From Rhodocyclaceae bacterium (lineage in GTDB: Bacteria; Pseudomonadota; Gammaproteobacteria; Burkholderiales; Rhodocyclaceae): a DNA stretch of 61,097 nucleotides. Positions 1 to 61,097 of the stretch are shown piece after piece. Each line of letters opens with the position of its first letter. The stretch's first letter is position 1. Location of the stretch: positions 1-61,097 of the forward strand of contig DATDMT010000054.1 in the NCBI GenBank assembly GCA_036518635.1, read 5' to 3'. Both the position numbers and the translations under genes were made by a program. The notes below the pieces were generated by a model, which saw only the letters and a list, made by a program, of their open reading frames with translations, did not search any database and was not told the DNA's origin.

Positions 1-210
1 CCGCGCTTCGCCAGTTGCATCGCCGACAGCGAGGTGCTGATGGCGGTGCTCGACCGGGAGAACCTGACCCGCATCGTCGCCGACCACCCGGGCATGGGCG
101 TCAAGATCCTGATGGAATTGCTGATGCTGCTGAACCAGCGCCTGCGTATCGTCAGCAACGACCTGATGAAGTGCAACGCCGAGCGGAAAAAACGCATCGG
201 CATGCGCTGA
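1..210 (+). CDS. cyclic-nucleotide-binding domain protein, 3' fragment (5' end outside window)
   Basis: Frame 1 is open from nt 1 to TGA at 208-210; it is absent from the ORF track because there is no start in the window. Translation ...DSEVLMAVLDRENLTRIVADHPGMGVKILMELLMLLNQRLRIVSNDL resembles the end of cNMP-binding effector domains. High GC3. Confidence 0.5.
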   Translation, partial: PRFASCIADSEVLMAVLDRENLTRIVADHPGMGVKILMELLMLLNQRLRIVSNDLMKCNAERKKRIGMR

Positions 211-241
211 AGCGCCGGCCCGTCTCCGGGCCGAGATTGCC

Positions 242-880
242 TTACCCCATCCAGCCCTGATCCATCGCGTATTTGACGAAGCCCGCGGGCGTCGTGATGC
301 CCAGCTTGCGTCGCAGGCTGAGGCGATGGGTTTCCACCGTGCGCACGCTGATGTCCAGGCGCTGGGCGATGCGCTTGTTCGACAGGCCCTGGGCCAGCAG
401 CAGCAGGATTTCCCGCTCGCGGCCGGTGATCGGGTGCTCCTTGTCGGCGATCGGCTCGGTCAGCGCCGCCATCACCGCCGGATCGAAATGGCTGCCGCCG
501 GCGGCGACAGTTTCTATCGCCGCGATGATGCCCGCCACCGGCGTGTCCTTCAGCACATAGCCGCTGGCCCCGGCGCGGATCGCGCTGGCGACGTACTCGG
601 CCTTGTCGTACATGCTGAGGATCAGGGTCTTCATCCCCGGCTGGCGTTCCCGCAGCTTGAGGGTGAACTCGATGCCGTTCATGCCCTTCATGCTGATGTC
701 CACCAGCACCAGGTCCGGCTGCAGGCGCTCGGCCAGTTCCAGAGCTGCTTCGCCGTCGCCGGCGTCGCCCACCACGCGCAGGTTGCGCGTCGCATCGAGG
801 CGCGCCTTGAGGCCCTCGCGGACCAACGGATGGTCGTCCAGCAACAGCAGCTTGATGACTTCAGGGGCAGGCTTGTTCAT
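242..880 (-). CDS. NarL/FixJ-family response regulator (REC + LuxR-type HTH)
   Basis: Internal ATG of track ORF 242..1873. Starts MNKPAPEVIKLLLLDDHPLVREGL, with receiver Asp in LVLVDISMKGMNG and HTH GLSNKRIAQRLDISVRTVETHR. ATGA start/stop overlap with the upstream kinase. Confidence 0.9.
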   Translation of the reverse strand: MNKPAPEVIKLLLLDDHPLVREGLKARLDATRNLRVVGDAGDGEAALELAERLQPDLVLVDISMKGMNGIEFTLKLRERQPGMKTLILSMYDKAEYVASAIRAGASGYVLKDTPVAGIIAAIETVAAGGSHFDPAVMAALTEPIADKEHPITGREREILLLLAQGLSNKRIAQRLDISVRTVETHRLSLRRKLGITTPAGFVKYAMDQGWMG

Positions 881-2232
881 CGCGGCGCTCCCATCGGCAG
901 GCTGACGAACAGGGTCGAAGCGCCTGGCTGGGACTCGATCTGGAACTGCCCGCCGAGATATTCGATGCGCTCGCGCATATTGCGCAGACCGATGCCCTGC
1001 TGGCGCCGGTTCATCTGCTCGATGTTGAAGCCGACGCCGTTGTCGCCGATGGTCAGGCGGATGGTGTCGCCTTCCTCGCAGAGGCTGGCTTCCACCTGGC
1101 TGGCGTGGGCGTGGCGCTCGATATTGGTCAGCGCCTCCTGGGCGATGCGGAACAGGGTCAGGGCGGTGTTCTCCGGCAGCGGCCGGCCCACCGGCTCGAC
1201 GCGGATGTTCACCATCAGCCCGGTGCGGGTGCCGAAATCGGCCAGCAGTTGCTCCAGGGCCACCGACAGGCCCAGGTCGTCGAGCAGGGTGGGGCGCAGG
1301 TCGTGGGAGATACGACGTACCTCGGCGATGGCGCCGCCGAGATTTTCCAGGCCCTTCCTCAGGTCGGCCAGGGGCTCGCCTTCGCCGCTTTCCAGCCGGT
1401 GCTCGGCCAGCTCGAACTGGAACTTGATCGACACCAGCAATTGGCTGATGCCGTCGTGCAACTCGCGCGACACGCGCGAGCGTTCTTCCTCCTGCATGGT
1501 GACGATGCGCTGGGTCAGCTCCTTCTGCTTGCGGTCGGCCAGCCGGTGTTCGCTGACGTTGAGCATGATGCCGCCGGCAAACACCACCAGCACCGACACG
1601 GCGGCGATCGCCGCCAGGGTCAGCATGGTGTCGTGGATGTTGGCGGCGACGTCGTCGCGCACCTTGCGCGTGGTGCGCTCGACATCGTCGAGATACAGGC
1701 CTGTGCCGAGCACCCAGCCCCAGCGCTTGACCGGCACCACGTAGCCGATCTTTTCCGCCATCTGCTGGTTGGAGGGCTTCTCCCACTGGTAGCGCAGATA
1801 GCCGCCACCCTTCTGCGCCTGCTCGATCAGACCCTGGATCACCGCCACGCCCTGCGGGTCGCGCAGCTTCCACCAGTTGTTGCCGACCATCTCCGGCTTG
1901 CGCGGATGGACCAGATTGGTGCCGGCCTGGTCGTAGACGAAAAAGTAGCCGTCGTCGCCGTAGTTCATGTCCTTCAGCAGCGCCTGGGCCCGCGCCTGGG
2001 CTTCCTTTTCCGAAACCCCGTCGGCATGCAGATGGTCGATGGCGGTGGTCGCCATATGCACGTAATTGGTCAGCTCTTCGCGCCGCGAGGCGAGGAAGCG
2101 CTCCTCGATCAGGGTCGCCTGGCGGTCCGCCAGTTGCGCGCTCTGGGTGCTGACCACATAGGCCAGCGCGGCGATCACCAGCAGCATCGGCAGCACGGTC
2201 AGCAGAATGATCCGGTACTGAAGTTTCAGCAT
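877..2232 (-). CDS. sensor histidine kinase, periplasmic single-Cache sensor + HisKA_3 + HATPase
   Basis: Has an N-terminal TM, a Cache-like block DGYFFVYDQAGTNLVHP...GGYLRYQWEKP and a second TM. H-box SRELHDGISQLL; ATP-lid motifs NIERHAHA, DNGVGF, GIGLRNM. Confidence 0.9.
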   Translation of the reverse strand: MLKLQYRIILLTVLPMLLVIAALAYVVSTQSAQLADRQATLIEERFLASRREELTNYVHMATTAIDHLHADGVSEKEAQARAQALLKDMNYGDDGYFFVYDQAGTNLVHPRKPEMVGNNWWKLRDPQGVAVIQGLIEQAQKGGGYLRYQWEKPSNQQMAEKIGYVVPVKRWGWVLGTGLYLDDVERTTRKVRDDVAANIHDTMLTLAAIAAVSVLVVFAGGIMLNVSEHRLADRKQKELTQRIVTMQEEERSRVSRELHDGISQLLVSIKFQFELAEHRLESGEGEPLADLRKGLENLGGAIAEVRRISHDLRPTLLDDLGLSVALEQLLADFGTRTGLMVNIRVEPVGRPLPENTALTLFRIAQEALTNIERHAHASQVEASLCEEGDTIRLTIGDNGVGFNIEQMNRRQQGIGLRNMRERIEYLGGQFQIESQPGASTLFVSLPMGAPR

Positions 2233-2417
2233 GCCTCCTCCGTTCCTCCTCCCCGCTTGGTCGCGGGTGTGTGGCGCAGTGTATTGCCCCCGCTGGCGAT
2301 TGGACAGGGTTGCGGGCTGCGTAGTTTTACCGATGGCGAGCGGCGCAGGCCATGGCTAGAGTGCCGAACGAGCATTGGATGAAGTTTCAATTTTTACAAC
2401 ACGAAGGAGGAAACGAA

Positions 2418-3656
2418 ATGAAGAAGACAATCATTGGCGGCCTGCTGGTCGCCCTGCTCGGCAGCTCTGCCGCCTTCGCGGCGGACAGCATCAAGATCGC
2501 CATCACCGGCCCCTTCAGCGGTGGTTCGGCACCCATGGGCGCCTCCATGCGCGACGGTGCCAAGCTGGCGATCAACACCATCAATGCCAAGGGCGGCGTG
2601 GATGTCGGCGGCAAGAAGCTCAAGTTCGAAGTGGTCGAACGCGACGACGAAGCCAAGAACGAACGCGGCGCCCTGATCGCCCAGGAACTGGCGGCGATGA
2701 GCGACCTTTCCGGCGTCATCGGCACGGTGAATACCGGCGTCGTGCTGGCCGGCGACAAGCACCTGCAGGAGAAGGGCATCGTCAAGATCATCACCCCGGC
2801 CGCCGGCTCGGCCTCGATGACCCAGTGGCGCGACGCCAAGGTGCCGAACCTGTCGATCTTCCGCTTCGCCGCCCATGACGGCATCCAGGCGGCGATGGTG
2901 GTGGAGGAGGCGATCAACCGCAAATTCACCAAGGTGGCGATCGTCCATGACGCCACCAACTACGGCGTCTCCGGCCGCAACGACTTGGTGGACCAGATCG
3001 CCAAGCAGGGCAACAAGCTGGAAGTGGTCGCCACCGAGAAGTTCAACATCGGCGACAAGGACATGAGCGCGCAACTGCTGCACGCCAAGTCCGCCGGCGC
3101 CCAGGCGATCCTGATCTGGGGCATTGGCCCGGAACTGGCGGCGGTCTCCAACGGCATGGCCAAGATCGGCATGAAGGTGCCGCTGATCGGCGGCTGGACC
3201 CTGTCGATGGCCAACTACATCGACAACGCCGGCAAGAATGCCGACGGCACGCTGATGCCGCAGACCTTCATCGAGGAAGCGGTAACGCCGCAGACCAAGG
3301 CCTTCATCGAGTCCTATCACAAGACCTACAACGTCACGCGGATTCCCTCGCCGGTGTCCGCCGCCCAGGGCTATGACGCGGTGCTGATCTTCGCCGCGGC
3401 AGTGAAGCAGGCCGGCAGCACCGATTCGAAGAAGATCAAGGAAGCCCTGGAAGACCTGAAGGAGCCGGTGCCGGGCGTGATCGCCACCTGGAACAAGCCC
3501 TTCAGCAAGTGGGATCCGGCCGATGAATCGACCCATGAAGCCTTCCGCCGCGAACAGACGGTGATGGGCATGGTCAAGGACGGCCATGTGACCTTCGCCA
3601 ACGAAGCCGACCGGGCACGCCTGGCCAAGGCTTCCGGCGGCAAGAAGGCCAAGTAA
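2418..3656 (+). CDS. ABC transporter periplasmic substrate-binding protein, Leu/Ile/Val-binding (LivK/LivJ-like) family
   Basis: ATG 2418 sits behind GAAGGAGG. Signal peptide MKKTIIGGLLVALLGSSAAFA; type-I PBP motif IKIAITGPFSGGSAPMG. It is followed by Liv-type permease and ATPase genes. Confidence 0.9.
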   Translation: MKKTIIGGLLVALLGSSAAFAADSIKIAITGPFSGGSAPMGASMRDGAKLAINTINAKGGVDVGGKKLKFEVVERDDEAKNERGALIAQELAAMSDLSGVIGTVNTGVVLAGDKHLQEKGIVKIITPAAGSASMTQWRDAKVPNLSIFRFAAHDGIQAAMVVEEAINRKFTKVAIVHDATNYGVSGRNDLVDQIAKQGNKLEVVATEKFNIGDKDMSAQLLHAKSAGAQAILIWGIGPELAAVSNGMAKIGMKVPLIGGWTLSMANYIDNAGKNADGTLMPQTFIEEAVTPQTKAFIESYHKTYNVTRIPSPVSAAQGYDAVLIFAAAVKQAGSTDSKKIKEALEDLKEPVPGVIATWNKPFSKWDPADESTHEAFRREQTVMGMVKDGHVTFANEADRARLAKASGGKKAK

Positions 3657-3671
3657 ACAGCCAACCGGGAA

Positions 3672-3691
3672 GAGGGGGCTCGCGCCCCCTC
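3672..3691 (+). promoter_or_regulatory. intercistronic stem-loop between the binding-protein and permease genes
   Basis: Perfect 8-bp stem GAGGGGGC (3672-3679) / GCCCCCTC (3684-3691), 16 nt after the stop codon, with no T-run. This position is typical of mRNA-stabilising or attenuating hairpins in ABC operons. Confidence 0.4.
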
Positions 3692-3702
3692 GAAAAAACA
3701 TC

Positions 3703-4581
3703 ATGGATATTTCCGTAATCAGCCAGATCGTCGTCAGCGGCGCGCTGATGGGCCTGGTGTACGCCCTGATCGCCTACGGCTTTCAGCTCACCTTCGCCAC
3801 CAGCAAGACCATCAACTTCGGTCAGGGCGAACTGGTGATGCTGTCGGCCCTGTTCAGCCTGACCCTGACCAACTTCGGCCTGCCCTATTGGGTGATGGTG
3901 CCCGGCGGTCTGGCCTTCGGCGCCCTGCTCGGGCTCTGCGTCGAACGTGCCGCGGTGCGCCTGGCGCTGGAGCAGAAGAGCGAAGGCTGGATTCTGCTGT
4001 CGATCATCATCGGCCTGTTCGGCTTCTCCACCGCCGAGAACATCTGGGGCCGCGACGACCATCCCTTCCCGACGCCGATTTCTTCCGACCCGATCCACGT
4101 CCTCGGCGTGGACATCACGCCCCTGGAAATCTCGGTGGCCATCGGCGTGCTCGGCATCATGGGCCTGATCGAACTGTTCAAGCGCCGCACCCTTATGGGC
4201 AAGGCCTTCGAGGCGGTCTCCGCCGACCGCGATGCGGCCGAGTTGATGGGCATCTCCTCCACCCGCACGGTGATGCTGTCCTACGGCCTCTCCGGCTCGG
4301 TAGCGGCCCTGGCCGGCATCCTCGTCGCGCCGATCACCACCGTCGGCCCAACCATGGCTGCGGCGCTGATCCTCAAGGCATTCTCGGTGGCGGTGGTGGC
4401 CGGCCTCGAATCCGGTTTCGGCGTGGTCCTGGTGGGCCTGTTCCTCGGCGCCCTGGAAAACGTCGCCAGTCTTTACCTCGGCAGCGGCTGGCGCGAAGCG
4501 CCCGGCCTGGTGCTGTTGATCCTCGCCCTGGCGCTACGGCCCAACGGCATTTTCGGCAAAGCCAGCATTCGCAAGGTCTGA
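3703..4581 (+). CDS. branched-chain amino acid ABC transporter permease (LivH-like)
   Basis: 292 aa and polytopic. Contains GQGELVMLSA and the ...AFSVAVVAGLESGFG... motifs typical of LivH. Confidence 0.9.
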   Translation: MDISVISQIVVSGALMGLVYALIAYGFQLTFATSKTINFGQGELVMLSALFSLTLTNFGLPYWVMVPGGLAFGALLGLCVERAAVRLALEQKSEGWILLSIIIGLFGFSTAENIWGRDDHPFPTPISSDPIHVLGVDITPLEISVAIGVLGIMGLIELFKRRTLMGKAFEAVSADRDAAELMGISSTRTVMLSYGLSGSVAALAGILVAPITTVGPTMAAALILKAFSVAVVAGLESGFGVVLVGLFLGALENVASLYLGSGWREAPGLVLLILALALRPNGIFGKASIRKV

Positions 4582-4585
4582 CACC

Positions 4586-6544
4586 ATGAAACGATTCCTC
4601 CTGATCCGTGGCGCCGAACTGGCGGCCCTGCTGTTCCTCGCCGCCATTCCGCTGCTGGTGACCAATCCCTTCGCCCTCGGCCTGCTGACCCTGCTGGCGA
4701 TCTACGGCATCCTCTTGATCGGCCTCGACGTCACCGTCGGCTATCTCGGCCAGGTCAATCTGGCCCAGGCCGCCTTCCTCGGCATCGGCGCCTACACCGC
4801 CGGCCTCTTGGTGATGAAGCTCGGCGCCGGCCTGTTGCCGTCCCTGGCCGCCGCCTTCGTGCTGTGCCTGGTGATCGGTTCGCTGCTGGCGCTGCCGGCG
4901 TTGCGTCTGGAAGGCCCGCAGTTCGCCCTGGCGACCCTGAGCTTCCTGGCGCTGACCACCACCGTGTTGAACGAGTGGGAAGGCCTGACCCACGGCGCCG
5001 AGGGCCTCTCGCTGACCCGGCCGCCGCTGTTCGGCATCGCGCTTGATGCGCCGGGCTTCTACTGGCTTTGCCTGGGCTTGCTGGCCCTGGTCTGGATGGG
5101 CATGCGCAACCTGCTGTCCTCGCAATGGGGGCGGGCCTTCGAGGCCCTGCGCGACAGCCCCATCGCCACCGATGCGATGGGCGTCGGCACCTACCGCCAC
5201 AAGGTCATCGCCTTCGCCTTCGGCTCCGCCCTGGGCGGCCTGGCCGGTGGCCTCTACGCCTTCAACTTCCAATACCTGCAGCCGCAAAGCTTCGTCTACG
5301 AGCTGATGGTGATCCTACTCCTCGGTGTGGTGCTCGGCGGGCGTAAAAGCCTGTGGGGCGCCTTGGTGGGCGCAGCACTTATCGTGCTGTTGCCCAACCT
5401 TTTGTCCAACCGCACCCTGTTCCAGGTGTTTTCCGCCATCGGCCTGATCGTCGCCCTCGGCGCCGGCATCAGCGGCCTGGCACGTAAATCCGTCGGCCGC
5501 TTCCAGGCGGTGGCGCCGATGGCTGCCATGGGCCTGCTGACCGTCGGCAGCCTGCTGGTGAGCAATACCGAAGACTGGCGCAAGGCGATCTTTGCCCTGA
5601 TGCTGTTCGCTGTGGTGGTGGGCCTGCCGGAAGGCTTGATGGGCTATGCCGCCGGCGCCCTGACGCGGCTGTTCCGCGTACCGCCGGCACCACTGCCGCA
5701 ACCCATGCCGCTGGACGAAGTGCTGCCGCTGCAGCCGGTGTCGGAACAGACCCTGCTCGAACTGCGTGAGCTGAAGCGCTACTTCGGCGGCGTCAAGGCG
5801 GTGGACGGCGTTTCCCTGACCATCCGCTCCGGCCATGTGCACGGCCTGATCGGCCCCAACGGCTCGGGCAAGTCCACCGCGGTGAACGTGATCTCCGGCC
5901 TGTATTCCCCCAGCGGCGGCGACATCCTGCTGGATGGCGTTTCCCTGCCGCGCGGCAGCCTGTTTGCCGTGGCCGGCGCCGGCATCGCCCGCACCTTCCA
6001 GAACCTGCAATTGTTCAGCGAGCTGACGGTGATCGACAACGTCATGGTGGCGCTGCGCGACACCTACCGCACGCCCTGGCCCTTCGTCCTGCTCGGCTTC
6101 GCCCGCGGCGAGGAGCGCCGGGCGCAAGCGGCGGCGATGGCCCTGCTGGAACTGGTCGGCCTGGCCGATCAGGCCCAGGCCAAGGCCCGCGACCTGACCT
6201 ATGGCGCCCAGCGCTTCCTCGAAATCGCCCGTGCCCTGGCGCGCAAGCCGCGGCTGCTGATCCTCGACGAGCCGGCCGCCGGCCTCGCCCATCCGGACGT
6301 CAACGTGCTGGTGGAGATCATCAAGCGGGTCCATGGCCGCGGCATCACCATGATCCTGATCGAACACCACATGGACGTGGTCTGCGAACTCTGCGATTCA
6401 GTCACCGTGCTCGACGGCGGCCGCATCATCGCCGAGGGCGAGCCGGACATCGTCAAGCGCGATCCCAAGGTGGTCGAGGCCTACCTCGGCGCCATGGCCG
6501 CCGATAGCGAACCCCCTGCCGCCGCCGTGGCCGCGGCCGCCTGA
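4586..6544 (+). CDS. fused LivM-like permease / LivG-like ATP-binding protein
   Basis: 652 aa. The N-terminal ~360 aa form a polytopic permease. The C-terminal half has Walker A GPNGSGKST, Q-loop, LSYGAQRFLEIARAL-type signature (TYGAQRFLEIARAL) and Walker B LLILDEPAAGL. Confidence 0.85.
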   Translation: MKRFLLIRGAELAALLFLAAIPLLVTNPFALGLLTLLAIYGILLIGLDVTVGYLGQVNLAQAAFLGIGAYTAGLLVMKLGAGLLPSLAAAFVLCLVIGSLLALPALRLEGPQFALATLSFLALTTTVLNEWEGLTHGAEGLSLTRPPLFGIALDAPGFYWLCLGLLALVWMGMRNLLSSQWGRAFEALRDSPIATDAMGVGTYRHKVIAFAFGSALGGLAGGLYAFNFQYLQPQSFVYELMVILLLGVVLGGRKSLWGALVGAALIVLLPNLLSNRTLFQVFSAIGLIVALGAGISGLARKSVGRFQAVAPMAAMGLLTVGSLLVSNTEDWRKAIFALMLFAVVVGLPEGLMGYAAGALTRLFRVPPAPLPQPMPLDEVLPLQPVSEQTLLELRELKRYFGGVKAVDGVSLTIRSGHVHGLIGPNGSGKSTAVNVISGLYSPSGGDILLDGVSLPRGSLFAVAGAGIARTFQNLQLFSELTVIDNVMVALRDTYRTPWPFVLLGFARGEERRAQAAAMALLELVGLADQAQAKARDLTYGAQRFLEIARALARKPRLLILDEPAAGLAHPDVNVLVEIIKRVHGRGITMILIEHHMDVVCELCDSVTVLDGGRIIAEGEPDIVKRDPKVVEAYLGAMAADSEPPAAAVAAAA

Positions 6545-6555
6545 AGGAGAACCCG

Positions 6556-7272
6556 ATGCTGAAAGTTTCCAACCTGCATGCCGGTTACGGCGGCGCCGAA
6601 GTGCTGACCGGCGTCAATCTCGAAGTCAAGGCCGGCAGCGTGGTCGCCCTGATCGGCGCCAACGGCGCCGGCAAGACCACTACCATGCGCGCCATCTCCG
6701 GCATGGTCCGGCCCAGCAAGGGCCAAGTGACCATCGAGGGCGAACACGTCGAGGGCCTCGCCGCCTCGCGCATCGCCCGTCTCGGTCTGGCCCACTCGCC
6801 GGAAGGGCGCAAGGTCTTCGGCCCCCTGTCGGTGGAGGACAACCTGCTGCTCGGCGCCTATCGCCGCCTGCCGCGCTTTTTCGGTTTCCGCGAAAAGGCC
6901 CAGGAGGAACTGGACAAGGTCTACAACCTGTTTCCCCGCCTCAAGGAACGCTATCGCCAGGCCTCCGGCACCCTCTCCGGCGGCGAGCAGCAGATGCTCG
7001 CCATCGGTCGCGCGCTGATGGCGCAACCCAAGGTGGTGCTGCTCGACGAGCCCTCGATGGGGTTGGCACCGGTGATTGTTCAGGAAGTGTTTTCCATCGT
7101 CCGTCGCCTCAAGGAAGCCGGCATCACCTTGCTGCTGGTGGAGCAGTTCGCCAAGAGCGCGCTGGAAGTGGCCGACTACGCCTACGTGATGGAGCGCGGC
7201 CACATCGCCGTGGCCGGCACGCCGGCCGAGCTGCGCCGCGACGAGCGGGTGTTGGCCGCCTATCTGGGTTAA
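6556..7272 (+). CDS. branched-chain amino acid ABC transporter ATP-binding protein (LivF-like)
   Basis: Walker A GANGAGKTT, signature LSGGEQQMLAIGRAL, Walker B VVLLDEPSMGL. RBS GAAGGAGA lies upstream. Confidence 0.9.
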   Translation: MLKVSNLHAGYGGAEVLTGVNLEVKAGSVVALIGANGAGKTTTMRAISGMVRPSKGQVTIEGEHVEGLAASRIARLGLAHSPEGRKVFGPLSVEDNLLLGAYRRLPRFFGFREKAQEELDKVYNLFPRLKERYRQASGTLSGGEQQMLAIGRALMAQPKVVLLDEPSMGLAPVIVQEVFSIVRRLKEAGITLLLVEQFAKSALEVADYAYVMERGHIAVAGTPAELRRDERVLAAYLG

Positions 7273-7326
7273 GCAGTTCTGCAGCAAAGCAGCACCACAA
7301 AACAAAACTTATCTACGGAGAAGCTC

Positions 7327-7812
7327 ATGAGAACAGCATTTCGCAGTGCCCTCGGGGCACTTTGTGCAGTCGCTACCCTGGCGACCGCCGGCGCCGCCGA
7401 GGCGCAACTGATGGACAAGAAGGCGCTGACCCTGGCCGAGGCGCGCAAGGCCATGCAGGCGGCCACGGCCGAGGCCAAGAGCAACGGCTGGAACGTGGTG
7501 ATCGTGGTGGTGGATGACGCCGGCTACCCGCTGACCCTCGACCGCCTCGACAACACCCAGCGCCCCAGCGTGGACATCGCCGTCGGCAAGGCCCGCACCG
7601 CCGCCCTGTTCCGCCGCCCCAGCGCGGCGCTGGAGGACACGATCAACAAGGGCCGTAACGCCTTCCTCTCGGTGGACGGTTATGTGTTCCTGCAAGGCGG
7701 CATCCCGATCGTTGTCGGCGGCGACGTGATCGGCGCGGTGGGCGTCTCCGGGGTCAAGTCCGAGCAGGACGAGCAAGTGGCCAAGGCCGGCGCCGCCGCA
7801 GTCGGCCGCTGA
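7327..7812 (+). CDS. secreted GlcG/HbpS-like (DUF336) heme-binding family protein
   Basis: Signal peptide MRTAFRSALGALCAVATLATAGAAEA. Family motifs VVIVVVDDAGYPL, AVGKARTAALF and GGIPIVVGGDVIGAVGVSG. Confidence 0.8.
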   Translation: MRTAFRSALGALCAVATLATAGAAEAQLMDKKALTLAEARKAMQAATAEAKSNGWNVVIVVVDDAGYPLTLDRLDNTQRPSVDIAVGKARTAALFRRPSAALEDTINKGRNAFLSVDGYVFLQGGIPIVVGGDVIGAVGVSGVKSEQDEQVAKAGAAAVGR

Positions 7813-7952
7813 TTTCCTGAGCTTCCGCAGCCGGCACTCGTCGCGAGTGCCGCCGCCTGCGCTCGGCTGAATGCCGAGGGCGGGGCGCTGCGCGCCTAAA
7901 CCTGTTTTGCACTCGGATTCATGCTGCTTGCGCAGCGTGGAGGGGAATCGCC

Positions 7953-9590
7953 ATGCCCAATTTCAGCAAATGCAGCATCGGCATCAAGCTGCTGATTGCG
8001 CCGGCCACCATCGCCGCGCTGCTGCTCTGCCTCACTGCCGGGGCGATGTTTGGCCTGATGCGCTCGCAGGCGGCGCTCGGCCAGGTGTACGACGTCAACC
8101 TGCCCTTCCTGGCCCAGGCCCATGGCATCGAGACCTCGCTGCATCGTGCCCATGTCAGCCTGTATCGCCTGCTGTCCCAGGCTGCGGCGGGTTTCGACGG
8201 CAGCAAGTTGAACGCCGAGGGGGGCGCGATCCAGGCCGATCTGCAGCAGGCGGTCAAGCGCGTCCAGGGCTTCAGCCAGGATGCCCGCCTGAGCGAGGAG
8301 GAGCGTCGCAGCCTGGGCGAGCTGGCCGGCAAGATCGAGCTGTATCGCAAGACCACCGCCGACACGGTGGATATCGCCCTGGTCCAGGTGTCGATGGCGA
8401 CCACCTTCATGACCAAGGCCGATGCCCAGTACGACGCGGCGCTGGCCCTGGCGCAGAAATTCGCCGCGGCGCGGACGGCCGATTCGGAACGGGCCAAGGC
8501 GGCGGTGGCCGGCGACGCTCGCCTAGCCCTGCCGTTGCTGGCCGGCGGCGGCGCGCTGTGCCTGCTGGCCGCGACCTGGGTGACGCTGGCAGTGCGGCGC
8601 TCGATCCTGGCGCCGGTGGAGGACATGCGCAGCGTCGCCGAACGCCTGAGCGGCGGCGACCTGACGGCGCGGGTGGCGGTGACTGGCAGCGACGAGATCG
8701 CCCGCAGTTCGGCGGCGCTGAATGCCTTCGCCGACCATCTGCACGACATCGTCCAGGGCGTGATAGCGACGGCGCAGCGGCTGGCCCAGGCCGCCGCCGA
8801 GAGCAACCGCGAGTCGGCGCAGGCCGCCGACCGCTCGGGGCGCCAGGCGGATACCGCGGCGACGGTGGCCGGCCTGATCCAGGACATGATCGGCGCCCTC
8901 GGCGTGATCAACCAGCATGCCGACGCGCTGCGCCAGGCGGCCGCCACCAGCCGTGAATCCACCGAAGCCGGCCGGGTCAGCGTGCAGTCCATCGCCGGCG
9001 AGATGGGGGTGGTGAATTCCGCCTTCGGCTCGATCCAGGGTTCGGTCGAGGAGTATGTGGAAAGCATGATGTCGATCCAGTCGCTGACGGTGCAGGTCAA
9101 AGATCTGGCGGAGCAGACCAATCTGCTGGCGCTGAATGCGGCGATCGAGGCGGCCCGCGCCGGCGACATGGGCCGAGGCTTCGCCGTGGTGGCCGACGAG
9201 GTGCGCAAACTGGCGGAAAAGTCGGCGTCCGCTGCGGCCGACATCGATGCCGTCACCACCTCCATCGGCAGCCGCTCCGACCAGACCGGCGCCGCCCTGC
9301 AGCGAGGCCAACATGCCTTGGCTGCCTGTTCGCGCCAGGTGACGCAACTGCAGGATGTGTTCGGCCGCTCGAGCCTCACGGTGGCGACCACCGCCGAGGG
9401 CGCTGCCGAAATCGCCCGCCGCGTCGAGCAGCAAACCCAGGCCGGCCAGGCCGTCGCCAGCGGCGCCAGCGAAATCGCCGGGATGGCCGAGGCCGGCGCG
9501 GCGACCGGCATCAAGACCAAGGAATCCGCCCAGATCCTCGACCGGCTGGCGTCGTCTCTCGCCGAGTCGGTCTCGGGTTTCAAAACGTAG
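7953..9590 (+). CDS. methyl-accepting chemotaxis protein (helical periplasmic sensor, HAMP, MA domain)
   Basis: Two TM segments flank a ~170-aa helical domain. [14 protein letters not shown]; signalling hairpin [38 protein letters not shown]. Confidence 0.9.
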
Positions 9591-9623
9591 TTCCCTTCAT
9601 CAACCCACGCAGGAGATCAGCCC

Positions 9624-10085
9624 ATGAAAAAAATCTATAACCGTACCGCCTTTGCCTTCTTCCTTGCCCTCTGCTCCGGCGCCGCCCTGGCGCAGGAGCA
9701 CGGCAGCGCCGACGACGCCAAGAAGATGGTGGTCGGCGCCATCGCCCACATCAAGGAAGTCGGCGCCGAAAAGGCCTTTGCCGAGTTCAGCGAAGGCGAC
9801 AAATGGAAGTTCAAGGACGTGTACCTGTTCTGCTACCAGTTCACCGGCACCAATGTCTGCCACGGCGCCAACAAGGCGCTGATCGGCAAGAACCTGATCG
9901 ACATGAAGACCGCCGACGGCCAGCCGCTGATCGCCAATATGATCGGCATCGCCAAGAGCAATGGCATGGGCTGGATCGACTACCAGTGGCCGCACCCGGT
10001 GACCAAGAAGATCGAGGGTAAGAAGGCCTACATCCAGCGCATTCCCGGCTATGAGGGCTTTGTCGGCGCCGGGGTGTACCAGTAA
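9624..10085 (+). CDS. secreted stand-alone single-Cache (sCache_2-like) domain protein
   Basis: Signal peptide MKKIYNRTAFAFFLALCSGAALA, then AKKMVVGAIAHIKEVGAEKAFAEF...VYLFCYQFTG...GWIDYQWPHP...GFVGAGVY. This resembles the Cache sensor of the kinase at 877..2232. Confidence 0.75.
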   Translation: MKKIYNRTAFAFFLALCSGAALAQEHGSADDAKKMVVGAIAHIKEVGAEKAFAEFSEGDKWKFKDVYLFCYQFTGTNVCHGANKALIGKNLIDMKTADGQPLIANMIGIAKSNGMGWIDYQWPHPVTKKIEGKKAYIQRIPGYEGFVGAGVYQ

Positions 10086-10092
10086 ACGGGGG

Positions 10093-10641
10093 TCAGCGCA
10101 GGCGGAAGGTGACCGGCAGGATCATCTCCCGCTTGCCGCCGGCATCCACCCGGCCCATCGCATAGGCGGCGCGTAGCGCCGCCTGGTCGAGGATGGGGTG
10201 GCCGCTGCTGGCGGCGATGTCGGCCTCCTGCACGGCGCCGCTGGCGTCCAGGGTCAGCAACAGCCGGACTTCGCCTTCGAGACCGGCTTTGATCGCTTCC
10301 GCCGGGTAGTAGAGGTGTTCGGCCAGCTTGCGCTGGGCGATTTCCGTCACCGGGCGCGGCTTGGCGGCCGGGACCGGGCGCTTGGCAGGAATGGGCGGCG
10401 GTGGTGGCGGTGCTGCCTCGGCCGGGGGGGCGGCCTGGGCGATGGTGTCCTTCAGCAGCGGGCCTTCCGCCGGGGCTTCCGCGGCCGCCGGAATCAGCCT
10501 CACCTCCAGCGGCGGGGCCGGCGCCTTGTCGGCCGGCCAGTGCAGGGCAGAGGCTGCCAGCAACAGGGCATGCAGCAGGAGCGAGATTGCCAGGGCGGCC
10601 GCCAAGCGGTTGCGGGGGGCGGGTTGAGGAAAATGGGCCAT
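10093..10641 (-). CDS. TonB C-terminal-domain (energy transducer-like) protein
   Basis: Start chosen at MAHFPQP (internal to track ORF 10093..10788). Has a TM (LAAALAISLLLHALLLAASAL), a Pro/Ala-rich spacer and a TonB_C-like end YPAEAIKAGLEGEVRLLLTLDASGAV...ILDQAALRA. Confidence 0.7.
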   Translation of the reverse strand: MAHFPQPAPRNRLAAALAISLLLHALLLAASALHWPADKAPAPPLEVRLIPAAAEAPAEGPLLKDTIAQAAPPAEAAPPPPPPIPAKRPVPAAKPRPVTEIAQRKLAEHLYYPAEAIKAGLEGEVRLLLTLDASGAVQEADIAASSGHPILDQAALRAAYAMGRVDAGGKREMILPVTFRLR

Positions 10642-10738
10642 TCTTGGCCTATTATCCGCGCTGCCCCGATCCGGGCGATCCCCGAATAGTCGCCAAGTTT
10701 CCCGAGTTTCCCCCCAGATTTCCCCTGAAGGTTTCCCT

Positions 10739-11845
10739 TTGAAGCATCGATTGCGCAGCCTGCTGTTGGCGGGCCTGGTATTTCTCACCCCCTACGCCTA
10801 TGGAGCTTTGCCGGACCCGGCCGCCTTCGGCGTGGCCATGGAGCTGGGCAATGTGGACAAGGCCCGCGACTGGCTGGACCAGGGACTGCCGCCGGATTTC
10901 GTCGCCGACCGGATCGGCTCGGGCCTGATGATTGCCGCCTGGGAGGGCAACCTGCCGCTGATGGAGGTCTTCGTCCAGCGTGGCGCTGACGTCAATTTCA
11001 CCAACGCCATGGGCGAGCAGGCCCTGCAACTGGCGGCCTGGAAGGGCAAGCTGGAGGCAGTGCAGTGGCTGCTGGCCCACGGCGCCAGCGTCAATCGCCA
11101 GGGCAAGGAATGGAGCGCGCTGCATTACGCGGTGTTCGCCGGCAACGGCGAGATCGCCAAGCTGCTGCTGCAGCGGGGCGCCGACGTGAACGGCCAGGCG
11201 CCGAACGGTTCCTCGGTGCTGATGATGGCGGCGCGGGAAGGCCGCGAGGACCTGGCCAAGGCGTTATTGGCGGCCGGCGCCGATCCGATGCTGAAGAACG
11301 AGAACGGCGACACGGCGCTGAGCTGGGCGATGCGCCAGGGCAACCTGAAGATCGCCAAGCTGGTGTCCTCCCCCAATCAATTCGCCAAGGCGGTCAAGGC
11401 GCCGCCAGAGAGCTTCGGCACGGCGATGCGCTCGGTGCCGCCGCCGGCGGGGATTTCCGAAATCCTGCGGCAGATTCGCCTGGCGGAGGCCCAGGGCCTG
11501 CCCACCGAGGAACTGCGGGCGCGTTTCCATGCGGCCGTGGATGCCTACAAACGCAACGAACCGCCGCCGCGGGCCAAGGCCCTGGTGGTCCAGCCGCGGG
11601 TGCCGAAGGGCCTGGTGATCACCGCCCAGCGCCAGGGCAGCGGCGAGCGCGCCGAGGTGGTCTATGGCGATGCCGCCAAGCCGGCAACGTCTCCCGCGGT
11701 CGCCGCGGCCGCGGCCGGCGCAGTGGCGGAAGACCCGATGGAATTGCTGCGCCAGTTGCGTCTGGCTGACGCCGCGGGCAAGCCCACGACCGAACTGCGC
11801 AAACGCTTCCTCGAAGCGGTGAGACGCTACAAGGGCCAGCAGTGA
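10739..11845 (+). CDS. secreted ankyrin-repeat protein with duplicated C-terminal helical motif
   Basis: TTG start followed by a signal peptide (LLLAGLVFLTPYAYG). Four or more ANK repeats (GADVNFTNAMGEQALQLAAWKG, GASVNRQGKEWSALHYAVFAG, GADVNGQAPNGSSVLMMAAREG, GADPMLKNENGDTALSWAMRQG). Confidence 0.8.
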   Translation: MKHRLRSLLLAGLVFLTPYAYGALPDPAAFGVAMELGNVDKARDWLDQGLPPDFVADRIGSGLMIAAWEGNLPLMEVFVQRGADVNFTNAMGEQALQLAAWKGKLEAVQWLLAHGASVNRQGKEWSALHYAVFAGNGEIAKLLLQRGADVNGQAPNGSSVLMMAAREGREDLAKALLAAGADPMLKNENGDTALSWAMRQGNLKIAKLVSSPNQFAKAVKAPPESFGTAMRSVPPPAGISEILRQIRLAEAQGLPTEELRARFHAAVDAYKRNEPPPRAKALVVQPRVPKGLVITAQRQGSGERAEVVYGDAAKPATSPAVAAAAAGAVAEDPMELLRQLRLADAAGKPTTELRKRFLEAVRRYKGQQ

Positions 11846-12717
11846 TGAGCGACAAATACGAAGTCCGCCCCGAGCAGTCGGTGGAGCTGCTCAAGGAACT
11901 CCATATCCTGACCCGCGACGGCAAGATGAACCAGGACAGCCGGCGCAAGCTGAAGCAGGTCTACCACCTGTTCCAGTTCATCGAGCCACTGCTCAAGGAA
12001 GCCGCCGAAGCCCGCGCCCAGGGCGGCCAGCCGGGCGTCAGCCTGGTGGACCACGGCGCCGGCAAGTCCTATCTGGGCTTCATTCTCTACGACCTGTTCT
12101 TCAAGCAGCAGCCACGGGACTTCGTCGCCGCCAGCCGCATCTGCGGCATCGAGACCCGCGACGAACTGGTGAGCCGCTCGCGGGAACTGGCGGCTCGCCT
12201 GGCTTTCGAGGCGATGGAATTCCAGCGCCTGACGGTGGCCGAGTCCATCGACTCGCCGGCCCTGCCGGCCACGGTGGACATCGTCACCGCGCTGCATGCC
12301 TGCGACACCGCCACCGACGACGCAATCCGTTTCGCCCTGGCCAAGCGCGCCCGCTATATTGTGCTGGTACCCTGTTGCCAGGCCGAGGTGGCGGCGGTGC
12401 TGCGCAAGAATAAGGGCCAGGCCCTCGGCCGTAGCGCCCTGACCGAGCTGTGGCGGCACCCGATCCACACCCGTGAATTCGGCAGCCATGTCACCAACGT
12501 GTTGCGCTGCCTGCAACTGGAGGCCCACGGCTACCAGGTGAACGTTACCGAGCTGGTGGGCTGGGAACATTCGATGAAAAACGAGCTGATCATCGCCAGC
12601 GACAAGAAGCTGCCGCGCCGTCGCCCCACCGAGCGCCTGGCCGAAGTGCTGCAGACTCTCGGCCTGGAGGAGATGGGCGGCCGTTTCTTCGCGCCGGAGG
12701 CGAACCATGGCGATTGA
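11845..12717 (+). CDS. class I SAM-dependent methyltransferase-like protein
   Basis: The ATG overlaps the ankyrin stop (TGATG). Glycine-rich SAM loop LVDHGAGKSYLG and acidic HACDTATDDA block. Product class inferred only from these motifs. Confidence 0.65.
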   Translation: MSDKYEVRPEQSVELLKELHILTRDGKMNQDSRRKLKQVYHLFQFIEPLLKEAAEARAQGGQPGVSLVDHGAGKSYLGFILYDLFFKQQPRDFVAASRICGIETRDELVSRSRELAARLAFEAMEFQRLTVAESIDSPALPATVDIVTALHACDTATDDAIRFALAKRARYIVLVPCCQAEVAAVLRKNKGQALGRSALTELWRHPIHTREFGSHVTNVLRCLQLEAHGYQVNVTELVGWEHSMKNELIIASDKKLPRRRPTERLAEVLQTLGLEEMGGRFFAPEANHGD

Positions 12718-12925
12718 GTTCCAACTGCGCGGCGAATACGTCGCTCTCTGCGATCTGCTTAAGCTGGCCGGCATCGCCCAGAGCGGCGGCCAGGGCAAGC
12801 TGATGGTGGCCGAGGGCGAAGTGAGCGTGGACGGCCAGCCGGAAAACCGCAAGGCGGCGAAGATCCGCGCCGGCCAGGTGGTCGAGTGCCTCGGCCAGAA
12901 AATTCACGTGATCGCGGAGAATTAA
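12707..12925 (+). CDS. ybcJ: S4-domain RNA-binding protein (YbcJ family)
   Basis: 72 aa: EYVALCDLLKLAGIAQSGGQGKLMVAEGEVSVDGQPENRKAAKIRAGQVV. GGAGG RBS; 11-nt overlap with the upstream gene. Confidence 0.8.
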   Translation: MAIEFQLRGEYVALCDLLKLAGIAQSGGQGKLMVAEGEVSVDGQPENRKAAKIRAGQVVECLGQKIHVIAEN

Positions 12926-12945
12926 GGTGTGGACCTATCCCCCGA

Positions 12946-12966
12946 CCCCTTTCCCGAGGAAAGGGG
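12946..12966 (+). terminator. stem-loop downstream of ybcJ (weak terminator candidate)
   Basis: Stem CCCCTTTCC (12946-12954) / GGAAAGGGG (12958-12966), 9 bp with a 3-nt loop. Only a weak T-rich tail follows. Confidence 0.3.
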
Positions 12967-13044
12967 TGACGTTGGTTCAGCCGTGTTACGGCTTCCACGC
13001 TCAAACAACTAGGCCTCCTTCGGGCGGCCGTGCGGAGGCCTGAG

Positions 13045-13956
13045 ATGGCGATTCAATGGTTCCCCGGCCACATGACCTCGGCGCGCAAGAAGGCCGCCGA
13101 GGTGATGGCCAAGACCGACGTGGTGATCGAAGTGCTCGACGCCCGCCTGCCCGAGGCCAGCAGCAACCCGATGATCCGCGAGCTGCGCCTGCACCGCCAG
13201 CGCCCCTGCCTGAAGCTGCTGAACAAGTCCGACCTGGCTGACCCGGAAGTGACCAAGGCCTGGCTCGACTACTACAACCGCCAGCCGGGGGTGAAGGCCG
13301 TCGCCATCTCCAGCAAGAAGGCCAGCGACGTGACCAAGATTCCCGGCCACTGCCAGACCCTGGCGCCGCATCGCGACGACAACCACAAGCCGCTACGGAT
13401 GATGATCATGGGCATCCCCAACGTCGGCAAATCGACGCTGATGAATGCGCTCTTGAAGCGCAAGGTGGCGGCGGTGGGCGACGAGCCGGCGGTGACCAAG
13501 AGCGTGCAGAGCCTGGATATCAGCCCGCGCCAGACCATTACCGATACGCCGGGCCTGCTCTGGCCGAAGATTGAGCACGACAGCGACGGCTACATGCTGG
13601 CCGCCAGCCATGCGGTGGGCGTCAACGCGGTGATCGAGGAAGAGGTCGCCGCCCACTTGGCGGAAATTCTGCTGGCGCGCTATCCGCAGTTGCTGGCCGC
13701 CCGCTACGGCTTCAAGACCGAGGGCATGGACCCCATCGGCGTGATCGAAGCAGTGGCGAAAAAGCGCAGTTGCTTCCTCAAGGGCAAACACGCCGGCGAG
13801 CTGGATATGGACAAGGCCTCGATCATCCTGCTGACCGAATACCGCGGCGGCATCCTGGGCCGGATCAGTCTGGAAACCCCGGAGAGCCGCGCCGCGATGT
13901 TGGCGGCGGCAGCCAGCAGCAAGGCCGCCAAGGCGGCACCCGCCGCAGAAGAGTAA
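13045..13956 (+). CDS. rbgA: ribosome biogenesis GTPase A (YlqF/RbgA family, circularly permuted GTPase)
   Basis: Starts MAIQWFPGHM. Permuted G motifs LLNKSDL, then MIMGIPNVGKSTLMNAL, then ITDTPGLLWP. Confidence 0.9.
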   Translation: MAIQWFPGHMTSARKKAAEVMAKTDVVIEVLDARLPEASSNPMIRELRLHRQRPCLKLLNKSDLADPEVTKAWLDYYNRQPGVKAVAISSKKASDVTKIPGHCQTLAPHRDDNHKPLRMMIMGIPNVGKSTLMNALLKRKVAAVGDEPAVTKSVQSLDISPRQTITDTPGLLWPKIEHDSDGYMLAASHAVGVNAVIEEEVAAHLAEILLARYPQLLAARYGFKTEGMDPIGVIEAVAKKRSCFLKGKHAGELDMDKASIILLTEYRGGILGRISLETPESRAAMLAAAASSKAAKAAPAAEE

Positions 13957-14012
13957 CGGCGCCGCGTCATCGCGGTGCTATTCTGAACGGGTATTTTCGC
14001 CGCGGCCCTTCC

Positions 14013-15641
14013 ATGTCAATTCGCTTCAGACACAGCCTGGTTTTTCGCATCGGCCTGGTTGGTCTGTTTCTGGTGGCGCTTGGCACCGGGATGCGGCTGG
14101 CCATGTCGCTGCCCTTCCTGCAAAGCCAGATCCTGGAACTGGCTTCGGCGCAGCAGTTGTCGATTGCCAGCTATGCCGCCGCCGATATCGATGGGCGCAT
14201 CAATCGGCGACTGCAATTGATCGGCACGCTGGCGCATAACTTCGCCCGACATCAACCGCAAAGCCAGGACGCAGTCAGCGAATGGGTGCGTGAGCGACAG
14301 GAACTGAATTCGGTATTCAACAGCGGTCTGCTGGTGGTTCGGCCCGACGGCAAAGGCCTGCTCGGCGAGTACCCGGTGGTGCCCAAGCGCGCCGGCCTGG
14401 ATTTCTCCCAGACCGATTGGTTCCGCGATGCCGTACGCGGCACCCTGCCGGTGGTCGGCAAGCCCTATCGTGGCCGTGCCGATGGCGATCCGATCGTGGT
14501 GATGGCAGCGGCGGCGCGCGATCAGCGCGGCCAGTTGCTGGCGGTCATCGCGGGGGTTTCGGTGATCACCGCGCCGGGCTTTCTCGACCCCCTGCTAACT
14601 TCCCGCATCGGCGACAGTGGCGGTTTTCTGCTGATTTCGCCGCGGGACAACCTGTTCGTCTTTTCTTCCGATCCGAGCATGATCCTCAAGCCGACGCCGC
14701 CGGCTGGTGTCAATCTGCTGCACGACCGGGCCATGGCCGGGTTTCGCGGCAGCGGCGTGACAGTCAATGCCAAGGGCGTCGAGGAGCTCTCGGCGATGGC
14801 CAGCGTGCCCGCCACCGGCTGGTTCGTCGTCGCTCGCTTGCCGACGGCCGAGGCCCTGCGGCCGGTGGATTCCCTGCGCGACTTCTTCCTGCGCAACAGC
14901 GTGCTGAACGTGGCGGTGGTGCTGGGCCTGATGTTTTGGCTGTTGCCGCGGATGCTGCGGCCCCTGCGTGAGGCGGCGAAGGCGATGCACCGTATGGCGG
15001 ATGGCCGCAACGAGCTGAAGCCGCTGCCGGCGGGGCGCCCCGACGAAGTAGGGGAAATGGTGGCTGGCTTCAATTTCCTGCTGGAGAAGCTGCAGCGCAA
15101 CGAGGCCAGCCTGCGCGAGAGCGAGGGGCGGCTGGCCTACATGGCCCATCACGACGTGCTGACCGGCTTGCCCAACCGGGTGATGTTCGAGGATCGCCTG
15201 GCCCAGGCCCTGGCCCGCGCCGAGCGCAGCAAGCAGCAGATGGCAGTGCTGTTCTGCGATCTGGACGGCTTCAAGCCGGTGAATGACGAGCATGGCCATG
15301 CGGTCGGCGATCTGGTTTTGCAGCAGGTGGCGGAGCGTCTCAGCGACGGCCGTCGTCGCGCCGATACGGTGGCCCGCCTCGGCGGCGACGAGTTCGTCAT
15401 CCTGCTGCCCGACCTGGACGATGCGCGATCGGCGGCAGCCATCGTCGCCCAGCAATGCATCGCCTCGATTCAACAGCCAATTGATCTGGACGGACGTTCG
15501 ATCCGGGTCTGCGTCTCCATCGGCGTGGCCCTCTACCCGCAGGCCGGCGATAGCGGTTCGCAACTGCTCTCCTGCGCCGACGCCGCGATGTACCGGGCCA
15601 AGCAGGCCGGCAAGGGCCGCTACGTTTTCCTCGACGAATGA
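14013..15641 (+). CDS. diguanylate cyclase with periplasmic dCache-like sensor, HAMP and GGDEF domains
   Basis: Start at MSIRFRHSLVF, followed by a TM. Then a ~280-aa periplasmic domain, a second TM and HAMP, with an intact active site RLGGDEFVILL and an RxxD-like upstream site. Confidence 0.85.
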   Translation: MSIRFRHSLVFRIGLVGLFLVALGTGMRLAMSLPFLQSQILELASAQQLSIASYAAADIDGRINRRLQLIGTLAHNFARHQPQSQDAVSEWVRERQELNSVFNSGLLVVRPDGKGLLGEYPVVPKRAGLDFSQTDWFRDAVRGTLPVVGKPYRGRADGDPIVVMAAAARDQRGQLLAVIAGVSVITAPGFLDPLLTSRIGDSGGFLLISPRDNLFVFSSDPSMILKPTPPAGVNLLHDRAMAGFRGSGVTVNAKGVEELSAMASVPATGWFVVARLPTAEALRPVDSLRDFFLRNSVLNVAVVLGLMFWLLPRMLRPLREAAKAMHRMADGRNELKPLPAGRPDEVGEMVAGFNFLLEKLQRNEASLRESEGRLAYMAHHDVLTGLPNRVMFEDRLAQALARAERSKQQMAVLFCDLDGFKPVNDEHGHAVGDLVLQQVAERLSDGRRRADTVARLGGDEFVILLPDLDDARSAAAIVAQQCIASIQQPIDLDGRSIRVCVSIGVALYPQAGDSGSQLLSCADAAMYRAKQAGKGRYVFLDE

Positions 15642-15648
15642 GTCCGAA

Positions 15649-16092
15649 CTAGCGGCGCTTGCGCCGTAGCGGCTTGCTGAGCTTGGCCCCCAGGCCGACC
15701 GCGGCGCGGGCCAGCAGGTCGGCCTCGCCGTTGCGATGGCGCGGCAGCCAGCGCAATTCCACCTCCTCGAAGCCGGCCAACAATTCCTGCGCCGCGGCGA
15801 TCAGCGGCCGCAGGCGCGGCACCGCCGTCTGCTGCTGGCCGAGGACGTGGCGGACGACGAAATCGCTGTCGCTGTAGGCCTGCAGGTGCTGCACTCCGGC
15901 TGCTGCTGCGAGGCGCAGGCCGAGGCAGAGGGCCTGCAGTTCGGCGCTGTTGTTGCAGCCCTGCTGGCCGGGGGCTTGGCTCTGGCTTTGGCGTTGCCCG
16001 TCAGGGCCTGCCAGGACGATGCCGAGGCCGATGCGGCCGGGGTTGGGGAGGGCGGTGCCGTCCACCCAGAGTTGCCATTGCGGCGCGGACAT
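15649..16092 (-). CDS. RNase H-like (type 1 RNase H fold) protein
   Basis: 147 aa. Contains LWVDGTALPNPGRIGLGIVL, NNSAELQALCLGLRLA, AYSDSDFVV and NGEADLLAR, i.e. a DEDD-type catalytic residue pattern. Confidence 0.75.
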   Translation of the reverse strand: MSAPQWQLWVDGTALPNPGRIGLGIVLAGPDGQRQSQSQAPGQQGCNNSAELQALCLGLRLAAAAGVQHLQAYSDSDFVVRHVLGQQQTAVPRLRPLIAAAQELLAGFEEVELRWLPRHRNGEADLLARAAVGLGAKLSKPLRRKRR

Positions 16093-16163
16093 GGTGTGTA
16101 GCCGGGGGATGCGGGGCGACGATGGTATCTAACTATCCGCCCGACCATTCAAGTCGGCAAGGC

Positions 16164-16192
16164 AAAATCCCGCGGTCGGCGCGCGGGATTTT
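16164..16192 (-). terminator. rho-independent terminator candidate
   Basis: AAAATCCCGCG (16164-16174) / CGCGGGATTTT (16182-16192): 11-bp stem, 7-nt loop, U-tail on either strand. It lies 10 nt downstream of the 16202..16447 ORF. Confidence 0.45.
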
Positions 16193-16201
16193 GTGGTCTG
16201 T

Positions 16202-16447
16202 TCAGGCGAAGCTCAGGCGAAAACGATCGTGGGGGACGATGCGTTCGCCGGTTTCGGCGATCAGCAGGCCATGACGCAGGTATGCCAGCTTGGTCAGCAG
16301 CAGTTGCGGCAGGGCGGCGGCGTCCTCAAGAATCAGCTCCTCGCCTTGTTTCATGGCTTGGCAGAGGGGGCCATAGCGGAATTCTTCCTGGTCTTCCAGG
16401 CCGATCAGTTCGTCTAGGTCGGTACGTGATGTGCAGTGGTGTCTCAT
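16202..16447 (-). pseudogene. fragment of an AAA_5 / MoxR-NorQ-CbbQ-type ATPase (Walker B to sensor region only)
   Basis: 81 aa. The blocks DLDELIGLEDQEEFRYGPLCQAMKQGEELILEDAAALPQLLLTKLAYL and IAETGERIVPHDRFRLSFA match the middle of AAA_5 domains. No Walker A is found in any frame of the 300 nt upstream. Confidence 0.4.
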
Positions 16448-16745
16448 GATGCTCTCCGGTCGAGCGAGCGGTTTGTTGCCTTGCTGCTCAAACGGATATC
16501 AGCAATATCGGTGCCACTGATTTTTGGCCGGGCCTTGGGGCGCCTCTCCGGTGCTGCTGGCCGATCCCCGGCCTTGCCGGAGCGCCGCAGCAGATGCGGT
16601 ACCGCGACAAGTGTCGCTTTGTCTCAGGCAGGTGTCGCAGCGTTTTCCGGCAGGGTTTGCCGCGCGGCGCCGGCGGCGACCGATGTACGGAATCCGGACG
16701 GGTGTGCGGCCGGATTGACCAAAGCCCGGCCAATCGCTGGGGGTT

Positions 16746-18914
<2,169 letters not shown>

Positions 18915-18960
18915 GGCCGGGCGGAATGGGTTACGACGGTGGTGCCGAACGGGATGCGGG

Positions 18961-19536
18961 TCAGGCCAGCTTGCAGCGGCTTTGGGCGGGTACGTGGCGG
19001 GCCAGAAAATCCATTTGATCAGCAAGGATGCTGCGGTTGCTGAGGATCAGGTACTCGGCCTTGTTCGGCACATACGGAGCGTACAGCAGTTCCATGCTCG
19101 CCTGTTCGGGAGTGCGTCCACTTTTTCGCTGATTGCAGGGTTTGCAGGCGGCGACCACGTTCATCCAGGTATCAAGCCCACCTTGCGAGACGGGTTTTAC
19201 ATGGTCGCGGGTGAGGCGGCTGCCGGGCAGGTCGCTGCCGCAGTAGGCGCAGATGTGGCGGTCGCGGTGGAACAGCTCGCGGTTGGTCAGCGGCGGCACC
19301 TGGCGCGCGCTGCGCGCCGCCAGCGCTTTGCCGCGGATGGCGATGATGCTGTTGGCGCGGATTTCGGAGCGCTCGCCGGTGACCCGGTTGATGCCGCCCT
19401 GGAAGATGAAGCTGTGATCGCCGATGGCCCAGGCCACCAGATCCTTGGCGTAATAAAAGCAGGCGTGCTGCCAGCTTACCCAGCGATTGGGCACGCCGTG
19501 TTGATCGAGAGTGAGGATCAGTGGATGCATGCTCAT
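18961..19536 (-). CDS. HNH endonuclease-domain protein
   Basis: 191 aa. HNH core [43 protein letters not shown]; the N-terminal ~95 aa are unassigned. Confidence 0.85.
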
Positions 19537-19616
19537 GACAGATGAAATCTGGTTGAATGGCAGCCGACCTACTTCGCTTGACCTGCTTTACGTGTGTCCT
19601 AGCGTAACAAAGCTCC

Positions 19617-20207
19617 GTGACTTCTCCTATAGACCCGCACTGGCGCGCTTCGTTCAGAGCCCTGGCGATTTCGCTGGCGCTGCATGGGGTGTTGCTCTGG
19701 CAGATGCCGGTGCTGCCGGCCTTGCTGGCGGCGGGCAGCCCCTTGCAGGCGACGGTGCGGCGCGCGGTGCCGGCAGTAGTGCAAGAACCGGCGTCGCCGG
19801 CGACGCTACCGCGCCGCGCGGCGCGGCCTGTGGCGGAGCGGGCGGTATCTCCCCGCCCGGTGGCGGCACCTGCCGCGGCCCTGGCACCGGCCATCGCCAG
19901 CGAGGGGCTGGATGGCGACGGGCTGCGCGCCTATCGCCTTGCCTTGGCGGTGGCGGCACGGCGTTTCTGGCATTACCCGGAGGCGGCGCGAGCGGCCGGC
20001 GTCGGCGGCCGGGCGACGGTGCGGGTGGCGGTGAGCAGCGCCGGTTACGCTGCTGTAGCGGGCCTGGCCGAATCCAGCGGCGATAGCGAGTTGGATCGGG
20101 CGGCGCTGGCCTTGATCGGGCAGGCCACGGCCGCCGCGCCCTTGGCCGAGTCGCTGCGCGGGAAAACCTTTACCTTGGACTTGCCGGTGGTGTTCGAAAC
20201 GCCTTAG
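19617..20207 (+). CDS. TonB C-terminal-domain protein
   Basis: GTG start; TM ALAISLALHGVLLW; Ala/Pro-rich spacer. TonB_C-like end YPEAARAAGVGGRATVRVAVSSAGY...SGDSELDRAAL. Confidence 0.6.
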   Translation: MTSPIDPHWRASFRALAISLALHGVLLWQMPVLPALLAAGSPLQATVRRAVPAVVQEPASPATLPRRAARPVAERAVSPRPVAAPAAALAPAIASEGLDGDGLRAYRLALAVAARRFWHYPEAARAAGVGGRATVRVAVSSAGYAAVAGLAESSGDSELDRAALALIGQATAAAPLAESLRGKTFTLDLPVVFETP

Positions 20208-20752
20208 CGGGGGTGGCGGATTTCGTGGCTGTGCAGGCCGAAGGCGCCACGGCGGCGGTCGGCGAAAAAAGCCTTGAGGGTGAACTCCACGGAGCGGAAG
20301 GCGAGTTGCTCCCAGGGAATCTCTTCCTCGCGGAACAGGCGCGTTTCCAGGGTTTCCACGCCGGGAGAAAATTCCGGGGCCTGCAGTCGGGCGCGGAAGA
20401 ACATCATCACCTGGCCGATGTCGGGGGCGCTGATCAGGGTGTACAGGCCGTCGAGTAGCGGCTGGGTATTGGCTTCCTCGCGGGTCTCGCGCAGGGCGCC
20501 CTGTTCGACGCTTTCGCCCAGTTCCATGAAGCCGGCCGGCAGGGTCCACAGGCCATGGCGCGGCTCGATGGCACGGCGGCAGAGCAGCACCTGTTCCTGC
20601 CACACCGGCAGGGTGCCGACCACCATCTTCGGGTTGCGGTAGTGGATTGCGCCGCAGTGCGGGCAAACCTTGCGCAGCGCGGTATCCCCGGGCGGAACCT
20701 GCAGCGCGGTGGCGCCGCCGCAGACGGAGCAGTAGTTGATGTCCAGGTCCAT
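20204..20752 (-). CDS. NUDIX hydrolase with N-terminal zinc ribbon
   Basis: CSVCGG...CPHCG ribbon. Nudix box GFMELGESVEQGALRETREEA. Confidence 0.85.
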   Translation of the reverse strand: MDLDINYCSVCGGATALQVPPGDTALRKVCPHCGAIHYRNPKMVVGTLPVWQEQVLLCRRAIEPRHGLWTLPAGFMELGESVEQGALRETREEANTQPLLDGLYTLISAPDIGQVMMFFRARLQAPEFSPGVETLETRLFREEEIPWEQLAFRSVEFTLKAFFADRRRGAFGLHSHEIRHPR

Positions 20753-20853
20753 GATCGGCCGATTCTACCGCGCTGGATCGAGCCGTTTGCCGTCAGCCCT
20801 ATGGTATAAATCCCTGAATTATCGGCCCTTCGCGGCCCCCAGACCTTTCCGCA

Positions 20854-22773
20854 ATGACTCCCATCGATATCGCAAAATTCGAGCAGCTCAAGGCGACCGG
20901 CGAGCTGCCCTCGCCCAAGGGGCCGGCCCTGGCGATCATCCGCCTGACTCAGAAAGACGACGTCACGGTGGCCGAACTGGCCCACGCCATCAGCCCCGAC
21001 CCGGCCTTCGTCGGGCGCCTGATCAAGGCGGCCAACGGCGCCCAGGCCCTGGGGCGGCGGCCGGTGGCATCGATCGGCGATGCGGTGTCGGTACTCGGCA
21101 TTTCGGTGATTCGCACCCTGGCCCTGGGCTTTTCCCTGGTCTCGGAATACAGCCGCGGCCAATGCGTTGGCTTCAACTACGAACAGTTCTGGTCCCACGC
21201 CCTGGTGCGCGGCATCGCCATGCAGGCGGTGGGCGGCCGAGTGCGTGCCATCGCGGCGTCGGAGGCCTTTACCCTCGGCCTGCTGGCGCGGATCGGCGAC
21301 CTGGCTTTGGCTACCGTCTATCCGCAGAAATACACTGCCGTGCTGCAGGCCGCGCAGAACGATCCGGCGGCCTTGATCGCCAAAGAGCAGGAGACCTTCG
21401 CCTTGTGTCACGCCCAGGTGGCGGAGGCGATGCTGCGCGATTGGGGGTTCCCGACGATCCTTGCCGAGCCGCTGCTGGTGGTCGAGGAGCGGGACGGCAA
21501 CCACTATGACGAAGGCTCCCGTGCCGAACGGGTGGTGCAACTGCTGGTACTGGCGGATTTCATCGCCGACGTTTGCCTGGCGCCGGAAGCCGAGTGGCGC
21601 AACATGATGCCGCAGCTACTGCTGCTCGGCGGCAAGCTGTCGCTCGACGCCGAAGTGCTGATGTCGCTGTGCGACCAGGTGGCGCGCGACTGGGCCGAAT
21701 GGGGTCCGCTGCTGCAGGTGCAGGCCAAGCAGATGCCGCCCTTTGGCGAGATGTCCAAGCCGCCGGCGGCGCCGAAGATGGACGACGGCGCCCTGGTCGC
21801 CGGCGGCGAGGACGGCTATCGCATGCGCGTGCTGGTGGTCGATGACGACCGCGCCCTGCGCAGCCTGCTGCGTACCGTATTGACCGAAGCCGGGCACGAG
21901 GTGTTTGAGGCCGAGAGCGGCCGTAGCGGCTTTGAGCTGGCGCTCGAACTGCGGCCGCAAATCCTGATCTGCGACTGGATGATGCCGGAGATGAACGGCA
22001 TCGAACTGACACGCGCCCTGCGCGAGACCGCCCTCGGGCGCAACATCTACGTGCTGCTGCTGACCGCGCTGGACGAGGAGGACGCGCTGGTCGAGGCCTT
22101 CCAGGCCGGGGCCGACGACTTCATGAGCAAGCCGCTCAAGCCCAAGGTGCTGGCGGCGCGGCTGCGCGCCGGGCAGCGGGTGGTCAAACTGCAGCAGGAG
22201 GTGGAGCATGATCGGGAGGAAATCCGTCGCTTCGCCGCCGAGCTGGCGATCACCAATCGCAAGCTGCAACGGGTGGCGCTGACCGATTTCCTCACCGGCT
22301 TCCCCAACCGGCGCTATGCGATGGAACGCTTCCAGCAGGAATGGGCCGCGTCGCTGCGCAAGCAGCGGCCCCTGTCCTGCATGGTGGTGGATGTGGACAT
22401 GTTCAAGCAGGTGAACGACACCTACGGCCATGACGCCGGCGACCAGGTGCTGCGCAACACCTCGGCGGCGCTGAAAGCCGGCCTGCGCTCGCAGGACATC
22501 ATCTGCCGCATCGGCGGCGATGAATTCCTGATCCTCTGCCCAGATACCGCCCTGGATGCCGCCGTGGTCTGCGCCGAGCGGGTGCGCAAGGCGGTCAGCG
22601 AGACCGTCACCGAGTGCGGCGCCGATAAGGTTTGCGGCAGCGTCAGCATCGGCGTCGCCGAGCGCAGCGCCGACATGGGCGATATGGACGACTTGATCAA
22701 GCGCGCCGACGAAGGCGCTTATGCCGCCAAGGACGGCGGCCGCAACCGGGTGGTGGCAGTGCAGTTGCGCTGA
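20854..22773 (+). CDS. HDOD - receiver - GGDEF signalling protein (diguanylate cyclase)
   Basis: HDOD N-terminus (LPSPKGPALAIIRL...SVLGISVIRTLALGFSL). REC (RVLVVDDDRALR...ICDWMMPEMNG...SKPL). GGDEF with intact RIGGDEFLILC. Confidence 0.9.
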   Translation: MTPIDIAKFEQLKATGELPSPKGPALAIIRLTQKDDVTVAELAHAISPDPAFVGRLIKAANGAQALGRRPVASIGDAVSVLGISVIRTLALGFSLVSEYSRGQCVGFNYEQFWSHALVRGIAMQAVGGRVRAIAASEAFTLGLLARIGDLALATVYPQKYTAVLQAAQNDPAALIAKEQETFALCHAQVAEAMLRDWGFPTILAEPLLVVEERDGNHYDEGSRAERVVQLLVLADFIADVCLAPEAEWRNMMPQLLLLGGKLSLDAEVLMSLCDQVARDWAEWGPLLQVQAKQMPPFGEMSKPPAAPKMDDGALVAGGEDGYRMRVLVVDDDRALRSLLRTVLTEAGHEVFEAESGRSGFELALELRPQILICDWMMPEMNGIELTRALRETALGRNIYVLLLTALDEEDALVEAFQAGADDFMSKPLKPKVLAARLRAGQRVVKLQQEVEHDREEIRRFAAELAITNRKLQRVALTDFLTGFPNRRYAMERFQQEWAASLRKQRPLSCMVVDVDMFKQVNDTYGHDAGDQVLRNTSAALKAGLRSQDIICRIGGDEFLILCPDTALDAAVVCAERVRKAVSETVTECGADKVCGSVSIGVAERSADMGDMDDLIKRADEGAYAAKDGGRNRVVAVQLR

Positions 22774-22929
22774 GTTGCGTTGACCAGCAGGATTGGGCTT
22801 GCGGCGTTTGCCTGAACTCAGCCGAAGATGCCCCGGAGATTGGCCGATTGGGCCTGCTTGCCGCCGCGAAAGCCTGTGTTAGGATGCTTACAGTCGCTGG
22901 AGCGGACCTCGAAATACCTGTCCGACTCG

Positions 22930-23116
22930 CCGGGTTTCATCGGGAAACCCAATAAAATCAAATGATAAGCTAAGTGATGTAGGATTTTTCCTACATCAAT
23001 ATTGGCATTTGTCTTACTTGAAATCCCGCTGTTTACTGCTGGTGGACCCCCTGGGGCTGGACCAGAATGCGCTCGTAGCCTCAAACACTTAGAGGCGAAA
23101 TCTCAAGGAGCGCGTG
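22930..23116 (+). promoter_or_regulatory. AT-rich flhDC upstream/leader region with two hairpins
   Basis: The strongest local GC drop in the window (AATAAAATCAAATGATAAGCTAAGTGATGTAGGATTTTTCCTACATCAATATTGGCATTTGTCTTACTTGAAAT). Hairpins GGGTTTC/GAAACCC (22932-22950) and GATGTAGGA/TCCTACATC (22976-22997). It sits directly upstream of the flagellar master operon. Confidence 0.5.
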
Positions 23117-23434
23117 ATGAAAGCGACTGACACCTACAACGATATAAAGGAAGTCAACCTCGCCTACCTGATGTTGGCCCAAAGCATGGTTCGGTCCGAT
23201 CGGGAAGGCGCGGTATTCCGTCTTGGCATCAGCGAGGAAGTGGCAGAAATCCTCGAACGCCTGACCCCGGGTCAGGTGCTCAAGATGGCGGCGGCCGACA
23301 TGCTGCTGTGCAGCTTCCGCTTCAACGATTCCCTGTTGCTCAACCTGCTCTCGAACCACGAGCGGGACCGCGGCGTCGGCCATGTCCACGCAGCGATCCT
23401 GGCCGCCGGCAAGCCCGTCGAGTCCGTGGTCTGA
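23117..23434 (+). CDS. flhD: flagellar transcriptional activator FlhD
   Basis: ATG lies 6 nt after AAGGAG. Contains IKEVNLAYLMLAQSMVRSDREGAVFRLGISEEVAEILERLTPGQVLKMA...LLCSFRF, the typical FlhD core. Confidence 0.9.
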   Translation: MKATDTYNDIKEVNLAYLMLAQSMVRSDREGAVFRLGISEEVAEILERLTPGQVLKMAAADMLLCSFRFNDSLLLNLLSNHERDRGVGHVHAAILAAGKPVESVV

Positions 23435-23445
23435 GGGGGAACCCC

Positions 23446-23985
23446 ATGCGCAATAAGTCCGTAATCCTCGAGGCGCGGGACATCCGCCTGGCGGTGGAGC
23501 TGATCGAGCTAGGTGCTCGGCTGCAATTGCTCGAAGCCGAGACCAAGCTGTCCCGCGAGCGCCTGCTGAAGCTCTACAAGGAAGTGAAGGGCGAATCGCC
23601 CCCCAAGGGCATGCTGCCCTTCTCCACCGACTGGTTCATGACCTGGCAGCCGAACATCCATGCTTCCCTGTTCATGGCCTATTTCCGCTTCTTCGAGCGG
23701 CATACCCAGTTGCGCGGCCTGGAGCTGATCATCAAGGCCTATCGCATGTATCTGGAACAGATCAAGCGCGGCAATATGGAAACCGTGCTGTCCCTGACCC
23801 GGGCCTGGACCATGGTGCGCTTCTTCGAGGCCAGCATGCTGCAGATGGCCACCTGCCGCGAGTGCGGCGGCGAGTTCGTCACCCACGCCTACGACCCGAC
23901 CAAGGGTTATGTCTGTGGTCTATGCCACATGCCGGCCCGTGCCGGCAAGACGCGGAAGTCCGCCGCCGCCGTTACCGTAGCCTGA
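23446..23985 (+). CDS. flhC: flagellar transcriptional activator FlhC
   Basis: Starts MRNKSVILEARDIRLAVELIELGARLQLLEAET...STDWFMTWQPNIHASLF. Zn-site cysteines CRECGGEF...CGLCH. Confidence 0.9.
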   Translation: MRNKSVILEARDIRLAVELIELGARLQLLEAETKLSRERLLKLYKEVKGESPPKGMLPFSTDWFMTWQPNIHASLFMAYFRFFERHTQLRGLELIIKAYRMYLEQIKRGNMETVLSLTRAWTMVRFFEASMLQMATCRECGGEFVTHAYDPTKGYVCGLCHMPARAGKTRKSAAAVTVA

Positions 23986-24003
23986 TTTAGTTCGCCTCCG
24001 CAG

Positions 24004-24042
24004 CCCCGCCCGGGAGTAATCCCGCGCGGGGTTTGTTGTTTT
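24004..24042 (+). terminator. rho-independent terminator after flhC
   Basis: GC-rich bulged stem CCCCGC...CGGG / CCCG...GCGGGG (24004-24031), followed by TTTGTTGTTTT. Confidence 0.6.
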
Positions 24043-24127
24043 CAGCCCTGGCAGTGCCGCCGATTCCCCTTTTGCCGCTATCATTGCCGCTACAAAAGGC
24101 AACCAAGAGACCTGGGAGACCCGTGAC

Positions 24128-24988
24128 ATGTTTGTCATCATCGGTTATGTCGTCATTGTCGGCTGCGTGCTGGGCGGTTTTATTCTGGCCGGTGGTCATG
24201 TCCACTCGCTGATCCAGCCGACCGAATTGCTGTCCATCGGCGGCGCCACTTTCGGCGCGTTCCTGGTGGCCAATTCCCCTGCCGTCGTCAAGGCGACTCT
24301 GGGTGCGATCCCCAAGGTCTTCAAGGGCTCGCACATCAACAAGGCCTTGTACATGGACCTGCTGGCCATGCTCTTCGAGATTCTGTCGAAGGTGCGCAAG
24401 GAAGGCCTGATGTCGATCGAAGGCGACATCGAGAACCCGGAAGCCAGCCCGATCTTTTCCAAATATCCGACGATTTCTAGCGACCACCATCTGGTCGAAT
24501 TCCTCACCGACTATCTGCGGATGATGGTCGGCGGCAACCTGAACGCCTTCGAAATCGAAAACCTGATGGACAACGAAATCGAGACCCATCACCACGAGGG
24601 CGAGGCGCCGATCCATGCCATTTCCAAGGTGGCCGACGGCCTGCCGGCCTTCGGTATCGTCGCTGCGGTGATGGGCGTGGTGCACACCATGGAGTCGGTG
24701 GGCATTCCGCCGGCCGAGCTGGGCAAGCTGATTGCCGCCGCGCTGGTCGGTACCTTCCTCGGTATCCTGTTGTCCTATGGCTTCGTCGGCCCACTGGCGA
24801 CCACCCTGGAGCACAAGCTGAACGAAGAGGCCAAGGTTTTCCAGTGCATGAAGGTGGTGTTGCTGGCGAGCATGAACGGCTATGCGCCGCAGGTGGCCGT
24901 CGAATTCGGCCGCAAGGTGCTCTACTCCACCGACCGGCCGAATTTCCGCGAACTGGAAGAAGATCTGAAGGCTCGCAAGGGCAAGTGA
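24128..24988 (+). CDS. motA: flagellar motor stator protein MotA
   Basis: 286 aa, 4 TM. Contains GLPAFGIVAAVMGVVHTM and LVGTFLGILLSYGFVGPLA, conserved MotA plug/channel motifs. Confidence 0.95.
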   Translation: MFVIIGYVVIVGCVLGGFILAGGHVHSLIQPTELLSIGGATFGAFLVANSPAVVKATLGAIPKVFKGSHINKALYMDLLAMLFEILSKVRKEGLMSIEGDIENPEASPIFSKYPTISSDHHLVEFLTDYLRMMVGGNLNAFEIENLMDNEIETHHHEGEAPIHAISKVADGLPAFGIVAAVMGVVHTMESVGIPPAELGKLIAAALVGTFLGILLSYGFVGPLATTLEHKLNEEAKVFQCMKVVLLASMNGYAPQVAVEFGRKVLYSTDRPNFRELEEDLKARKGK

Positions 24989-25028
24989 TTCGGCCCTTTT
25001 CCCTCCGCATGCATGATCGTGGCCTTCC

Positions 25029-25985
25029 ATGAGTGACGACAGCCAGCAGCCAATCGTAGTCAAGAAGATCAAGAAGGGTGGCGGCGGCCATCACGGCGGC
25101 GCATGGAAGATCGCCTACGCCGACTTCGTCACGGCCATGATGGCCTTCTTCCTCTTGATGTGGCTGCTCGGCTCGACCACCCAGGGCGATTTGAAGGGCA
25201 TCGCCGACTACTTCTCGACGCCGCTCAAGGTGGCGATGGCCGGCGGCTCCGGTTCCGGCGATTCCTCGTCGGTGATTCAGGGCGGTGGCGAGGATTTGAC
25301 CCGAACCCATGGTCAGGTCAAGCGCGGCGACATTGAAGCGCCCAGGGCCAACATCAACCTGCAGGCCTTGAAGGCCGACTTCGAGCGCATCGAGCGGAAG
25401 AAGCTGGAGTCGCTCAAGGGCGAGCTGGAGGAAATGATCGACAGCACGCCCTCCCTCAAGCCCTATCGCAGTCAGTTGCTGTTGGATCTGACCACCGAAG
25501 GCTTGCGCATCCAGGTGGTGGATGAAAAGAGTCGGCCGATGTTCGACTCCGCCAGCTCCGAGTTGAAGCCCTATACCAGGACCATCCTGCGGGAAATCGG
25601 CCGGGCCTTGAACAAGGTGGAAAACCATATTTCCCTCTCGGGTCATACCGACGCCACTCCCTATTCGGGCGGCGACAAGGGCTTCGGCAATTGGGAGCTG
25701 TCCACCAATCGGGCCAACGCCTCGCGCCGTGAGTTGATTGCCGGCGGCATGGATGACTCGAAAATCATGCGGGTGGTGGGGCTGGCCTCCACCGTGCTCT
25801 ACGATAAGAGCGATCCCTTCAACCCGATCAATCGCCGGATCAGCGTCATCGTCATGAACAAGCGTACCGAGGAGGCCGTCCTGCGCGACGGACGGGTGGC
25901 CGAGGTGGGCGCCGGCGATGCCGAGCAGCAGCTCGACGCGGCCATGGCGCCAAAGGAAGCGGTTGCGCCGCCGGCGCCCCGCTGA
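25029..25985 (+). CDS. motB: flagellar motor stator protein MotB (OmpA-like C-terminal domain)
   Basis: Contains HHGGAWKIAYADFVTAMMAFFLLMWL (conserved Asp in the TM) and the OmpA-like block GHTDATPYSGG...NWELSTNRANASRREL. Confidence 0.95.
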   Translation: MSDDSQQPIVVKKIKKGGGGHHGGAWKIAYADFVTAMMAFFLLMWLLGSTTQGDLKGIADYFSTPLKVAMAGGSGSGDSSSVIQGGGEDLTRTHGQVKRGDIEAPRANINLQALKADFERIERKKLESLKGELEEMIDSTPSLKPYRSQLLLDLTTEGLRIQVVDEKSRPMFDSASSELKPYTRTILREIGRALNKVENHISLSGHTDATPYSGGDKGFGNWELSTNRANASRRELIAGGMDDSKIMRVVGLASTVLYDKSDPFNPINRRISVIVMNKRTEEAVLRDGRVAEVGAGDAEQQLDAAMAPKEAVAPPAPR

Positions 25986-26021
25986 TATACACGCATCTAT
26001 AACTAAAGGAATAGATTCTCA

Positions 26022-27245
26022 ATGCTCGGCATGTCCCGTTCAGTCTGGGTTGGTCTTGTCTTCGCCGTCCTCGGCGGAGCGGGCTTGGCCTGGCTGGTGG
26101 ACGACTTCAAGCTACCGTATTTCGCTACCGCCTTGCTGGCGGCCGGCATCGCCATGGCCGGCTTCCTGCTGGGGCGTGGCCGCGCGCCCGTGGGCGACGA
26201 TCCTGCCCGGCCGGCGGATGCGGGCGATACCCAACGGGTGCTGCTGGCCGAGTTCGAGCATTTGCTGGCCGAGTGCGCCAGCCAATTCCAGAACCAGCAC
26301 CAGGCGATCCAGGGCGAGACCGACCGGGTGCAGACGCTGCTGGCGGAAGCCATCAAATCCCTGACCGAAAGTTTCACCGGCATGTACCGGCAAACCGAGG
26401 AGCAGCGTCGACTTGGCCTTTCCGTCACCGCCGGCAGCGAGAATGCCAATTCGCCCGAGGCCTTCGATGAATTTGTCGCCAACACCTCCGGGGTGATGGA
26501 GAAGGTGGTGGACAGCATCATCTCCAATTCCAAACTCGGCATGGAACTGGTCGAGCTGACCGACGGCATCGCCCAGCGCACCCGCGATGTGCAGGCCATC
26601 CTGTCCGAGATCGGCGGCATCGCCAAGCAGACCAATCTGTTGGCGCTCAATGCCGCGATCGAGGCGGCCCGCGCCGGCGAGGCCGGGCGCGGCTTCGCCG
26701 TGGTGGCCGACGAGGTGCGCGACCTGTCGACCAGTACCTCCCAGTTCAGCCAGCAGATCAACGGACTGATGCAGAGCATGCAGGTCTCAGTGCGGCAGAC
26801 CGAGGAGGCGATCGAGCGCATGGCCAGCCAGGACATGACCTTCGCCCTCGATTCCAAGCAGCGCATCGAAGACATCATCCGCACCATGGAAGGCCAAAGC
26901 CGCGCCCGCATGGAGGCCATCGGCGGCCTGGCCGCCGCCGCCGCCGTGGTCGAGGGCGAGGTCTCCCGTGCTGTAACCGCGCTGCAGTTCCAGGACATGG
27001 TTTCCCAGTTGCTGGGCCACGTCCAGCGCCGGATCGAGGCGCTGGATACCGTCGTCAAGCACTTCGGCATGCTCGGCTCTGCCTTGCGCAGCGATGCCGA
27101 GCGCGGCGATGCGCCTGCCGCCATCGCTGGCCTCAAGGCCGAGGTGGAGCGCATGAAGCAAAGCCTCGTCGATCTGAGGCTGGACACTACACACAACCCC
27201 GTGGCCCAGGATGCAATGGCCCACGGAGATATCGAACTGTTCTGA
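26022..27245 (+). CDS. methyl-accepting chemotaxis protein, membrane-anchored hairpin without periplasmic domain; C-terminal GDIELF tail
   Basis: Two adjacent TM segments with a few-residue loop. MA domain [35 protein letters not shown]. Confidence 0.9.
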
Positions 27246-27267
27246 TTCTTCCGAGGAGCCCTTTCCC

Positions 27268-27633
27268 ATGGCAAAAACCATTCTCGCAGTCGACGACTCC
27301 GCATCCCTCCGGCAGATGGTGGCCTTTACCCTGAAGAGTTCCGGGTATGAGGTGATCGAAGCGGTGGACGGCCAGGATGGCCTGGACAAGGCCAAGGGCC
27401 AGACCGTCAACCTGATCCTCACCGACCAGAACATGCCGCGCATGGATGGCCTGACCCTGATCCGCAACCTGCGGGCGCTGCCCCAGTACAAGGCGACGCC
27501 GATCCTGATGCTGACCACCGAATCCTCCGACGCCATGAAGCAGCAAGGCCGCGCGGTGGGTGCCACCGGCTGGCTGGTCAAACCTTTCGACCCGCAAAAA
27601 CTCATCGAAGTCGTCAAGAAGGTCATCGGCTAA
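27268..27633 (+). CDS. cheY: chemotaxis response regulator CheY (operon-proximal, Che2/F7-type CheY)
   Basis: 121 aa: MAKTILAVDDSASLR...LILTDQNMPRMDG...LMLTTES...WLVKPF. Internal ATG of track ORF 27211..27633. Confidence 0.9.
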   Translation: MAKTILAVDDSASLRQMVAFTLKSSGYEVIEAVDGQDGLDKAKGQTVNLILTDQNMPRMDGLTLIRNLRALPQYKATPILMLTTESSDAMKQQGRAVGATGWLVKPFDPQKLIEVVKKVIG

Positions 27634-27665
27634 AACCGATCAAATCGACCAGGGGGAGGGGGCGT

Positions 27666-30080
27666 ATGGCGATCGACATGAGCCAGTTCTATCAGGTCTT
27701 CTTTGAGGAGGCGGCTGAGCATCTGGCGACCATGGAATCCCTGCTGCTGGAGTTGGACGTCGCGGCGCCCGACCCGGAGCAGTTGAACGCGGTATTCCGC
27801 GCTGCGCATTCGATCAAGGGCTCGGCCGGCACTTTCGGCTTTACCGACCTGGCCGAGGTCACCCACATCCTGGAGAACCTGCTCGACCAGGTGCGCAAGG
27901 AAGAGTTGCTGCTGACCAACCCGATGATCGATGCCTTCCTCGATGCCGGAGACATCCTCAAGTCGATGCTGGCGGCCCATCGGGGCGAAGGCTCGGCCGA
28001 CCCGGAAGCGGTGGAAGCGATCTGCGTACGCCTGCGGCAATTGACCGGCGGCGATCAGGCGCCGGCAGCGTCCGCGCCCGCGCCGGCGCCCGAGGCCGCG
28101 GCGACTCCGGCTGCTGCGACGTCCGGTTACGACATTCGCTTCGCCATCGATGACGGCGTCGCCGGCCCGGTGGACGAAAGCCTGCTGGCCGAACTGGGCG
28201 GCCTCGGTGCGGTGACGGTCGTGCAGCGCCCGGAATCCCCGGACGGCATCTGGCAAGTCCGCCTCGAGACCGAGGCCGACGTGGACGATGTCCGCGCCCT
28301 GCTGGAATTCGTCGTGCGCAGCGATTCCTTGCGGGTATCGCCGCTGGGCAGCGCTGACGGTCTCAGCGGCGCGTCGGATGGCGCCTATGGCTTCTTCGAC
28401 GAGGAGCCTCAGGCTGCTGCCGCAAGTGAATCCACTCCCGCCGACGATGCGGACGGTGCCTTTGGTTTTTTTACCCCGATCACCGAAAGCAGCGACTGGG
28501 GCCAGTTCAACGAACCTGTCGTCGCGGCCAGCGGCGACGACCCCGATGGCGCTTTCGGCTTTTTCGATTCCCCCGCGCCGCCGGCTGCGCCCGCCGCAGC
28601 GGCGGAAGCCGAAACGGCTTACGGCTTCTTCGAGCCGCTGCCCGGGGCGACAAGCGCCGAAGCCCTCGCACCCACTGAAGCACCCGCGCCTAGCGAAGCG
28701 GCCGACGCCGCACCCAAGGACGATCCGAAAGGCGCCTATGGTTTCTTCCCCGGCGCCGCAGCCCACAAGCCTGCCCCGGAGGCCGCTGCGGCGGCAGCCC
28801 CGGCCTCGGCCACCGTCACCGCCTTGAAGCCCGCCGCCGCGGCCAAGTCGGCCGAACCGGCCAAGGCTGCTGCCCGCCCGGCCGCCGCTGTGGCTGGCAG
28901 CGACGCGACGATTCGGGTCGGCGTGGAAAAGGTCGACCAACTGATCAACCTGATCGGCGAATTGGTGATCACCCAGGCCATGCTCGCCCAATCCGCATCG
29001 GTGCTCGATCCGGTCGAATTCGAGCGCCTGCACAACGGCCTGGCGCAACTGGAGCGCAACACCCGCGACCTGCAGGAGTCGGTGATGTCGATCCGGATGA
29101 TGCCGATCTCCGTGGTCTTCTCGCGCTTCCCGCGAGTGGTGCGCGACCTTTCGCAAAAGCTCGGCAAGCAGGTCGAGCTGAAATTGATCGGCGAGAGCAC
29201 CGAGCTGGACAAGAGCCTGATCGAGCGGATTTCCGATCCGCTCACCCACCTGGTGCGCAACAGCCTCGATCACGGCATCGAAATGCCCGAGGAGCGGACC
29301 GCCAAGGGCAAGCAGGCGAGCGGCACGATCACCCTCAAGGCCTATCACCAGAGCGGCAACATCGTCATCGAAGTGGGCGACGACGGCGCCGGCCTGAACC
29401 GCCAGAAGATTCTCGCCAAGGCCAAGGAGCGCGGCCTCAATGCCCACGACCAGATGACCGACCACGAGGTCTGGCAACTGATTTTCGAACCGGGCTTTTC
29501 CACCGCCGATCAGGTCACCGAAGTTTCCGGCCGCGGTGTCGGCATGGACGTGGTGAAGCGCAACATTTCCGCCATGGGCGGCCGCGTCGAGATCGATTCG
29601 ATGACCGGCATCGGCACCCGCATGACCGTGCGCCTGCCGCTGACCCTGGCGATTCTCGACGGCATGTCGGTGGCCGTCGGCGACCAGACCTACATCATTC
29701 CCCTCGGCTACGTGGTCGAGTCGCTGCAGGCGACAGGCAACATGATCAAGAGCGTTTCCGGGGTCGAACGGCTGATCCAGGTGCGCGAGGAATATCTCCC
29801 GGTGGCCGCACTCTACGAGGTGTTCGCCATTCCCGGCGCGATCACCGCCCTCGACAAGGGAATCATGGTGGTGCTTGAGGCCGACGGGGTGAAGGCGGCG
29901 ATGTTCGTCGACGCCCTGGTGGGGCAGCACCAGGTGGTGATCAAGAGCCTGGAAGCCAACTATCGCAAGGTGCCCGGCGTTTCCGGCGCCACCATCATGG
30001 GCGATGGCCATGTGGCGCTGATTCTGGATGTGGCAGCACTGGTAGGCATGGCCCGCAGCATCGTGCCTGCCGCAGCTTGA
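27666..30080 (+). CDS. cheA: chemotaxis histidine kinase CheA (804 aa, long repeat-bearing P1-P3 linker)
   Basis: Hpt site [16 protein letters not shown]. Dimerisation/HATPase motifs [18 protein letters not shown] and [10 protein letters not shown]-terminal CheW-like P5 domain. Confidence 0.95.
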
Positions 30081-30090
30081 GGAGAATGCA

Positions 30091-30588
30091 ATGAGCCAGC
30101 AAAACAACACGGCGGCGGGTGAGCACGACGAATCGGCCTTCGCCCAGGAATTCCTCACCTTTACTTTGGGACCCGAGGAATACGCCATCGACATCCTCAA
30201 GGTGCAGGAAATCCGCGGCTACGAAAAGCCCACCACCATCGCCAATGCCCCGGCCTTTATCAAGGGCGTGGTGAACCTGCGCGGCACCATCGTCCCGATC
30301 GTCGATCTGCGCATCAAGTTCAACGTCGGCAAGGTCGAGTACACGCCGTTTACCGTGGTCATCATCCTCAATATCGGTGGCCGCGTGGTCGGCATCGTCG
30401 TCGATAGCGTTTCCGACGTGACCATGCTGCGCGGCGACCAGATCCGCCCGGCGCCCGAGTTCGCGGCGACGGTGGACACCAAGTACCTCAACGGGCTGGG
30501 CACTCTGGGCGATCGGATGCTGATCGTGCTGGACATCGAGAGCCTGGTGCACTCCTCCGATCTGGCCTTGTCGGACAACCCCATCTGA
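30091..30588 (+). CDS. cheW: chemotaxis coupling protein CheW
   Basis: 165 aa: [25 protein letters not shown]...[18 protein letters not shown]. Confidence 0.95.
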
Positions 30589-30636
30589 ACTGCCTGCGTG
30601 GACGCCTCAGCGACGCCCGAAAAAAAGGAGTAAGTC

Positions 30637-32505
30637 ATGGGAATACTCGAGAACATGTTCGGCGGCGGCCTCAAGGAAGGCCAGGTGGTGGTGGACCAAC
30701 TGACCCTCGACGAATTGCGCGGACAGATCGCCGCCATCAACAAATCCCAGGGCGTGATCGAGTTCAGCCTGGATGGGACGGTGCTCCACGCCAACGAGAA
30801 TTTTCTCGCCGTGCTCGGCTATCGCCTCGATGAAATCAAGGGCAAGCATCACAGCATGTTTGTCGACGGTGCTTACCGGCAGAGCCCGGAATACCGCCAG
30901 TTCTGGGACCGCCTCGGGCGTGGCGAATACGACGCCGGCCAGTACAAGCGGATTGGCAAGGGCGGCCGCGAGGTGTGGATTCAGGCCAGCTACAACCCGA
31001 TCCTGGATAGCCGTAACAAGCCGTTCAAAGTGGTCAAGTACGCCACCGACATCACTACCGAGATGCTGCGCAACGCCGATTCCGCCGGCCAACTGGCGGC
31101 CATCAGCAAGTCGCAGGGGGTCATCGAGTTCACCCTGGATGGCACGGTGCTGAATGCCAACGCAAATTTTCTCGCCGTGCTTGGCTACAGCCTGGATGAG
31201 GTGAAGGGCAAGCACCACAGCCTGTTCGTCGATCCCGCCTACCGCCAGAGCGCGGAATACCGCCAGTTCTGGGAGAAGCTCGGCCGCGGCGAATACGATG
31301 CCGGGCGCTATATGCGTATCGGCAAGGGCGGCCGCGAGGTGTGGATTCAGGCCAGCTACAACCCGATCCTCGATCTCAACGGCCAGCCCTGCAAGGTGGT
31401 CAAGTACGCTACCGACATTACCGCCCAGGTGAATGCAGCCAATGCCCTGCAGCGCACCGTCGACGAAACTCAGGCGATGGTCAATGCGGCGGTGGCCGGC
31501 GACCTGACCAAGCGGATTCCGATGGGCGGCAAGTCTGGCATGCTCGAGGCCCTCTGCGGTGGCGTCAATTCGCTGGTGGACACCATGGCCGGCATCGTCC
31601 GTCAGATTCAATCGGCCGCCGGCGAGGTGCTGACCGGAACCCGCGAAATCGCCAAGGGTAACCAGGACCTGTCGAGCCGGACGGAAGAACAGGCGAGCAG
31701 CCTGGAAGAGACGGCGAGCTCGATGGAGGAACTGAGCGCGACGGTAAAGCAGAACGCCGACAACGCCAAGCAGGCCAACGAGCTGGCGCAGAGATCGAAC
31801 GAGGCCGTGGCGCGCGGCGGCGAATCGGTGAAGCGGGTGGTGGCGACCATGAGCGACATCCAGGACAGCTCGAAGAAGATCGCCGACATCATCGGCGTGA
31901 TCGACAGCATCGCCTTCCAGACCAACATCCTGGCGCTGAACGCGGCAGTGGAAGCGGCGCGAGCCGGCGAGCAGGGCCGCGGCTTCGCCGTGGTGGCGAC
32001 GGAAGTGCGCAACCTGGCGCAGCGCAGCGCCACGGCGGCGAAGGAAATCAAGGAACTGATCTCCGCCTCGGTGGATAAGGTTGAAAGCGGCGCCAAGCAA
32101 GTGGCGCAGGCCGGCACGGCGATGGACGAAGTGGTGACCAGCTTCGGCCAGGTGGCGGTGCTGGTGACCGGCATCACCAATGCCAGCCGCGAGCAGGCGA
32201 GCGGTATCGAGCAAGTGACCAAGGCAGTCAGCCAGATGGACGAAGTCACCCAGCAGAACGCGGCGCTGGTGGAAGAAGCGGCGGCGGCGGCGGAAAGCCT
32301 GGAAGAGCAGGCCAAAAGCCTGGTCGAGGCGGTCAGCCGCTTCGACTTGGGCGAAAGCGGCCAGCAGCTACCGCGGCGCGCCGCCGCTGCTATTCCTGGG
32401 TCGGCCGCCGGCCACTCAGCGGTTCGTCCGCACTCGGCGAACCCGGTTAGGAAAATTTCCGCCCCCCGATTCGCTGCAGCCGAAGACCAGTGGGAAGAGT
32501 TTTGA
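30637..32505 (+). CDS. soluble methyl-accepting chemotaxis protein with two tandem PAS domains, HAMP-like linker, MA domain and C-terminal QWEEF pentapeptide
   Basis: No TM segment seen. Two ~120-aa PAS copies ([33 protein letters not shown]). Signalling hairpin [38 protein letters not shown]. Ends ...AAEDQWEEF. Confidence 0.9.
31660..32315 (+). repeat. 656-bp near-identical segment shared with 34561..35216 (MA-domain coding region)
   Basis: Hand alignment at constant offset 2901 nt shows roughly 25 mismatches in 656 nt, mostly synonymous. Flanking sequence diverges sharply. Confidence 0.85.
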
Positions 32506-32559
32506 TTAATTGCAAAGTTGCGACCCTGAAGCCTTAAGCCGAACACCACGGAGAATGCA

Positions 32560-35394
32560 ATGAGAACGAATCTGCCCGTTACCCAGAACGAAGTGCTCCT
32601 GACGGATCAGACCCTGATCGTCTCAAAGACCGATTTGAAGGGGCGGATTACCTATATCAACCAGGACTTCATCAACATCAGTGGCTTCAGCGAAGCGGAG
32701 CTGATCGGCGAACCGCATAACCTGGTGCGCCACCCGGACATGCCGGAGGAGGCCTTCGCCGACCTGTGGCGCACCCTCAAGGAAGGCCGGCCGTGGACCG
32801 GCTATGTCAAGAATCGCTGCAAGAACGGCGATTACTACTGGGTGCTGGCCAACGCCACGCCGATCTACGAGGGCGGCCAGGTGACTGGCTATATGTCGGT
32901 GCGGCGCAAGGCTTCGCGCGACGTGATCGAACAACTGGATCGGGTCTACCGGCAGTTCCGCGAAAAGAAGCAGGGCAATCTGCAAATCCGTTACGGCCAG
33001 GCGGTCAAGGGCGGCGGCAGTCGACTCGCCGATCTGCGGCTGTCCACCCGGCTCAGCGGCATGCTCGCCATCCTTGGTGTGCTGGTCTTGCTGATGGCGG
33101 GGCTGGGCCTGTACGCCCTGGCGGCGACCAAGGACAACGCCGATGCCTTGTTCCAGCGCCGCTTCGAGCCGATGCGCATGGTCGGCAGGATTCAGAAGCT
33201 GATGGCCGATAATCGCTCGCAGTTGCTATTGGGGGCTCAGCACGATCCCGCCGGGAACCTGGCCAAGACCCATGATCATCCGATCGGCCAGCATACCGAT
33301 GCCGTTGCCGCCAATATCGCCGAGATCACTCAGCTCTGGGAAAGCTACTACGGCTTGATCCGCGCCGAAGAGCACAAGCGGCTCGCCGACGCCTATCTGG
33401 AGTCGCGCAAGCGCTTTGTCGGCGAAGGCCTCAAGCCGGCCTCCGCAGCCTTGGCCGCGGGCGACTATGCGCAAGCCAATGCCCTGATCATCAATAAGGT
33501 AAACCCCTTGTACGTCGAAACGGCGGACAAGGCTGAAGCGCTGTTCAAATACCTGAGTGGGCACGCCAAGGAAGAGTTCGCCGATTCCAACGTGGCCTAC
33601 GAGCGGACGCGCATGGCCTTCGTCGTCATCCTGGCGCTGCTGACCGCTATCGGCGTGTTTGGCGCGGTGCGTCTGCTGGCATCGATCCGCCGGCCGATGG
33701 ATACCGTGCTCGACACCCTGCGCAACGTGACCCAGGGCAATTACTCCAACGAAATCGACATCACCCGCAACGACGAACTGGGCAAGGTGTTGCAGGGCTT
33801 GCAGACCATGCAGACCCGGTTGGGCTTCGAATTGGCCGACTCCAAGCGCGTCGCCGACGAGATGACGCGGGTCAAGATCGCCCTGGATAACGTTAGCACT
33901 GGGGTGATGATCGCGGATGCCAGCCGGACCGTGATCTACGCCAACAAATCGGTGGTCCGCATCCTCAAGGGCGCCGAGGCGGCGATCCGCCAGCAGTTGC
34001 CGAACTTCAATGCCGAGCACATGATCGGCGTCAATATCGATACCTTCCATAAGAATCCGGCCCACCAGGCGAAGCTGCTGGCCACCTTCACCGATCCCTA
34101 CGTCGCCAACCTGCAGATTGCCGACCGCCACCTGCGGGTGACCGCCAGCCCGGTGATCAACGATCGTGGCGAGCGCCTGGGTGCCGTGGCGGAGTGGCTG
34201 GACCGTACCGCCGAAATCAATGTTGAGCGGGAGGTGGAAGGCATCGTCTTTGCCGCCGCCCAGGGCGACTTCACCAAGCGCATCAAAGAAGAGGACAAGG
34301 AAGGCTTCTTCAAATCGCTGGCGGTGGGCATGAACCAGTTGATGACCACCAGCGCCCAAGGCCTTAATGCCGTCGCCGAAGTCCTCGGCGCCCTGGCGCA
34401 GGGGGATTTGACGCGGCAGGTGGATGGCGATTACCAGGGCACCTTCGGTCAACTCAAGGACGACACCAACACCACCGTCGAGCGGCTGAAGGAAGTCGTC
34501 GGCCGCATCCAGGAAGCCACCCAGGCGATCAACACCGCCGCCCAGGAAATCGCCGCCGGCAACCAGGACCTGTCGAGCCGCACGGAAGAACAGGCGAGCA
34601 GCCTGGAAGAGACGGCGAGCTCGATGGAGGAGCTGAGTTCGACGGTAAAGCAGAACGCCGACAACGCCAAGCAGGCCAACGAGCTGGCGCAGAAATCGAA
34701 CGAGGCGGTGGCGCGCGGCGGCGAATCGGTGAAGCGGGTGGTCGCGACTATGAGCGACATCCAAGACAGCTCGAAGAAGATCGCCGACATCATTGGCGTG
34801 ATCGACAGCATCGCCTTCCAGACCAACATCCTGGCGCTGAACGCCGCGGTGGAAGCGGCACGAGCCGGCGAGCAGGGCCGCGGCTTTGCCGTGGTGGCGA
34901 CGGAAGTGCGCAACCTGGCGCAGCGTAGCGCCACGGCGGCGAAGGAAATCAAGGAACTGATCTCCGCCTCGGTGGATAAGGTCGAAAGCGGCGCCAAGCA
35001 AGTGGCGCAGGCCGGCACGGCGATGGACGAAGTGGTGACCAGCTTCGGCCAGGTGGCGGTGCTGGTGACCGGCATCACCAACGCCAGTCGCGAGCAGGCG
35101 AGCGGCATCGAACAAGTGACCAAGGCGGTCAGTCAGATGGACGAAGTCACCCAGCAGAACGCGGCGCTGGTGGAAGAAGCAGCGGCGGCGGCGGAGAGCC
35201 TGGAAGAGCAGGCCAAGGGCCTGGTGGATGCGGTCAGCCAGTTCAACCTGGGCAGAACCCAGCAAAAGCCGGCACTGCGTTCGATGGCCGCGCTGCCGAG
35301 CCAGAAGCCGGCCCAGGCGCGCCCGGCCAGCCAGATCAAGAAGATTCCGCCGCCCCATCTCGCCAACTCCGAAGACGAGTGGGAAGAGTTCTAA
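32560..35394 (+). CDS. multi-sensor methyl-accepting chemotaxis protein: Aer-like N-terminal PAS, TM, periplasmic helical domain, TM, HAMP, second PAS, HAMP, MA domain, EWEEF pentapeptide
   Basis: The N-terminus [72 protein letters not shown] resembles the E. coli Aer FAD-PAS. TMs [23 protein letters not shown] and [19 protein letters not shown]. The MA domain is identical in type to that of the preceding gene. Confidence 0.9.
34561..35216 (+). repeat. second copy of the 656-bp MA-domain repeat (see 31660..32315)
   Basis: Same hand alignment as for 31660..32315. Confidence 0.85.
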
Positions 35395-35447
35395 TACCCT
35401 GGCAAGCTCGCCGCCCAGCGGGTGGCGAGCACCTTGAATCTATATAA

Positions 35448-36332
35448 ATGGCTATCGTTCCTGGCACCCCTCCCGCACCAAGCTTGAGGCCGGATCGCGA
35501 ATTTCATTTCGCCGATGCGGACTTCGAACGCGTGCGGGCGTTGATCTATAAACATGCCGGCATCGCCCTGGCCCCGATCAAGCGCGACATGGTCTATAGC
35601 CGCCTGGCGCGGCGCTTGCGCGCCCTGGGCTTGAGCACCTTCGCCCAGTACCTGAAGGTGCTGGAGGCCGGCGACGAGCAGGAATGGGAAACCTTCGTCA
35701 ATTCCCTGACGACCAACCTCACCTCCTTCTTCCGCGAAGCCCACCACTTCGACGTGCTCACCGAGCATATGCGCAAGGCCAAGACGCGGCCCTACCGCAT
35801 CTGGTGTTCGGCGGCGTCCACCGGCGAGGAGCCCTATTCCCTGGCGATGACGGCCTGCGAGGCGTTCGGTTCGCTGACGCCGCCGGTCAGCATCGTCGCC
35901 AGCGATATCGACACCAATGTGCTGGCGACGGCGGAGCGCGGCGTGTATGCCTTGGAGCGGGTGGAAAAACTGCCGCCGGCCCGCTTGCAGAAGTTCTTCC
36001 TGAAGGGCACCGGCGAGCGCAGCGGCTATGCCCGGGTGCGCCCGGAGTTGTTGCAACTGGTCACCTTCCGCCAGATCAACCTGCTCGATGCCCGTTATCC
36101 GGTGGACGGCCCCTTCGATGCGCTGTTCTGCCGCAACGTCATGATCTACTTCGACAAGCAGACGCAGTACGCCATCCTGGAAAAGTTCAAGCCCCTGCTC
36201 AAGCCGGAGGGTTTGCTGTTCGCCGGCCACTCGGAGAGCTTCATGCATGCGGCGAAGCTGTTCCGCTCCCTCGGCCGCACGGTGTATTGCCACACCGAAC
36301 ACAATCACCCTGAGGTTCACTCGCATCGATGA
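35448..36332 (+). CDS. cheR: chemotaxis protein methyltransferase CheR
   Basis: Contains LTTNLTSFFREAHHF and IWCSAASTGEEPYSLAM, plus FDALFCRNVMIYFD. Confidence 0.95.
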   Translation: MAIVPGTPPAPSLRPDREFHFADADFERVRALIYKHAGIALAPIKRDMVYSRLARRLRALGLSTFAQYLKVLEAGDEQEWETFVNSLTTNLTSFFREAHHFDVLTEHMRKAKTRPYRIWCSAASTGEEPYSLAMTACEAFGSLTPPVSIVASDIDTNVLATAERGVYALERVEKLPPARLQKFFLKGTGERSGYARVRPELLQLVTFRQINLLDARYPVDGPFDALFCRNVMIYFDKQTQYAILEKFKPLLKPEGLLFAGHSESFMHAAKLFRSLGRTVYCHTEHNHPEVHSHR

Positions 36333-36934
36333 GCGAATTGGGCTTCGTTGAACATCTCGCCAGCAATCTTTACTACGACCGCAATTTCGAGATCGAAGCG
36401 GTCAAGGTATTGCCCGGCGAGTACTACGTGACATCGACCGACATGGCCGTGGTCACGGTATTGGGTTCCTGTGTTTCCGCCTGCATCCGCGATCGGGAAA
36501 AGGGCATCGGTGGCCTCAACCACTTCATGCTGGCCGACGGCGGCAGCGATCCGATGGCCGGGGCCTCGGCGCGCTACGGCGGCTACGCGATGGAAGTGCT
36601 GGTGAACCATCTGCTCAAGCTCGGCGCCCGTCGCGAAAAGCTTGAAGCCAAGGTCTTCGGCGGCGGCAAGGTGATGGCCAGCCTGGCCGGCACCATGGTC
36701 GGCGAGCGCAATGCCAGCTTCGTACTGCAGTACCTGGCGACGGAAAAGATCGACATCGTCTCCCAGGACTTGCTCGATATCTATCCGCGCAAGGTGTACT
36801 TCTTTCCCAAGACCGGCCGGGTCATGGTGCGCAAGCTGGTGCGGCTGCACAACGACACGGTGGCGCGGCGCGAGAAGGAATACGCCTCGCGCCTGGTGGA
36901 GGCGCCCGTCTCCGGCGATGTCGAGCTTTTCTAA
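36329..36934 (+). CDS. cheD: chemoreceptor glutamine deamidase CheD (with unusual C-terminal GDVELF tail)
   Basis: Contains VTVLGSCVSACIRD (catalytic Cys) and GLNHFMLA. 4-nt overlap with cheR. Confidence 0.9.
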   Translation: MSELGFVEHLASNLYYDRNFEIEAVKVLPGEYYVTSTDMAVVTVLGSCVSACIRDREKGIGGLNHFMLADGGSDPMAGASARYGGYAMEVLVNHLLKLGARREKLEAKVFGGGKVMASLAGTMVGERNASFVLQYLATEKIDIVSQDLLDIYPRKVYFFPKTGRVMVRKLVRLHNDTVARREKEYASRLVEAPVSGDVELF

Positions 36935-36956
36935 AATTCAAGTGTTCTGACCGGAG

Positions 36957-38027
36957 ATGCCATTGCCGATCAAGGTTCTCGTTGTCGACGATTCTGCGCT
37001 GATGCGGGCGCTGCTCACCGAACTGATCGACGGTGCGCCCGATATGAAAGTGGTCGGCGCGGCCCCGGATCCGATCGCTGCGCGGGAAATGATCAAGTCC
37101 CTGGCACCCGACGTGGTGACCCTGGACGTGGAAATGCCGCGGATGGATGGCCTGGAGTTTCTCGGCCGTTTGATGCGGCTACGGCCGATGCCGGTGGTGA
37201 TGATCTCCTCCTACACCGAGCGTGGGTCGCAAATCACCCTGCAGGCCCTGGAGCTGGGTGCGATCGACTTCGCCACCAAGCCCCAGGCCGACAATCCGGA
37301 ACGCCTGCAGCGCTATGCGGAAGAGCTGCGCGACAAGATTCGCACCGCCTTCGGTGCCCGCCTCGGCCTGCGCTCCGCAGTCCGCGCTGCCGCGCCCGCC
37401 CCGGCGGCGCCGGCCAGTCTGGCAGGTGACATTCCGGCCCGCGTGCTGACGGAGAAGGTGGTGGCCCTCGGCGCCTCCACCGGCGGTACCGAGGCCATTC
37501 GCGCGGTCCTCACTGCCCTGCCGGCGGAAATGCCGCCCATCGTCATGGTCCAGCACATGCCGGAGACCTTCACCCCATCCTTTGCTGCGCGCCTGGATAG
37601 CCTGTCCCGGCTGACGGTGATCGAGGCCAAGGGCGGCGAGCGGCTGACCCCGGGTCATGCCTATCTGGCCCCGGGCCATTCCCACCTGCTGGTGAAGAAG
37701 CAGGGCGGCGCGTTTTATACCGAACTCAGCAAGGCCGATCCGGTGAACCGCCACCGTCCCGCCGCCGACGTGTTGTTCCATTCTGTCGCCGCGGAGGTGG
37801 GCAAGAACGCCCTCGGCGTGATCCTCACCGGCATGGGCAAGGACGGCGCGCAGGGCCTATTGGAAATGCGCAATGCCGGATCGTGGAACATCGGCCAGGA
37901 TCAGGATAGTTGCGTGGTCTACGGCATGCCCCGGGCGGCGGCCGAGATCGGCGCGCTGCACGAGGTTGCGGCCCTGGGCGAGATTGCTCCGCGCCTTGTT
38001 GCGCACCTGCGCAGGGCCAGCCCCTGA
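36957..38027 (+). CDS. cheB: chemotaxis response regulator protein-glutamate methylesterase CheB
   Basis: REC IKVLVVDDSALMR...VVTLDVEMPRMDG. Esterase motifs ALGASTGGTEA, VMVQHMP and ILTGMGKDGA. Confidence 0.95.
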   Translation: MPLPIKVLVVDDSALMRALLTELIDGAPDMKVVGAAPDPIAAREMIKSLAPDVVTLDVEMPRMDGLEFLGRLMRLRPMPVVMISSYTERGSQITLQALELGAIDFATKPQADNPERLQRYAEELRDKIRTAFGARLGLRSAVRAAAPAPAAPASLAGDIPARVLTEKVVALGASTGGTEAIRAVLTALPAEMPPIVMVQHMPETFTPSFAARLDSLSRLTVIEAKGGERLTPGHAYLAPGHSHLLVKKQGGAFYTELSKADPVNRHRPAADVLFHSVAAEVGKNALGVILTGMGKDGAQGLLEMRNAGSWNIGQDQDSCVVYGMPRAAAEIGALHEVAALGEIAPRLVAHLRRASP

Positions 38028-38080
38028 GGCTTATACTCTGCCCCGCCCGCCGCGCATAGACATCAGTTAGGAGAGCCAGC

Positions 38081-38386
38081 ATGCAAACCAATCTCGTCAA
38101 GGCCGACGGTAAGGCGACGATTCGCCTGACCGGCCGCTTCGACTTCAATTCGCACCGTGAATTCCGCGAGTGCGTCGATGGTGCCCTGCAGGACGCCGAT
38201 GCCAAGGAAGTGGTGGTAGACCTCGCTGCGGTGGATTACCTCGACAGCTCGGCCCTCGGCATGCTGCTGATGTTGCGCGACAAGGCGCGGGCCGCCGGCA
38301 AGACGACCACCCTGTCCAACTGCCGCGGCGCCGTGAAGCAGGTGTTGGATATCGCGAATTTCGGCAAACTGTTTCAGATCGCCTGA
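38081..38386 (+). CDS. STAS-domain anti-sigma-factor antagonist-like protein (HsbA/SpoIIAA class)
   Basis: 101 aa. Contains VVDLAAVDYLDSSALGMLLMLRDKA (conserved phosphorylatable Ser context DSSALG). RBS GGAGAG lies upstream. Confidence 0.85.
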   Translation: MQTNLVKADGKATIRLTGRFDFNSHREFRECVDGALQDADAKEVVVDLAAVDYLDSSALGMLLMLRDKARAAGKTTTLSNCRGAVKQVLDIANFGKLFQIA

Positions 38387-38424
38387 ATCGCCCCGCTCGC
38401 AGACCACTGCGCCGCCGAGGTGGC

Positions 38425-40026
38425 ATGAACTACCTGCTGGCAACCGACCAGGCCGAAGCGCTGACCGGCCTCGTTTCCCGCCTGTCCGCGCTCGGCTACC
38501 AGCAGGGGCCGGACGCTGGCGTGATGCTGGCCTGTTTCCGCGATCCCGGCGAGCTGGAGCATGCGCTGGCGGCGGCGCCGGGAACCTCCTTCGTACTCGG
38601 CATTTATCTGCCGGGGCAGCAGCAGCAGGCCGGCTCGATGCTGGCCGCCGGCGCAGATGCCTGCCTGCCCAGCGATGCGAGCAACGCCTTGCTGGAATCC
38701 CAACTCCTCGCCATTGCCCGGCGCCACGCGGCGCGGGATCGGCAGGACCTGCGCATCGCCCGGCATGAGCAGGAGCAGGATGCCGCCTACCTGCTGCTGG
38801 AGCGGGTGCTGAGCCAGTACCGGCACGAGGCGGCGGATATTTCATTCAAAAGCCTGGGGGTGTCGCCGTCCGGCGGTGACATCTTCCTGGCGGTACGTAC
38901 TCCGTCTGCGGTGCTGCACCTGTTGTTCGTGGACGGCCCGGGCACGTCGATGTTGCGTTCCCTGGATATCCTGCCGGTGCTGCCGGTGTTTCACAGCATG
39001 AGCGAGAAAGGCTTCAGCCTGGATTCCATCGCCCGCGAGATGAACGACAAGGCGCGCCTGCTGTTGCCCGAGGGCCGCCATATCGCCTGCACCCTGGCAG
39101 CGGTGGATTTCCGCGACCCGCTGATTCAGTTCTGGAACGGCGGTAATCCACGGCCGATCGTGGTCGATCGGCAAGGACGGTTGGTGTTCGAGTGTCCGAC
39201 GGTGCACCCGCCGCTCGGCGCGGTAGCGCATGCGGCCTTCTGCGGCACGTTGAATGCCTACGCCTTTCAGGAGGATGACGGTCTGATCCTCTGCTCGGAT
39301 GGCTTGATCGGCGGCGAATCACCCCCCGCACTCGGCTACTCCGGGGTGCGTGCCGCACTCGCCGCCGCCGGCGATCCAGAGTCTCGGGCGCAGGCGGTGT
39401 TCGATGCCTTCCGCCGCCGGATGGATGGCGCTTCCCCCGCGGACGATGCTTCGGTGTTGGCCCTGCATTGCCGCAAGGCCGCACTGGCGGTGCGCAGTAC
39501 GGAAGCCTCGCCGATGGTCGATACCGCCGGTGCCCATTGGCGCGTCACCCTGCGTCTTGGCGCCGAAGAATTGCGCCGCGTGGACGCGGTGCCGGCCTTG
39601 CTGGGCGTCGCCAGCCAGATCGAGACCGCACGGATGCCCAGCGGCGAGCTGTTCGTGGTGCTCTCCGAGTTGTTCAACAACGCCCTGGACCATGGTCTGT
39701 TGAAACTGGATTCCGCCCTGAAGGCCGGGCCGGATGGCATGGCGGATTACCTCGACGAACGCTCGCTGCGCCTTGCGGCATTGCGGCATGGGGTCGTCGA
39801 AATGTCCGTGGAGGCAATCACCCACAATGGCAAGCATGCGATCCGGGTGCACTGCCGAGATAGTGGCGAGGGCTTCGACCATCGCGCCATGGGGTTGGAT
39901 GCCGTCGAGGACAGCGAACGCCCCTATGGTCGCGGCCTGATGCTGCTGCGCAGGCTCGCCGTGGCCATCGAATTCAACGACCCTGGCAACGAAGTCACGG
40001 TCGTCATGGGGACGCCGGATTCCTAG
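38425..40026 (+). CDS. three-domain partner-switch enzyme: degenerate receiver + SpoIIE/PP2C phosphatase + GHKL anti-sigma-type Ser kinase (HsbR/CrsR-like)
   Basis: Start at MNYLLATDQ (in frame within track ORF 38170..40026). PP2C motifs SGGDIFLAV, LFVDGPGTS, ILCSDGL and ADDASVLALH. Kinase motifs LSELFNNALDHG, RDSGEGF and YGRGLMLL. By hand alignment the N-terminal ~100 aa are receiver-like but lack the DD pocket and the phospho-Asp. Confidence 0.8.
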   Translation: MNYLLATDQAEALTGLVSRLSALGYQQGPDAGVMLACFRDPGELEHALAAAPGTSFVLGIYLPGQQQQAGSMLAAGADACLPSDASNALLESQLLAIARRHAARDRQDLRIARHEQEQDAAYLLLERVLSQYRHEAADISFKSLGVSPSGGDIFLAVRTPSAVLHLLFVDGPGTSMLRSLDILPVLPVFHSMSEKGFSLDSIAREMNDKARLLLPEGRHIACTLAAVDFRDPLIQFWNGGNPRPIVVDRQGRLVFECPTVHPPLGAVAHAAFCGTLNAYAFQEDDGLILCSDGLIGGESPPALGYSGVRAALAAAGDPESRAQAVFDAFRRRMDGASPADDASVLALHCRKAALAVRSTEASPMVDTAGAHWRVTLRLGAEELRRVDAVPALLGVASQIETARMPSGELFVVLSELFNNALDHGLLKLDSALKAGPDGMADYLDERSLRLAALRHGVVEMSVEAITHNGKHAIRVHCRDSGEGFDHRAMGLDAVEDSERPYGRGLMLLRRLAVAIEFNDPGNEVTVVMGTPDS

Positions 40027-40291
40027 GGTCTGTTCTCATTCAGTCGGCGGATCGCGTTGCGCCCCAATCTGGATGGATGCAAGGCGGAGGGTGCTGGCAA
40101 TGGTTGTTCCATTGCCGAGCCCGACAACGCCGCAGACGCCGGATTGGGGCGCAATCCGAAGGGAAGGGGTCGGATCGGGTGCATTGCGGCGTTGCTTCCT
40201 CCTCGTTGGGGATCGCCCAACCACGTCGGTCGCGCCTTGCACTGCGCCCGATCCGACCCCTTCGCGACCGTCGCCTGAATGAGAACAGACC
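40027..40291. repeat. 265-nt composite palindromic element, copy 1
   Basis: Perfect 17-bp terminal inverted repeats (40027-40043 / 40275-40291). Two internal ~100-nt hairpin modules with 13-14-bp stems. Core blocks are identical to those of the copy at 46650..46914. No credible ORF. Confidence 0.85.
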
Positions 40292-40444
40292 TTGGTCCGC
40301 CATTCGTTACTGCAACGGTGGCAATTCTCGTCGGAACCCTGATGGTCTGCGGCCTGGAACGGGAAAACCCAGGCAAAATCGCGTAATATCCCCCTTTAAG
40401 CGGAGGCGTTCCCCGCAGGAGGGGAATATGCGGAAAGGCAGAGA

Positions 40445-41407
40445 ATGTCCGAACTACTGAAGAACATCGACGCACGCACCAAGCTGGCTGGCACCAACAA
40501 ACTGGAAATTCTGCTGTTCTCCCTCGGGGTGGACGGCCGTACCGGGCGTCGCGAGACCTTCGGCATCAACGTATTCAAGGTGCGCGAAGTGATGCGCACG
40601 CCGCAGATCACTGCGGCACCGGATATGCCCGGCTCGGTCAAGGGCATGGTCAGCCTGCGCGGCGTGCTGGTCCCCGTGGTGGACCTGGCGGAATACGTCG
40701 GCATGCAGCCGGAAAGCCCGCGCGACATCATGATCGTCACCGAATACGCGGGCCACACCCAGGGCTTCCTGGTCGAGGGCGTGGATACGATTCTGCGGCT
40801 CGACTGGGCGCAGATGCGGGTGCCGCCGGAAATGCTGGTGTCCAACCTGGGCGGCCTGGTGACCGCCGTCACCGAACTGCCGGATTCGCGCCTGGTGATG
40901 ATGCTCGACGTCGAGCGCATCCTGGCCGAAACCACCAACTACGACGACGATCTGCTGTTTGCCGACCTGCCGCCGATCGGCCAGGAGGGCTTGACCATCG
41001 TCTATGCCGACGACTCGTCGGTGGCCCGCAACCAGATCGAGCGCACCTTGCAGGCCCTCGGCGTGCGCGGTATCAGTGCCGTCAATGGCCGTGCTGCCTG
41101 GGATGAATTGCAGCGCATCGCCGCCCATGCCGACACCACCGGGCGCAAGGTCAAGGACATCGTCAATCTGATTTTGACCGACGTGGAAATGCCGGAGATG
41201 GACGGCTACATCCTGACCAAGCACGTCAAGTCCGATCCGCGCTTCGCCGGTATCCCGATCCTGATGCATTCGTCCCTGTCCTCCATGTCCAATCAGCAGT
41301 TGGGTCGCTCGGTGGGCGTGGACGAATATGTTTCCAAGTTCGAACCGCAGCGCTTGGCAGAAACGCTGACTCGCCTGTTGCGCGCCTCCGGCGCCATCAA
41401 GGCATAG
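40445..41407 (+). CDS. cheV: chemotaxis protein CheV (CheW-like domain + receiver)
   Basis: Contains LEILLFSLG...FGINVFKVREVMRTP...MVSLRGVLVPVVDL. C-terminal REC IVYADDSSVARN...LILTDVEMPEMDG. Confidence 0.9.
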   Translation: MSELLKNIDARTKLAGTNKLEILLFSLGVDGRTGRRETFGINVFKVREVMRTPQITAAPDMPGSVKGMVSLRGVLVPVVDLAEYVGMQPESPRDIMIVTEYAGHTQGFLVEGVDTILRLDWAQMRVPPEMLVSNLGGLVTAVTELPDSRLVMMLDVERILAETTNYDDDLLFADLPPIGQEGLTIVYADDSSVARNQIERTLQALGVRGISAVNGRAAWDELQRIAAHADTTGRKVKDIVNLILTDVEMPEMDGYILTKHVKSDPRFAGIPILMHSSLSSMSNQQLGRSVGVDEYVSKFEPQRLAETLTRLLRASGAIKA

Positions 41408-41423
41408 TTTCGGAGGCTGGTCC

Positions 41424-42392
41424 ATGACAAGCAACTCGATGGTCACTACTTCCTCGCAGAATTCCCTGCTCGACACGGTCGACGCGCGGACCAAGCTGGC
41501 CGGCTCGAACCGCATGGAAATCCTGCTGTTCGAACTGGGTACCCACGAAACCTTCGGCATCAACGTCTTCAAGGTGCGCGAAGTCAGCCGCACCCCCAAC
41601 ATCACCAAGGCGCCGAACATGCCGCAGGGGGTCGAGGGCTTGATCAGCCTGCGCGGCAATGTGATCCCGGTGGTCTCCCTGTGCCGTGTCATGGGCCTGG
41701 ATGATGCGCCGGCCGGCCTCGGCCAATCGATGATGGTGACCGAATACAGCAAGCGCACCCTCGGCTTTCTGGTGCATAGCGTAGACCGCATCATCCGCGT
41801 CGAATGGGACAAGGTGCGTGCCCCCGAGGCCGTGACCAGCGGCTCCCATGCCTACATCACGGCGATTACCGAACTCGCCGACGGCAAGCTGGTGTCCATC
41901 GTCGACGTCGAGCAGATTCTCGCCAACACCTTCGGCGAGGCCCTGGTCGGCCAGATCGAGCCGATCCGCGCCGCCGGCGATCTCGATGTGTTCTTCGTCG
42001 ACGACTCTGCCGTGGCCCGCAAGAAGATTGCCGAGGTGCTGGAGAAGCTCGGCGTCCGCCACAAGCATGCGCAGAACGGCATGGAGGCCTGGACCCGCCT
42101 GCAGGGCATGGCCAACGCCGCCCAGGCCGCCGGCCGCAGCGTTCAGGACGAGTTGAACCTGATCCTGGTCGATGCCGAGATGCCCGAGATGGACGGCTAC
42201 GTGCTGACCAAGAACATCAAATCCGATGCCCGCTTCGACGGTATCCCCGTCGTCATGCATTCCTCCCTTTCGTCCGAGGCCAACCGCGCCATGGGCAAGA
42301 GCGTCGGCGTCGATTCCTACGTCGCCAAGTTCGATGCCGATGCCTTGGCCGATACCCTGCGTCCCCTGCTGATCAAGTCCCAAAGGGACTGA
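41424..42392 (+). CDS. cheV: chemotaxis protein CheV (second paralog)
   Basis: Contains MEILLFELGTHETFGINVFKVREVSRTP...LISLRGNVIPVVSL. REC VFFVDDSAVARK...LILVDAEMPEMDG. Confidence 0.9.
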   Translation: MTSNSMVTTSSQNSLLDTVDARTKLAGSNRMEILLFELGTHETFGINVFKVREVSRTPNITKAPNMPQGVEGLISLRGNVIPVVSLCRVMGLDDAPAGLGQSMMVTEYSKRTLGFLVHSVDRIIRVEWDKVRAPEAVTSGSHAYITAITELADGKLVSIVDVEQILANTFGEALVGQIEPIRAAGDLDVFFVDDSAVARKKIAEVLEKLGVRHKHAQNGMEAWTRLQGMANAAQAAGRSVQDELNLILVDAEMPEMDGYVLTKNIKSDARFDGIPVVMHSSLSSEANRAMGKSVGVDSYVAKFDADALADTLRPLLIKSQRD

Positions 42393-42407
42393 GTCTGGAG
42401 AGTTTCA

Positions 42408-42803
42408 ATGCCTGCTGATCCGAGCAAAATCAAGTTCCTCGTTGTCGATGACTTTTCCACGATGCGGCGCATCGTGCGGAACCTGCTCAAGGAGCTCGGT
42501 TTCACCAACGTCGAAGAAGCGGAAGACGGTGCCATCGCCCTGCAAAAGCTCAAGGCGGGCAGCTTCGATTTCGTCGTCTCCGACTGGAACATGCCGAACA
42601 TGGACGGCCTGACCCTGCTGCAAACCGTGCGCGCCGATCCGGAACTGAAGCACCTGCCGGTGCTGATGATCACCGCCGAAGCGAAGAAGGAAAACATCAT
42701 CGCCGCGGCCCAGGCCGGCGCTTCCGGTTACATCGTCAAGCCGTTCACCGCGGCGACCTTGAACGAGAAGATGATCAAGATCTTCGAGAAGATGGGCCTC
42801 TGA
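42408..42803 (+). CDS. cheY: chemotaxis response regulator CheY (motor-binding type)
   Basis: 131 aa: [24 protein letters not shown]...[13 protein letters not shown]...[13 protein letters not shown]...GYIVKPF, very close to enteric CheY. Confidence 0.95.
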
Positions 42804-42812
42804 GGACGCGCC

Positions 42813-43646
42813 ATGGGAACCCCGGCAAAATTCGACGAATCCGGCGACTCTGACGATCTGCAGGCGCTGTTCGACAACATCGCGGGCGCCAGTGCGGCCC
42901 CGCCGCCACCGCCGCCGCCGGCGAACAATTCCGCTGGCGACTCCGACGATCTGCAGGCGCTGTTCGATAGCGTTGCCTCCGAGGTCGCCCAGCCGAGTAC
43001 GGCGGCGCCTGCGGCAGCCGTCGCCAGCGATGGCGCCGACCAGGCGGATGCGGTGTTCAATCGTCTCGGCACCCTGGCCCGGCAACTCCACGAGAGCATG
43101 CGCGAGCTTGGCTACGACCGCATGCTGGAAGATTCCGCGCGGCAGATTCCCGACGCCCGCCAGCGCCTGACCTACATCGCCCAGATGACCGAACAGGCGG
43201 CCAGTCGCGTGCTGAACGCCACCGATGTGGCCAAGCCGATCCAGGACCGCCTGATGGCCCAATCCGCCGACCTGGGCAAGCGCTGGGATCGGATGTTCGC
43301 CAATCAGTTGTCCGTGGACGAGTTCAAGGCCCTGGCCGCTGACAGCCGGAATTTCTTCCTGCAGGGGCCCGGCCAGATGAAGACCGTGAACGACCAGTTG
43401 ATGGAAATCGTCATGGCCCAGGACTTCCAGGACCTCACCGGCCAGGTGATCAAGAAGGTCGTGGAAATGGTCCAGGACCTCGAGTCGCAACTGCTCTCGG
43501 TGCTGATCGAAGCCATGCCCGAAGAGAGAAAGGCCGAAGCGCCGGAAGGCTTGCTGAACGGCCCGGTGATCAATGCCGCAGGTCGCGTCGATGTGGTGAC
43601 CAGCCAAACTCAGGTCGATGACCTGCTGGAGAGCCTGGGCTTCTAG
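42813..43646 (+). CDS. cheZ: CheY-P phosphatase CheZ
   Basis: Contains RQRLTYIAQMTEQAASRVLNATD and the catalytic-Gln region IVMAQDFQDLTGQVIKKV. C-terminal CheY-binding peptide QVDDLLESLGF. Confidence 0.9.
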   Translation: MGTPAKFDESGDSDDLQALFDNIAGASAAPPPPPPPANNSAGDSDDLQALFDSVASEVAQPSTAAPAAAVASDGADQADAVFNRLGTLARQLHESMRELGYDRMLEDSARQIPDARQRLTYIAQMTEQAASRVLNATDVAKPIQDRLMAQSADLGKRWDRMFANQLSVDEFKALAADSRNFFLQGPGQMKTVNDQLMEIVMAQDFQDLTGQVIKKVVEMVQDLESQLLSVLIEAMPEERKAEAPEGLLNGPVINAAGRVDVVTSQTQVDDLLESLGF

Positions 43647-43674
43647 CCCGGCCGCGTGAAAGAAGGAGCGAGCC

Positions 43675-45588
43675 ATGAGTGACTTTCAGGGAATGGAAGA
43701 CCTGCTGCAGGATTTCCTGGTCGAGGCCACCGATCTGCTGTCGGGGGTGGACAACAAACTGGTGGATCTGGAGCAAAGCCCGCAGGATCATGGCCTGCTG
43801 AACGACATCTTCCGCGGCTTCCACACCATCAAGGGCGGCGCCGGCTTTCTCAACGCCACCGAGCTGGTGACCCTCTGCCACCTCACCGAAAACCTGTTTG
43901 ACCGCCTGCGCAACGGCGAGATGACCGTCAATGGCGAGCTGATGGACGTGATCCTCAACGCCACCGGCGCCGTGCGCGACATGTTCGGCGCCCTGGAGAG
44001 TGGCATGCAGCCGTCGCCCGCGCCTGCGCAACTGATTGCCGCGCTCAAGGCCGCACTGGCCGGCGAACCGGTGGCCGCCGCGGCTGCCGCCGCGCCCGTG
44101 GCTGCCGCTGCGGCGCCCGTTGCTGCGGCGCCCGCTGCGCCTGGTGCTGGCCCCGATTGGGACCAGCTCTTTTCCGCCGTCGCCAACACGCCGGCCGCTG
44201 CCGCACCCGCTCCCAGCGCCGTGGTCCCTGCGCCGGCACCGGCCATGCACCATGAAGTCAGCGGCGAGTCCCCCGAGCAGATCATCACCGCCGCCATCGG
44301 CCGCCGCACCACCGACAAGCCGGGCGTCCAGTCTGCCCCGGTGGGCCGTCGCGAAACCGAAAAGTCGCGCGACAACTCGATCCGCGTCGACACCTCGCGC
44401 CTCGACCAGGTGCTCAACCTGTCCGGCGAAATCGGCCTGACCAAGAACCGCCTCAACTCGCTGCGCTCCGACATCCTCAACGGCCGCAACGACACCGACA
44501 CCCTGCACGCCCTCGACCAGGCCGTCAGCCAGCTCGACCTGCTGGTCTCCGATCTGCAAAACGCGGTGATGAAGACCCGCATGCAGCCGATCGGCCGGCT
44601 GTTCCAGAAATACCCGCGGATCGCTCGCGATCTAGCGCGCTCCCTGGGCAAGGATGTCGAACTGCTGTTGATCGGCGAAGACACCGAAATCGACAAGACC
44701 ATGATCGAGGATCTTTCCGACCCGATCATCCACTTGATCCGCAATGCCGTGGACCACGGCATCGAGCCGACCGAAGAACGCGCCGCCCTCGGCAAGTCTC
44801 TGAAGTCCCAGGTGCGCCTCGAAGCCCGCCAGGAAGGCGACCACATCGTCCTCGTGGTGGCCGACGACGGCCGCGGCATGAACGCCGAACGGCTGCGCGC
44901 CAAAGCCCTGGAGAAAGGCCTCATCACCGATGAAGAGGCCAACACCATGGACGAGCGGCAGAGCTACAACCTGGTCTTCCTGCCCGGCTTCTCCACCAAG
45001 GATGTGGCGTCCGACGTTTCCGGCCGCGGCGTCGGCATGGACGTGGTGAAGACCAACATCCAGAAGCTCAACGGCTCCATCGAAATCAAGTGCGTCGCCG
45101 GCAAGGGCACCACCTTCATCATCTCCCTGCCGCTGACCCTGGCCATCCTGCCGGTGCTGCTGGTGCAGCTCGGCCAGCAGCCCTTCGCCGTGCCGCTGTC
45201 GATGGTCCGCGAAATCCTTCCGATCGACGTCAGCGCCATTCAGGAAGTCGGCGGCCGCGCCACCATGGTGGTGCGCGGCGAAGTGATGCCGATCTACCCG
45301 TTGTCCCACCTGCTGGGCTGGCGCCCGGTGGGCATCCCCGGCTACGGTGTGCTGATGCAGACCGCGGAGCAGGCCTTTATCCTCGCCATCGACGGCTTCA
45401 TGGGTCGCGAAGACGCGGTGATCAAGTCCCTCGACGATTTCCGTCCGAAGGGCGTGGCCGGCGTCACCACCCTGTCCAACGGCCAGATCGTGCTGATCCT
45501 GGATATCAAGGAACTGCTGGTTGCCCTCGGCGAGGCTCGCGGCGTACCGCGTTCCGCATTGCTGCCGTCCGTGGCGGACGCCGCTTGA
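43675..45588 (+). CDS. cheA: second chemotaxis histidine kinase CheA (637 aa, Ala/Pro linker in place of P2)
   Basis: Hpt site FRGFHTIKGGAGFL. HATPase motifs HLIRNAVDHGIE, DDGRGM and GRGVGMDVV. Has a P5 CheW-like domain. Confidence 0.95.
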   Translation: MSDFQGMEDLLQDFLVEATDLLSGVDNKLVDLEQSPQDHGLLNDIFRGFHTIKGGAGFLNATELVTLCHLTENLFDRLRNGEMTVNGELMDVILNATGAVRDMFGALESGMQPSPAPAQLIAALKAALAGEPVAAAAAAAPVAAAAAPVAAAPAAPGAGPDWDQLFSAVANTPAAAAPAPSAVVPAPAPAMHHEVSGESPEQIITAAIGRRTTDKPGVQSAPVGRRETEKSRDNSIRVDTSRLDQVLNLSGEIGLTKNRLNSLRSDILNGRNDTDTLHALDQAVSQLDLLVSDLQNAVMKTRMQPIGRLFQKYPRIARDLARSLGKDVELLLIGEDTEIDKTMIEDLSDPIIHLIRNAVDHGIEPTEERAALGKSLKSQVRLEARQEGDHIVLVVADDGRGMNAERLRAKALEKGLITDEEANTMDERQSYNLVFLPGFSTKDVASDVSGRGVGMDVVKTNIQKLNGSIEIKCVAGKGTTFIISLPLTLAILPVLLVQLGQQPFAVPLSMVREILPIDVSAIQEVGGRATMVVRGEVMPIYPLSHLLGWRPVGIPGYGVLMQTAEQAFILAIDGFMGREDAVIKSLDDFRPKGVAGVTTLSNGQIVLILDIKELLVALGEARGVPRSALLPSVADAA

Positions 45589-45617
45589 TCGGCTTGCTAT
45601 AATCCGCCCCTGATTTT

Positions 45618-45693
<76 letters not shown>

Positions 45694-45700
45694 AATAAAA

Positions 45701-45726
45701 AGGCCACCCAAACGGGTGGCCTTTTT
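45701..45726 (+). terminator. rho-independent terminator after tRNA-Ala
   Basis: AGGCCACCC (45701-45709) / GGGTGGCCT (45714-45722): 9-bp stem, AAAC loop, then TTTTT. Confidence 0.8.
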
Positions 45727-45849
45727 CCTTGTCTACAGTGCTTGCACGACGGGCAAAATGCCCCTGACAGCGCCTGGTAAAGCTAGTACCTTGGTTCTAG
45801 TTCTGCCCGCCCGGAAAGGTCCGGCGCGTCTTTGTGAAAGGCCATCCCC

Positions 45850-46650
45850 ATGTCGCTCCGTCGTCGCCTGATCCTTCTTGTCATGCTAGCCCTCGTCGGT
45901 GACGCCTATGCCCAGGATGTCGAATTGCAGGACGTGACGCGCAATCCGATGATTGGCAACTACAAGGGGTATGCCGAATTCAAAATGGCCCACTACGATA
46001 CGGCGCGGGCGATCTGGGAGGCGCTGGACGGCATCGACTACGCGGAAGGGGCGTTCAACCTGGGCATCCTCTACGAGGAGGGCCTCGGTGTCGCCAAGGA
46101 CATGTCCCGGGCGCTGGCCTACTACGAACGCGCCGCCAAGCTGGGCGGCGTGCGTGCCGCCTTCCGCCTCGGCAAGATTTACTGGTTCGGCACCCCGAGC
46201 GTGCCGCAGGACAAAGACAAGGGCCGTCAATTCCTGACCCTCGCCGCCCAGGGCGGCGACAGCGAGGCCGCCAGCTACCTGAATGCCGCTGCCCCGGTTG
46301 GCAGCCCGCTGGCGGCGGCCGATGCGGCCGAAGCCAAGGGCCAGCTTGCTGAAGCCGCGAGCATTCTGCTGGCGGCGGCAAGTGCCGGCGACCGGGCGGC
46401 GCAGACGCGCATTGCCTGGTACTACGAAGCCGGCAAGGGGGTGACGCGGGATCTGGCGGCGGCGGCGCGCTGGTTCGGCCAGGCGGCTGCGGCCGGTGAT
46501 GGCGAGGCGATGTATGCCCTGGCGGTGATGCATCGGACTGGCGCCGGGATGCCTGAGGATCACGCCAAGTCGGCGGACTGGCTGCGCCGCAGCGCGGCCG
46601 CCGGCTATGTGCCGGCCCAGCGCGAACTCAAACAGGCCGCGGCGAAGTAG
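45850..46650 (+). CDS. secreted Sel1-like (SLR/TPR-family) repeat protein
   Basis: Signal peptide MSLRRRLILLVMLALVGDAYA. Repeated A..NLG.LY..G.GV.KD...A..WY..AA..G units. Confidence 0.85.
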   Translation: MSLRRRLILLVMLALVGDAYAQDVELQDVTRNPMIGNYKGYAEFKMAHYDTARAIWEALDGIDYAEGAFNLGILYEEGLGVAKDMSRALAYYERAAKLGGVRAAFRLGKIYWFGTPSVPQDKDKGRQFLTLAAQGGDSEAASYLNAAAPVGSPLAAADAAEAKGQLAEAASILLAAASAGDRAAQTRIAWYYEAGKGVTRDLAAAARWFGQAAAAGDGEAMYALAVMHRTGAGMPEDHAKSADWLRRSAAAGYVPAQRELKQAAAK

Positions 46651-46914
46651 AGCCTATTCCAGTAGGGATCGTGTGCCGCGCAGTGGGATGGCGGGATGCA
46701 GTGCAAGGCGCCTGGCGCGCGGTGCAGTCATCTGCACAAGCGACGGGCAACGCCGCAATGCGCCCGCCATCTCGCTGCCCTCCGGGTTGAGGCCAGGGGC
46801 GGCGTCTGCGGCGTTGCAGCCCTTGCCCGTAGATGACTACAGGCAGCGGACTGCGCCTTGCATCCATCCACCCCTGGCCTCAACGCGGCGCACGAGCCCT
46901 ACTGGAATAGGCTC
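46650..46914. repeat. 265-nt composite palindromic element, copy 2 (inverted relative to copy 1)
   Basis: Perfect 18-bp terminal inverted repeats (46650-46667 / 46897-46914). It fills the whole spacer between two convergent stop codons. Four core blocks are identical to copy 1 in reverse complement. Confidence 0.85.
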
Positions 46915-47469
46915 TTAGCCGCCAGTGCGGCTGCGGTCCCACAGCACGTCGCCCTGGCCGGCGCTGAGATTCAGCCAGCGCGCCAGCACGAACAGCAGGT
47001 CGGACAAGCGATTCACATATTGCCGGGCAGTATCGGAGACCGGACTGTCCCGATGCAGGGTGATCACGCTGCGCTCGGCGCGGCGGCTGACCGCCCGCGC
47101 CAGGTGGCAAACCGCGGCGCTGCGTTCGCCGCCGGGCAGGATGAATTCCTTCAGCGGTTGCAACTGGCTGTTGTAGCGGTCGATGGCCTGCTCCAGATAG
47201 GCCGGCTGGCCGGTGCCGAGCAGGGCGCTGCCGGGAATGCACAGCTCGCCGCCGAGATCGAACAGATCGTGCTGAATGGTGAGCAGCAGGCGGGTGACGT
47301 CCAGCGGCAGGGATTCGCACAACAGCAGGCCGATCAGCGAGTTCAACTCGTCGATGTCGCCCATCGCGGCGACCCGCGGCGCGTCCTTGTCGATCCGTGT
47401 ACCGTCGCCCAAGCCGGTGGTTCCGGCGTCGCCGGTACGGGTATAAATCTTCGAAAGTCGGTGGCCCAT
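46915..47469 (-). CDS. ATP:cob(I)alamin adenosyltransferase, PduO type
   Basis: Starts MGHRLSKIYTRTGDAGTTGLGDGTRIDKDAPRVAAMGDIDELNSLIG, the typical PduO/MMAB N-terminus. Confidence 0.9.
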   Translation of the reverse strand: MGHRLSKIYTRTGDAGTTGLGDGTRIDKDAPRVAAMGDIDELNSLIGLLLCESLPLDVTRLLLTIQHDLFDLGGELCIPGSALLGTGQPAYLEQAIDRYNSQLQPLKEFILPGGERSAAVCHLARAVSRRAERSVITLHRDSPVSDTARQYVNRLSDLLFVLARWLNLSAGQGDVLWDRSRTGG

Positions 47470-47545
47470 TGGGGCCGGATTATACGGGCTGGTGCGGCTT
47501 TGCCGCGTGTTACCATCAAGTCACCGATTGGAGTCCCCACCCGAA

Positions 47546-47794
47546 ATGTCCGACAACCGCCAACCCGCCGAAGAACGTCGCAGCGACGGCGCCTTGCGCG
47601 AAATTTTTAGCGAAGCCTACGACCTGCTGGAGCCGTTTTTCGACCCGGCCAACGCGTGGGCCGGCCAATCCCACGAGCATCTGGCCTTCCGTGCCCTCCA
47701 TGAGCGTTTTCCGGCGCTGCCGCCGCAACAGGTTCTGGTGCTCGTGACCGCCGCGAAGCGGGTGTTCGCCACCGGCCGCGCGCCCGCTCCCTGA
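47546..47794 (+). CDS. hypothetical protein (82 aa)
   Basis: ATG internal to track ORF 47492..47794. High GC3, no recognisable motif. It ends 9 nt before the PP2C gene. Confidence 0.45.
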   Translation: MSDNRQPAEERRSDGALREIFSEAYDLLEPFFDPANAWAGQSHEHLAFRALHERFPALPPQQVLVLVTAAKRVFATGRAPAP

Positions 47795-47803
47795 CGGATT
47801 GCC

Positions 47804-48604
47804 ATGGCGCTGACCATAGACAGTTGCGTTGCGACGCATATCGGGGATCGCGAGGAGCAGCAGGATCGCGTCGCGATGTTCGGCCACCCGCGTTATCCGG
47901 GGGCGATGATGGCGGTTCTTGCCGACGGCATGGGCGGCCTCTCCGGCGGCGCCATCGCCGCCGAGCAGGTGATGAACTCGGCCAAATACGACTTCGAGAG
48001 CTTCGGCCCCGGCGGCGACGTACGCAATCTGCTGGCCGCGGTGATCAACGACAGCCACGAATCCATCAAGCTCGCCGCGGTCACCAGCGGCACCGAGCCC
48101 CACAGCACCGTCTGCGTCTTCGTCATGCAGCCCGGCCGCGCCGACTGGGCGCATTGTGGCGACTCGCGCATCTATCACTTCCGCGCCGGCAAGCTCATTG
48201 CTCGCACCGTGGACCATTCCATGGTCATGCGCAAGATGGTGGTTCCGGGCTACCTCACCGAAGAGCAGGCCGAGGCCCATCCCAACAAGAACCTGCTGAT
48301 TTCCTGCCTCGGTGACCCGGCGCCGCCGGAGATCGATTTCGCCGAGGCGGCCCCCCTCGAAGCGCAGGACTGCTTCTTGCTGTGCTCTGATGGACTGTGG
48401 GCTTACTTCAAGAACGAGGAACTGGGAGCAATCCTCGCCGACAACCCGCCGCGCCAAGCCGCCCAAATCCTCATGGAGGGCGCGCGGACGCGGGCCAAGG
48501 GCCGTGGCGACAACTGTTCCCTTGCGGTGATCAAGGTCTCCGAGGTCGAGACGCCGAAGAAAAAAATCCTGGGTTCTGGGGTGGCACGCAAGTCCGCTGC
48601 TTAG
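47804..48604 (+). CDS. PP2C-family Ser/Thr protein phosphatase
   Basis: Contains THIGDREEQQDRV, AVLADGMGGLSGG, CGDSRIY, LLCSDGLW and DNCSLAVI, i.e. the PPM motifs. Confidence 0.85.
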   Translation: MALTIDSCVATHIGDREEQQDRVAMFGHPRYPGAMMAVLADGMGGLSGGAIAAEQVMNSAKYDFESFGPGGDVRNLLAAVINDSHESIKLAAVTSGTEPHSTVCVFVMQPGRADWAHCGDSRIYHFRAGKLIARTVDHSMVMRKMVVPGYLTEEQAEAHPNKNLLISCLGDPAPPEIDFAEAAPLEAQDCFLLCSDGLWAYFKNEELGAILADNPPRQAAQILMEGARTRAKGRGDNCSLAVIKVSEVETPKKKILGSGVARKSAA

Positions 48605-48709
48605 TCGCTGTGTAGCATCTGCTACAACCACAGTAGGATTTCACTCGCTGGTGGGTGGTAAGCCGCTTTCCATCGAGCAGAACAACATGATTGCCCAAGG
48701 AGAATGGAT

Positions 48710-49834
48710 ATGCCTCTGATCATCGGGGTGCAGCGGGAGACTGTCGCCGGCGAAACCCGCGTGGCGACGGTGCCCGAGGTGGTGAAGAAGTTCAAGGCGC
48801 TGGGGGCTGAGTTCTGCATTGAGCAGGGCGCGGGTCTCGCCAGCCATTTCACCGACGAGACCTTCGGCGCCGAGATCGCGCCCAGCGCCGCTGCCGTGCT
48901 GCAAAAGGCCGCTGTCATGTTCTGCGTGCAGCCGCCCAGCGTCGATCAGATCCAGGCGATGCCCCCGGGCACCCTGCTGCTCGGCTATCTCGCCCCCTAT
49001 TCCAGCAAGGAACGCATCGCTGCCCTCAAGGCGAAGAACATCACCAGCTTCGCGGTGGAGCTGATTCCCCGCATCTCCCGCGCTCAGAGCATGGACTCCC
49101 TGTCCAGCCAGGCCGCCGTGGCCGGCTATCTGACGGTGCTGATCGCTGCCAACGCCTGCCCCAAGTTCTTCCCCATGCTCACCTACGCCGCCGGCACCAT
49201 ACGTCCGGCGCGGGTGCTGGTGATCGGCGCCGGCGTCGCCGGCCTGCAGGCCATCGCCACCGCCAAGCGCCTCGGCGCCATCGTCGAGGGCTATGACGTG
49301 CGCCCCGAGACCAAGGAGCAGATCGAATCCCTCGGCGCCAAGTTCGTCGATACCGGCGTTTCCGCCGCCGGCACCGGCGGTTATGCCCGGGAGTTGAGCG
49401 ACGAGGAAAAGGCGCAGCAGGCGGTCAAGCTCGGCAAGGCCGTGGCGGGCTGCGACGTGCTGATCACCACCGCCGCCATCCCCGGCAAGAAGAGCCCGCT
49501 GATCATCAGCGCCGAGATGATCGCCGGCATGAAGCAGGGCGCCATCGTCGTGGACATGGCCGCCGAGGGCGGCGGCAATTGCGCCGGCACGGTGGCCAAC
49601 GAAACCGTCACGGTGGGCCCGGCCACCATCATCGGCCCGGTGAACCTGCCAGCGCGGATGCCGGTGCATGCCTCCGAGATGTACGCCAAGAATCTCTACA
49701 ACTTCCTCTCGCCCTTCATCAAGGAAGGCACGCTGACCCTCGATTGGGACGACGACATCATCAAGGGTGCCTGCTTGACCCGCGACGGCCAGTTCGTGCA
49801 CGAAGGCGTCAAGAAAATCCTCGGCGAGGTCTAA
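48710..49834 (+). CDS. pntAA: NAD(P) transhydrogenase subunit alpha part 1 (PntAA)
   Basis: Starts MPLIIGVQRETVAGETRVA. Rossmann motif VLVIGAGVAGLQAIATAKRLGA. The second in-frame ATG was chosen because AAGGAG lies 8 nt upstream; ATG 48704 is the alternative. Confidence 0.9.
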   Translation: MPLIIGVQRETVAGETRVATVPEVVKKFKALGAEFCIEQGAGLASHFTDETFGAEIAPSAAAVLQKAAVMFCVQPPSVDQIQAMPPGTLLLGYLAPYSSKERIAALKAKNITSFAVELIPRISRAQSMDSLSSQAAVAGYLTVLIAANACPKFFPMLTYAAGTIRPARVLVIGAGVAGLQAIATAKRLGAIVEGYDVRPETKEQIESLGAKFVDTGVSAAGTGGYARELSDEEKAQQAVKLGKAVAGCDVLITTAAIPGKKSPLIISAEMIAGMKQGAIVVDMAAEGGGNCAGTVANETVTVGPATIIGPVNLPARMPVHASEMYAKNLYNFLSPFIKEGTLTLDWDDDIIKGACLTRDGQFVHEGVKKILGEV

Positions 49835-49844
49835 AGGAAACGTC

Positions 49845-50132
49845 ATGGAAAACTTCATCTACATTTATATCTTCATGCTCGCCGCCTTCACCGGCTACGA
49901 GGTCATCGCTCGGGTGCCGGTGATCCTGCACACGCCGCTGATGTCCGGCTCCAACTTCGTGCACGGCGTGGTGCTGGTGGGGGCCATGGTGGCCCTGGGC
50001 CATGCCGACCCGAGCGATCCGCTGCAATTGGCCATCGGCTTCTTCGCCGTGTTGCTGGGGGCGGCCAATGCCGCCGGCGGCTACGTGGTGACCGAGCGCA
50101 TGCTGGCCATGTTCAAGTCCGACAAGAAGTGA
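49845..50132 (+). CDS. pntAB: NAD(P) transhydrogenase subunit alpha part 2 (PntAB, membrane)
   Basis: 95 aa, 3 TM. Contains TPLMSGSNFVHGVVLVGA. Confidence 0.9.
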   Translation: MENFIYIYIFMLAAFTGYEVIARVPVILHTPLMSGSNFVHGVVLVGAMVALGHADPSDPLQLAIGFFAVLLGAANAAGGYVVTERMLAMFKSDKK

Positions 50133-50139
50133 GCGCGCC

Positions 50140-51516
50140 ATGACCATTGAATTCCTGATCCAGGCCTCCTACTTCGTCGTCGCCGTCCTCTTCATCCTCG
50201 GCCTCAAGGCCATGTCCTCGCCGGTCACGGCGAAGAAGGGCATCCTCTGGGCCGGCGTCGGCATGGTGCTGGCCACCTTGATCACCTTCGCCACGCCGCA
50301 GATGGCCAACTACCTGCTGATGATCGTCGCCATCGTCATCGGCGGCGCCGTCGCCTGGTGGGCCGGCAAGGTGGTCAAGATGACCGACATGCCGCAGATG
50401 GTGGCGATCTACAACGGCATGGGCGGCGGTGCCGCCGCTGCCATCGCCGCCCTCGAGTTCGCCAAGGGCAGTCATCACGACGCCATCACCACCACCCTGG
50501 CGGTGGCCGGCGCGCTGATCGGCTCGGTGGCCTTCTCCGGCTCCTGCATCGCTTTCGCCAAGCTGCAGGGCATCATGAAAAAGGCCCACCGTCTGCCGGC
50601 GCAGAACGCGGTGAATGTGATCCTGGCCGGCATCGTCCTGCTGCTCGGCGCCTCCATCGTCGCCTCGGGTCACCCCTCCAACGGCGGCCTGCTGACTTTC
50701 TTCGTCCTCGCCCTGGCGCTGGGTGCGGTACTCACCAGCCCGATCGGCGGCGCCGACATGCCGGTGGTGATCTCCCTGCTGAACGCCTTCACCGGCCTGG
50801 CGGTCGGCTTCGAGGGCTATGTGCTGCACAACCCCAGTCTGATCATCGCCGGCATCGTCGTCGGCGCCTCCGGCACCCTGCTGACCCAGTTGATGGCCAA
50901 GGCCATGAACCGGCCGATCAGCAACGTGTTGTTCACCCCGATCACCGGCGAGGCCCAGGGCGGCGAAGGCATCACCGGCACCATGAAGGAAGCCTCGGCC
51001 AACGACGCGGCGGCGATGATGCGCTATGCGCAGAAGGTGATCATCGTCCCCGGCTACGGCATGGCGGTGGCGGGTGCCCAGCACAAGGTCTGGGAGATGG
51101 CCAAGCTGCTGCAGGAGGCGGGCGTCGAGGTCAAGTTCGCCATCCATCCGGTGGCGGGCCGCATGCCGGGCCACATGAACGTGCTGCTGGCGGAAGCCGG
51201 CGTGCCCTATGACATCATCTTCGACCTGGAAGAGATCAACGAGGAATTCGCCACCGCCGACGTGGCCCTGGTGATCGGCGCCAACGACGTGGTGAACCCG
51301 GTGGCGCGGACCGACAAGTCCAGCCCGATCTACGGCATGCCGATCCTCAATGCCGACCGCGCGATGAACGTGATCGTCAACAAGCGCGGCAAGGGCACCG
51401 GCTACTCCGGCGTCGAGAACGCGCTGTTCTACGGCGAGAACACCCGCATGCTCTACGGCTCGGCGCAGCAGGCCATCGCCGAGGTGATCGCCAACGTCAA
51501 GGCTATGCAAGGCTGA
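50140..51516 (+). CDS. pntB: NAD(P) transhydrogenase subunit beta (PntB)
   Basis: 458 aa. Polytopic N-terminus, then the dIII domain VIIVPGYGMAVAGAQH...FAIHPVAGRMPGHMNVLLAEA...IGANDVVNP. Confidence 0.95.
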   Translation: MTIEFLIQASYFVVAVLFILGLKAMSSPVTAKKGILWAGVGMVLATLITFATPQMANYLLMIVAIVIGGAVAWWAGKVVKMTDMPQMVAIYNGMGGGAAAAIAALEFAKGSHHDAITTTLAVAGALIGSVAFSGSCIAFAKLQGIMKKAHRLPAQNAVNVILAGIVLLLGASIVASGHPSNGGLLTFFVLALALGAVLTSPIGGADMPVVISLLNAFTGLAVGFEGYVLHNPSLIIAGIVVGASGTLLTQLMAKAMNRPISNVLFTPITGEAQGGEGITGTMKEASANDAAAMMRYAQKVIIVPGYGMAVAGAQHKVWEMAKLLQEAGVEVKFAIHPVAGRMPGHMNVLLAEAGVPYDIIFDLEEINEEFATADVALVIGANDVVNPVARTDKSSPIYGMPILNADRAMNVIVNKRGKGTGYSGVENALFYGENTRMLYGSAQQAIAEVIANVKAMQG

Positions 51517-51707
51517 TATTGCCTGTCGGGTTTCCGTCACAACCTGCGGCGGATGACAGGGCTATACTCGGAACATTGCAATCTAATGTTTCTGCCCCTT
51601 CGTCATCCGCAGTTGGTGGCGGAGTGCGCGCCCCGGTAAATCGCGCAGGGTGAGTGTCGAGCGGTGGCCTGCCCGGCATCTGCCGATGCATCCGGGGACT
51701 TTGCCGC

Positions 51708-54683
51708 ATGGTCCCTATGAGCCACCCCGACTTGTCGTCATTGCTGGGCGAAAACGCATCCGCGGAACAGTTGCTGGAACGCTTCAGCCTGCTGGCGGAG
51801 AACCTGCCGGCGAGCTTCTGGCTGATCGACGTGGCGGGGCGCCGGGTGGTGTATGCCAATCCGGCCTACGACACGCTCTGGGGCGCCAGCCGGGAAGAGT
51901 TGTTCCGCGACCGCTTCTCCTGGCTCGAACATGTCCATCCCGAGGACCGCGAGCGTCTGCGCCTGGCGGTCTCGCGTCAGCGCTACGGCGGGCTCGACGA
52001 GCAGATGCGGATTCTGCGTCCGGACGGGCAGGTGCGCTGGCTGCATCTGCGCAGCTTTGCCGTCGGTAGCGGCGAGCGTCCGCACAGCGTCGGCGGCATG
52101 GCCTTCGACGTCACGCCGCTGGTCGAGCACCGGCTGGCGCTGGATGCGGAAAAGGCTGCCCTGCAACGCACCGCCGACCTGCAGGCCGGCATCCTCGATG
52201 CCGTTGCGGCCAACGTCGCCATCGTCGATCCGGACGGGGTGATCATCGCGGTCAATGCGCAATGGCGCCGTTTCGCCGAGGACAACGGCTGTCTGAACGA
52301 CAGCGCCTGGGTCGGCAGCAACTACTTCGACGTCTGCAGTCACGCCGCCGCCATGGGCGAGCAGACCGCCGAGCAGGTGGGCGCCGGCCTGCGCCAGATC
52401 ATGGATGGCTTGGAGACCGGCTTCACCCTGACCTACCCGTGCAACTCGCCGGACAAGCAGCGCTGGTTCCAGTTGATGATCAGCTCCCTGCGCGGTGCCT
52501 CGCGCGGTGCGGTGGTGATGCATCTCGACGTCAGCGCCTCGGTCCAGGCGGAAGCCAAGATCAAGCACCTGGCGCATTTCGACGGCGTCACCGGCCTGCC
52601 CAACCGCCCCCAGTTCATCGAGCGCTTCCGCGAGTGGCTGGCCCACGGCGAACGCCATGAGCACCGGGTGACGGTGTTCTTCGTCGCCATCGACAACTTC
52701 AAAGCCATCAACGATGCCTGGGGTTACGCGGCCGGCGACCATATGCTGCAGGTGTTCAGCGAGCGCCTGCGCAGCACCTTTCGCCCCACCGATGTGGTCG
52801 GCCGCCTCGGCGGCGACTGCTTCGGCGTGGTGCTGGCGGAGGACGGTGGGATCGACGAGATATCCCATGCCGCCCGCCGGGTGCTCGACCTTGCGGCGCT
52901 GCCGGTGCCGATGGAAAACGAAACCCTGCATCCCACCGCCAGCATCGGCATCGCGCTGTTTCCCCAGGACGGCACCGATGCCGATCATCTGCTGCAGGGT
53001 GCCGAAACCGCCCTGTTCCGCGCCCGCGAGAAGGGCCGCAACACCTACGAGTTCGCCGAAGCCGCCCTCAACGAGCGGGTACGCTTCCGCCAGAAGCTCG
53101 AAGTCGAGTTGCGCCGCGCCCTGGCGCAGGATGAGTTCGTGCTGCACTTCCAGCCCAAGACCAGTTGCCGCAGCGGCAACATCGTCGGCGCCGAAGTCCT
53201 GCTGCGCTGGCATCACCCGCAGCGCGGCCTGCTGCCGCCGGGAGACTTCATTCCGGTGCTGGAGGATTCGGGGCTGATCGTCCCGGTCGGCGCCTGGGTG
53301 CTCAAGGCCGCCTGTGCCCAAGCGGCGGCCTGGATGAATGAGGGCCTGCAATGCGTCCCGCTGGCGGTGAACCTGTCAGCCCGCCAGTTGCGCGGCGACG
53401 GCATCGTCGAGCTGGTGCGCGAGGTGCTGGCCGCCAGCGGGGTGCCGCCGCACCTGCTGGAACTGGAACTGACCGAGAGCATGCTGATGGAGAACGTGGA
53501 CAGCATCATTCCCACCCTGCAGGCCTTGAAGGCACTCGGCGTGCGCCTGTCGGTGGACGATTTCGGCACCGGCTATTCCAGCCTGTCCTATCTCAAGCAG
53601 TTCCCGCTGGACGCGCTGAAGGTGGACCGTTCCTTCGTCCAGGACATCACCGCCGATCCCAACGACGCCTCGATCACCCGCGCCATCATCACCATGGCCC
53701 ACGCCCTGAAACTCAAGGTGATCGCCGAGGGCGTCGAGACCGAGGGCCAACTGGGCCTGCTGATCGCCAACCACTGCGACGAAATCCAGGGCTACTACTT
53801 CAGCCGCCCGGTGGCCGCCGCCGGGATGCAGCAGATGCTCAAGGACGACAGCCGCCTGCCCGAGCATCTGCTGCGCGTCGGCGAGCGCCAGCGCACCTTG
53901 CTGCTGGTGGACGACGAGGAAAACATCCTCGCCGCGATGAAGCGCCTGTTGCGGCGCGAAGGCTACTCCATCCTCACCGCCAACAGCGGCGCCGAAGGCC
54001 TCGAGGTGCTGGCCCGGAACGAGGTGGACGTGATCCTCTCCGACCAGCGCATGCCGGGCATGACCGGGGTCGAATTCCTGCGCCGGGCCAAGGACCTGTA
54101 TCCGAACACCGTGCGCGTCGTCCTCTCCGGCTACACCGAGCTGCAATCGGTCACCAGCGCCATCAACGAAGGCGCCATCTACAAATTCCTCACCAAGCCC
54201 TGGGACGACGACCAGCTCCGCGCCAACATCGCCGAAGCCTTCCGCCGCAAGGATTTGGGCGACGAGAACCGGCGCCTGGCCGAGGAAATCCGCATCGCCA
54301 ACCACGAGCTGGCCGAGGCCAATATCCAGCTCAAGGGTTTGCTGGGAGAAAAGCAGCAGCAGATCGTGCACAACGAAACCGCCCTGGAAATCCTCCACGA
54401 GGTGCTGCAACTGCTGCCTTGGCCGTTGGTCGGAGTGGACGACCAGGGCATGATCGCCAGCGTCAACGACGCGGCGGAGAAAGTGCTCGGCTCCCTCGAC
54501 ATGCTGCTCGGCATGCCCGCCGTCGGCCGGCTGCCGGATGCGCTGATCGAGCTGATGCGGGGTGGTAACGCCTCGATGGTGCCGCTGGCCGTCGCCGGCA
54601 CCCGCTACCGCGCCCTGTGCCGGCAGATGGGCCTGGCCTCCAGCAGCCGCGGCCGGGTGCTGATTCTGTTGCCGGAGGAATAA
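51708..54683 (+). CDS. multidomain c-di-GMP protein: PAS-PAS-GGDEF(degenerate GGDCF)-EAL-REC plus coiled-coil/PAS-like C-terminal domain
   Basis: First ATG within track ORF 51654..54683. GGDEF-site sequence RLGGDCFGVVL. EAL motifs EVLLRW, ELTES, DDFGTGYSSL and QGYYFSRP. REC LLLVDDEENIL...VILSDQRMPGMTG...TKPW. Confidence 0.85.
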   Translation: MVPMSHPDLSSLLGENASAEQLLERFSLLAENLPASFWLIDVAGRRVVYANPAYDTLWGASREELFRDRFSWLEHVHPEDRERLRLAVSRQRYGGLDEQMRILRPDGQVRWLHLRSFAVGSGERPHSVGGMAFDVTPLVEHRLALDAEKAALQRTADLQAGILDAVAANVAIVDPDGVIIAVNAQWRRFAEDNGCLNDSAWVGSNYFDVCSHAAAMGEQTAEQVGAGLRQIMDGLETGFTLTYPCNSPDKQRWFQLMISSLRGASRGAVVMHLDVSASVQAEAKIKHLAHFDGVTGLPNRPQFIERFREWLAHGERHEHRVTVFFVAIDNFKAINDAWGYAAGDHMLQVFSERLRSTFRPTDVVGRLGGDCFGVVLAEDGGIDEISHAARRVLDLAALPVPMENETLHPTASIGIALFPQDGTDADHLLQGAETALFRAREKGRNTYEFAEAALNERVRFRQKLEVELRRALAQDEFVLHFQPKTSCRSGNIVGAEVLLRWHHPQRGLLPPGDFIPVLEDSGLIVPVGAWVLKAACAQAAAWMNEGLQCVPLAVNLSARQLRGDGIVELVREVLAASGVPPHLLELELTESMLMENVDSIIPTLQALKALGVRLSVDDFGTGYSSLSYLKQFPLDALKVDRSFVQDITADPNDASITRAIITMAHALKLKVIAEGVETEGQLGLLIANHCDEIQGYYFSRPVAAAGMQQMLKDDSRLPEHLLRVGERQRTLLLVDDEENILAAMKRLLRREGYSILTANSGAEGLEVLARNEVDVILSDQRMPGMTGVEFLRRAKDLYPNTVRVVLSGYTELQSVTSAINEGAIYKFLTKPWDDDQLRANIAEAFRRKDLGDENRRLAEEIRIANHELAEANIQLKGLLGEKQQQIVHNETALEILHEVLQLLPWPLVGVDDQGMIASVNDAAEKVLGSLDMLLGMPAVGRLPDALIELMRGGNASMVPLAVAGTRYRALCRQMGLASSSRGRVLILLPEE

Positions 54684-54686
54684 ATC

Positions 54687-54875
54687 ATGTCCGGACAGAC
54701 GCCGCCGCCAGATGCCGTCGTCGCCGCCCCGCTGGGCGAGGCCGACGACCGCGAAGCGCAGGTGCGCCAGCAGGTGGCCCACTTATTCCGCCATGCCGGC
54801 GACCACGCGGTGGTGGAGCGGCTGCGCGAGGTGGTGGTGGCCTACCGCATGGCCGCGCCAGAGGGGCGGCCATGA
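54687..54875 (+). CDS. hypothetical small protein (62 aa)
   Basis: GGAGGA lies 6 nt upstream of the ATG. High GC3. Starts 4 nt after the preceding stop, and its TGA overlaps the next ATG (ATGA). Confidence 0.5.
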   Translation: MSGQTPPPDAVVAAPLGEADDREAQVRQQVAHLFRHAGDHAVVERLREVVVAYRMAAPEGRP

Positions 54876-55723
54876 CCCCGCTCAACCCGGTATCCGAGGC
54901 CGCCCTGACTGCGCGCATCGAGCAGTTGCCGGCGCTGCCGACCATTGCCAACGAGCTGCTGGCCAGCTTCGACCAGGACGACATCGACGTGGATACCCTG
55001 GCCCGTCGCATCAGCAACGACCAGTCGCTGGCGGCGCACACCCTGCGTATCGCCAACTCGCCGTTCTACGGCCTCTCGGGCAAGGTCGGGGCGATTCCCG
55101 ATGCGATCGTGATCCTCGGCTTCCGCACCGTGCGTTCGCTGGTGCTGTCGGCGGCCATGGCCCAATCCCTGGGGCGGGTCGGCAACGGCGAGTTCGACTC
55201 GCATCGCTTCTGGCGCCACTCCACCAGCGTCGCCCTGTTTGCCCGCGGCATCGCCCGCCTGTGCCGGGAAAACCCGGAAGTCGCCTTCACCGCTGGGCTG
55301 ATCCACGACATGGGGCGGGTGCTGCTCGGTACCTGCTTCCCCGAGCAGTATCGCCAGGTGATCGACTGGCAGCGCGACCGCGACTGCCCGACGATGGAAG
55401 CCGAGCGTGCCGTGCTCGGGCTGGACCATTGCGTTGCCGGCGGCCTGTTGGCGCGCCGCTGGTGCTTGCCGGCGAACCTCGCCGGCGCCATCGCCCGCCA
55501 CCACCTGCCGGACGGCGACACCTGCCTGCGCCTGGCCGACGTTTGTCACTGGGCCGACGTCCTGGCCCATGCCCTGGCGCCCAATCCCGGGCCCCTCGGC
55601 GCGGTGCCGCCGGTGTCGGCGGACGCCTGGGAACGCCTGGGCCTGGACTGGGCGCAGGTGCCGCCGCTGCTGCAGGACGTGCAGCGCGACCTGGAGGAAA
55701 CCTGTCTTGCCTTTGCCGCCTGA
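54872..55723 (+). CDS. HDOD-domain protein
   Basis: Contains LPALPTIANELLASF, SLAAHTLRIANSPFYGLSGKVGAIPDAIVILGFRTVRSL, FTAGLIHDMGRVLL and LGLDHCVAGGLLARRW. Confidence 0.85.
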   Translation: MTPLNPVSEAALTARIEQLPALPTIANELLASFDQDDIDVDTLARRISNDQSLAAHTLRIANSPFYGLSGKVGAIPDAIVILGFRTVRSLVLSAAMAQSLGRVGNGEFDSHRFWRHSTSVALFARGIARLCRENPEVAFTAGLIHDMGRVLLGTCFPEQYRQVIDWQRDRDCPTMEAERAVLGLDHCVAGGLLARRWCLPANLAGAIARHHLPDGDTCLRLADVCHWADVLAHALAPNPGPLGAVPPVSADAWERLGLDWAQVPPLLQDVQRDLEETCLAFAA

Positions 55724-57542
55724 ACCGTCCGCCGCCCCGGGCGGGCGCCTGCCGCTGGACAGCGCCTGCCTGCAGAGCCTGATCGAGACCATCGGCGTCG
55801 GCATCCTGCTGCATCGGGTCGGCGTGACGCTGTATGCCAACGCGGCCTGGCAGGAAATTACCGGCTACAGCCGGGCCGAGTTGGCCGAGCTGTCCCTCGA
55901 ACAACTCGCCTTGCCGGCGTATCGCGACAAACTGCGCGGCCGCCAGCAGGATTTGCTGACCGGCCATGCCGCCGCCGGCCCCTGCGCGTTCGCCCTGCAG
56001 CACAAGAGCGGCCAAGTGCGCTGGCTGGAAATGAGCGCCCGCCTGACCCGCTTCGAGGACCAGCCGGCGATCCTCGCCACCCTGGTGGACGTTACCGCCC
56101 ACCGCGAGGCCGAGGCGCGGCTGGAACACATGGATCAGGTGCTGAGTCAGATTCTGCAGGGCGATCCGGTGCCCACCTTCGTCATCGACGGCGAGCATCG
56201 GGTGACCCACTGGAACGCCGCCTGCGAAGCCGTCACTGGCGTTGCCGCGGCCGACATCGTCGGTACCGCACGGGCGTGGACGGCGTTCTATGCGCGGGAG
56301 CGGCCGGTGATGGCGGATTTGATCGTCGACGGCCGAATCGAGCAGCTCGACGAGTTCTATCGCGGCGTCTATCGGCGCAGTGCGGTGATCGCCGGGGCCT
56401 ACGAGGCCGAGGCCTACTTTCCCCACTTTCACCCCGGCGGGCGCTGGCTGTACTTCACCGCCGCGCCGCTGCGCGATGGCCAGGGGCGGATCATCGGCGC
56501 CATCGAAACCCTGCAGGACGTCACCGCCCGCAAGACGTCCGAGGAATCCCTGCAGCGGGCCTACGACGAGTTGGAAACCCTGGTGCAGAGCCGCACCGAA
56601 CAGTTGGCCCTGGCCAAGGCGGAACTCGAGGCGGACGTCCGCCAGCGCAAGCTGTCGGAGGCCGAGCTGTTGCGGCGGAACGCCGACCTGACCGAACTCA
56701 ACAACAAGTTGCAGAGCGCCCAGGAGCAGTTGGTGCAGGCGGAAAAAATGGCTTCCATCGGCCAATTGGCGGCCGGCGTGGCCCACGAGATCAACAATCC
56801 GATCGGCTACGTGCTGTCCAACATCGGCGCCCTCGACGGCTATCTGCAGGACATCCTGGAAATCCTCGGCGCCTTCGAAACCGCCGCCGAGGCCCTGCCG
56901 GCGGATCATCCGGCCCTGGCGGCGGCACGCCAACTGCGGCAGCGGCACGATCTCCCCTTCATCCAGGAGGATGCGGCCAAGCTGATGCTGGAAACCCGCG
57001 AGGGCATCGACCGGGTGCGCAAGATCGTTGCCGACCTGAAGGATTTTTCGCGCATCGACACCAGCCAGGAATGGCAATGGGCCGACCTGCACCAGGGCCT
57101 CGACAGCACCCTCAACATCGTCAACAACGAGCTCAAGTACAAGGCCGACGTGGTGCGCCAATACGGCGACCTGCCGCATGTCGAGTGCCTGCCGTCGCAG
57201 CTCAACCAGGTGTTCATGAACCTGCTGGTGAACGCCGCCCACGCCATCGGCGCGGAACGTGGCACGATCACCATCCGTAGCGAACGCCTGGGGAGCGAGG
57301 TGGTGGTGGAAATATCCGATACCGGCAGCGGTATTCCGGCGGAAAACCTGACGCGGATTTTCGATCCGTTTTTCACCACCAAGCCGATCGGCCAGGGCAC
57401 CGGCCTCGGCTTGTCGCTCTCCTACGGCATCATCCAGAAACACAACGGGCACATCGACGTGCACAGCGAATTAGGCCGCGGCACGAGCTTCCGCATCGTG
57501 CTGCCGATCCAGCAACGACCGGACGAGGACTCACCATCATGA
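55707..57542 (+). CDS. cytoplasmic PAS-PAS sensor histidine kinase
   Basis: TTG start lies 8 nt after GGAGGA; the start is uncertain because there is no early in-frame ATG. H-box AAGVAHEINNPIGYV. Motifs NLLVNAAHAI, DTGSGI and GTGLGLS. Confidence 0.8.
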   Translation: MPLPPEPSAAPGGRLPLDSACLQSLIETIGVGILLHRVGVTLYANAAWQEITGYSRAELAELSLEQLALPAYRDKLRGRQQDLLTGHAAAGPCAFALQHKSGQVRWLEMSARLTRFEDQPAILATLVDVTAHREAEARLEHMDQVLSQILQGDPVPTFVIDGEHRVTHWNAACEAVTGVAAADIVGTARAWTAFYARERPVMADLIVDGRIEQLDEFYRGVYRRSAVIAGAYEAEAYFPHFHPGGRWLYFTAAPLRDGQGRIIGAIETLQDVTARKTSEESLQRAYDELETLVQSRTEQLALAKAELEADVRQRKLSEAELLRRNADLTELNNKLQSAQEQLVQAEKMASIGQLAAGVAHEINNPIGYVLSNIGALDGYLQDILEILGAFETAAEALPADHPALAAARQLRQRHDLPFIQEDAAKLMLETREGIDRVRKIVADLKDFSRIDTSQEWQWADLHQGLDSTLNIVNNELKYKADVVRQYGDLPHVECLPSQLNQVFMNLLVNAAHAIGAERGTITIRSERLGSEVVVEISDTGSGIPAENLTRIFDPFFTTKPIGQGTGLGLSLSYGIIQKHNGHIDVHSELGRGTSFRIVLPIQQRPDEDSPS

Positions 57543-58834
57543 CCGCCAGCGACGAGGCGCCGCAAACCATCACCATCCTCTGCGTCGACGACGAGGCGAA
57601 TATCCTTTCCGCGCTGAAACGCCTGTTCCGTCCCGAGGGCTACCGCATCCTGACGGCCGGCGGCGGCCGCGAGGGCCTGGCGCTGCTGGAGGCGGAACAG
57701 GGCCAGGTGGACCTGGTGATCTCCGACATGCGCATGCCGGAAATGGACGGTGCCCGTTTCCTCGCCGAAGTCTGCAACAAGTGGCCAGAGATCACGCGCA
57801 TCCTGCTGACCGGCTATGCGGAAGTGGAAACCACCATCCGCGCCATCAACGAGGGCCAGATCTACCGCTACATCGCCAAGCCGTGGAACGACGGCGACGT
57901 GCTGCTGCTGGTGCGCGGCGCCCTCGAACGCCAGTTGCTGCTGCGCGAGAAAGTTCGCCTGGAGCGACTGACCCAGGCCCAGAACGAGGAACTGAAGGCG
58001 CTCAACGCCGGGTTGGAGGAGAAGGTGGCGCAGCGTACCGCCGAGTTGCGCCGCGCCCATGAGCGGGTCAAGCGCAGCTTCCTGACCTCGATCCAGGTGT
58101 TTTCCAATCTGATCGAATTGCGCGGCGGCCAGGTCGCCGGCCATTCCAGCCGGGTGGCCAATCTGTCGCGGCAACTGGCGAAGCGTCTCGGGCTGGCCGA
58201 CAAGGAAGTGCAGGACGTGTTCCTCGCTGCGTTGCTGCACGACATCGGCAAGATCGGCCTGCCCGATGAGCTGCTGGTCAAGCCGCCCAATCAGATGACC
58301 GGCAGCGAGCTGGGCCTTTTGCGGCGCCACCCGATCAAGGGCGAGCAGGCGCTGATGGCGCTGGAGGAACTGCAGGATGCGGCGCAACTGATCCGCTACC
58401 ACCACGAGCGCTTCGATGGCGAGGGCTACCCGGATGGCATTTCCGGGCTGTCCATCCCCTTCGGCGCGCGGATCCTCGCCCTGGTCAACGAATACGACGG
58501 CCTGGTGCAGGGCAGCCTGCTCGGGCAGCGGGTCAGCGAGGCCGACGCGCTGCAGTTCATCCAGCGCGGCCGCGGCAAGCGCTACGACCCGCAGGTGGTC
58601 GATGCCTTCATCGCCGTGCTGGGGGGCACGACCGAAACGGCGGGCGGCGAGCAGGAACTCAGCAGCGGCCAATTGCGCACCGGCATGACCCTGGCGCGCG
58701 ATGTGATCAGCCGCGAGGGCGTGGTGCTGCTGACGGCCAACTACGTGCTGACCGAACATCTGATCACCCAGTTGCGCGATTTCGAGCGCAGCGACGGCAG
58801 CAGCCTGGTGTTCCTGATCGCCCCGGGGAGCTGA
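57539..58834 (+). CDS. response regulator with HD-GYP c-di-GMP phosphodiesterase domain (RpfG-like)
   Basis: [14 protein letters not shown]...[13 protein letters not shown]...AKPW. HD-GYP motifs [23 protein letters not shown] and [17 protein letters not shown] overlap with the kinase. Confidence 0.9.
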
Positions 58835-58881
58835 CGGCCACCGCGAGCGCTTGGCTTATACTTTGGTTTGATATGGATCAA

Positions 58882-58910
58882 GCGGGGCGGGGAAGATTTC
58901 CTCGCCCCGC
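58882..58910 (+). terminator. strong stem-loop between the HD-GYP gene and the CZB receptor gene
   Basis: GCGGGGCGGGGAA (58882-58894) pairs with TTCCTCGCCCCGC (58898-58910): about 13 bp including one G-U, with a 3-nt loop. The tail is only weakly T-rich. Confidence 0.4.
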
Positions 58911-58938
58911 GGCATTTATAAAAACGAGGAGATCAAGC

Positions 58939-60054
58939 ATGTTCGGTGCAGGCAAACGACGCATACAGGAACTGGAGTCCCGCTTGCAGCAAGCGCAGGC
59001 CCGGGCGACGGAATTGGAGCAGCAGCTCGCCAACGCCCGTGACGATGCGGCCCGGGCCAACGGCCAGTTGGGCGAGATGAACCGCAGCCTCGACAAATGC
59101 GCGCGGATTTACCAGGCGATGCAATCCTTCGCCACCTCCTTTGCCGAGGTCCAGCGTTCCCAGGTGGTGATCGCCGGGGCCGTCAAGGAGGATGCCCAGG
59201 GCGCGGCCAACGTCGCTTTGGTGGTCGGGCAGAACCGCTCGGCGATGGACACCATCGCCTCCAACATGCAACTGCTCGCCGCCGACACGCGCCAGATGGC
59301 GGAGCGCGTCGACAGCCTGTCGCAGCAGACCAACCAGATCGGCGGCATTCTCCAGTTGATCAAGGAAATTGCCGACCAGACCAATCTGCTGGCCTTGAAC
59401 GCCGCCATCGAGGCGGCCCGGGCCGGCGAACAGGGCCGTGGCTTTGCCGTGGTGGCCGACGAAGTGCGCAAGCTGGCGGAACGCACCAGCAGCGCCACCA
59501 ACGACATCTCCAGCCTGGTCTCGGCGATCCAGCAGGAGACCCACATGACCCGCGACCAGATGGACCAGTGGGCGCAGAAGTCGGATACCTTCAGCGCCGA
59601 AGGCCGCGCCGCCACCGAACAGATGGGCAGCCTCAACGACCTGGCGCGCGGCATGGAACGCCACGGCACCCTGTCGGCCCTGCGCGCCTTCACCGAGGTG
59701 GCCAAGATCGACCACCTGGTCTACAAGTTCGAGGTCTACCGGGTCTTCATGTGCCTCTCGGAAAAGGGCGTGAACGACTTCGCCGATCATCACCATTGCC
59801 GCCTCGGCAAGTGGTACTACGAGGGCGAGGGCCGCGCCTGTTTCTCGCAACTGCCCGGCTACCGGGAAATCGAGGCGCCCCACGCCCGCTTCCACGACCA
59901 CGGCATGGCGGCGGTGCGCGCCTTCAAGGACGGCAACCTGCCGGCCGGCTTCGAAGCGGTGGAGCGGATGGAGGCGGCGAGCATGGAAGTGCTGTCCTGT
60001 CTCGATCAGGTCGCCATCAACGGCAAGGACAACCTGCACCTGCTGTGCCACTAA
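58939..60054 (+). CDS. soluble methyl-accepting chemotaxis-type transducer with C-terminal chemoreceptor zinc-binding (CZB) domain
   Basis: Start at MFGAGKRR behind GAGGAG. MA hairpin [39 protein letters not shown]-terminal HLVY-x24-CRLGKW-x22-HARFH fits the CZB motif. No TM. Confidence 0.85.
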
Positions 60055-60064
60055 AGCTGCGGCG

Positions 60065-60961
60065 ATGAAACGCTGGGCGCCGCTGCTGGCGCTGGCGGCC
60101 CTGTCCCTGCTGTGGGGCTACACTTGGGTGCTGGCCAAGCTGGGCCTGAACTACGTCGGCCCGTTTACCTTCGCCCTGCAGCGCTCCGTCGGCGGCGCGG
60201 TGGCCATGCTGCTGGTCCTGGCCCTGTTGCGGCGCCCGCTGGCGCTGCGCTTCCCGGCGCGGACCTTCTGGATCGGCGCCACCCAGACCGGCGGCTTCAT
60301 GATCTTCCAGACCTGGGCGCTGGTCGAGGGCGGTCCGGGCAAGACCGCGGTGCTGATCTTCACCATGCCGATCTGGACCCTGCTGCTGGCCTGGCCCCTG
60401 CTGGGCGAGCGGGTGCGCGGCGGCCAGTGGCTGGCGGCGCTAAGTACCCTGCTGGGTTTGCTGCTGGTGATCTCGCCCTGGGACATGCATACCAGCCTGT
60501 TCAGCAAGGCGCTGGGTATCGGTGCTGCGCTGATGTGGGCGATCGGCACCATCCTGGTCAAACGCCTGCGCGGCGAGCATGAAATCGACCTGCTCAACCT
60601 GACCACCTGGCAGATGGTGTTCGGCGCCCTGGTGGTGGCAGCCGCATCCGCCTTCGTCCATGAAGCGGCGGTGCAATGGAATGCCCAGTTCATCGCCATC
60701 CTGCTGTTCATGACGCTGATCAGCACCTGCCTCTGCTGGGTGCTCTGGCTCTACATCCTCGGCCGCCTGCCGGCCTGGGAGGCCAGCCTGTCGGTGCTGG
60801 GGACGCCGGTGATCGCCATCGTCAGCTCGCGCTGGCAGACCGGCGAGAGCTTTGCGCCCCAGGAACTGGCCGGCATCCTGTTGATCGGTGCCGGCCTGGG
60901 GCTGCTGTCCCTGCTGTGTTGGCGCGCGTCGCGGCGCGCCGCGGCGCTTATTTCTTCGTAA
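60065..60961 (+). CDS. EamA/DMT-family transporter
   Basis: 298 aa, about 10 TM, two EamA-like halves (LLWGYTWVLAK..., ...ALMWAIGTILVKRL). Confidence 0.85.
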   Translation: MKRWAPLLALAALSLLWGYTWVLAKLGLNYVGPFTFALQRSVGGAVAMLLVLALLRRPLALRFPARTFWIGATQTGGFMIFQTWALVEGGPGKTAVLIFTMPIWTLLLAWPLLGERVRGGQWLAALSTLLGLLLVISPWDMHTSLFSKALGIGAALMWAIGTILVKRLRGEHEIDLLNLTTWQMVFGALVVAAASAFVHEAAVQWNAQFIAILLFMTLISTCLCWVLWLYILGRLPAWEASLSVLGTPVIAIVSSRWQTGESFAPQELAGILLIGAGLGLLSLLCWRASRRAAALISS

Positions 60962-61097
60962 GCCCGCCGAGCAGGGCGGCCACCGGGCGCAGCGGGCGGC
61001 GCGGCACCGTCTCGTCGACCGGCGTGGCGGTGGCACCGGCTTCGCTGCTGGGCGCCTCGCCCTTGGGGGTGTAGGGCTTGCTGAAGTCGAAACCGTC
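60948..61097 (-). CDS. 3' end of an unidentified gene (5' part outside window)
   Basis: The minus-strand frame is open from the window edge to TAA (60948-60950). Translation DGFDFSKPYTPKGEAPSSEAGATATPVDETVPRRPLRPVAALLGGLTKK with high GC3. It overlaps the EamA stop by 14 nt. Confidence 0.4.
   Translation of the reverse strand, partial: DGFDFSKPYTPKGEAPSSEAGATATPVDETVPRRPLRPVAALLGGLTKK

Follow-up and report, generated by a model that had tools for sequence, protein, structure and literature searches.

Why is a partner-switching pair encoded at the end of a chemotaxis operon, and what sets the switch if one partner's receiver-like domain has lost the residues that accept phosphate? Both questions are raised by a 61,097-nucleotide stretch of DNA from a Rhodocyclaceae bacterium (contig DATDMT010000054.1; by the window, we mean this whole stretch). 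A sequence-only reading had proposed that a STAS protein and a fused phosphatase-kinase were inserted behind cheB, and that a chemosensory pathway might act through them on transcription or c-di-GMP. Judging from sequence and from analogy to known systems, we think it likely that the pair is a partner switch of the CrsR/HsbR type that is set without phosphotransfer.

The locus and its relatives

The open reading frames and spacings in that reading are exact. The gene for the 101-aa STAS protein starts at 38081, 53 nt after the end of cheB at 38027, and has AGGAG upstream. The gene for the 533-aa fused protein follows after a gap of 38 nt and has GAGGTGG upstream. The features that we discuss are:

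23118..35394, + strand: upstream cluster of flhD, flhC, motA, motB, an MCP gene, cheY, cheA (804 aa), cheW and two more MCP genes (Pfam, sequences)
35448..38027, + strand: cheR-cheD-cheB, directly 5' of the module and in the same orientation (Pfam CheD, CheB_methylest and Response_reg)
38081..38386, + strand: STAS anti-sigma-factor antagonist, CrsA/HsbA-like, 101 aa, with the phosphorylation motif D55-S56-S57 kept
38425-40026, + strand: PP2C and RsbW-type Ser-kinase/anti-sigma protein, 533 aa
38425..38682, + strand: degenerate, shortened receiver-like domain, aa 1-86 (beta1-alpha1-beta2-alpha2-beta3-alpha-beta)
38683..38820, + strand: long alpha-helical linker from the pseudo-receiver to the PP2C domain, aa 87-132 (AF2 helix)
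38839..39474, + strand: PP2C/SpoIIE-type Ser phosphatase domain, aa ~139-350 (Pfam SpoIIE, 1.4e-20, aa 164-349)
39541..40026, + strand: RsbW-type GHKL Ser-kinase/anti-sigma domain, aa ~373-533 (Pfam HATPase_c_2, 3.9e-9, aa 406-527)
40027..40291, + strand: REP/MITE-like structured repeat with nested inverted repeats, right after the stop codon of the 533-aa gene
40445..45588, + strand: cheV-cheV-cheY-cheZ-cheA, F6-type, downstream in the same orientation (Pfam, ORFs)

A crude consensus scan of the + strand found no terminator-like or sigma-70-like site in the gap between cheB and the STAS gene. Given the short gaps, and with no terminator or promoter predicted between the genes, the module is probably co-transcribed with cheB. 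The transcription unit probably ends with the repeat at 40027..40291. The predicted RNA fold of this repeat has an energy of -191 kcal/mol (z = -14.4), and copies with 93-96% identity and unrelated flanks are present in metagenome contigs. A comparison to Rfam gave no family and only sub-threshold miRNA noise. The repeat occupies the site where most relatives carry a gene for an mcpA-like receptor. In the upstream cluster, CheY has an intact DD/D/T/K signature, and the last two MCPs are, according to Pfam, a PAS-PAS MCP and then a PAS-4HB-HAMP-PAS MCP.

We found about 215 homologues of the 533-aa protein. Nearly all of them are REC-PP2C-kinase proteins of about 570 aa, and some carry the KEGG product name for HsbR in JGI (HptB-dependent secretion and biofilm response regulator). 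The closest relative is just 41% identical, and the maximum in a scan of a genome collection was 43%. (A neighbor-joining tree grouped the window with a Methyloversatilis clade, but we saw no shared motifs and set this grouping aside as possible long-branch attraction.) The STAS gene lies directly upstream of the fused protein in 75 of 79 betaproteobacterial genome loci. The co-occurrence with cheB that the sequence-only reading suggested checking is real and conserved, as cheB lies upstream of the STAS gene in 60 of the 70 loci that could be assessed. In Zoogloea, the gene order is the same as in the window, and the order cheV-cheV-cheY-cheZ-cheA is kept there and in most Rhodocyclales loci.

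The module is not an unusual insertion, as had been supposed; F7 clusters have it as an ancestral part that is already on record (PMC7184735, PMC9855816). In the "stage 1" F7 cluster, an anti-sigma antagonist and a serine phosphatase follow cheB (PMC7184735), and CrsA/CrsR of Shewanella are located within the che1 cluster (PMC9855816). In our judgment, the pair is probably a CrsA/CrsR-type (or HsbA/HsbR-type) module that is ancestral to F7 clusters and is found here in its Rhodocyclales arrangement. This arrangement is flhDC-motAB, the F7 genes, cheB, STAS, phosphatase/kinase, mcpA (lost in the window), and then cheV-cheV-cheY-cheZ-cheA.

The partners, domain by domain

Pfam bears out the calls of STAS, SpoIIE/PP2C, and GHKL kinase domains. 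The 101-aa protein matches STAS_2 (1.5e-18) and STAS (1.2e-17), and it scores 63.5 bits against NCBIfam TIGR00377, whose cutoff is 53.45. All 85 of the 85 family members have the DSS motif, and the window's STAS sequence is near the family consensus. The kinase domain of the 533-aa protein is just as orthodox: the N-box (E415, N419, H423), the DxGxG motif (D479, G481, G483), and the GRG motif (502-504) are intact, and 0 of 34 family-conserved positions deviate. The top PDB fold match for the model of the full 533-aa protein is the fused RsbU-RsbW of Rv1364c (3ke6, E 2.6e-15), and the model also matches P. aeruginosa RssB (3f7a) across about 390 columns. The domains and the KEGG-named homologues confirm that the sequence-only reading chose the right family when it compared the pair to HsbR/HsbA and CrsR/CrsA.

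The receiver-like N-terminus is another matter. There is no match to Response_reg from Pfam in the 533-aa protein, nor at E<=10 if the N-terminus is searched alone. NCBIfam gives 0 receiver matches for the window protein, versus 94-98 response-regulator families for its homologues. And among 1.84 billion representative proteins, the N-terminal 105 aa have no true relative. (Two tandem-repeat proteins were matched, but their scores are sums of chance matches.) What remains are short, in-frame local matches to the receivers of the homologues. The AF2 model of this domain has four strands at a pLDDT of about 83, and the receiver-like fold in it is partly circular evidence, as it was predicted from an alignment in which the homologues carry receivers. 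In the PDB, the domain's best matches by fold are all receivers, but they are weak (E 1e-3, TM 0.4-0.55).

By these alignments, T7-D8 stands where the acidic pair should be, the phospho-Asp is replaced by G59 and the Lys by S83, and the alpha3-beta4 unit is deleted, so there is no beta4 with its Thr. The placement of G59 follows from local alignment and the D-x-x-x-P spacing (VLGIYLPG versus ITDIYMPG), and in the strand order of the AF2 model, FVLGIY is beta3, again with G59 at the phospho-Asp position. A global MAFFT alignment put Cys37 there; local alignment overrules it, as does the order of strands in the AF2 model. The sequence-only reading was right about TD for DD and about a residue other than Asp at the phosphorylation site, but the Ile that it named is I60, one position off. 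Closer alignment did not uncover an intact acidic pocket: local alignment and AF2 both give T7-D8. We also considered a frameshift or sequencing error that masks a normal receiver, and we rejected this, as the remnants are all in one frame and the other frames lack receiver motifs. The reading frame is open, and the codon-position GC and GC3 periodicity of the N-terminus are normal for a coding region. On the evidence of sequence and model, then, the receiver is a truncated relic that is predicted to be incapable of phosphorylation. The degenerate receiver had been said to speak against CheA phosphotransfer, and the argument is now stronger: all five signature positions are lost and a beta-alpha unit is deleted, and therefore phosphotransfer from CheA or an Hpt protein cannot set the balance between kinase and phosphatase.

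The relatives put this loss in context. About 61 of 85 have canonical receivers (DD/D/T-S/K). On a rough tree, the phospho-Asp has been replaced in at least five places, and four relatives (L049, P0100, P0104, and P0114) have wholly lost the receiver.

Next to the pseudo-receiver, the linker (aa 87-132) is the counterpart of the crossing linker in RsbU/RssB-type PPM phosphatases, which are regulated through the linker and switch elements (PMC12143880). The PP2C domain itself resembles the PP2C domains of SpoIIE, RsbX, SiaA, and RssB in fold and is modelled at pLDDT >90. Its metal-binding Asp motifs (D152, D170, D292, and D340/D341) are kept in invariant alignment columns. Nevertheless, 10 of 44 family-conserved positions are changed (A146V, L168F, A169V, H174T, G175S, L176M, A178R, Y190H, F219H, and E296G), mostly in or beside switch helices alpha1 and alpha2. 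Among 85 members, with a median of 0, no count is higher. Across the family, we could not relate loss of the phospho-Asp to divergence of the PP2C domain (Mann-Whitney p = 0.12, uncorrected for phylogeny), so the window protein is an individual outlier.

What might set the switch

By homology, the RsbW-like C-terminal domain would phosphorylate the STAS protein on a Ser of its DSS motif, and the PP2C domain would strip this phosphate. The RsbW-like domain probably also holds a sigma factor, as do CrsR and HsbR, for both of which RpoS is the experimental partner; HsbA binds FlgM or HsbD (PMC6482189). The phosphorylation state of the STAS protein would decide what this protein binds: the kinase domain, with release of the sigma factor, another protein (FlgM, for example), or both. 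We think that the balance is set in one of two ways. A protein may bind the pseudo-receiver or the linker, as RsbT binds RsbU or the Ira proteins bind RssB. Or the level of expression may simply set it, within a che operon that flhDC drives, while the phosphatase stays at a single level of activity.

As for targets, the sequence-only reading stated that no anti-sigma factor or cyclase is encoded nearby. This needs correction for cyclases: the window encodes three GGDEF proteins (13770-15641, 20854-22773, and 51654-54683), though nothing ties any of the three to the partner switch. Pfam found no sigma or anti-sigma factor among the roughly 40 larger ORFs (the scan covered those above about 110 aa; FlgM has about 100 aa).

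The synteny with cheB could be merely historical. The module's functional tie would then be not to the F7 array but to the regulation of flagellar genes (FlgM and sigma-28, the targets suggested by HsbA in P. aeruginosa), and it would just be carried along in an flhDC-dependent transcription unit. We are doubtful of this but take it seriously. The entire cluster in the window lies behind flhDC-motAB. In three relatives (L003, L004, and L015), the F7 che genes are gone and the module is directly behind flhDC, and in another (L067), it is behind flhC-motAB-cheR-cheB'. Also, it is unphosphorylated HsbA that binds FlgM (PMC6482189). On the other hand, retention beside flhDC may be the accident of one deletion, and CrsR, a che-linked homologue, acts on RpoS. 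Nor did we find flgM or fliA among the larger ORFs scanned, again those above about 110 aa.

Another explanation is that the input half of the 533-aa protein is decaying. The receiver and the PP2C domain would both be vestigial, with a weak or dead phosphatase, and the locus would encode a plain RsbW/RsbV-like pair of kinase and antagonist. The changes in the PP2C domain (H174T, G175S, E296G, and others) could reflect an impaired rather than a re-regulated phosphatase, and they contrast with the unchanged kinase. A receiver that is truncated beyond recognition by sequence, and its complete loss in some relatives, fit as well. But all four metal-binding Asp motifs are kept, the reading frame is unbroken and its GC3 periodicity normal throughout the N-terminus, and AF2 models the PP2C domain with high confidence. 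Active enzymes of the SpoIIE family are not known to conserve a residue at the position of H174, which also counts against decay. Overall, we consider decay unlikely. In that case, the STAS protein would be phosphorylated by default, and any dephosphorylation would be due to another phosphatase, for which there is a candidate: a stand-alone PP2C_2 protein is encoded at 47804-48604, 8 kb downstream of the module.

A bolder idea, which we find quite unlikely, is that the pseudo-receiver has become a docking domain and that control of the switch has passed from phosphotransfer to contacts between proteins, such as binding of CheY~P, CheA, or another component of the array. If so, the repeated, independent loss of the phospho-Asp in Rhodocyclales would mark the move of F7 from a stress or sigma-factor output to the flagellar motor, and such organisms would today still be at an intermediate point between stages 2 and 4 of Ortega's scheme, with both outputs retained.

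Finally, a direct route from the F7 array through CheA phosphotransfer and the 533-aa protein to a transcriptional or c-di-GMP output is very improbable: it would suit the conserved linkage to cheB, the canonical receivers of most relatives, and the published hypothesis that Che1 controls RpoS via CrsR (PMC9855816), but it is contradicted for this organism because the sequence lacks the Asp that would accept the phosphate, the Thr, the Lys, and a whole beta-alpha unit; the module also persists beside flhDC where the F7 che genes are gone, and in the literature that we searched we found no demonstration of CheA-to-CrsR phosphotransfer. A chemosensory output of the kind first proposed is a published but unproven hypothesis for the family, and here it would be less direct, with phosphotransfer excluded.

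We return to our likely reading, a CrsR/HsbR-type switch that is set without phosphotransfer. A partner switch after cheB normally accompanies F7 clusters, and the only unusual trait here is a receiver without phosphate-accepting residues. How ancestral F7 clusters signal, and whether RpoS is controlled via the attached partner switch, are acknowledged open questions (PMC7184735, PMC9855816). Members that combine a dead receiver with a strictly conserved kinase and STAS protein are natural experiments in which the module was kept without phosphotransfer input, and they indicate the pseudo-receiver, linker, and switch helices as the place of regulatory change. For genome annotation, the 533-aa protein should not be named a response regulator.

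Comparison with known systems

SiaABCD of P. aeruginosa differs in architecture. It has separate genes for a TM/HAMP-PP2C protein (SiaA), a kinase (SiaB), SiaC, and a diguanylate cyclase (SiaD), while the window has a fusion of phosphatase and kinase, a classical STAS protein as partner, and no cyclase next to them. The match is to the PP2C fold of SiaA only (6k4e). Rv1364c of M. tuberculosis (3ke6) does have an RsbU-like phosphatase and an RsbW-like kinase in one chain, but it has a PAS input, a fused STAS domain, and no che linkage, and it is about 15% identical to the window protein. RssB (3f7a) and the RsbU/RsbP-type PPM phosphatases likewise begin with a regulatory domain, which is followed by a long helical linker and then by a PP2C domain that has switch helices. 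However, RssB lacks the kinase domain, and RsbU's N-terminal domain is a four-helix domain that binds RsbT.

HsbR/HsbA of P. aeruginosa (PA3346/PA3347) have the same three-domain design and STAS partner, a likeness based on design and on the KEGG-named homologues. Their outputs are RpoS, FlgM, and HsbD (PMC6482189). HsbR is fed by phosphotransfer from HptB to its receiver and lies outside a che cluster, whereas the window protein is unable to take up a phosphoryl group. Similarly, CrsR/CrsA of S. oneidensis (SO_2119/SO_2118) are a fused phosphatase-kinase/anti-sigma protein and a STAS protein in an F7 cluster (PMC9855816, PMC7184735). That cluster, che1, is F7 and has the genes cheY-cheA-cheW, an aer2-like MCP, and cheR-cheD-cheB, as in the window. 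CrsR and the window protein are alike in size class and in the order of PP2C and then GHKL, a likeness of design rather than of direct alignment. But CrsR has a receiver (D1, residues 1-118; PMC6482189 supplement) where the window protein has a truncated pseudo-receiver, and the Shewanella pair is at the front of its cluster (stage 2), while the window's pair is behind cheB, as in stage 1. In short, the window protein has the PP2C domain, GHKL kinase, and adjacent STAS gene of the CrsR/HsbR family, but not a phosphorylatable receiver.

The stage 1 F7 cluster (Ortega et al. 2020, PMC7184735) consists of cheY-cheA-cheW, a PAS receptor, and cheR-cheD-cheB, followed by the antagonist and the serine phosphatase. 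All of these are in the window: cheY, cheA, cheW, a PAS (aer2-like) receptor, cheR, cheD, and cheB, with the antagonist and phosphatase attached. In the ancestral type, however, the F6 system is elsewhere and there are no flagellar genes at the front. The window instead has flhDC-motAB in front and F6 cheY-cheZ behind, which are stage-4 features, as well as two cheV genes and an F6-type cheA, and it lacks both the 5' STAS gene and an mcpA-like gene between cheB and the partner-switch genes. So features of stage 1 and of stage 4 are mixed in the cluster. The betaproteobacterial type of locus, with flhDC-motAB, F7 with its partner switch, and F6 cheV-cheV-cheY-cheZ-cheA, joins features of separate published stages and may refine the published five-stage model.

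The gene pair and its surroundings

The partner switch lies directly behind cheB, and ORF calls confirmed the coordinates that the sequence-only reading had given for its two genes:

36957-38027, forward: cheB (ORF call)
38081-38386, forward: STAS gene, 101 aa; 53-nt gap after cheB, AGGAG upstream
38425-40026, forward: fused phosphatase/kinase gene, 533 aa; 38-nt gap after the STAS gene, GAGGTGG upstream

Pfam recovered the STAS, SpoIIE and HATPase_c_2 domains that had been proposed, and Response_reg had no match. The 101-aa protein matches STAS_2 (1.5e-18) and STAS (1.2e-17) and exceeds the NCBIfam cutoff for the anti-sigma-factor-antagonist superfamily; the 533-aa protein matches SpoIIE (1.4e-20, aa 164-349) and HATPase_c_2 (3.9e-9, aa 406-527). 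The top PDB fold matches of its full-length model are the fused RsbU-RsbW protein Rv1364c (3ke6, 2.6e-15) and P. aeruginosa RssB (3f7a, 6.9e-15), followed by the PP2C domains of SiaA, SpoIIE and RsbX. The pair belongs to a cluster at 23118-45588, which reads in this order:

start of the cluster, forward: flhD, flhC, motA, motB, MCP
after the first MCP, forward: cheY (signature residues intact), cheA (804 aa), cheW
after cheW, forward: soluble PAS-PAS MCP, then PAS-4HB-HAMP-PAS MCP
after the PAS MCPs, forward: cheR, cheD, cheB, STAS gene, phosphatase/kinase gene
after a 418-bp gap behind the phosphatase/kinase gene, forward: cheV, cheV, cheY, cheZ, second cheA (637 aa; 43675-45588)

Other genes of the window with related functions are:

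13770-15641, forward: dCache-HAMP-GGDEF protein, c-di-GMP turnover
20854-22773, forward: HDOD-REC-GGDEF protein, c-di-GMP turnover, just upstream of flhD
51654-54683, forward: PAS-PAS-GGDEF-EAL-REC protein, c-di-GMP turnover
47804-48604, forward: stand-alone phosphatase of 266 aa with a PP2C_2 match (E 6.5e-10), 8 kb 3' of the module

Pfam found no sigma or anti-sigma factor among the roughly 40 larger ORFs of the window, a set that starts at about 110 aa, above the size of FlgM. The stand-alone phosphatase gene is preceded by genes for a Sel1-repeat protein (45850-46650) and a 250-aa ORF without a family match. A 147-aa ORF on the reverse strand (15649-16092), with RVT_3 and RNase H-like matches, stands by itself, with a GGDEF gene on one side and a radical-SAM gene on the other. 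The 804-aa CheA carries four copies of D-G-A-[Y/F]-G-F-F (aa 239-361, 28380-28748), spaced along a low-complexity linker between a weak P2-like "CheY-binding" match (aa 171-223) and the dimerisation domain; these might be short docking motifs, and the second CheA has none.

The 533-aa gene is followed without a gap by about 265 nt of nested inverted repeats (40027-40291, forward), which stand at the site of an mcpA-like receptor gene in most relatives. They form a Y-shaped fold (-191 kcal/mol against a shuffle mean of -118, z = -14.4) and matched no Rfam family. Full copies with 93-96% identity and unrelated flanks occur in four metagenome contigs (L103, L089, L102 and L088), other contigs have diverged copies (68-75%), and in many loci a short palindrome of the two outer arms is all there is. 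The element is a member of a dispersed, REP/MITE-like repeat family.

Conservation of the pair beside cheB

A protein search returned about 215 homologues of the 533-aa protein, nearly all of about 570 aa with PF00072, PF07228 and PF13581; the nearest has 41% identity, with 86% of the query covered. Scanning a genome collection, with ORFs labelled using the window proteins, gave 79 loci, mostly from Rhodocyclales and Nitrosomonadales. The STAS gene is immediately 5' of the fused gene in 75 of them, and in 60 of the 70 whose upstream sequence extends far enough, cheB comes immediately before STAS (median gap 61 nt), which upholds the proposed co-occurrence with cheB. The linkage is conserved and the intergenic gaps are short; a crude scan predicted no terminator or promoter between cheB and the module. 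Zoogloea has the same order (cheW-MCP-MCP-cheR-cheD-cheB-STAS-fused protein-MCP-cheV-cheV-cheY-cheZ-cheA), and the segment from cheW/MCP to the F6-type cheA is also found in Azospira and other Rhodocyclales. Among the relatives, we saw flhC-motAB ahead of the module only in a reduced locus, L067 (flhC-motAB-cheR-cheB'-STAS-fused protein-cheV).

Could the functional tie instead be to flagellar regulation, with the linkage to the array historical only? The module lies in a flagellar transcription context, and it stays next to flhDC where che genes were lost: two JGI metagenome contigs (L003 and L004) and Sulfurisoma sediminicola (L015) read flhD-flhC-STAS-fused protein-cheY, with no F7 che genes and no motAB between. 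We consider this somewhat unlikely. These three loci also have a short CheZ-like ORF downstream of the fused gene and receivers with Gly at the phospho-Asp position.

A degenerate receiver on a conserved kinase

No receiver profile matched aa 1-131 of the 533-aa protein in Pfam, even at E<=10. NCBIfam assigned the whole protein to 0 families, versus 94-98 response-regulator families for the homologues P0055 (from Zoogloea) and P0002. A search of aa 1-105 against 1.84 billion representative proteins found no true relative, the two matches being tandem-repeat proteins. Nevertheless, there are short local matches to the homologues' receivers, all in one common reading frame: residues 1-39 align to beta1-alpha1-beta2, VLGIYLPG (57-64) to ITDIYMPG, and LAAGADACLPSD... 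(73-99) to alpha4-beta5-alpha5. On this alignment T7-D8 occupies the position of the acidic pair, G59 that of the phospho-Asp and S83 that of the Lys, and about 28 aa, with alpha3-beta4 and the conserved Thr, would have been deleted.

AlphaFold2 (pLDDT 84.5 at full length, 82.8 for the N-terminus only) gives beta1-alpha1-beta2-alpha2-beta3-alpha-beta and then a long helix, 87-132, in agreement with the local alignment. In fold comparison, the best PDB matches to the N-terminal model are receiver domains without exception (CheY, PhoP, KdpE, WspR and RssB); they are weak (E about 1e-3, TM 0.4-0.55), and their support is partly circular, because the model was built with an alignment of receiver-bearing homologues. 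A frameshift was ruled out, as the remnants share one frame, and codon-position GC is normal across this part of the gene. We therefore regard the N-terminal domain as a translated, probably folded receiver relic, and its sequence and model indicate that it cannot be phosphorylated.

We tabulated five receiver signature positions for 85 distinct sequences, and about 61 have the canonical signature. The phospho-Asp is replaced by Gly in S. sediminicola, P0008 and L080, by Ser in P0015 and P0017, and by Ala in P0022 and Uliginosibacterium, as well as in Methyloversatilis and L065, where the Thr and Lys are lost too. In L049, P0100, P0104 and P0114 the receiver is largely or wholly missing, and the Gallionellales proteins have a long N-terminus that does not align to one. 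A rough neighbour-joining tree built on the PP2C and kinase part puts losses of the phospho-Asp at no fewer than five places. Receiver decay is thus recurrent in this betaproteobacterial family, and by sequence the window protein has the family's most eroded full-length receiver. None of the papers that could be searched mentions a pseudo-receiver in such partner-switch proteins. We count the repeated loss of the phospho-Asp in related Betaproteobacteria as an evolutionary observation of modest but practical use.

In Gallionellales and relatives (L071, L074, L077-L079, L082, L083 and L085), the phosphatase/kinase after cheB-STAS has 700-835 aa, and L074 and L082 have two copies. Three related 700-aa proteins (P0107, P0116 and P0119) have HAMP (PF00672) where the receiver would be.

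At family columns with at least 90% conservation, the window protein deviates at 0 of 34 in the kinase/anti-sigma domain, whose kinase motifs are intact, and at 10 of 44 in the linker and PP2C domain, the most of any member (median 0, next 6). The changes are A146V, L168F, A169V, H174T, G175S, L176M, A178R, Y190H, F219H and E296G. Five of these (H174T, G175S, L176M, A178R and Y190H) lie in or adjoin the two helices after D170-G-x-G (176-182 and 185-194 in the model), the counterparts of the alpha1/alpha2 "switch element". In RsbU, SpoIIE and RssB this element transmits control of metal binding from N-terminal domains and the helical linker (PMC12143880). The STAS partner is near the family consensus and keeps the DSS motif, as do 85 of 85 relatives. 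What is new here is the combination of a truncated pseudo-receiver, an outlier PP2C domain and a perfectly conserved kinase in one protein.

Such a divergent PP2C domain would be expected if the input half were decaying and the pair now acted like RsbW/RsbV. We think this unlikely: the metal-binding Asp motifs (D152, D170, D292 and D340/D341) are all present, and the reading frame is open and codon-biased. Direct signalling from CheA to the receiver is contradicted by the sequence for this organism, and we regard it as very improbable.

Mechanism and comparison with known partner switches

We favor a working partner switch with a non-phosphorylatable input domain. By homology, the kinase domain would phosphorylate STAS and sequester a sigma factor, the PP2C domain would reverse the phosphorylation, and the state of STAS would determine its binding partner. 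From its anatomy, we infer that the switch cannot be set by phosphotransfer from CheA or Hpt; any control would have to act through protein binding to the pseudo-receiver or linker, or through expression level, unless there is none. For CrsR (Shewanella) and HsbR (P. aeruginosa), the partner that has been demonstrated is RpoS (PMC6482189). FlgM/sigma-28 is a serious alternative target, because the module persists beside flhDC without che genes and lies in a flagellar transcription context.

CrsR and HsbR are receiver-PP2C-kinase/anti-sigma proteins that bind RpoS, and their STAS partners switch by phosphorylation state; HsbA has two further partners, FlgM for its unphosphorylated form and HsbD for its phosphorylated form (Bouillet et al. 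2019; PMC6482189). In the Shewanella che1 locus, crsR and crsA are beside cheA1, Y1, W1, R1, D1, B1 and two MCP genes, and the authors write that Che1 "could be involved" in regulating RpoS (Fortier et al. 2022; PMC9855816). Since published F7 and che1 clusters have such a pair, it is not the unusual insertion that the sequence-only reading took it for, and is instead a conserved component of this cluster class (PMC7184735, PMC9855816). A partner switch does stand at the end of cheR-cheD-cheB, as claimed, in an arrangement that was already known. The oldest F7 cluster was defined as "stage 1" (Ortega et al. 2020; PMC7184735). The window locus resembles it in the partner switch after cheB and in the PAS receptors, and resembles stage 4 in having flhDC-motAB in front and F6 cheY-cheZ behind. 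The cluster also retains an F6-type cheA and two cheV genes. Judged by the text of PMC7184735, none of the five described stages has this mix of stage-1 and stage-4 features.

Follow-up and report, generated by a model that had tools for sequence, protein, structure and literature searches.

What kind of element fills the gap between two convergent genes so exactly that it touches the stop codon of each, and why does a second feature of the same length, with a largely different sequence, lie against a stop codon elsewhere in the same DNA? These questions are raised by a stretch of 61,097 nt from a Rhodocyclaceae bacterium (hereafter the window). The initial annotation read the two features as a folded nucleic acid under selection and set this reading against transposition. 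The analysis below considers the architecture of the two copies, their relatives in other genomes, the evidence for mobility and the possible roles of the hairpins that they contain.

Architecture of the two copies

Copy 2 (46650-46914, 265 nt, no strand assigned) consists of a terminal inverted repeat, a hairpin module, a short centre, an inverted module and a second terminal inverted repeat. It spans the whole gap between the TAG stop (46648-46650, + strand) of a Sel1-repeat gene (45850-46650) and the TAA stop (46915-46917, - strand) of a cob(I)alamin adenosyltransferase gene (46915-47469, - strand). Its right end touches the TAA, while its first G is common to the upstream TAG, which is made up of a flanking TA and this G. 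The left terminal inverted repeat (46650-46680, + strand) is GAGCCTATTCCAGTAGGGATCGTGTGCCGCG and the right (46884-46914, + strand) is CGCGGCGCACGAGCCCTACTGGAATAGGCTC; the full inverted-repeat arms (46649-46680 and 46884-46915) are 32 nt in length and 94% complementary. Hairpin module A (46678-46781, sense on the + strand) scores 71.4 bits (E = 8e-19) with a covariance model of the module and has its core blocks TGCAAGGCG and CAACGCCGCA at 46702-46710 and 46748-46757, respectively. Hairpin module B (46783-46886, sense on the - strand) scores 93.7 bits (E = 2e-25), with the same two blocks at 46854-46862 and 46807-46816 on the - strand. The modules are linked at a three-way junction by a central mini-palindrome, CCCTCCGGG (46778-46786, no strand assigned), the counterpart of which in copy 1 is TCCGAAGGGA.

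Copy 1 (40027-40291, 265 nt, no strand assigned) belongs to a different subfamily, and its terminal repeat begins GGTCTGTTCTCATTCAG. Immediately upstream is the TAG stop (40024-40026) of a SpoIIE/HATPase gene (38170-40026) and downstream is a CheW-REC gene. Its two modules are found at 40054-40158 (sense +, 98.1 bits) and 40160-40265 (sense -, 69.1 bits). The two copies lie in mutually inverted orientation, and when copy 1 is reverse-complemented and aligned globally to copy 2, four blocks are identical and most of the remaining sequence is different. When the whole window was scanned with the covariance model, exactly four modules were identified, two per element, at 69-98 bits, and the antisense strand gave no more than 15.6 bits. 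TGCAAGGCG occurs five times in the window (1.55 expected), with a sole site outside both elements at 7691, and CAACGCCGCA occurs four times (0.31 expected), always inside the two elements.

The predicted minimum-free-energy fold of each element is Y-shaped, with an outer stem of approximately 31 bp and two long hairpins. For copy 2, the fold energy is -189 kcal/mol with RNA parameters, compared to -121 ± 5 kcal/mol for shuffled sequences (z = -13.1), and DNA parameters give z = -12.3. Each window element is a dimer of two inverted, inward-facing modules of approximately 105 nt. Two helices, TGC:GCA and GGCG:CGCC, make up the core of the module, and bases bulge out of both arms (AA on the 5' arm and CAA on the 3' arm). 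The core is enclosed by a variable stem of approximately 20 bp, which is interrupted by a single bulged base on its 5' side, and itself encloses, in turn, a variable stem of approximately 6 bp, an internal loop (3x2) and a variable hairpin of approximately 8 bp at the tip.

What the initial annotation reported about the layout is confirmed. The sequence contains the two inverted 265-nt copies where they had been placed, the four core blocks match exactly in reverse complement, the ORF ends at 46648-46650 and 46915-46917 leave copy 2 filling the gap from TAG to TAA, and the stems described as different between the copies yet complementary do form pairs in the minimum-free-energy fold. The description of the conserved blocks as unpaired is accurate for the AA and CAA bulges, but the blocks are otherwise mostly paired within the module, in the TGC:GCA and GGCG:CGCC helices.

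Relatives, covariation and strand specificity

Relatives were sought in representative genomes with the pattern TGCAAGGCG-N(32-44)-CAACGCCGCA, and at least 120 loci were found. Among the matches listed are proteobacterial loci from Comamonadaceae, Nitrosomonas, Sulfuricellaceae, Sulfuritalea and several Gammaproteobacteria and Deltaproteobacteria, many loci from Streptomyces, loci from the Firmicutes (Lachnospiraceae, Anaerobium and Sporomusa), and others from Planctomycetes, Acidobacteria, Verrucomicrobia, Omnitrophota and one Flavobacteriales genome. Viral contigs gave just 14 pattern matches and were uninformative. Many of the proteobacterial matches are adjoined by a second, inverted module at a distance of 1-4 nt, always in the order "+ then -", and in these dimers one module is better conserved than its partner (90-105 versus 28-70 bits). 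The invariance of the 19-nt core in loci L001-L120 is an artefact of the scan pattern, which requires those bases; in 22 partner modules found by the model alone, roughly AAGGCG and AACGCCG persist and the remainder varies. When 122 modules were folded individually, a single common architecture was obtained from stems of unrelated sequence.

Pairing was assessed with two alignments. In a gapless alignment of 38 sequences that was fitted to no structure, 77.5% of cells pair, compared to 56.0% after shuffling (a value of this size was reached in none of 500 shuffles) and 36-43% in a control in which the partner position was slid, and changes on both sides are seen at 33 of the 40 pairs. When 124 distinct modules are aligned by fitting to the model, the paired fraction is 85.6% of cells (53.7% shuffled), and double changes are present at 36 of the 40 pairs. 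The two strands are not equivalent: the outer stem has 149 G.T and 34 A.C combinations on the sense strand, with a scoring that treats both alike, and the region beyond the outer stem has 72 and 37, respectively. Similarly, the covariance model gives 69-105 bits when modules are read in the sense direction and no more than 16 in antisense.

The same pattern is observed between close copies. A Sulfuritalea relative (L068) is 94% identical to copy 1, and 14 or 15 of the 15 substitutions between them preserve pairing. Specifically, six of these constitute three double compensatory changes, seven keep a pair via G.U and one is located in a loop; the remaining substitution, called as breaking, probably pairs with C36>T if the register is shifted.

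As covariation lies far above both the shuffle and the slide controls, these results indicate selection on the fold, and they support the conclusion that a folded single strand is under real, strand-specific selection. Compensatory changes maintain the architecture, core included, in different phyla, and it is one strand in particular that is kept foldable. Selection on a folded strand had been proposed for this locus from the two copies, and the covariation above the controls, the excess of G.T over A.C and the pairing-preserving substitutions all bear the proposal out. The covariance model scan that had been suggested as a check recovered the four window modules, as well as partner modules next to many proteobacterial matches. 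The family could not be assigned to anything known in the initial annotation, and the module has no match in Rfam 15, at gathering or E-value thresholds, in either the window or eight relatives: the best sub-threshold hits are chance microRNA-type hairpins at approximately 20 bits, and the single family above threshold in the window is tRNA. A literature search by sequence string and keyword found no description of this family of hairpin elements. The core was also inspected as a possible K-turn, attC site, dif/Xer site, SRP-like motif or known small ribozyme; these readings were set aside, as strand order or consensus does not fit and there is no Rfam match.

Terminal repeats, target sites and stop codons

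Both window copies and most of the relatives are delimited by inverted repeats of 25-42 nt; this applies to all of the proteobacterial dimers and to the elements with a single module, from Streptomyces, Firmicutes, Planctomycetes and Nitrosomonas. These terminal repeats differ by subfamily, with the outer 8-9 nt following a loose consensus (GGGCCTGTY) and a G at position 1 in all 30 termini of a hand-collected set. The elements are 160-330 nt in length, below the limit of approximately 600 bp for MITEs, are filled by hairpins and have no coding capacity; ORFs that span them are spurious only, recurring because the repeat recurs. Direct repeats of the form TA, TNA or NTAN flank 30 of 62 elements, as against 4.5 ± 1.8 in a control that exchanges left and right flanks among elements. 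The duplications are CTAG (11), TA (9), TTA (5), TAA (2), TCA (1), TGA (1) and GTAC (1), so that nine (TTA, TAA, TCA or TGA) are non-palindromic. Approximately half of the elements have no clean duplication. This includes the right end of both window copies, the flanks of which are imperfect (left and right flanks of TA and TTA for copy 2, and of TA and TT for copy 1). The CTAG flanks are palindromic and could alternatively count as part of a longer terminal repeat.

Copies are found at unrelated sites. The Sulfuritalea relative of copy 1 has the same terminal repeats but lies at an unrelated site with different flanking genes, and the Streptomyces subfamily is present in up to eight copies on one plasmid. 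A filled and an empty site can be compared at a racemase/LysR junction: Streptomyces plasmid NZ_CP109206.1 carries a 184-nt element, ggcTA[GGGGGTGTCG...CGACACCCCC]TGgggg, where three related Streptomyces plasmids have the empty site ggcTAgggg. An empty site was not obtained for the window copies, as synteny is not conserved in Denitratisoma, Sulfuritalea and the closest metagenomic relatives, and the copy 1 neighbour gene has no close homologues. A BLAST search of copy 2 against plasmids gave no match.

Based on the terminal repeats, the duplications, the dispersed copies, the filled and empty site and the lack of coding capacity, we consider that the 265-nt feature is probably a non-autonomous MITE and that its position against stop codons is a target-site effect. 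Copies 1 and 2 are two subfamilies within one MITE superfamily. Structure and transposition, presented initially as alternatives, thus both hold here, given the terminal repeats, duplications, copies at unrelated sites and filled/empty polymorphism. The initial annotation had named identity with a catalogued REP, BIME or MITE as grounds against its reading; in kind the feature appears to be a MITE, of a family for which no catalogue entry was found.

By their defining features, these MITEs are nearest to the Tourist-like, IS5-derived elements (PIF/Harbinger-ISL2EU-IS5 superfamily, PHIS), with which they share short length, absence of coding sequence, terminal inverted repeats, insertion polymorphism and TA-centred duplications of 2-3 bp, or of CTAG as in IS5 itself. 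They differ in the internal hairpin of approximately 105 nt, whose core and shape are conserved across phyla and which is not a described feature of Tourist-like or IS5-derived MITEs. Functionally, they are reminiscent of the Correia elements (NEMIS) of Neisseria, the transcripts of which form hairpins affecting mRNA processing. Both groups are MITEs that carry inverted repeats at their termini, have TA duplications and are located between genes. Correia elements, however, are 100-155 bp, are limited to Neisseria, have one conserved sequence instead of covarying stems and contain an IHF site; there is no sequence similarity between the two, and the window family spans many phyla.

From the target, the duplication pattern and the tip sequence alone, we infer that these elements would be mobilised in trans by a DDE transposase of the IS5 / PIF-Harbinger type. 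In ISfinder, the IS5 group includes elements with 4-bp YTAR duplications. The tip GGGCCTGT resembles the GGCC..GT.. of PIF/Tourist and the GG... of IS5/IS903. Duplications of 2-3 bp (TA, TWA/TNA) or of 4 bp centred on TA agree with what is expected of the IS5 family and of PIF/Harbinger, its relatives in eukaryotes (PHIS), and duplications of 0, 2 or 3 bp are described for PHIS/IS5-type elements (PMC12730594). No autonomous element with matching ends was found among the loci (as inverted-repeat pairs 600-3000 nt apart), by BLAST of the terminal repeats against plasmids or at one inspected plasmid end, and none of the more than 120 module-seeded loci listed is an autonomous copy bearing a module. 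The 150 neighbouring ORFs contain 166 Pfam families, of which ABC_tran is the commonest (4 members) and every other listed family has 2. There is no transposase, recombinase or reverse transcriptase among the recurrent families, and all-against-all clustering of these ORFs together with Pfam gave everyday families only and no associated gene.

The location of the elements relative to genes can be explained by the same target preference. Of 66 elements, 36 have an end no more than 5 nt from the stop of an ORF that is 80 codons or longer, a raw count that is uncorrected for chance and inflated by spurious long ORFs in GC-rich DNA; TAG makes up 27 of the 44 such stops. In the Streptomyces case, the empty site is the racemase's own TAG within a CTAG, and after insertion the stop consists of TA and the first G of the element. 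The same arrangement of TA and terminal G is found in three more PGAP-annotated Streptomyces cases, in one of which (fabG) it is on the opposite strand. Insertion thus occurs at TA-centred targets (CTAG, TTAA or TNA) with duplication of TA, TNA or CTAG, and the terminal G of the element restores the TAG stop. In GC-rich genomes, TA-centred tetranucleotides are rare outside of stop codons, and insertions in genes are harmful. Targeting of TA/CTAG, a tip that begins with G and the rarity of other targets would therefore lead copies to accumulate flush against stops. The abutting of stop codons is not evidence for a terminator or insulator, and a promoter and terminator scan of the elements found nothing, including no U-tract terminator. 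This explanation accounts for a class of very stable intergenic palindromes found flush against stop codons in GC-rich genomes, and it is relevant to genome annotators in that the elements rebuild TAG stops and spawn spurious ORFs.

Possible roles of the hairpin

The interiors of MITEs normally drift freely. That a core and a fold are kept in MITEs of Proteobacteria, Actinobacteria, Firmicutes, Planctomycetes and others implies a conserved reader of the structure. We know of no need for a strand-specific hairpin in DDE cut-and-paste transposition, and a role for the module would, to our knowledge, be without precedent in that transposase family. It is possible, and we suggest it with caution, that the hairpin of approximately 105 nt is a widespread new structured motif with a specific partner (a protein or the transposition machinery) or a new functional RNA borne by MITEs. 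If a partner reads the folded strand, this would link a terminal-repeat transposon to structure-specific recognition of the kind seen in attC sites, REP-RAYT systems and the ends of IS608; if the motif is a functional RNA, possibly a ribozyme, the MITE would be its vehicle across phyla. The identity of the reader could reveal how very short transposons join their ends or are replicated or, just as well, uncover a new mobile RNA module. With the covariance model, the question of a structure reader becomes directly testable in model organisms such as Streptomyces.

The orientation of the modules bears on whether the fold serves the host or the element. Relative to local GC skew, modules are oriented 37 to 39. 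Gene contexts, based on crude gene calls, are 11 convergent, 8 tandem-sense, 5 tandem-antisense and 5 divergent, while five annotated Streptomyces copies are 3 convergent, 2 tandem-antisense and 0 tandem-sense; these gene-orientation tests are small and derive partly from crude gene calls. Orientation by strand energy difference is confounded both by the intrinsic sense of the module and by the crude gene calls. Module orientation thus appears to be random relative to GC skew and to host genes, with no clear bias. Random orientation in the host combined with a single folding strand suggests that the fold serves the element itself: a cruciform would need both strands to be foldable, and a function in host 3' untranslated regions would predict a sense bias. 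The reading that we tentatively favour, with less than even confidence, is that the hairpin is a cis-acting single-strand signal for the element and not a service to neighbouring genes. One strand of the module would be a folded signal read during the element's own propagation, and this strand could be single-stranded DNA, the element's own RNA or the transcript of a parent insertion sequence. Effects on the 3' ends of host mRNAs, from hairpins right after the stop codon, would then be by-products.

A serious rival, if a somewhat doubtful one, is that the hairpin acts as host RNA in 3' untranslated regions, where it would serve to protect the upstream mRNA, to process it or to terminate it. 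There are precedents in REP, ERIC and Correia elements, which have been shown to act on upstream mRNA as 3' hairpins. An inward-facing dimer would present a sense module to transcripts arriving from either side, and in the observed "+ then -" order either transcript does reach the sense module first. The stems are G.U-compatible on one strand, and the elements lie directly after stop codons. Strand energies also hint at this reading: for copy 1, between two + strand genes, the + strand folds 20 kcal/mol better than the - strand, and for copy 2, between convergent genes, both strands fold equally well. Three observations count against it. First, there is no clear sense bias among single-module elements (8 tandem-sense versus 5 tandem-antisense), and the annotated Streptomyces copies described above include no tandem-sense case. 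Second, the elements lack a U-tract terminator and a promoter. Third, exonuclease blocking alone needs no conserved core sequence.

It is also conceivable, but in our view unlikely, that the module was inherited from the ends of an autonomous insertion sequence, as a leader structure for transposase translation or a subterminal transposase-binding region, with selection acting on the autonomous copies and the MITEs merely carrying it along. Inheritance of this kind would explain the strand specificity intrinsic to the element and the random orientation in the host, as well as why the module occurs in many phyla and faces inwards at either end, and the better conservation of one module in each dimer is consistent with it. 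It is weakened by the absence of an autonomous module-bearing copy from the more than 120 module-seeded loci and by the comparison of copy 1 with its Sulfuritalea relative, both of them MITEs, between which the substitutions preserve the structure.

Perfect stems could in principle arise with no selection at all, by homogenisation of one arm by the other through mismatch correction or template switching in palindromes. Long inverted repeats can evolve in concert, and both stem arms are nearly perfect. This process would not, however, account for a one-strand excess of G.T over A.C of 4:1, nor for the conservation of bulges and core or the occurrence of the same architecture across phyla, and we regard it as improbable.

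Deep covariation and a core of conserved internal loops found across phyla are typical of functional RNAs, and one further candidate is a structured RNA gene in its own right, such as a riboswitch, ribozyme or small RNA, repeated by chance; given its absence from Rfam, it would be new. The modules are, however, always embedded in elements with inverted repeats and duplications, they have no conserved gene neighbour, promoter or terminator, and they occur in tens of copies per genome in random orientation, which makes such a gene a very improbable explanation.

The module core (AAGGCG...CGCCGCA) may resemble the E. coli REP consensus. Least probable of all is a REP/BIME (REPIN) system, in which alternating palindromes are moved as single-stranded DNA hairpins by a single-copy RAYT (HUH Y1) transposase: the window family shares with such systems extragenic, multi-copy palindromes in inverted pairs, hairpins with mismatches or conserved bulges that would be read on single-stranded DNA and long genomic persistence, and its single-strand specificity fits, but REPs are imperfect palindromes of 20-40 nt with a GTAG or CGTC tag (PMC3733652), whereas the modules here are units of approximately 105 nt with no general tag of either type (GTAG occurs by chance in the copy 2 terminal repeat and is absent from most relatives), they have the terminal inverted repeats and TA/TNA duplications that REPs lack, and there is no Y1 transposase among the 150 neighbours.

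Integron attC sites resemble the module in that structure is conserved while sequence is variable, and in that conserved extrahelical bases set the active strand. This candidate was rejected on the basis that no arrays are present and that the RYYYAAC...GTTRRRY boxes are absent or reversed. Specifically, attC sites lie in cassette arrays beside an integrase and carry these boxes, whereas elements of the window type are solitary, lie between unrelated genes and have inverted repeats and duplications. Their GTTGC...GCAAC stem ends, seen in some Betaproteobacteria only, run in the opposite order.

Variation in the second arm and likeness to REP

In the seven aligned elements of the Comamonadaceae subfamily (loci L073, L089, L097, L103, L008, L004 and L109), the second arm is a hairpin rather than an inverted module. 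The tip of this hairpin carries both core blocks in swapped order (GCTTGCA-TGGGC-ATGA-GCCCA-TGCGGCG). The linker contains an additional insertion of ~66 nt in L088 and L114. Elements from Omnitrophota and other non-proteobacterial genomes have second arms with a common but different conserved motif, TTTTGGGCTGCGACTGCGTC...GTCTCGCTCCAAAA, located at ~7560-7590 of L075, at ~3190-3220 of L104 and on the minus strand of L096. This motif suggests that a second conserved module type occurs within the same MITE frame.

The module core resembles the E. coli REP consensus, GTAG GCC GGAT AAGGCG TTCA CGCCGCATCC GGC. In all loci, the likeness lies in the core AAGGCG...CGCCGCA with GGAT before it. The REP-like core could be a chance outcome in GC-rich sequence or could reflect a distant relationship to REP.

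Rearranged modules and viral contigs

Several loci carry local rearrangements of the module. Tandem duplication is seen in L112 (positions 5857 and 6278, a spacing of 421 nt), duplication of the 5' half-module in L052 (upstream of 7393) and a slipped core, CAACGCCGCAACGCCGCAACGC, in L113. Identical module copies lie at both ends of the 3143-nt contig L011 (27-84 and 3051-3108), which is likely a circular or collapsed assembly. Modules with an exact core were also found on 14 IMG/VR contigs (L126-L139), where they could be phage-borne or lie in the flanks of prophages; one of these contigs, L139, has two modules that face the same way and are separated by 2.4 kb.

Strand preference and gene neighbourhood in the window

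Copy 1 (40027-40291), flanked by two plus-strand genes, folds 20 kcal/mol better on the plus strand (-184.3 kcal/mol) than on the minus strand (-163.9 kcal/mol). Copy 2 (46650-46914), flanked by convergent genes, has the same fold energy on either strand (-189.0 kcal/mol). The comparison covers the two window copies, a wider one being confounded.

A tRNA-Ala gene (anticodon CGC; 45618-45693) is flanked by the chemotaxis kinase region on one side and the Sel1-repeat gene on the other, and is ~950 nt from copy 2 on its upstream side. The window holds two pairs of recent tandem paralogues: methyl-accepting chemotaxis protein genes (regions 31633-32066 and 34534-34967), with 300-nt stretches that are 94-97% identical, and adjacent CheW-REC (CheV-like) genes (40445-41407 and 41424-42392), with 73-76% identity. 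The chemoreceptor signalling domain is present in five copies in the window (repeat families D1-D4 and D11).
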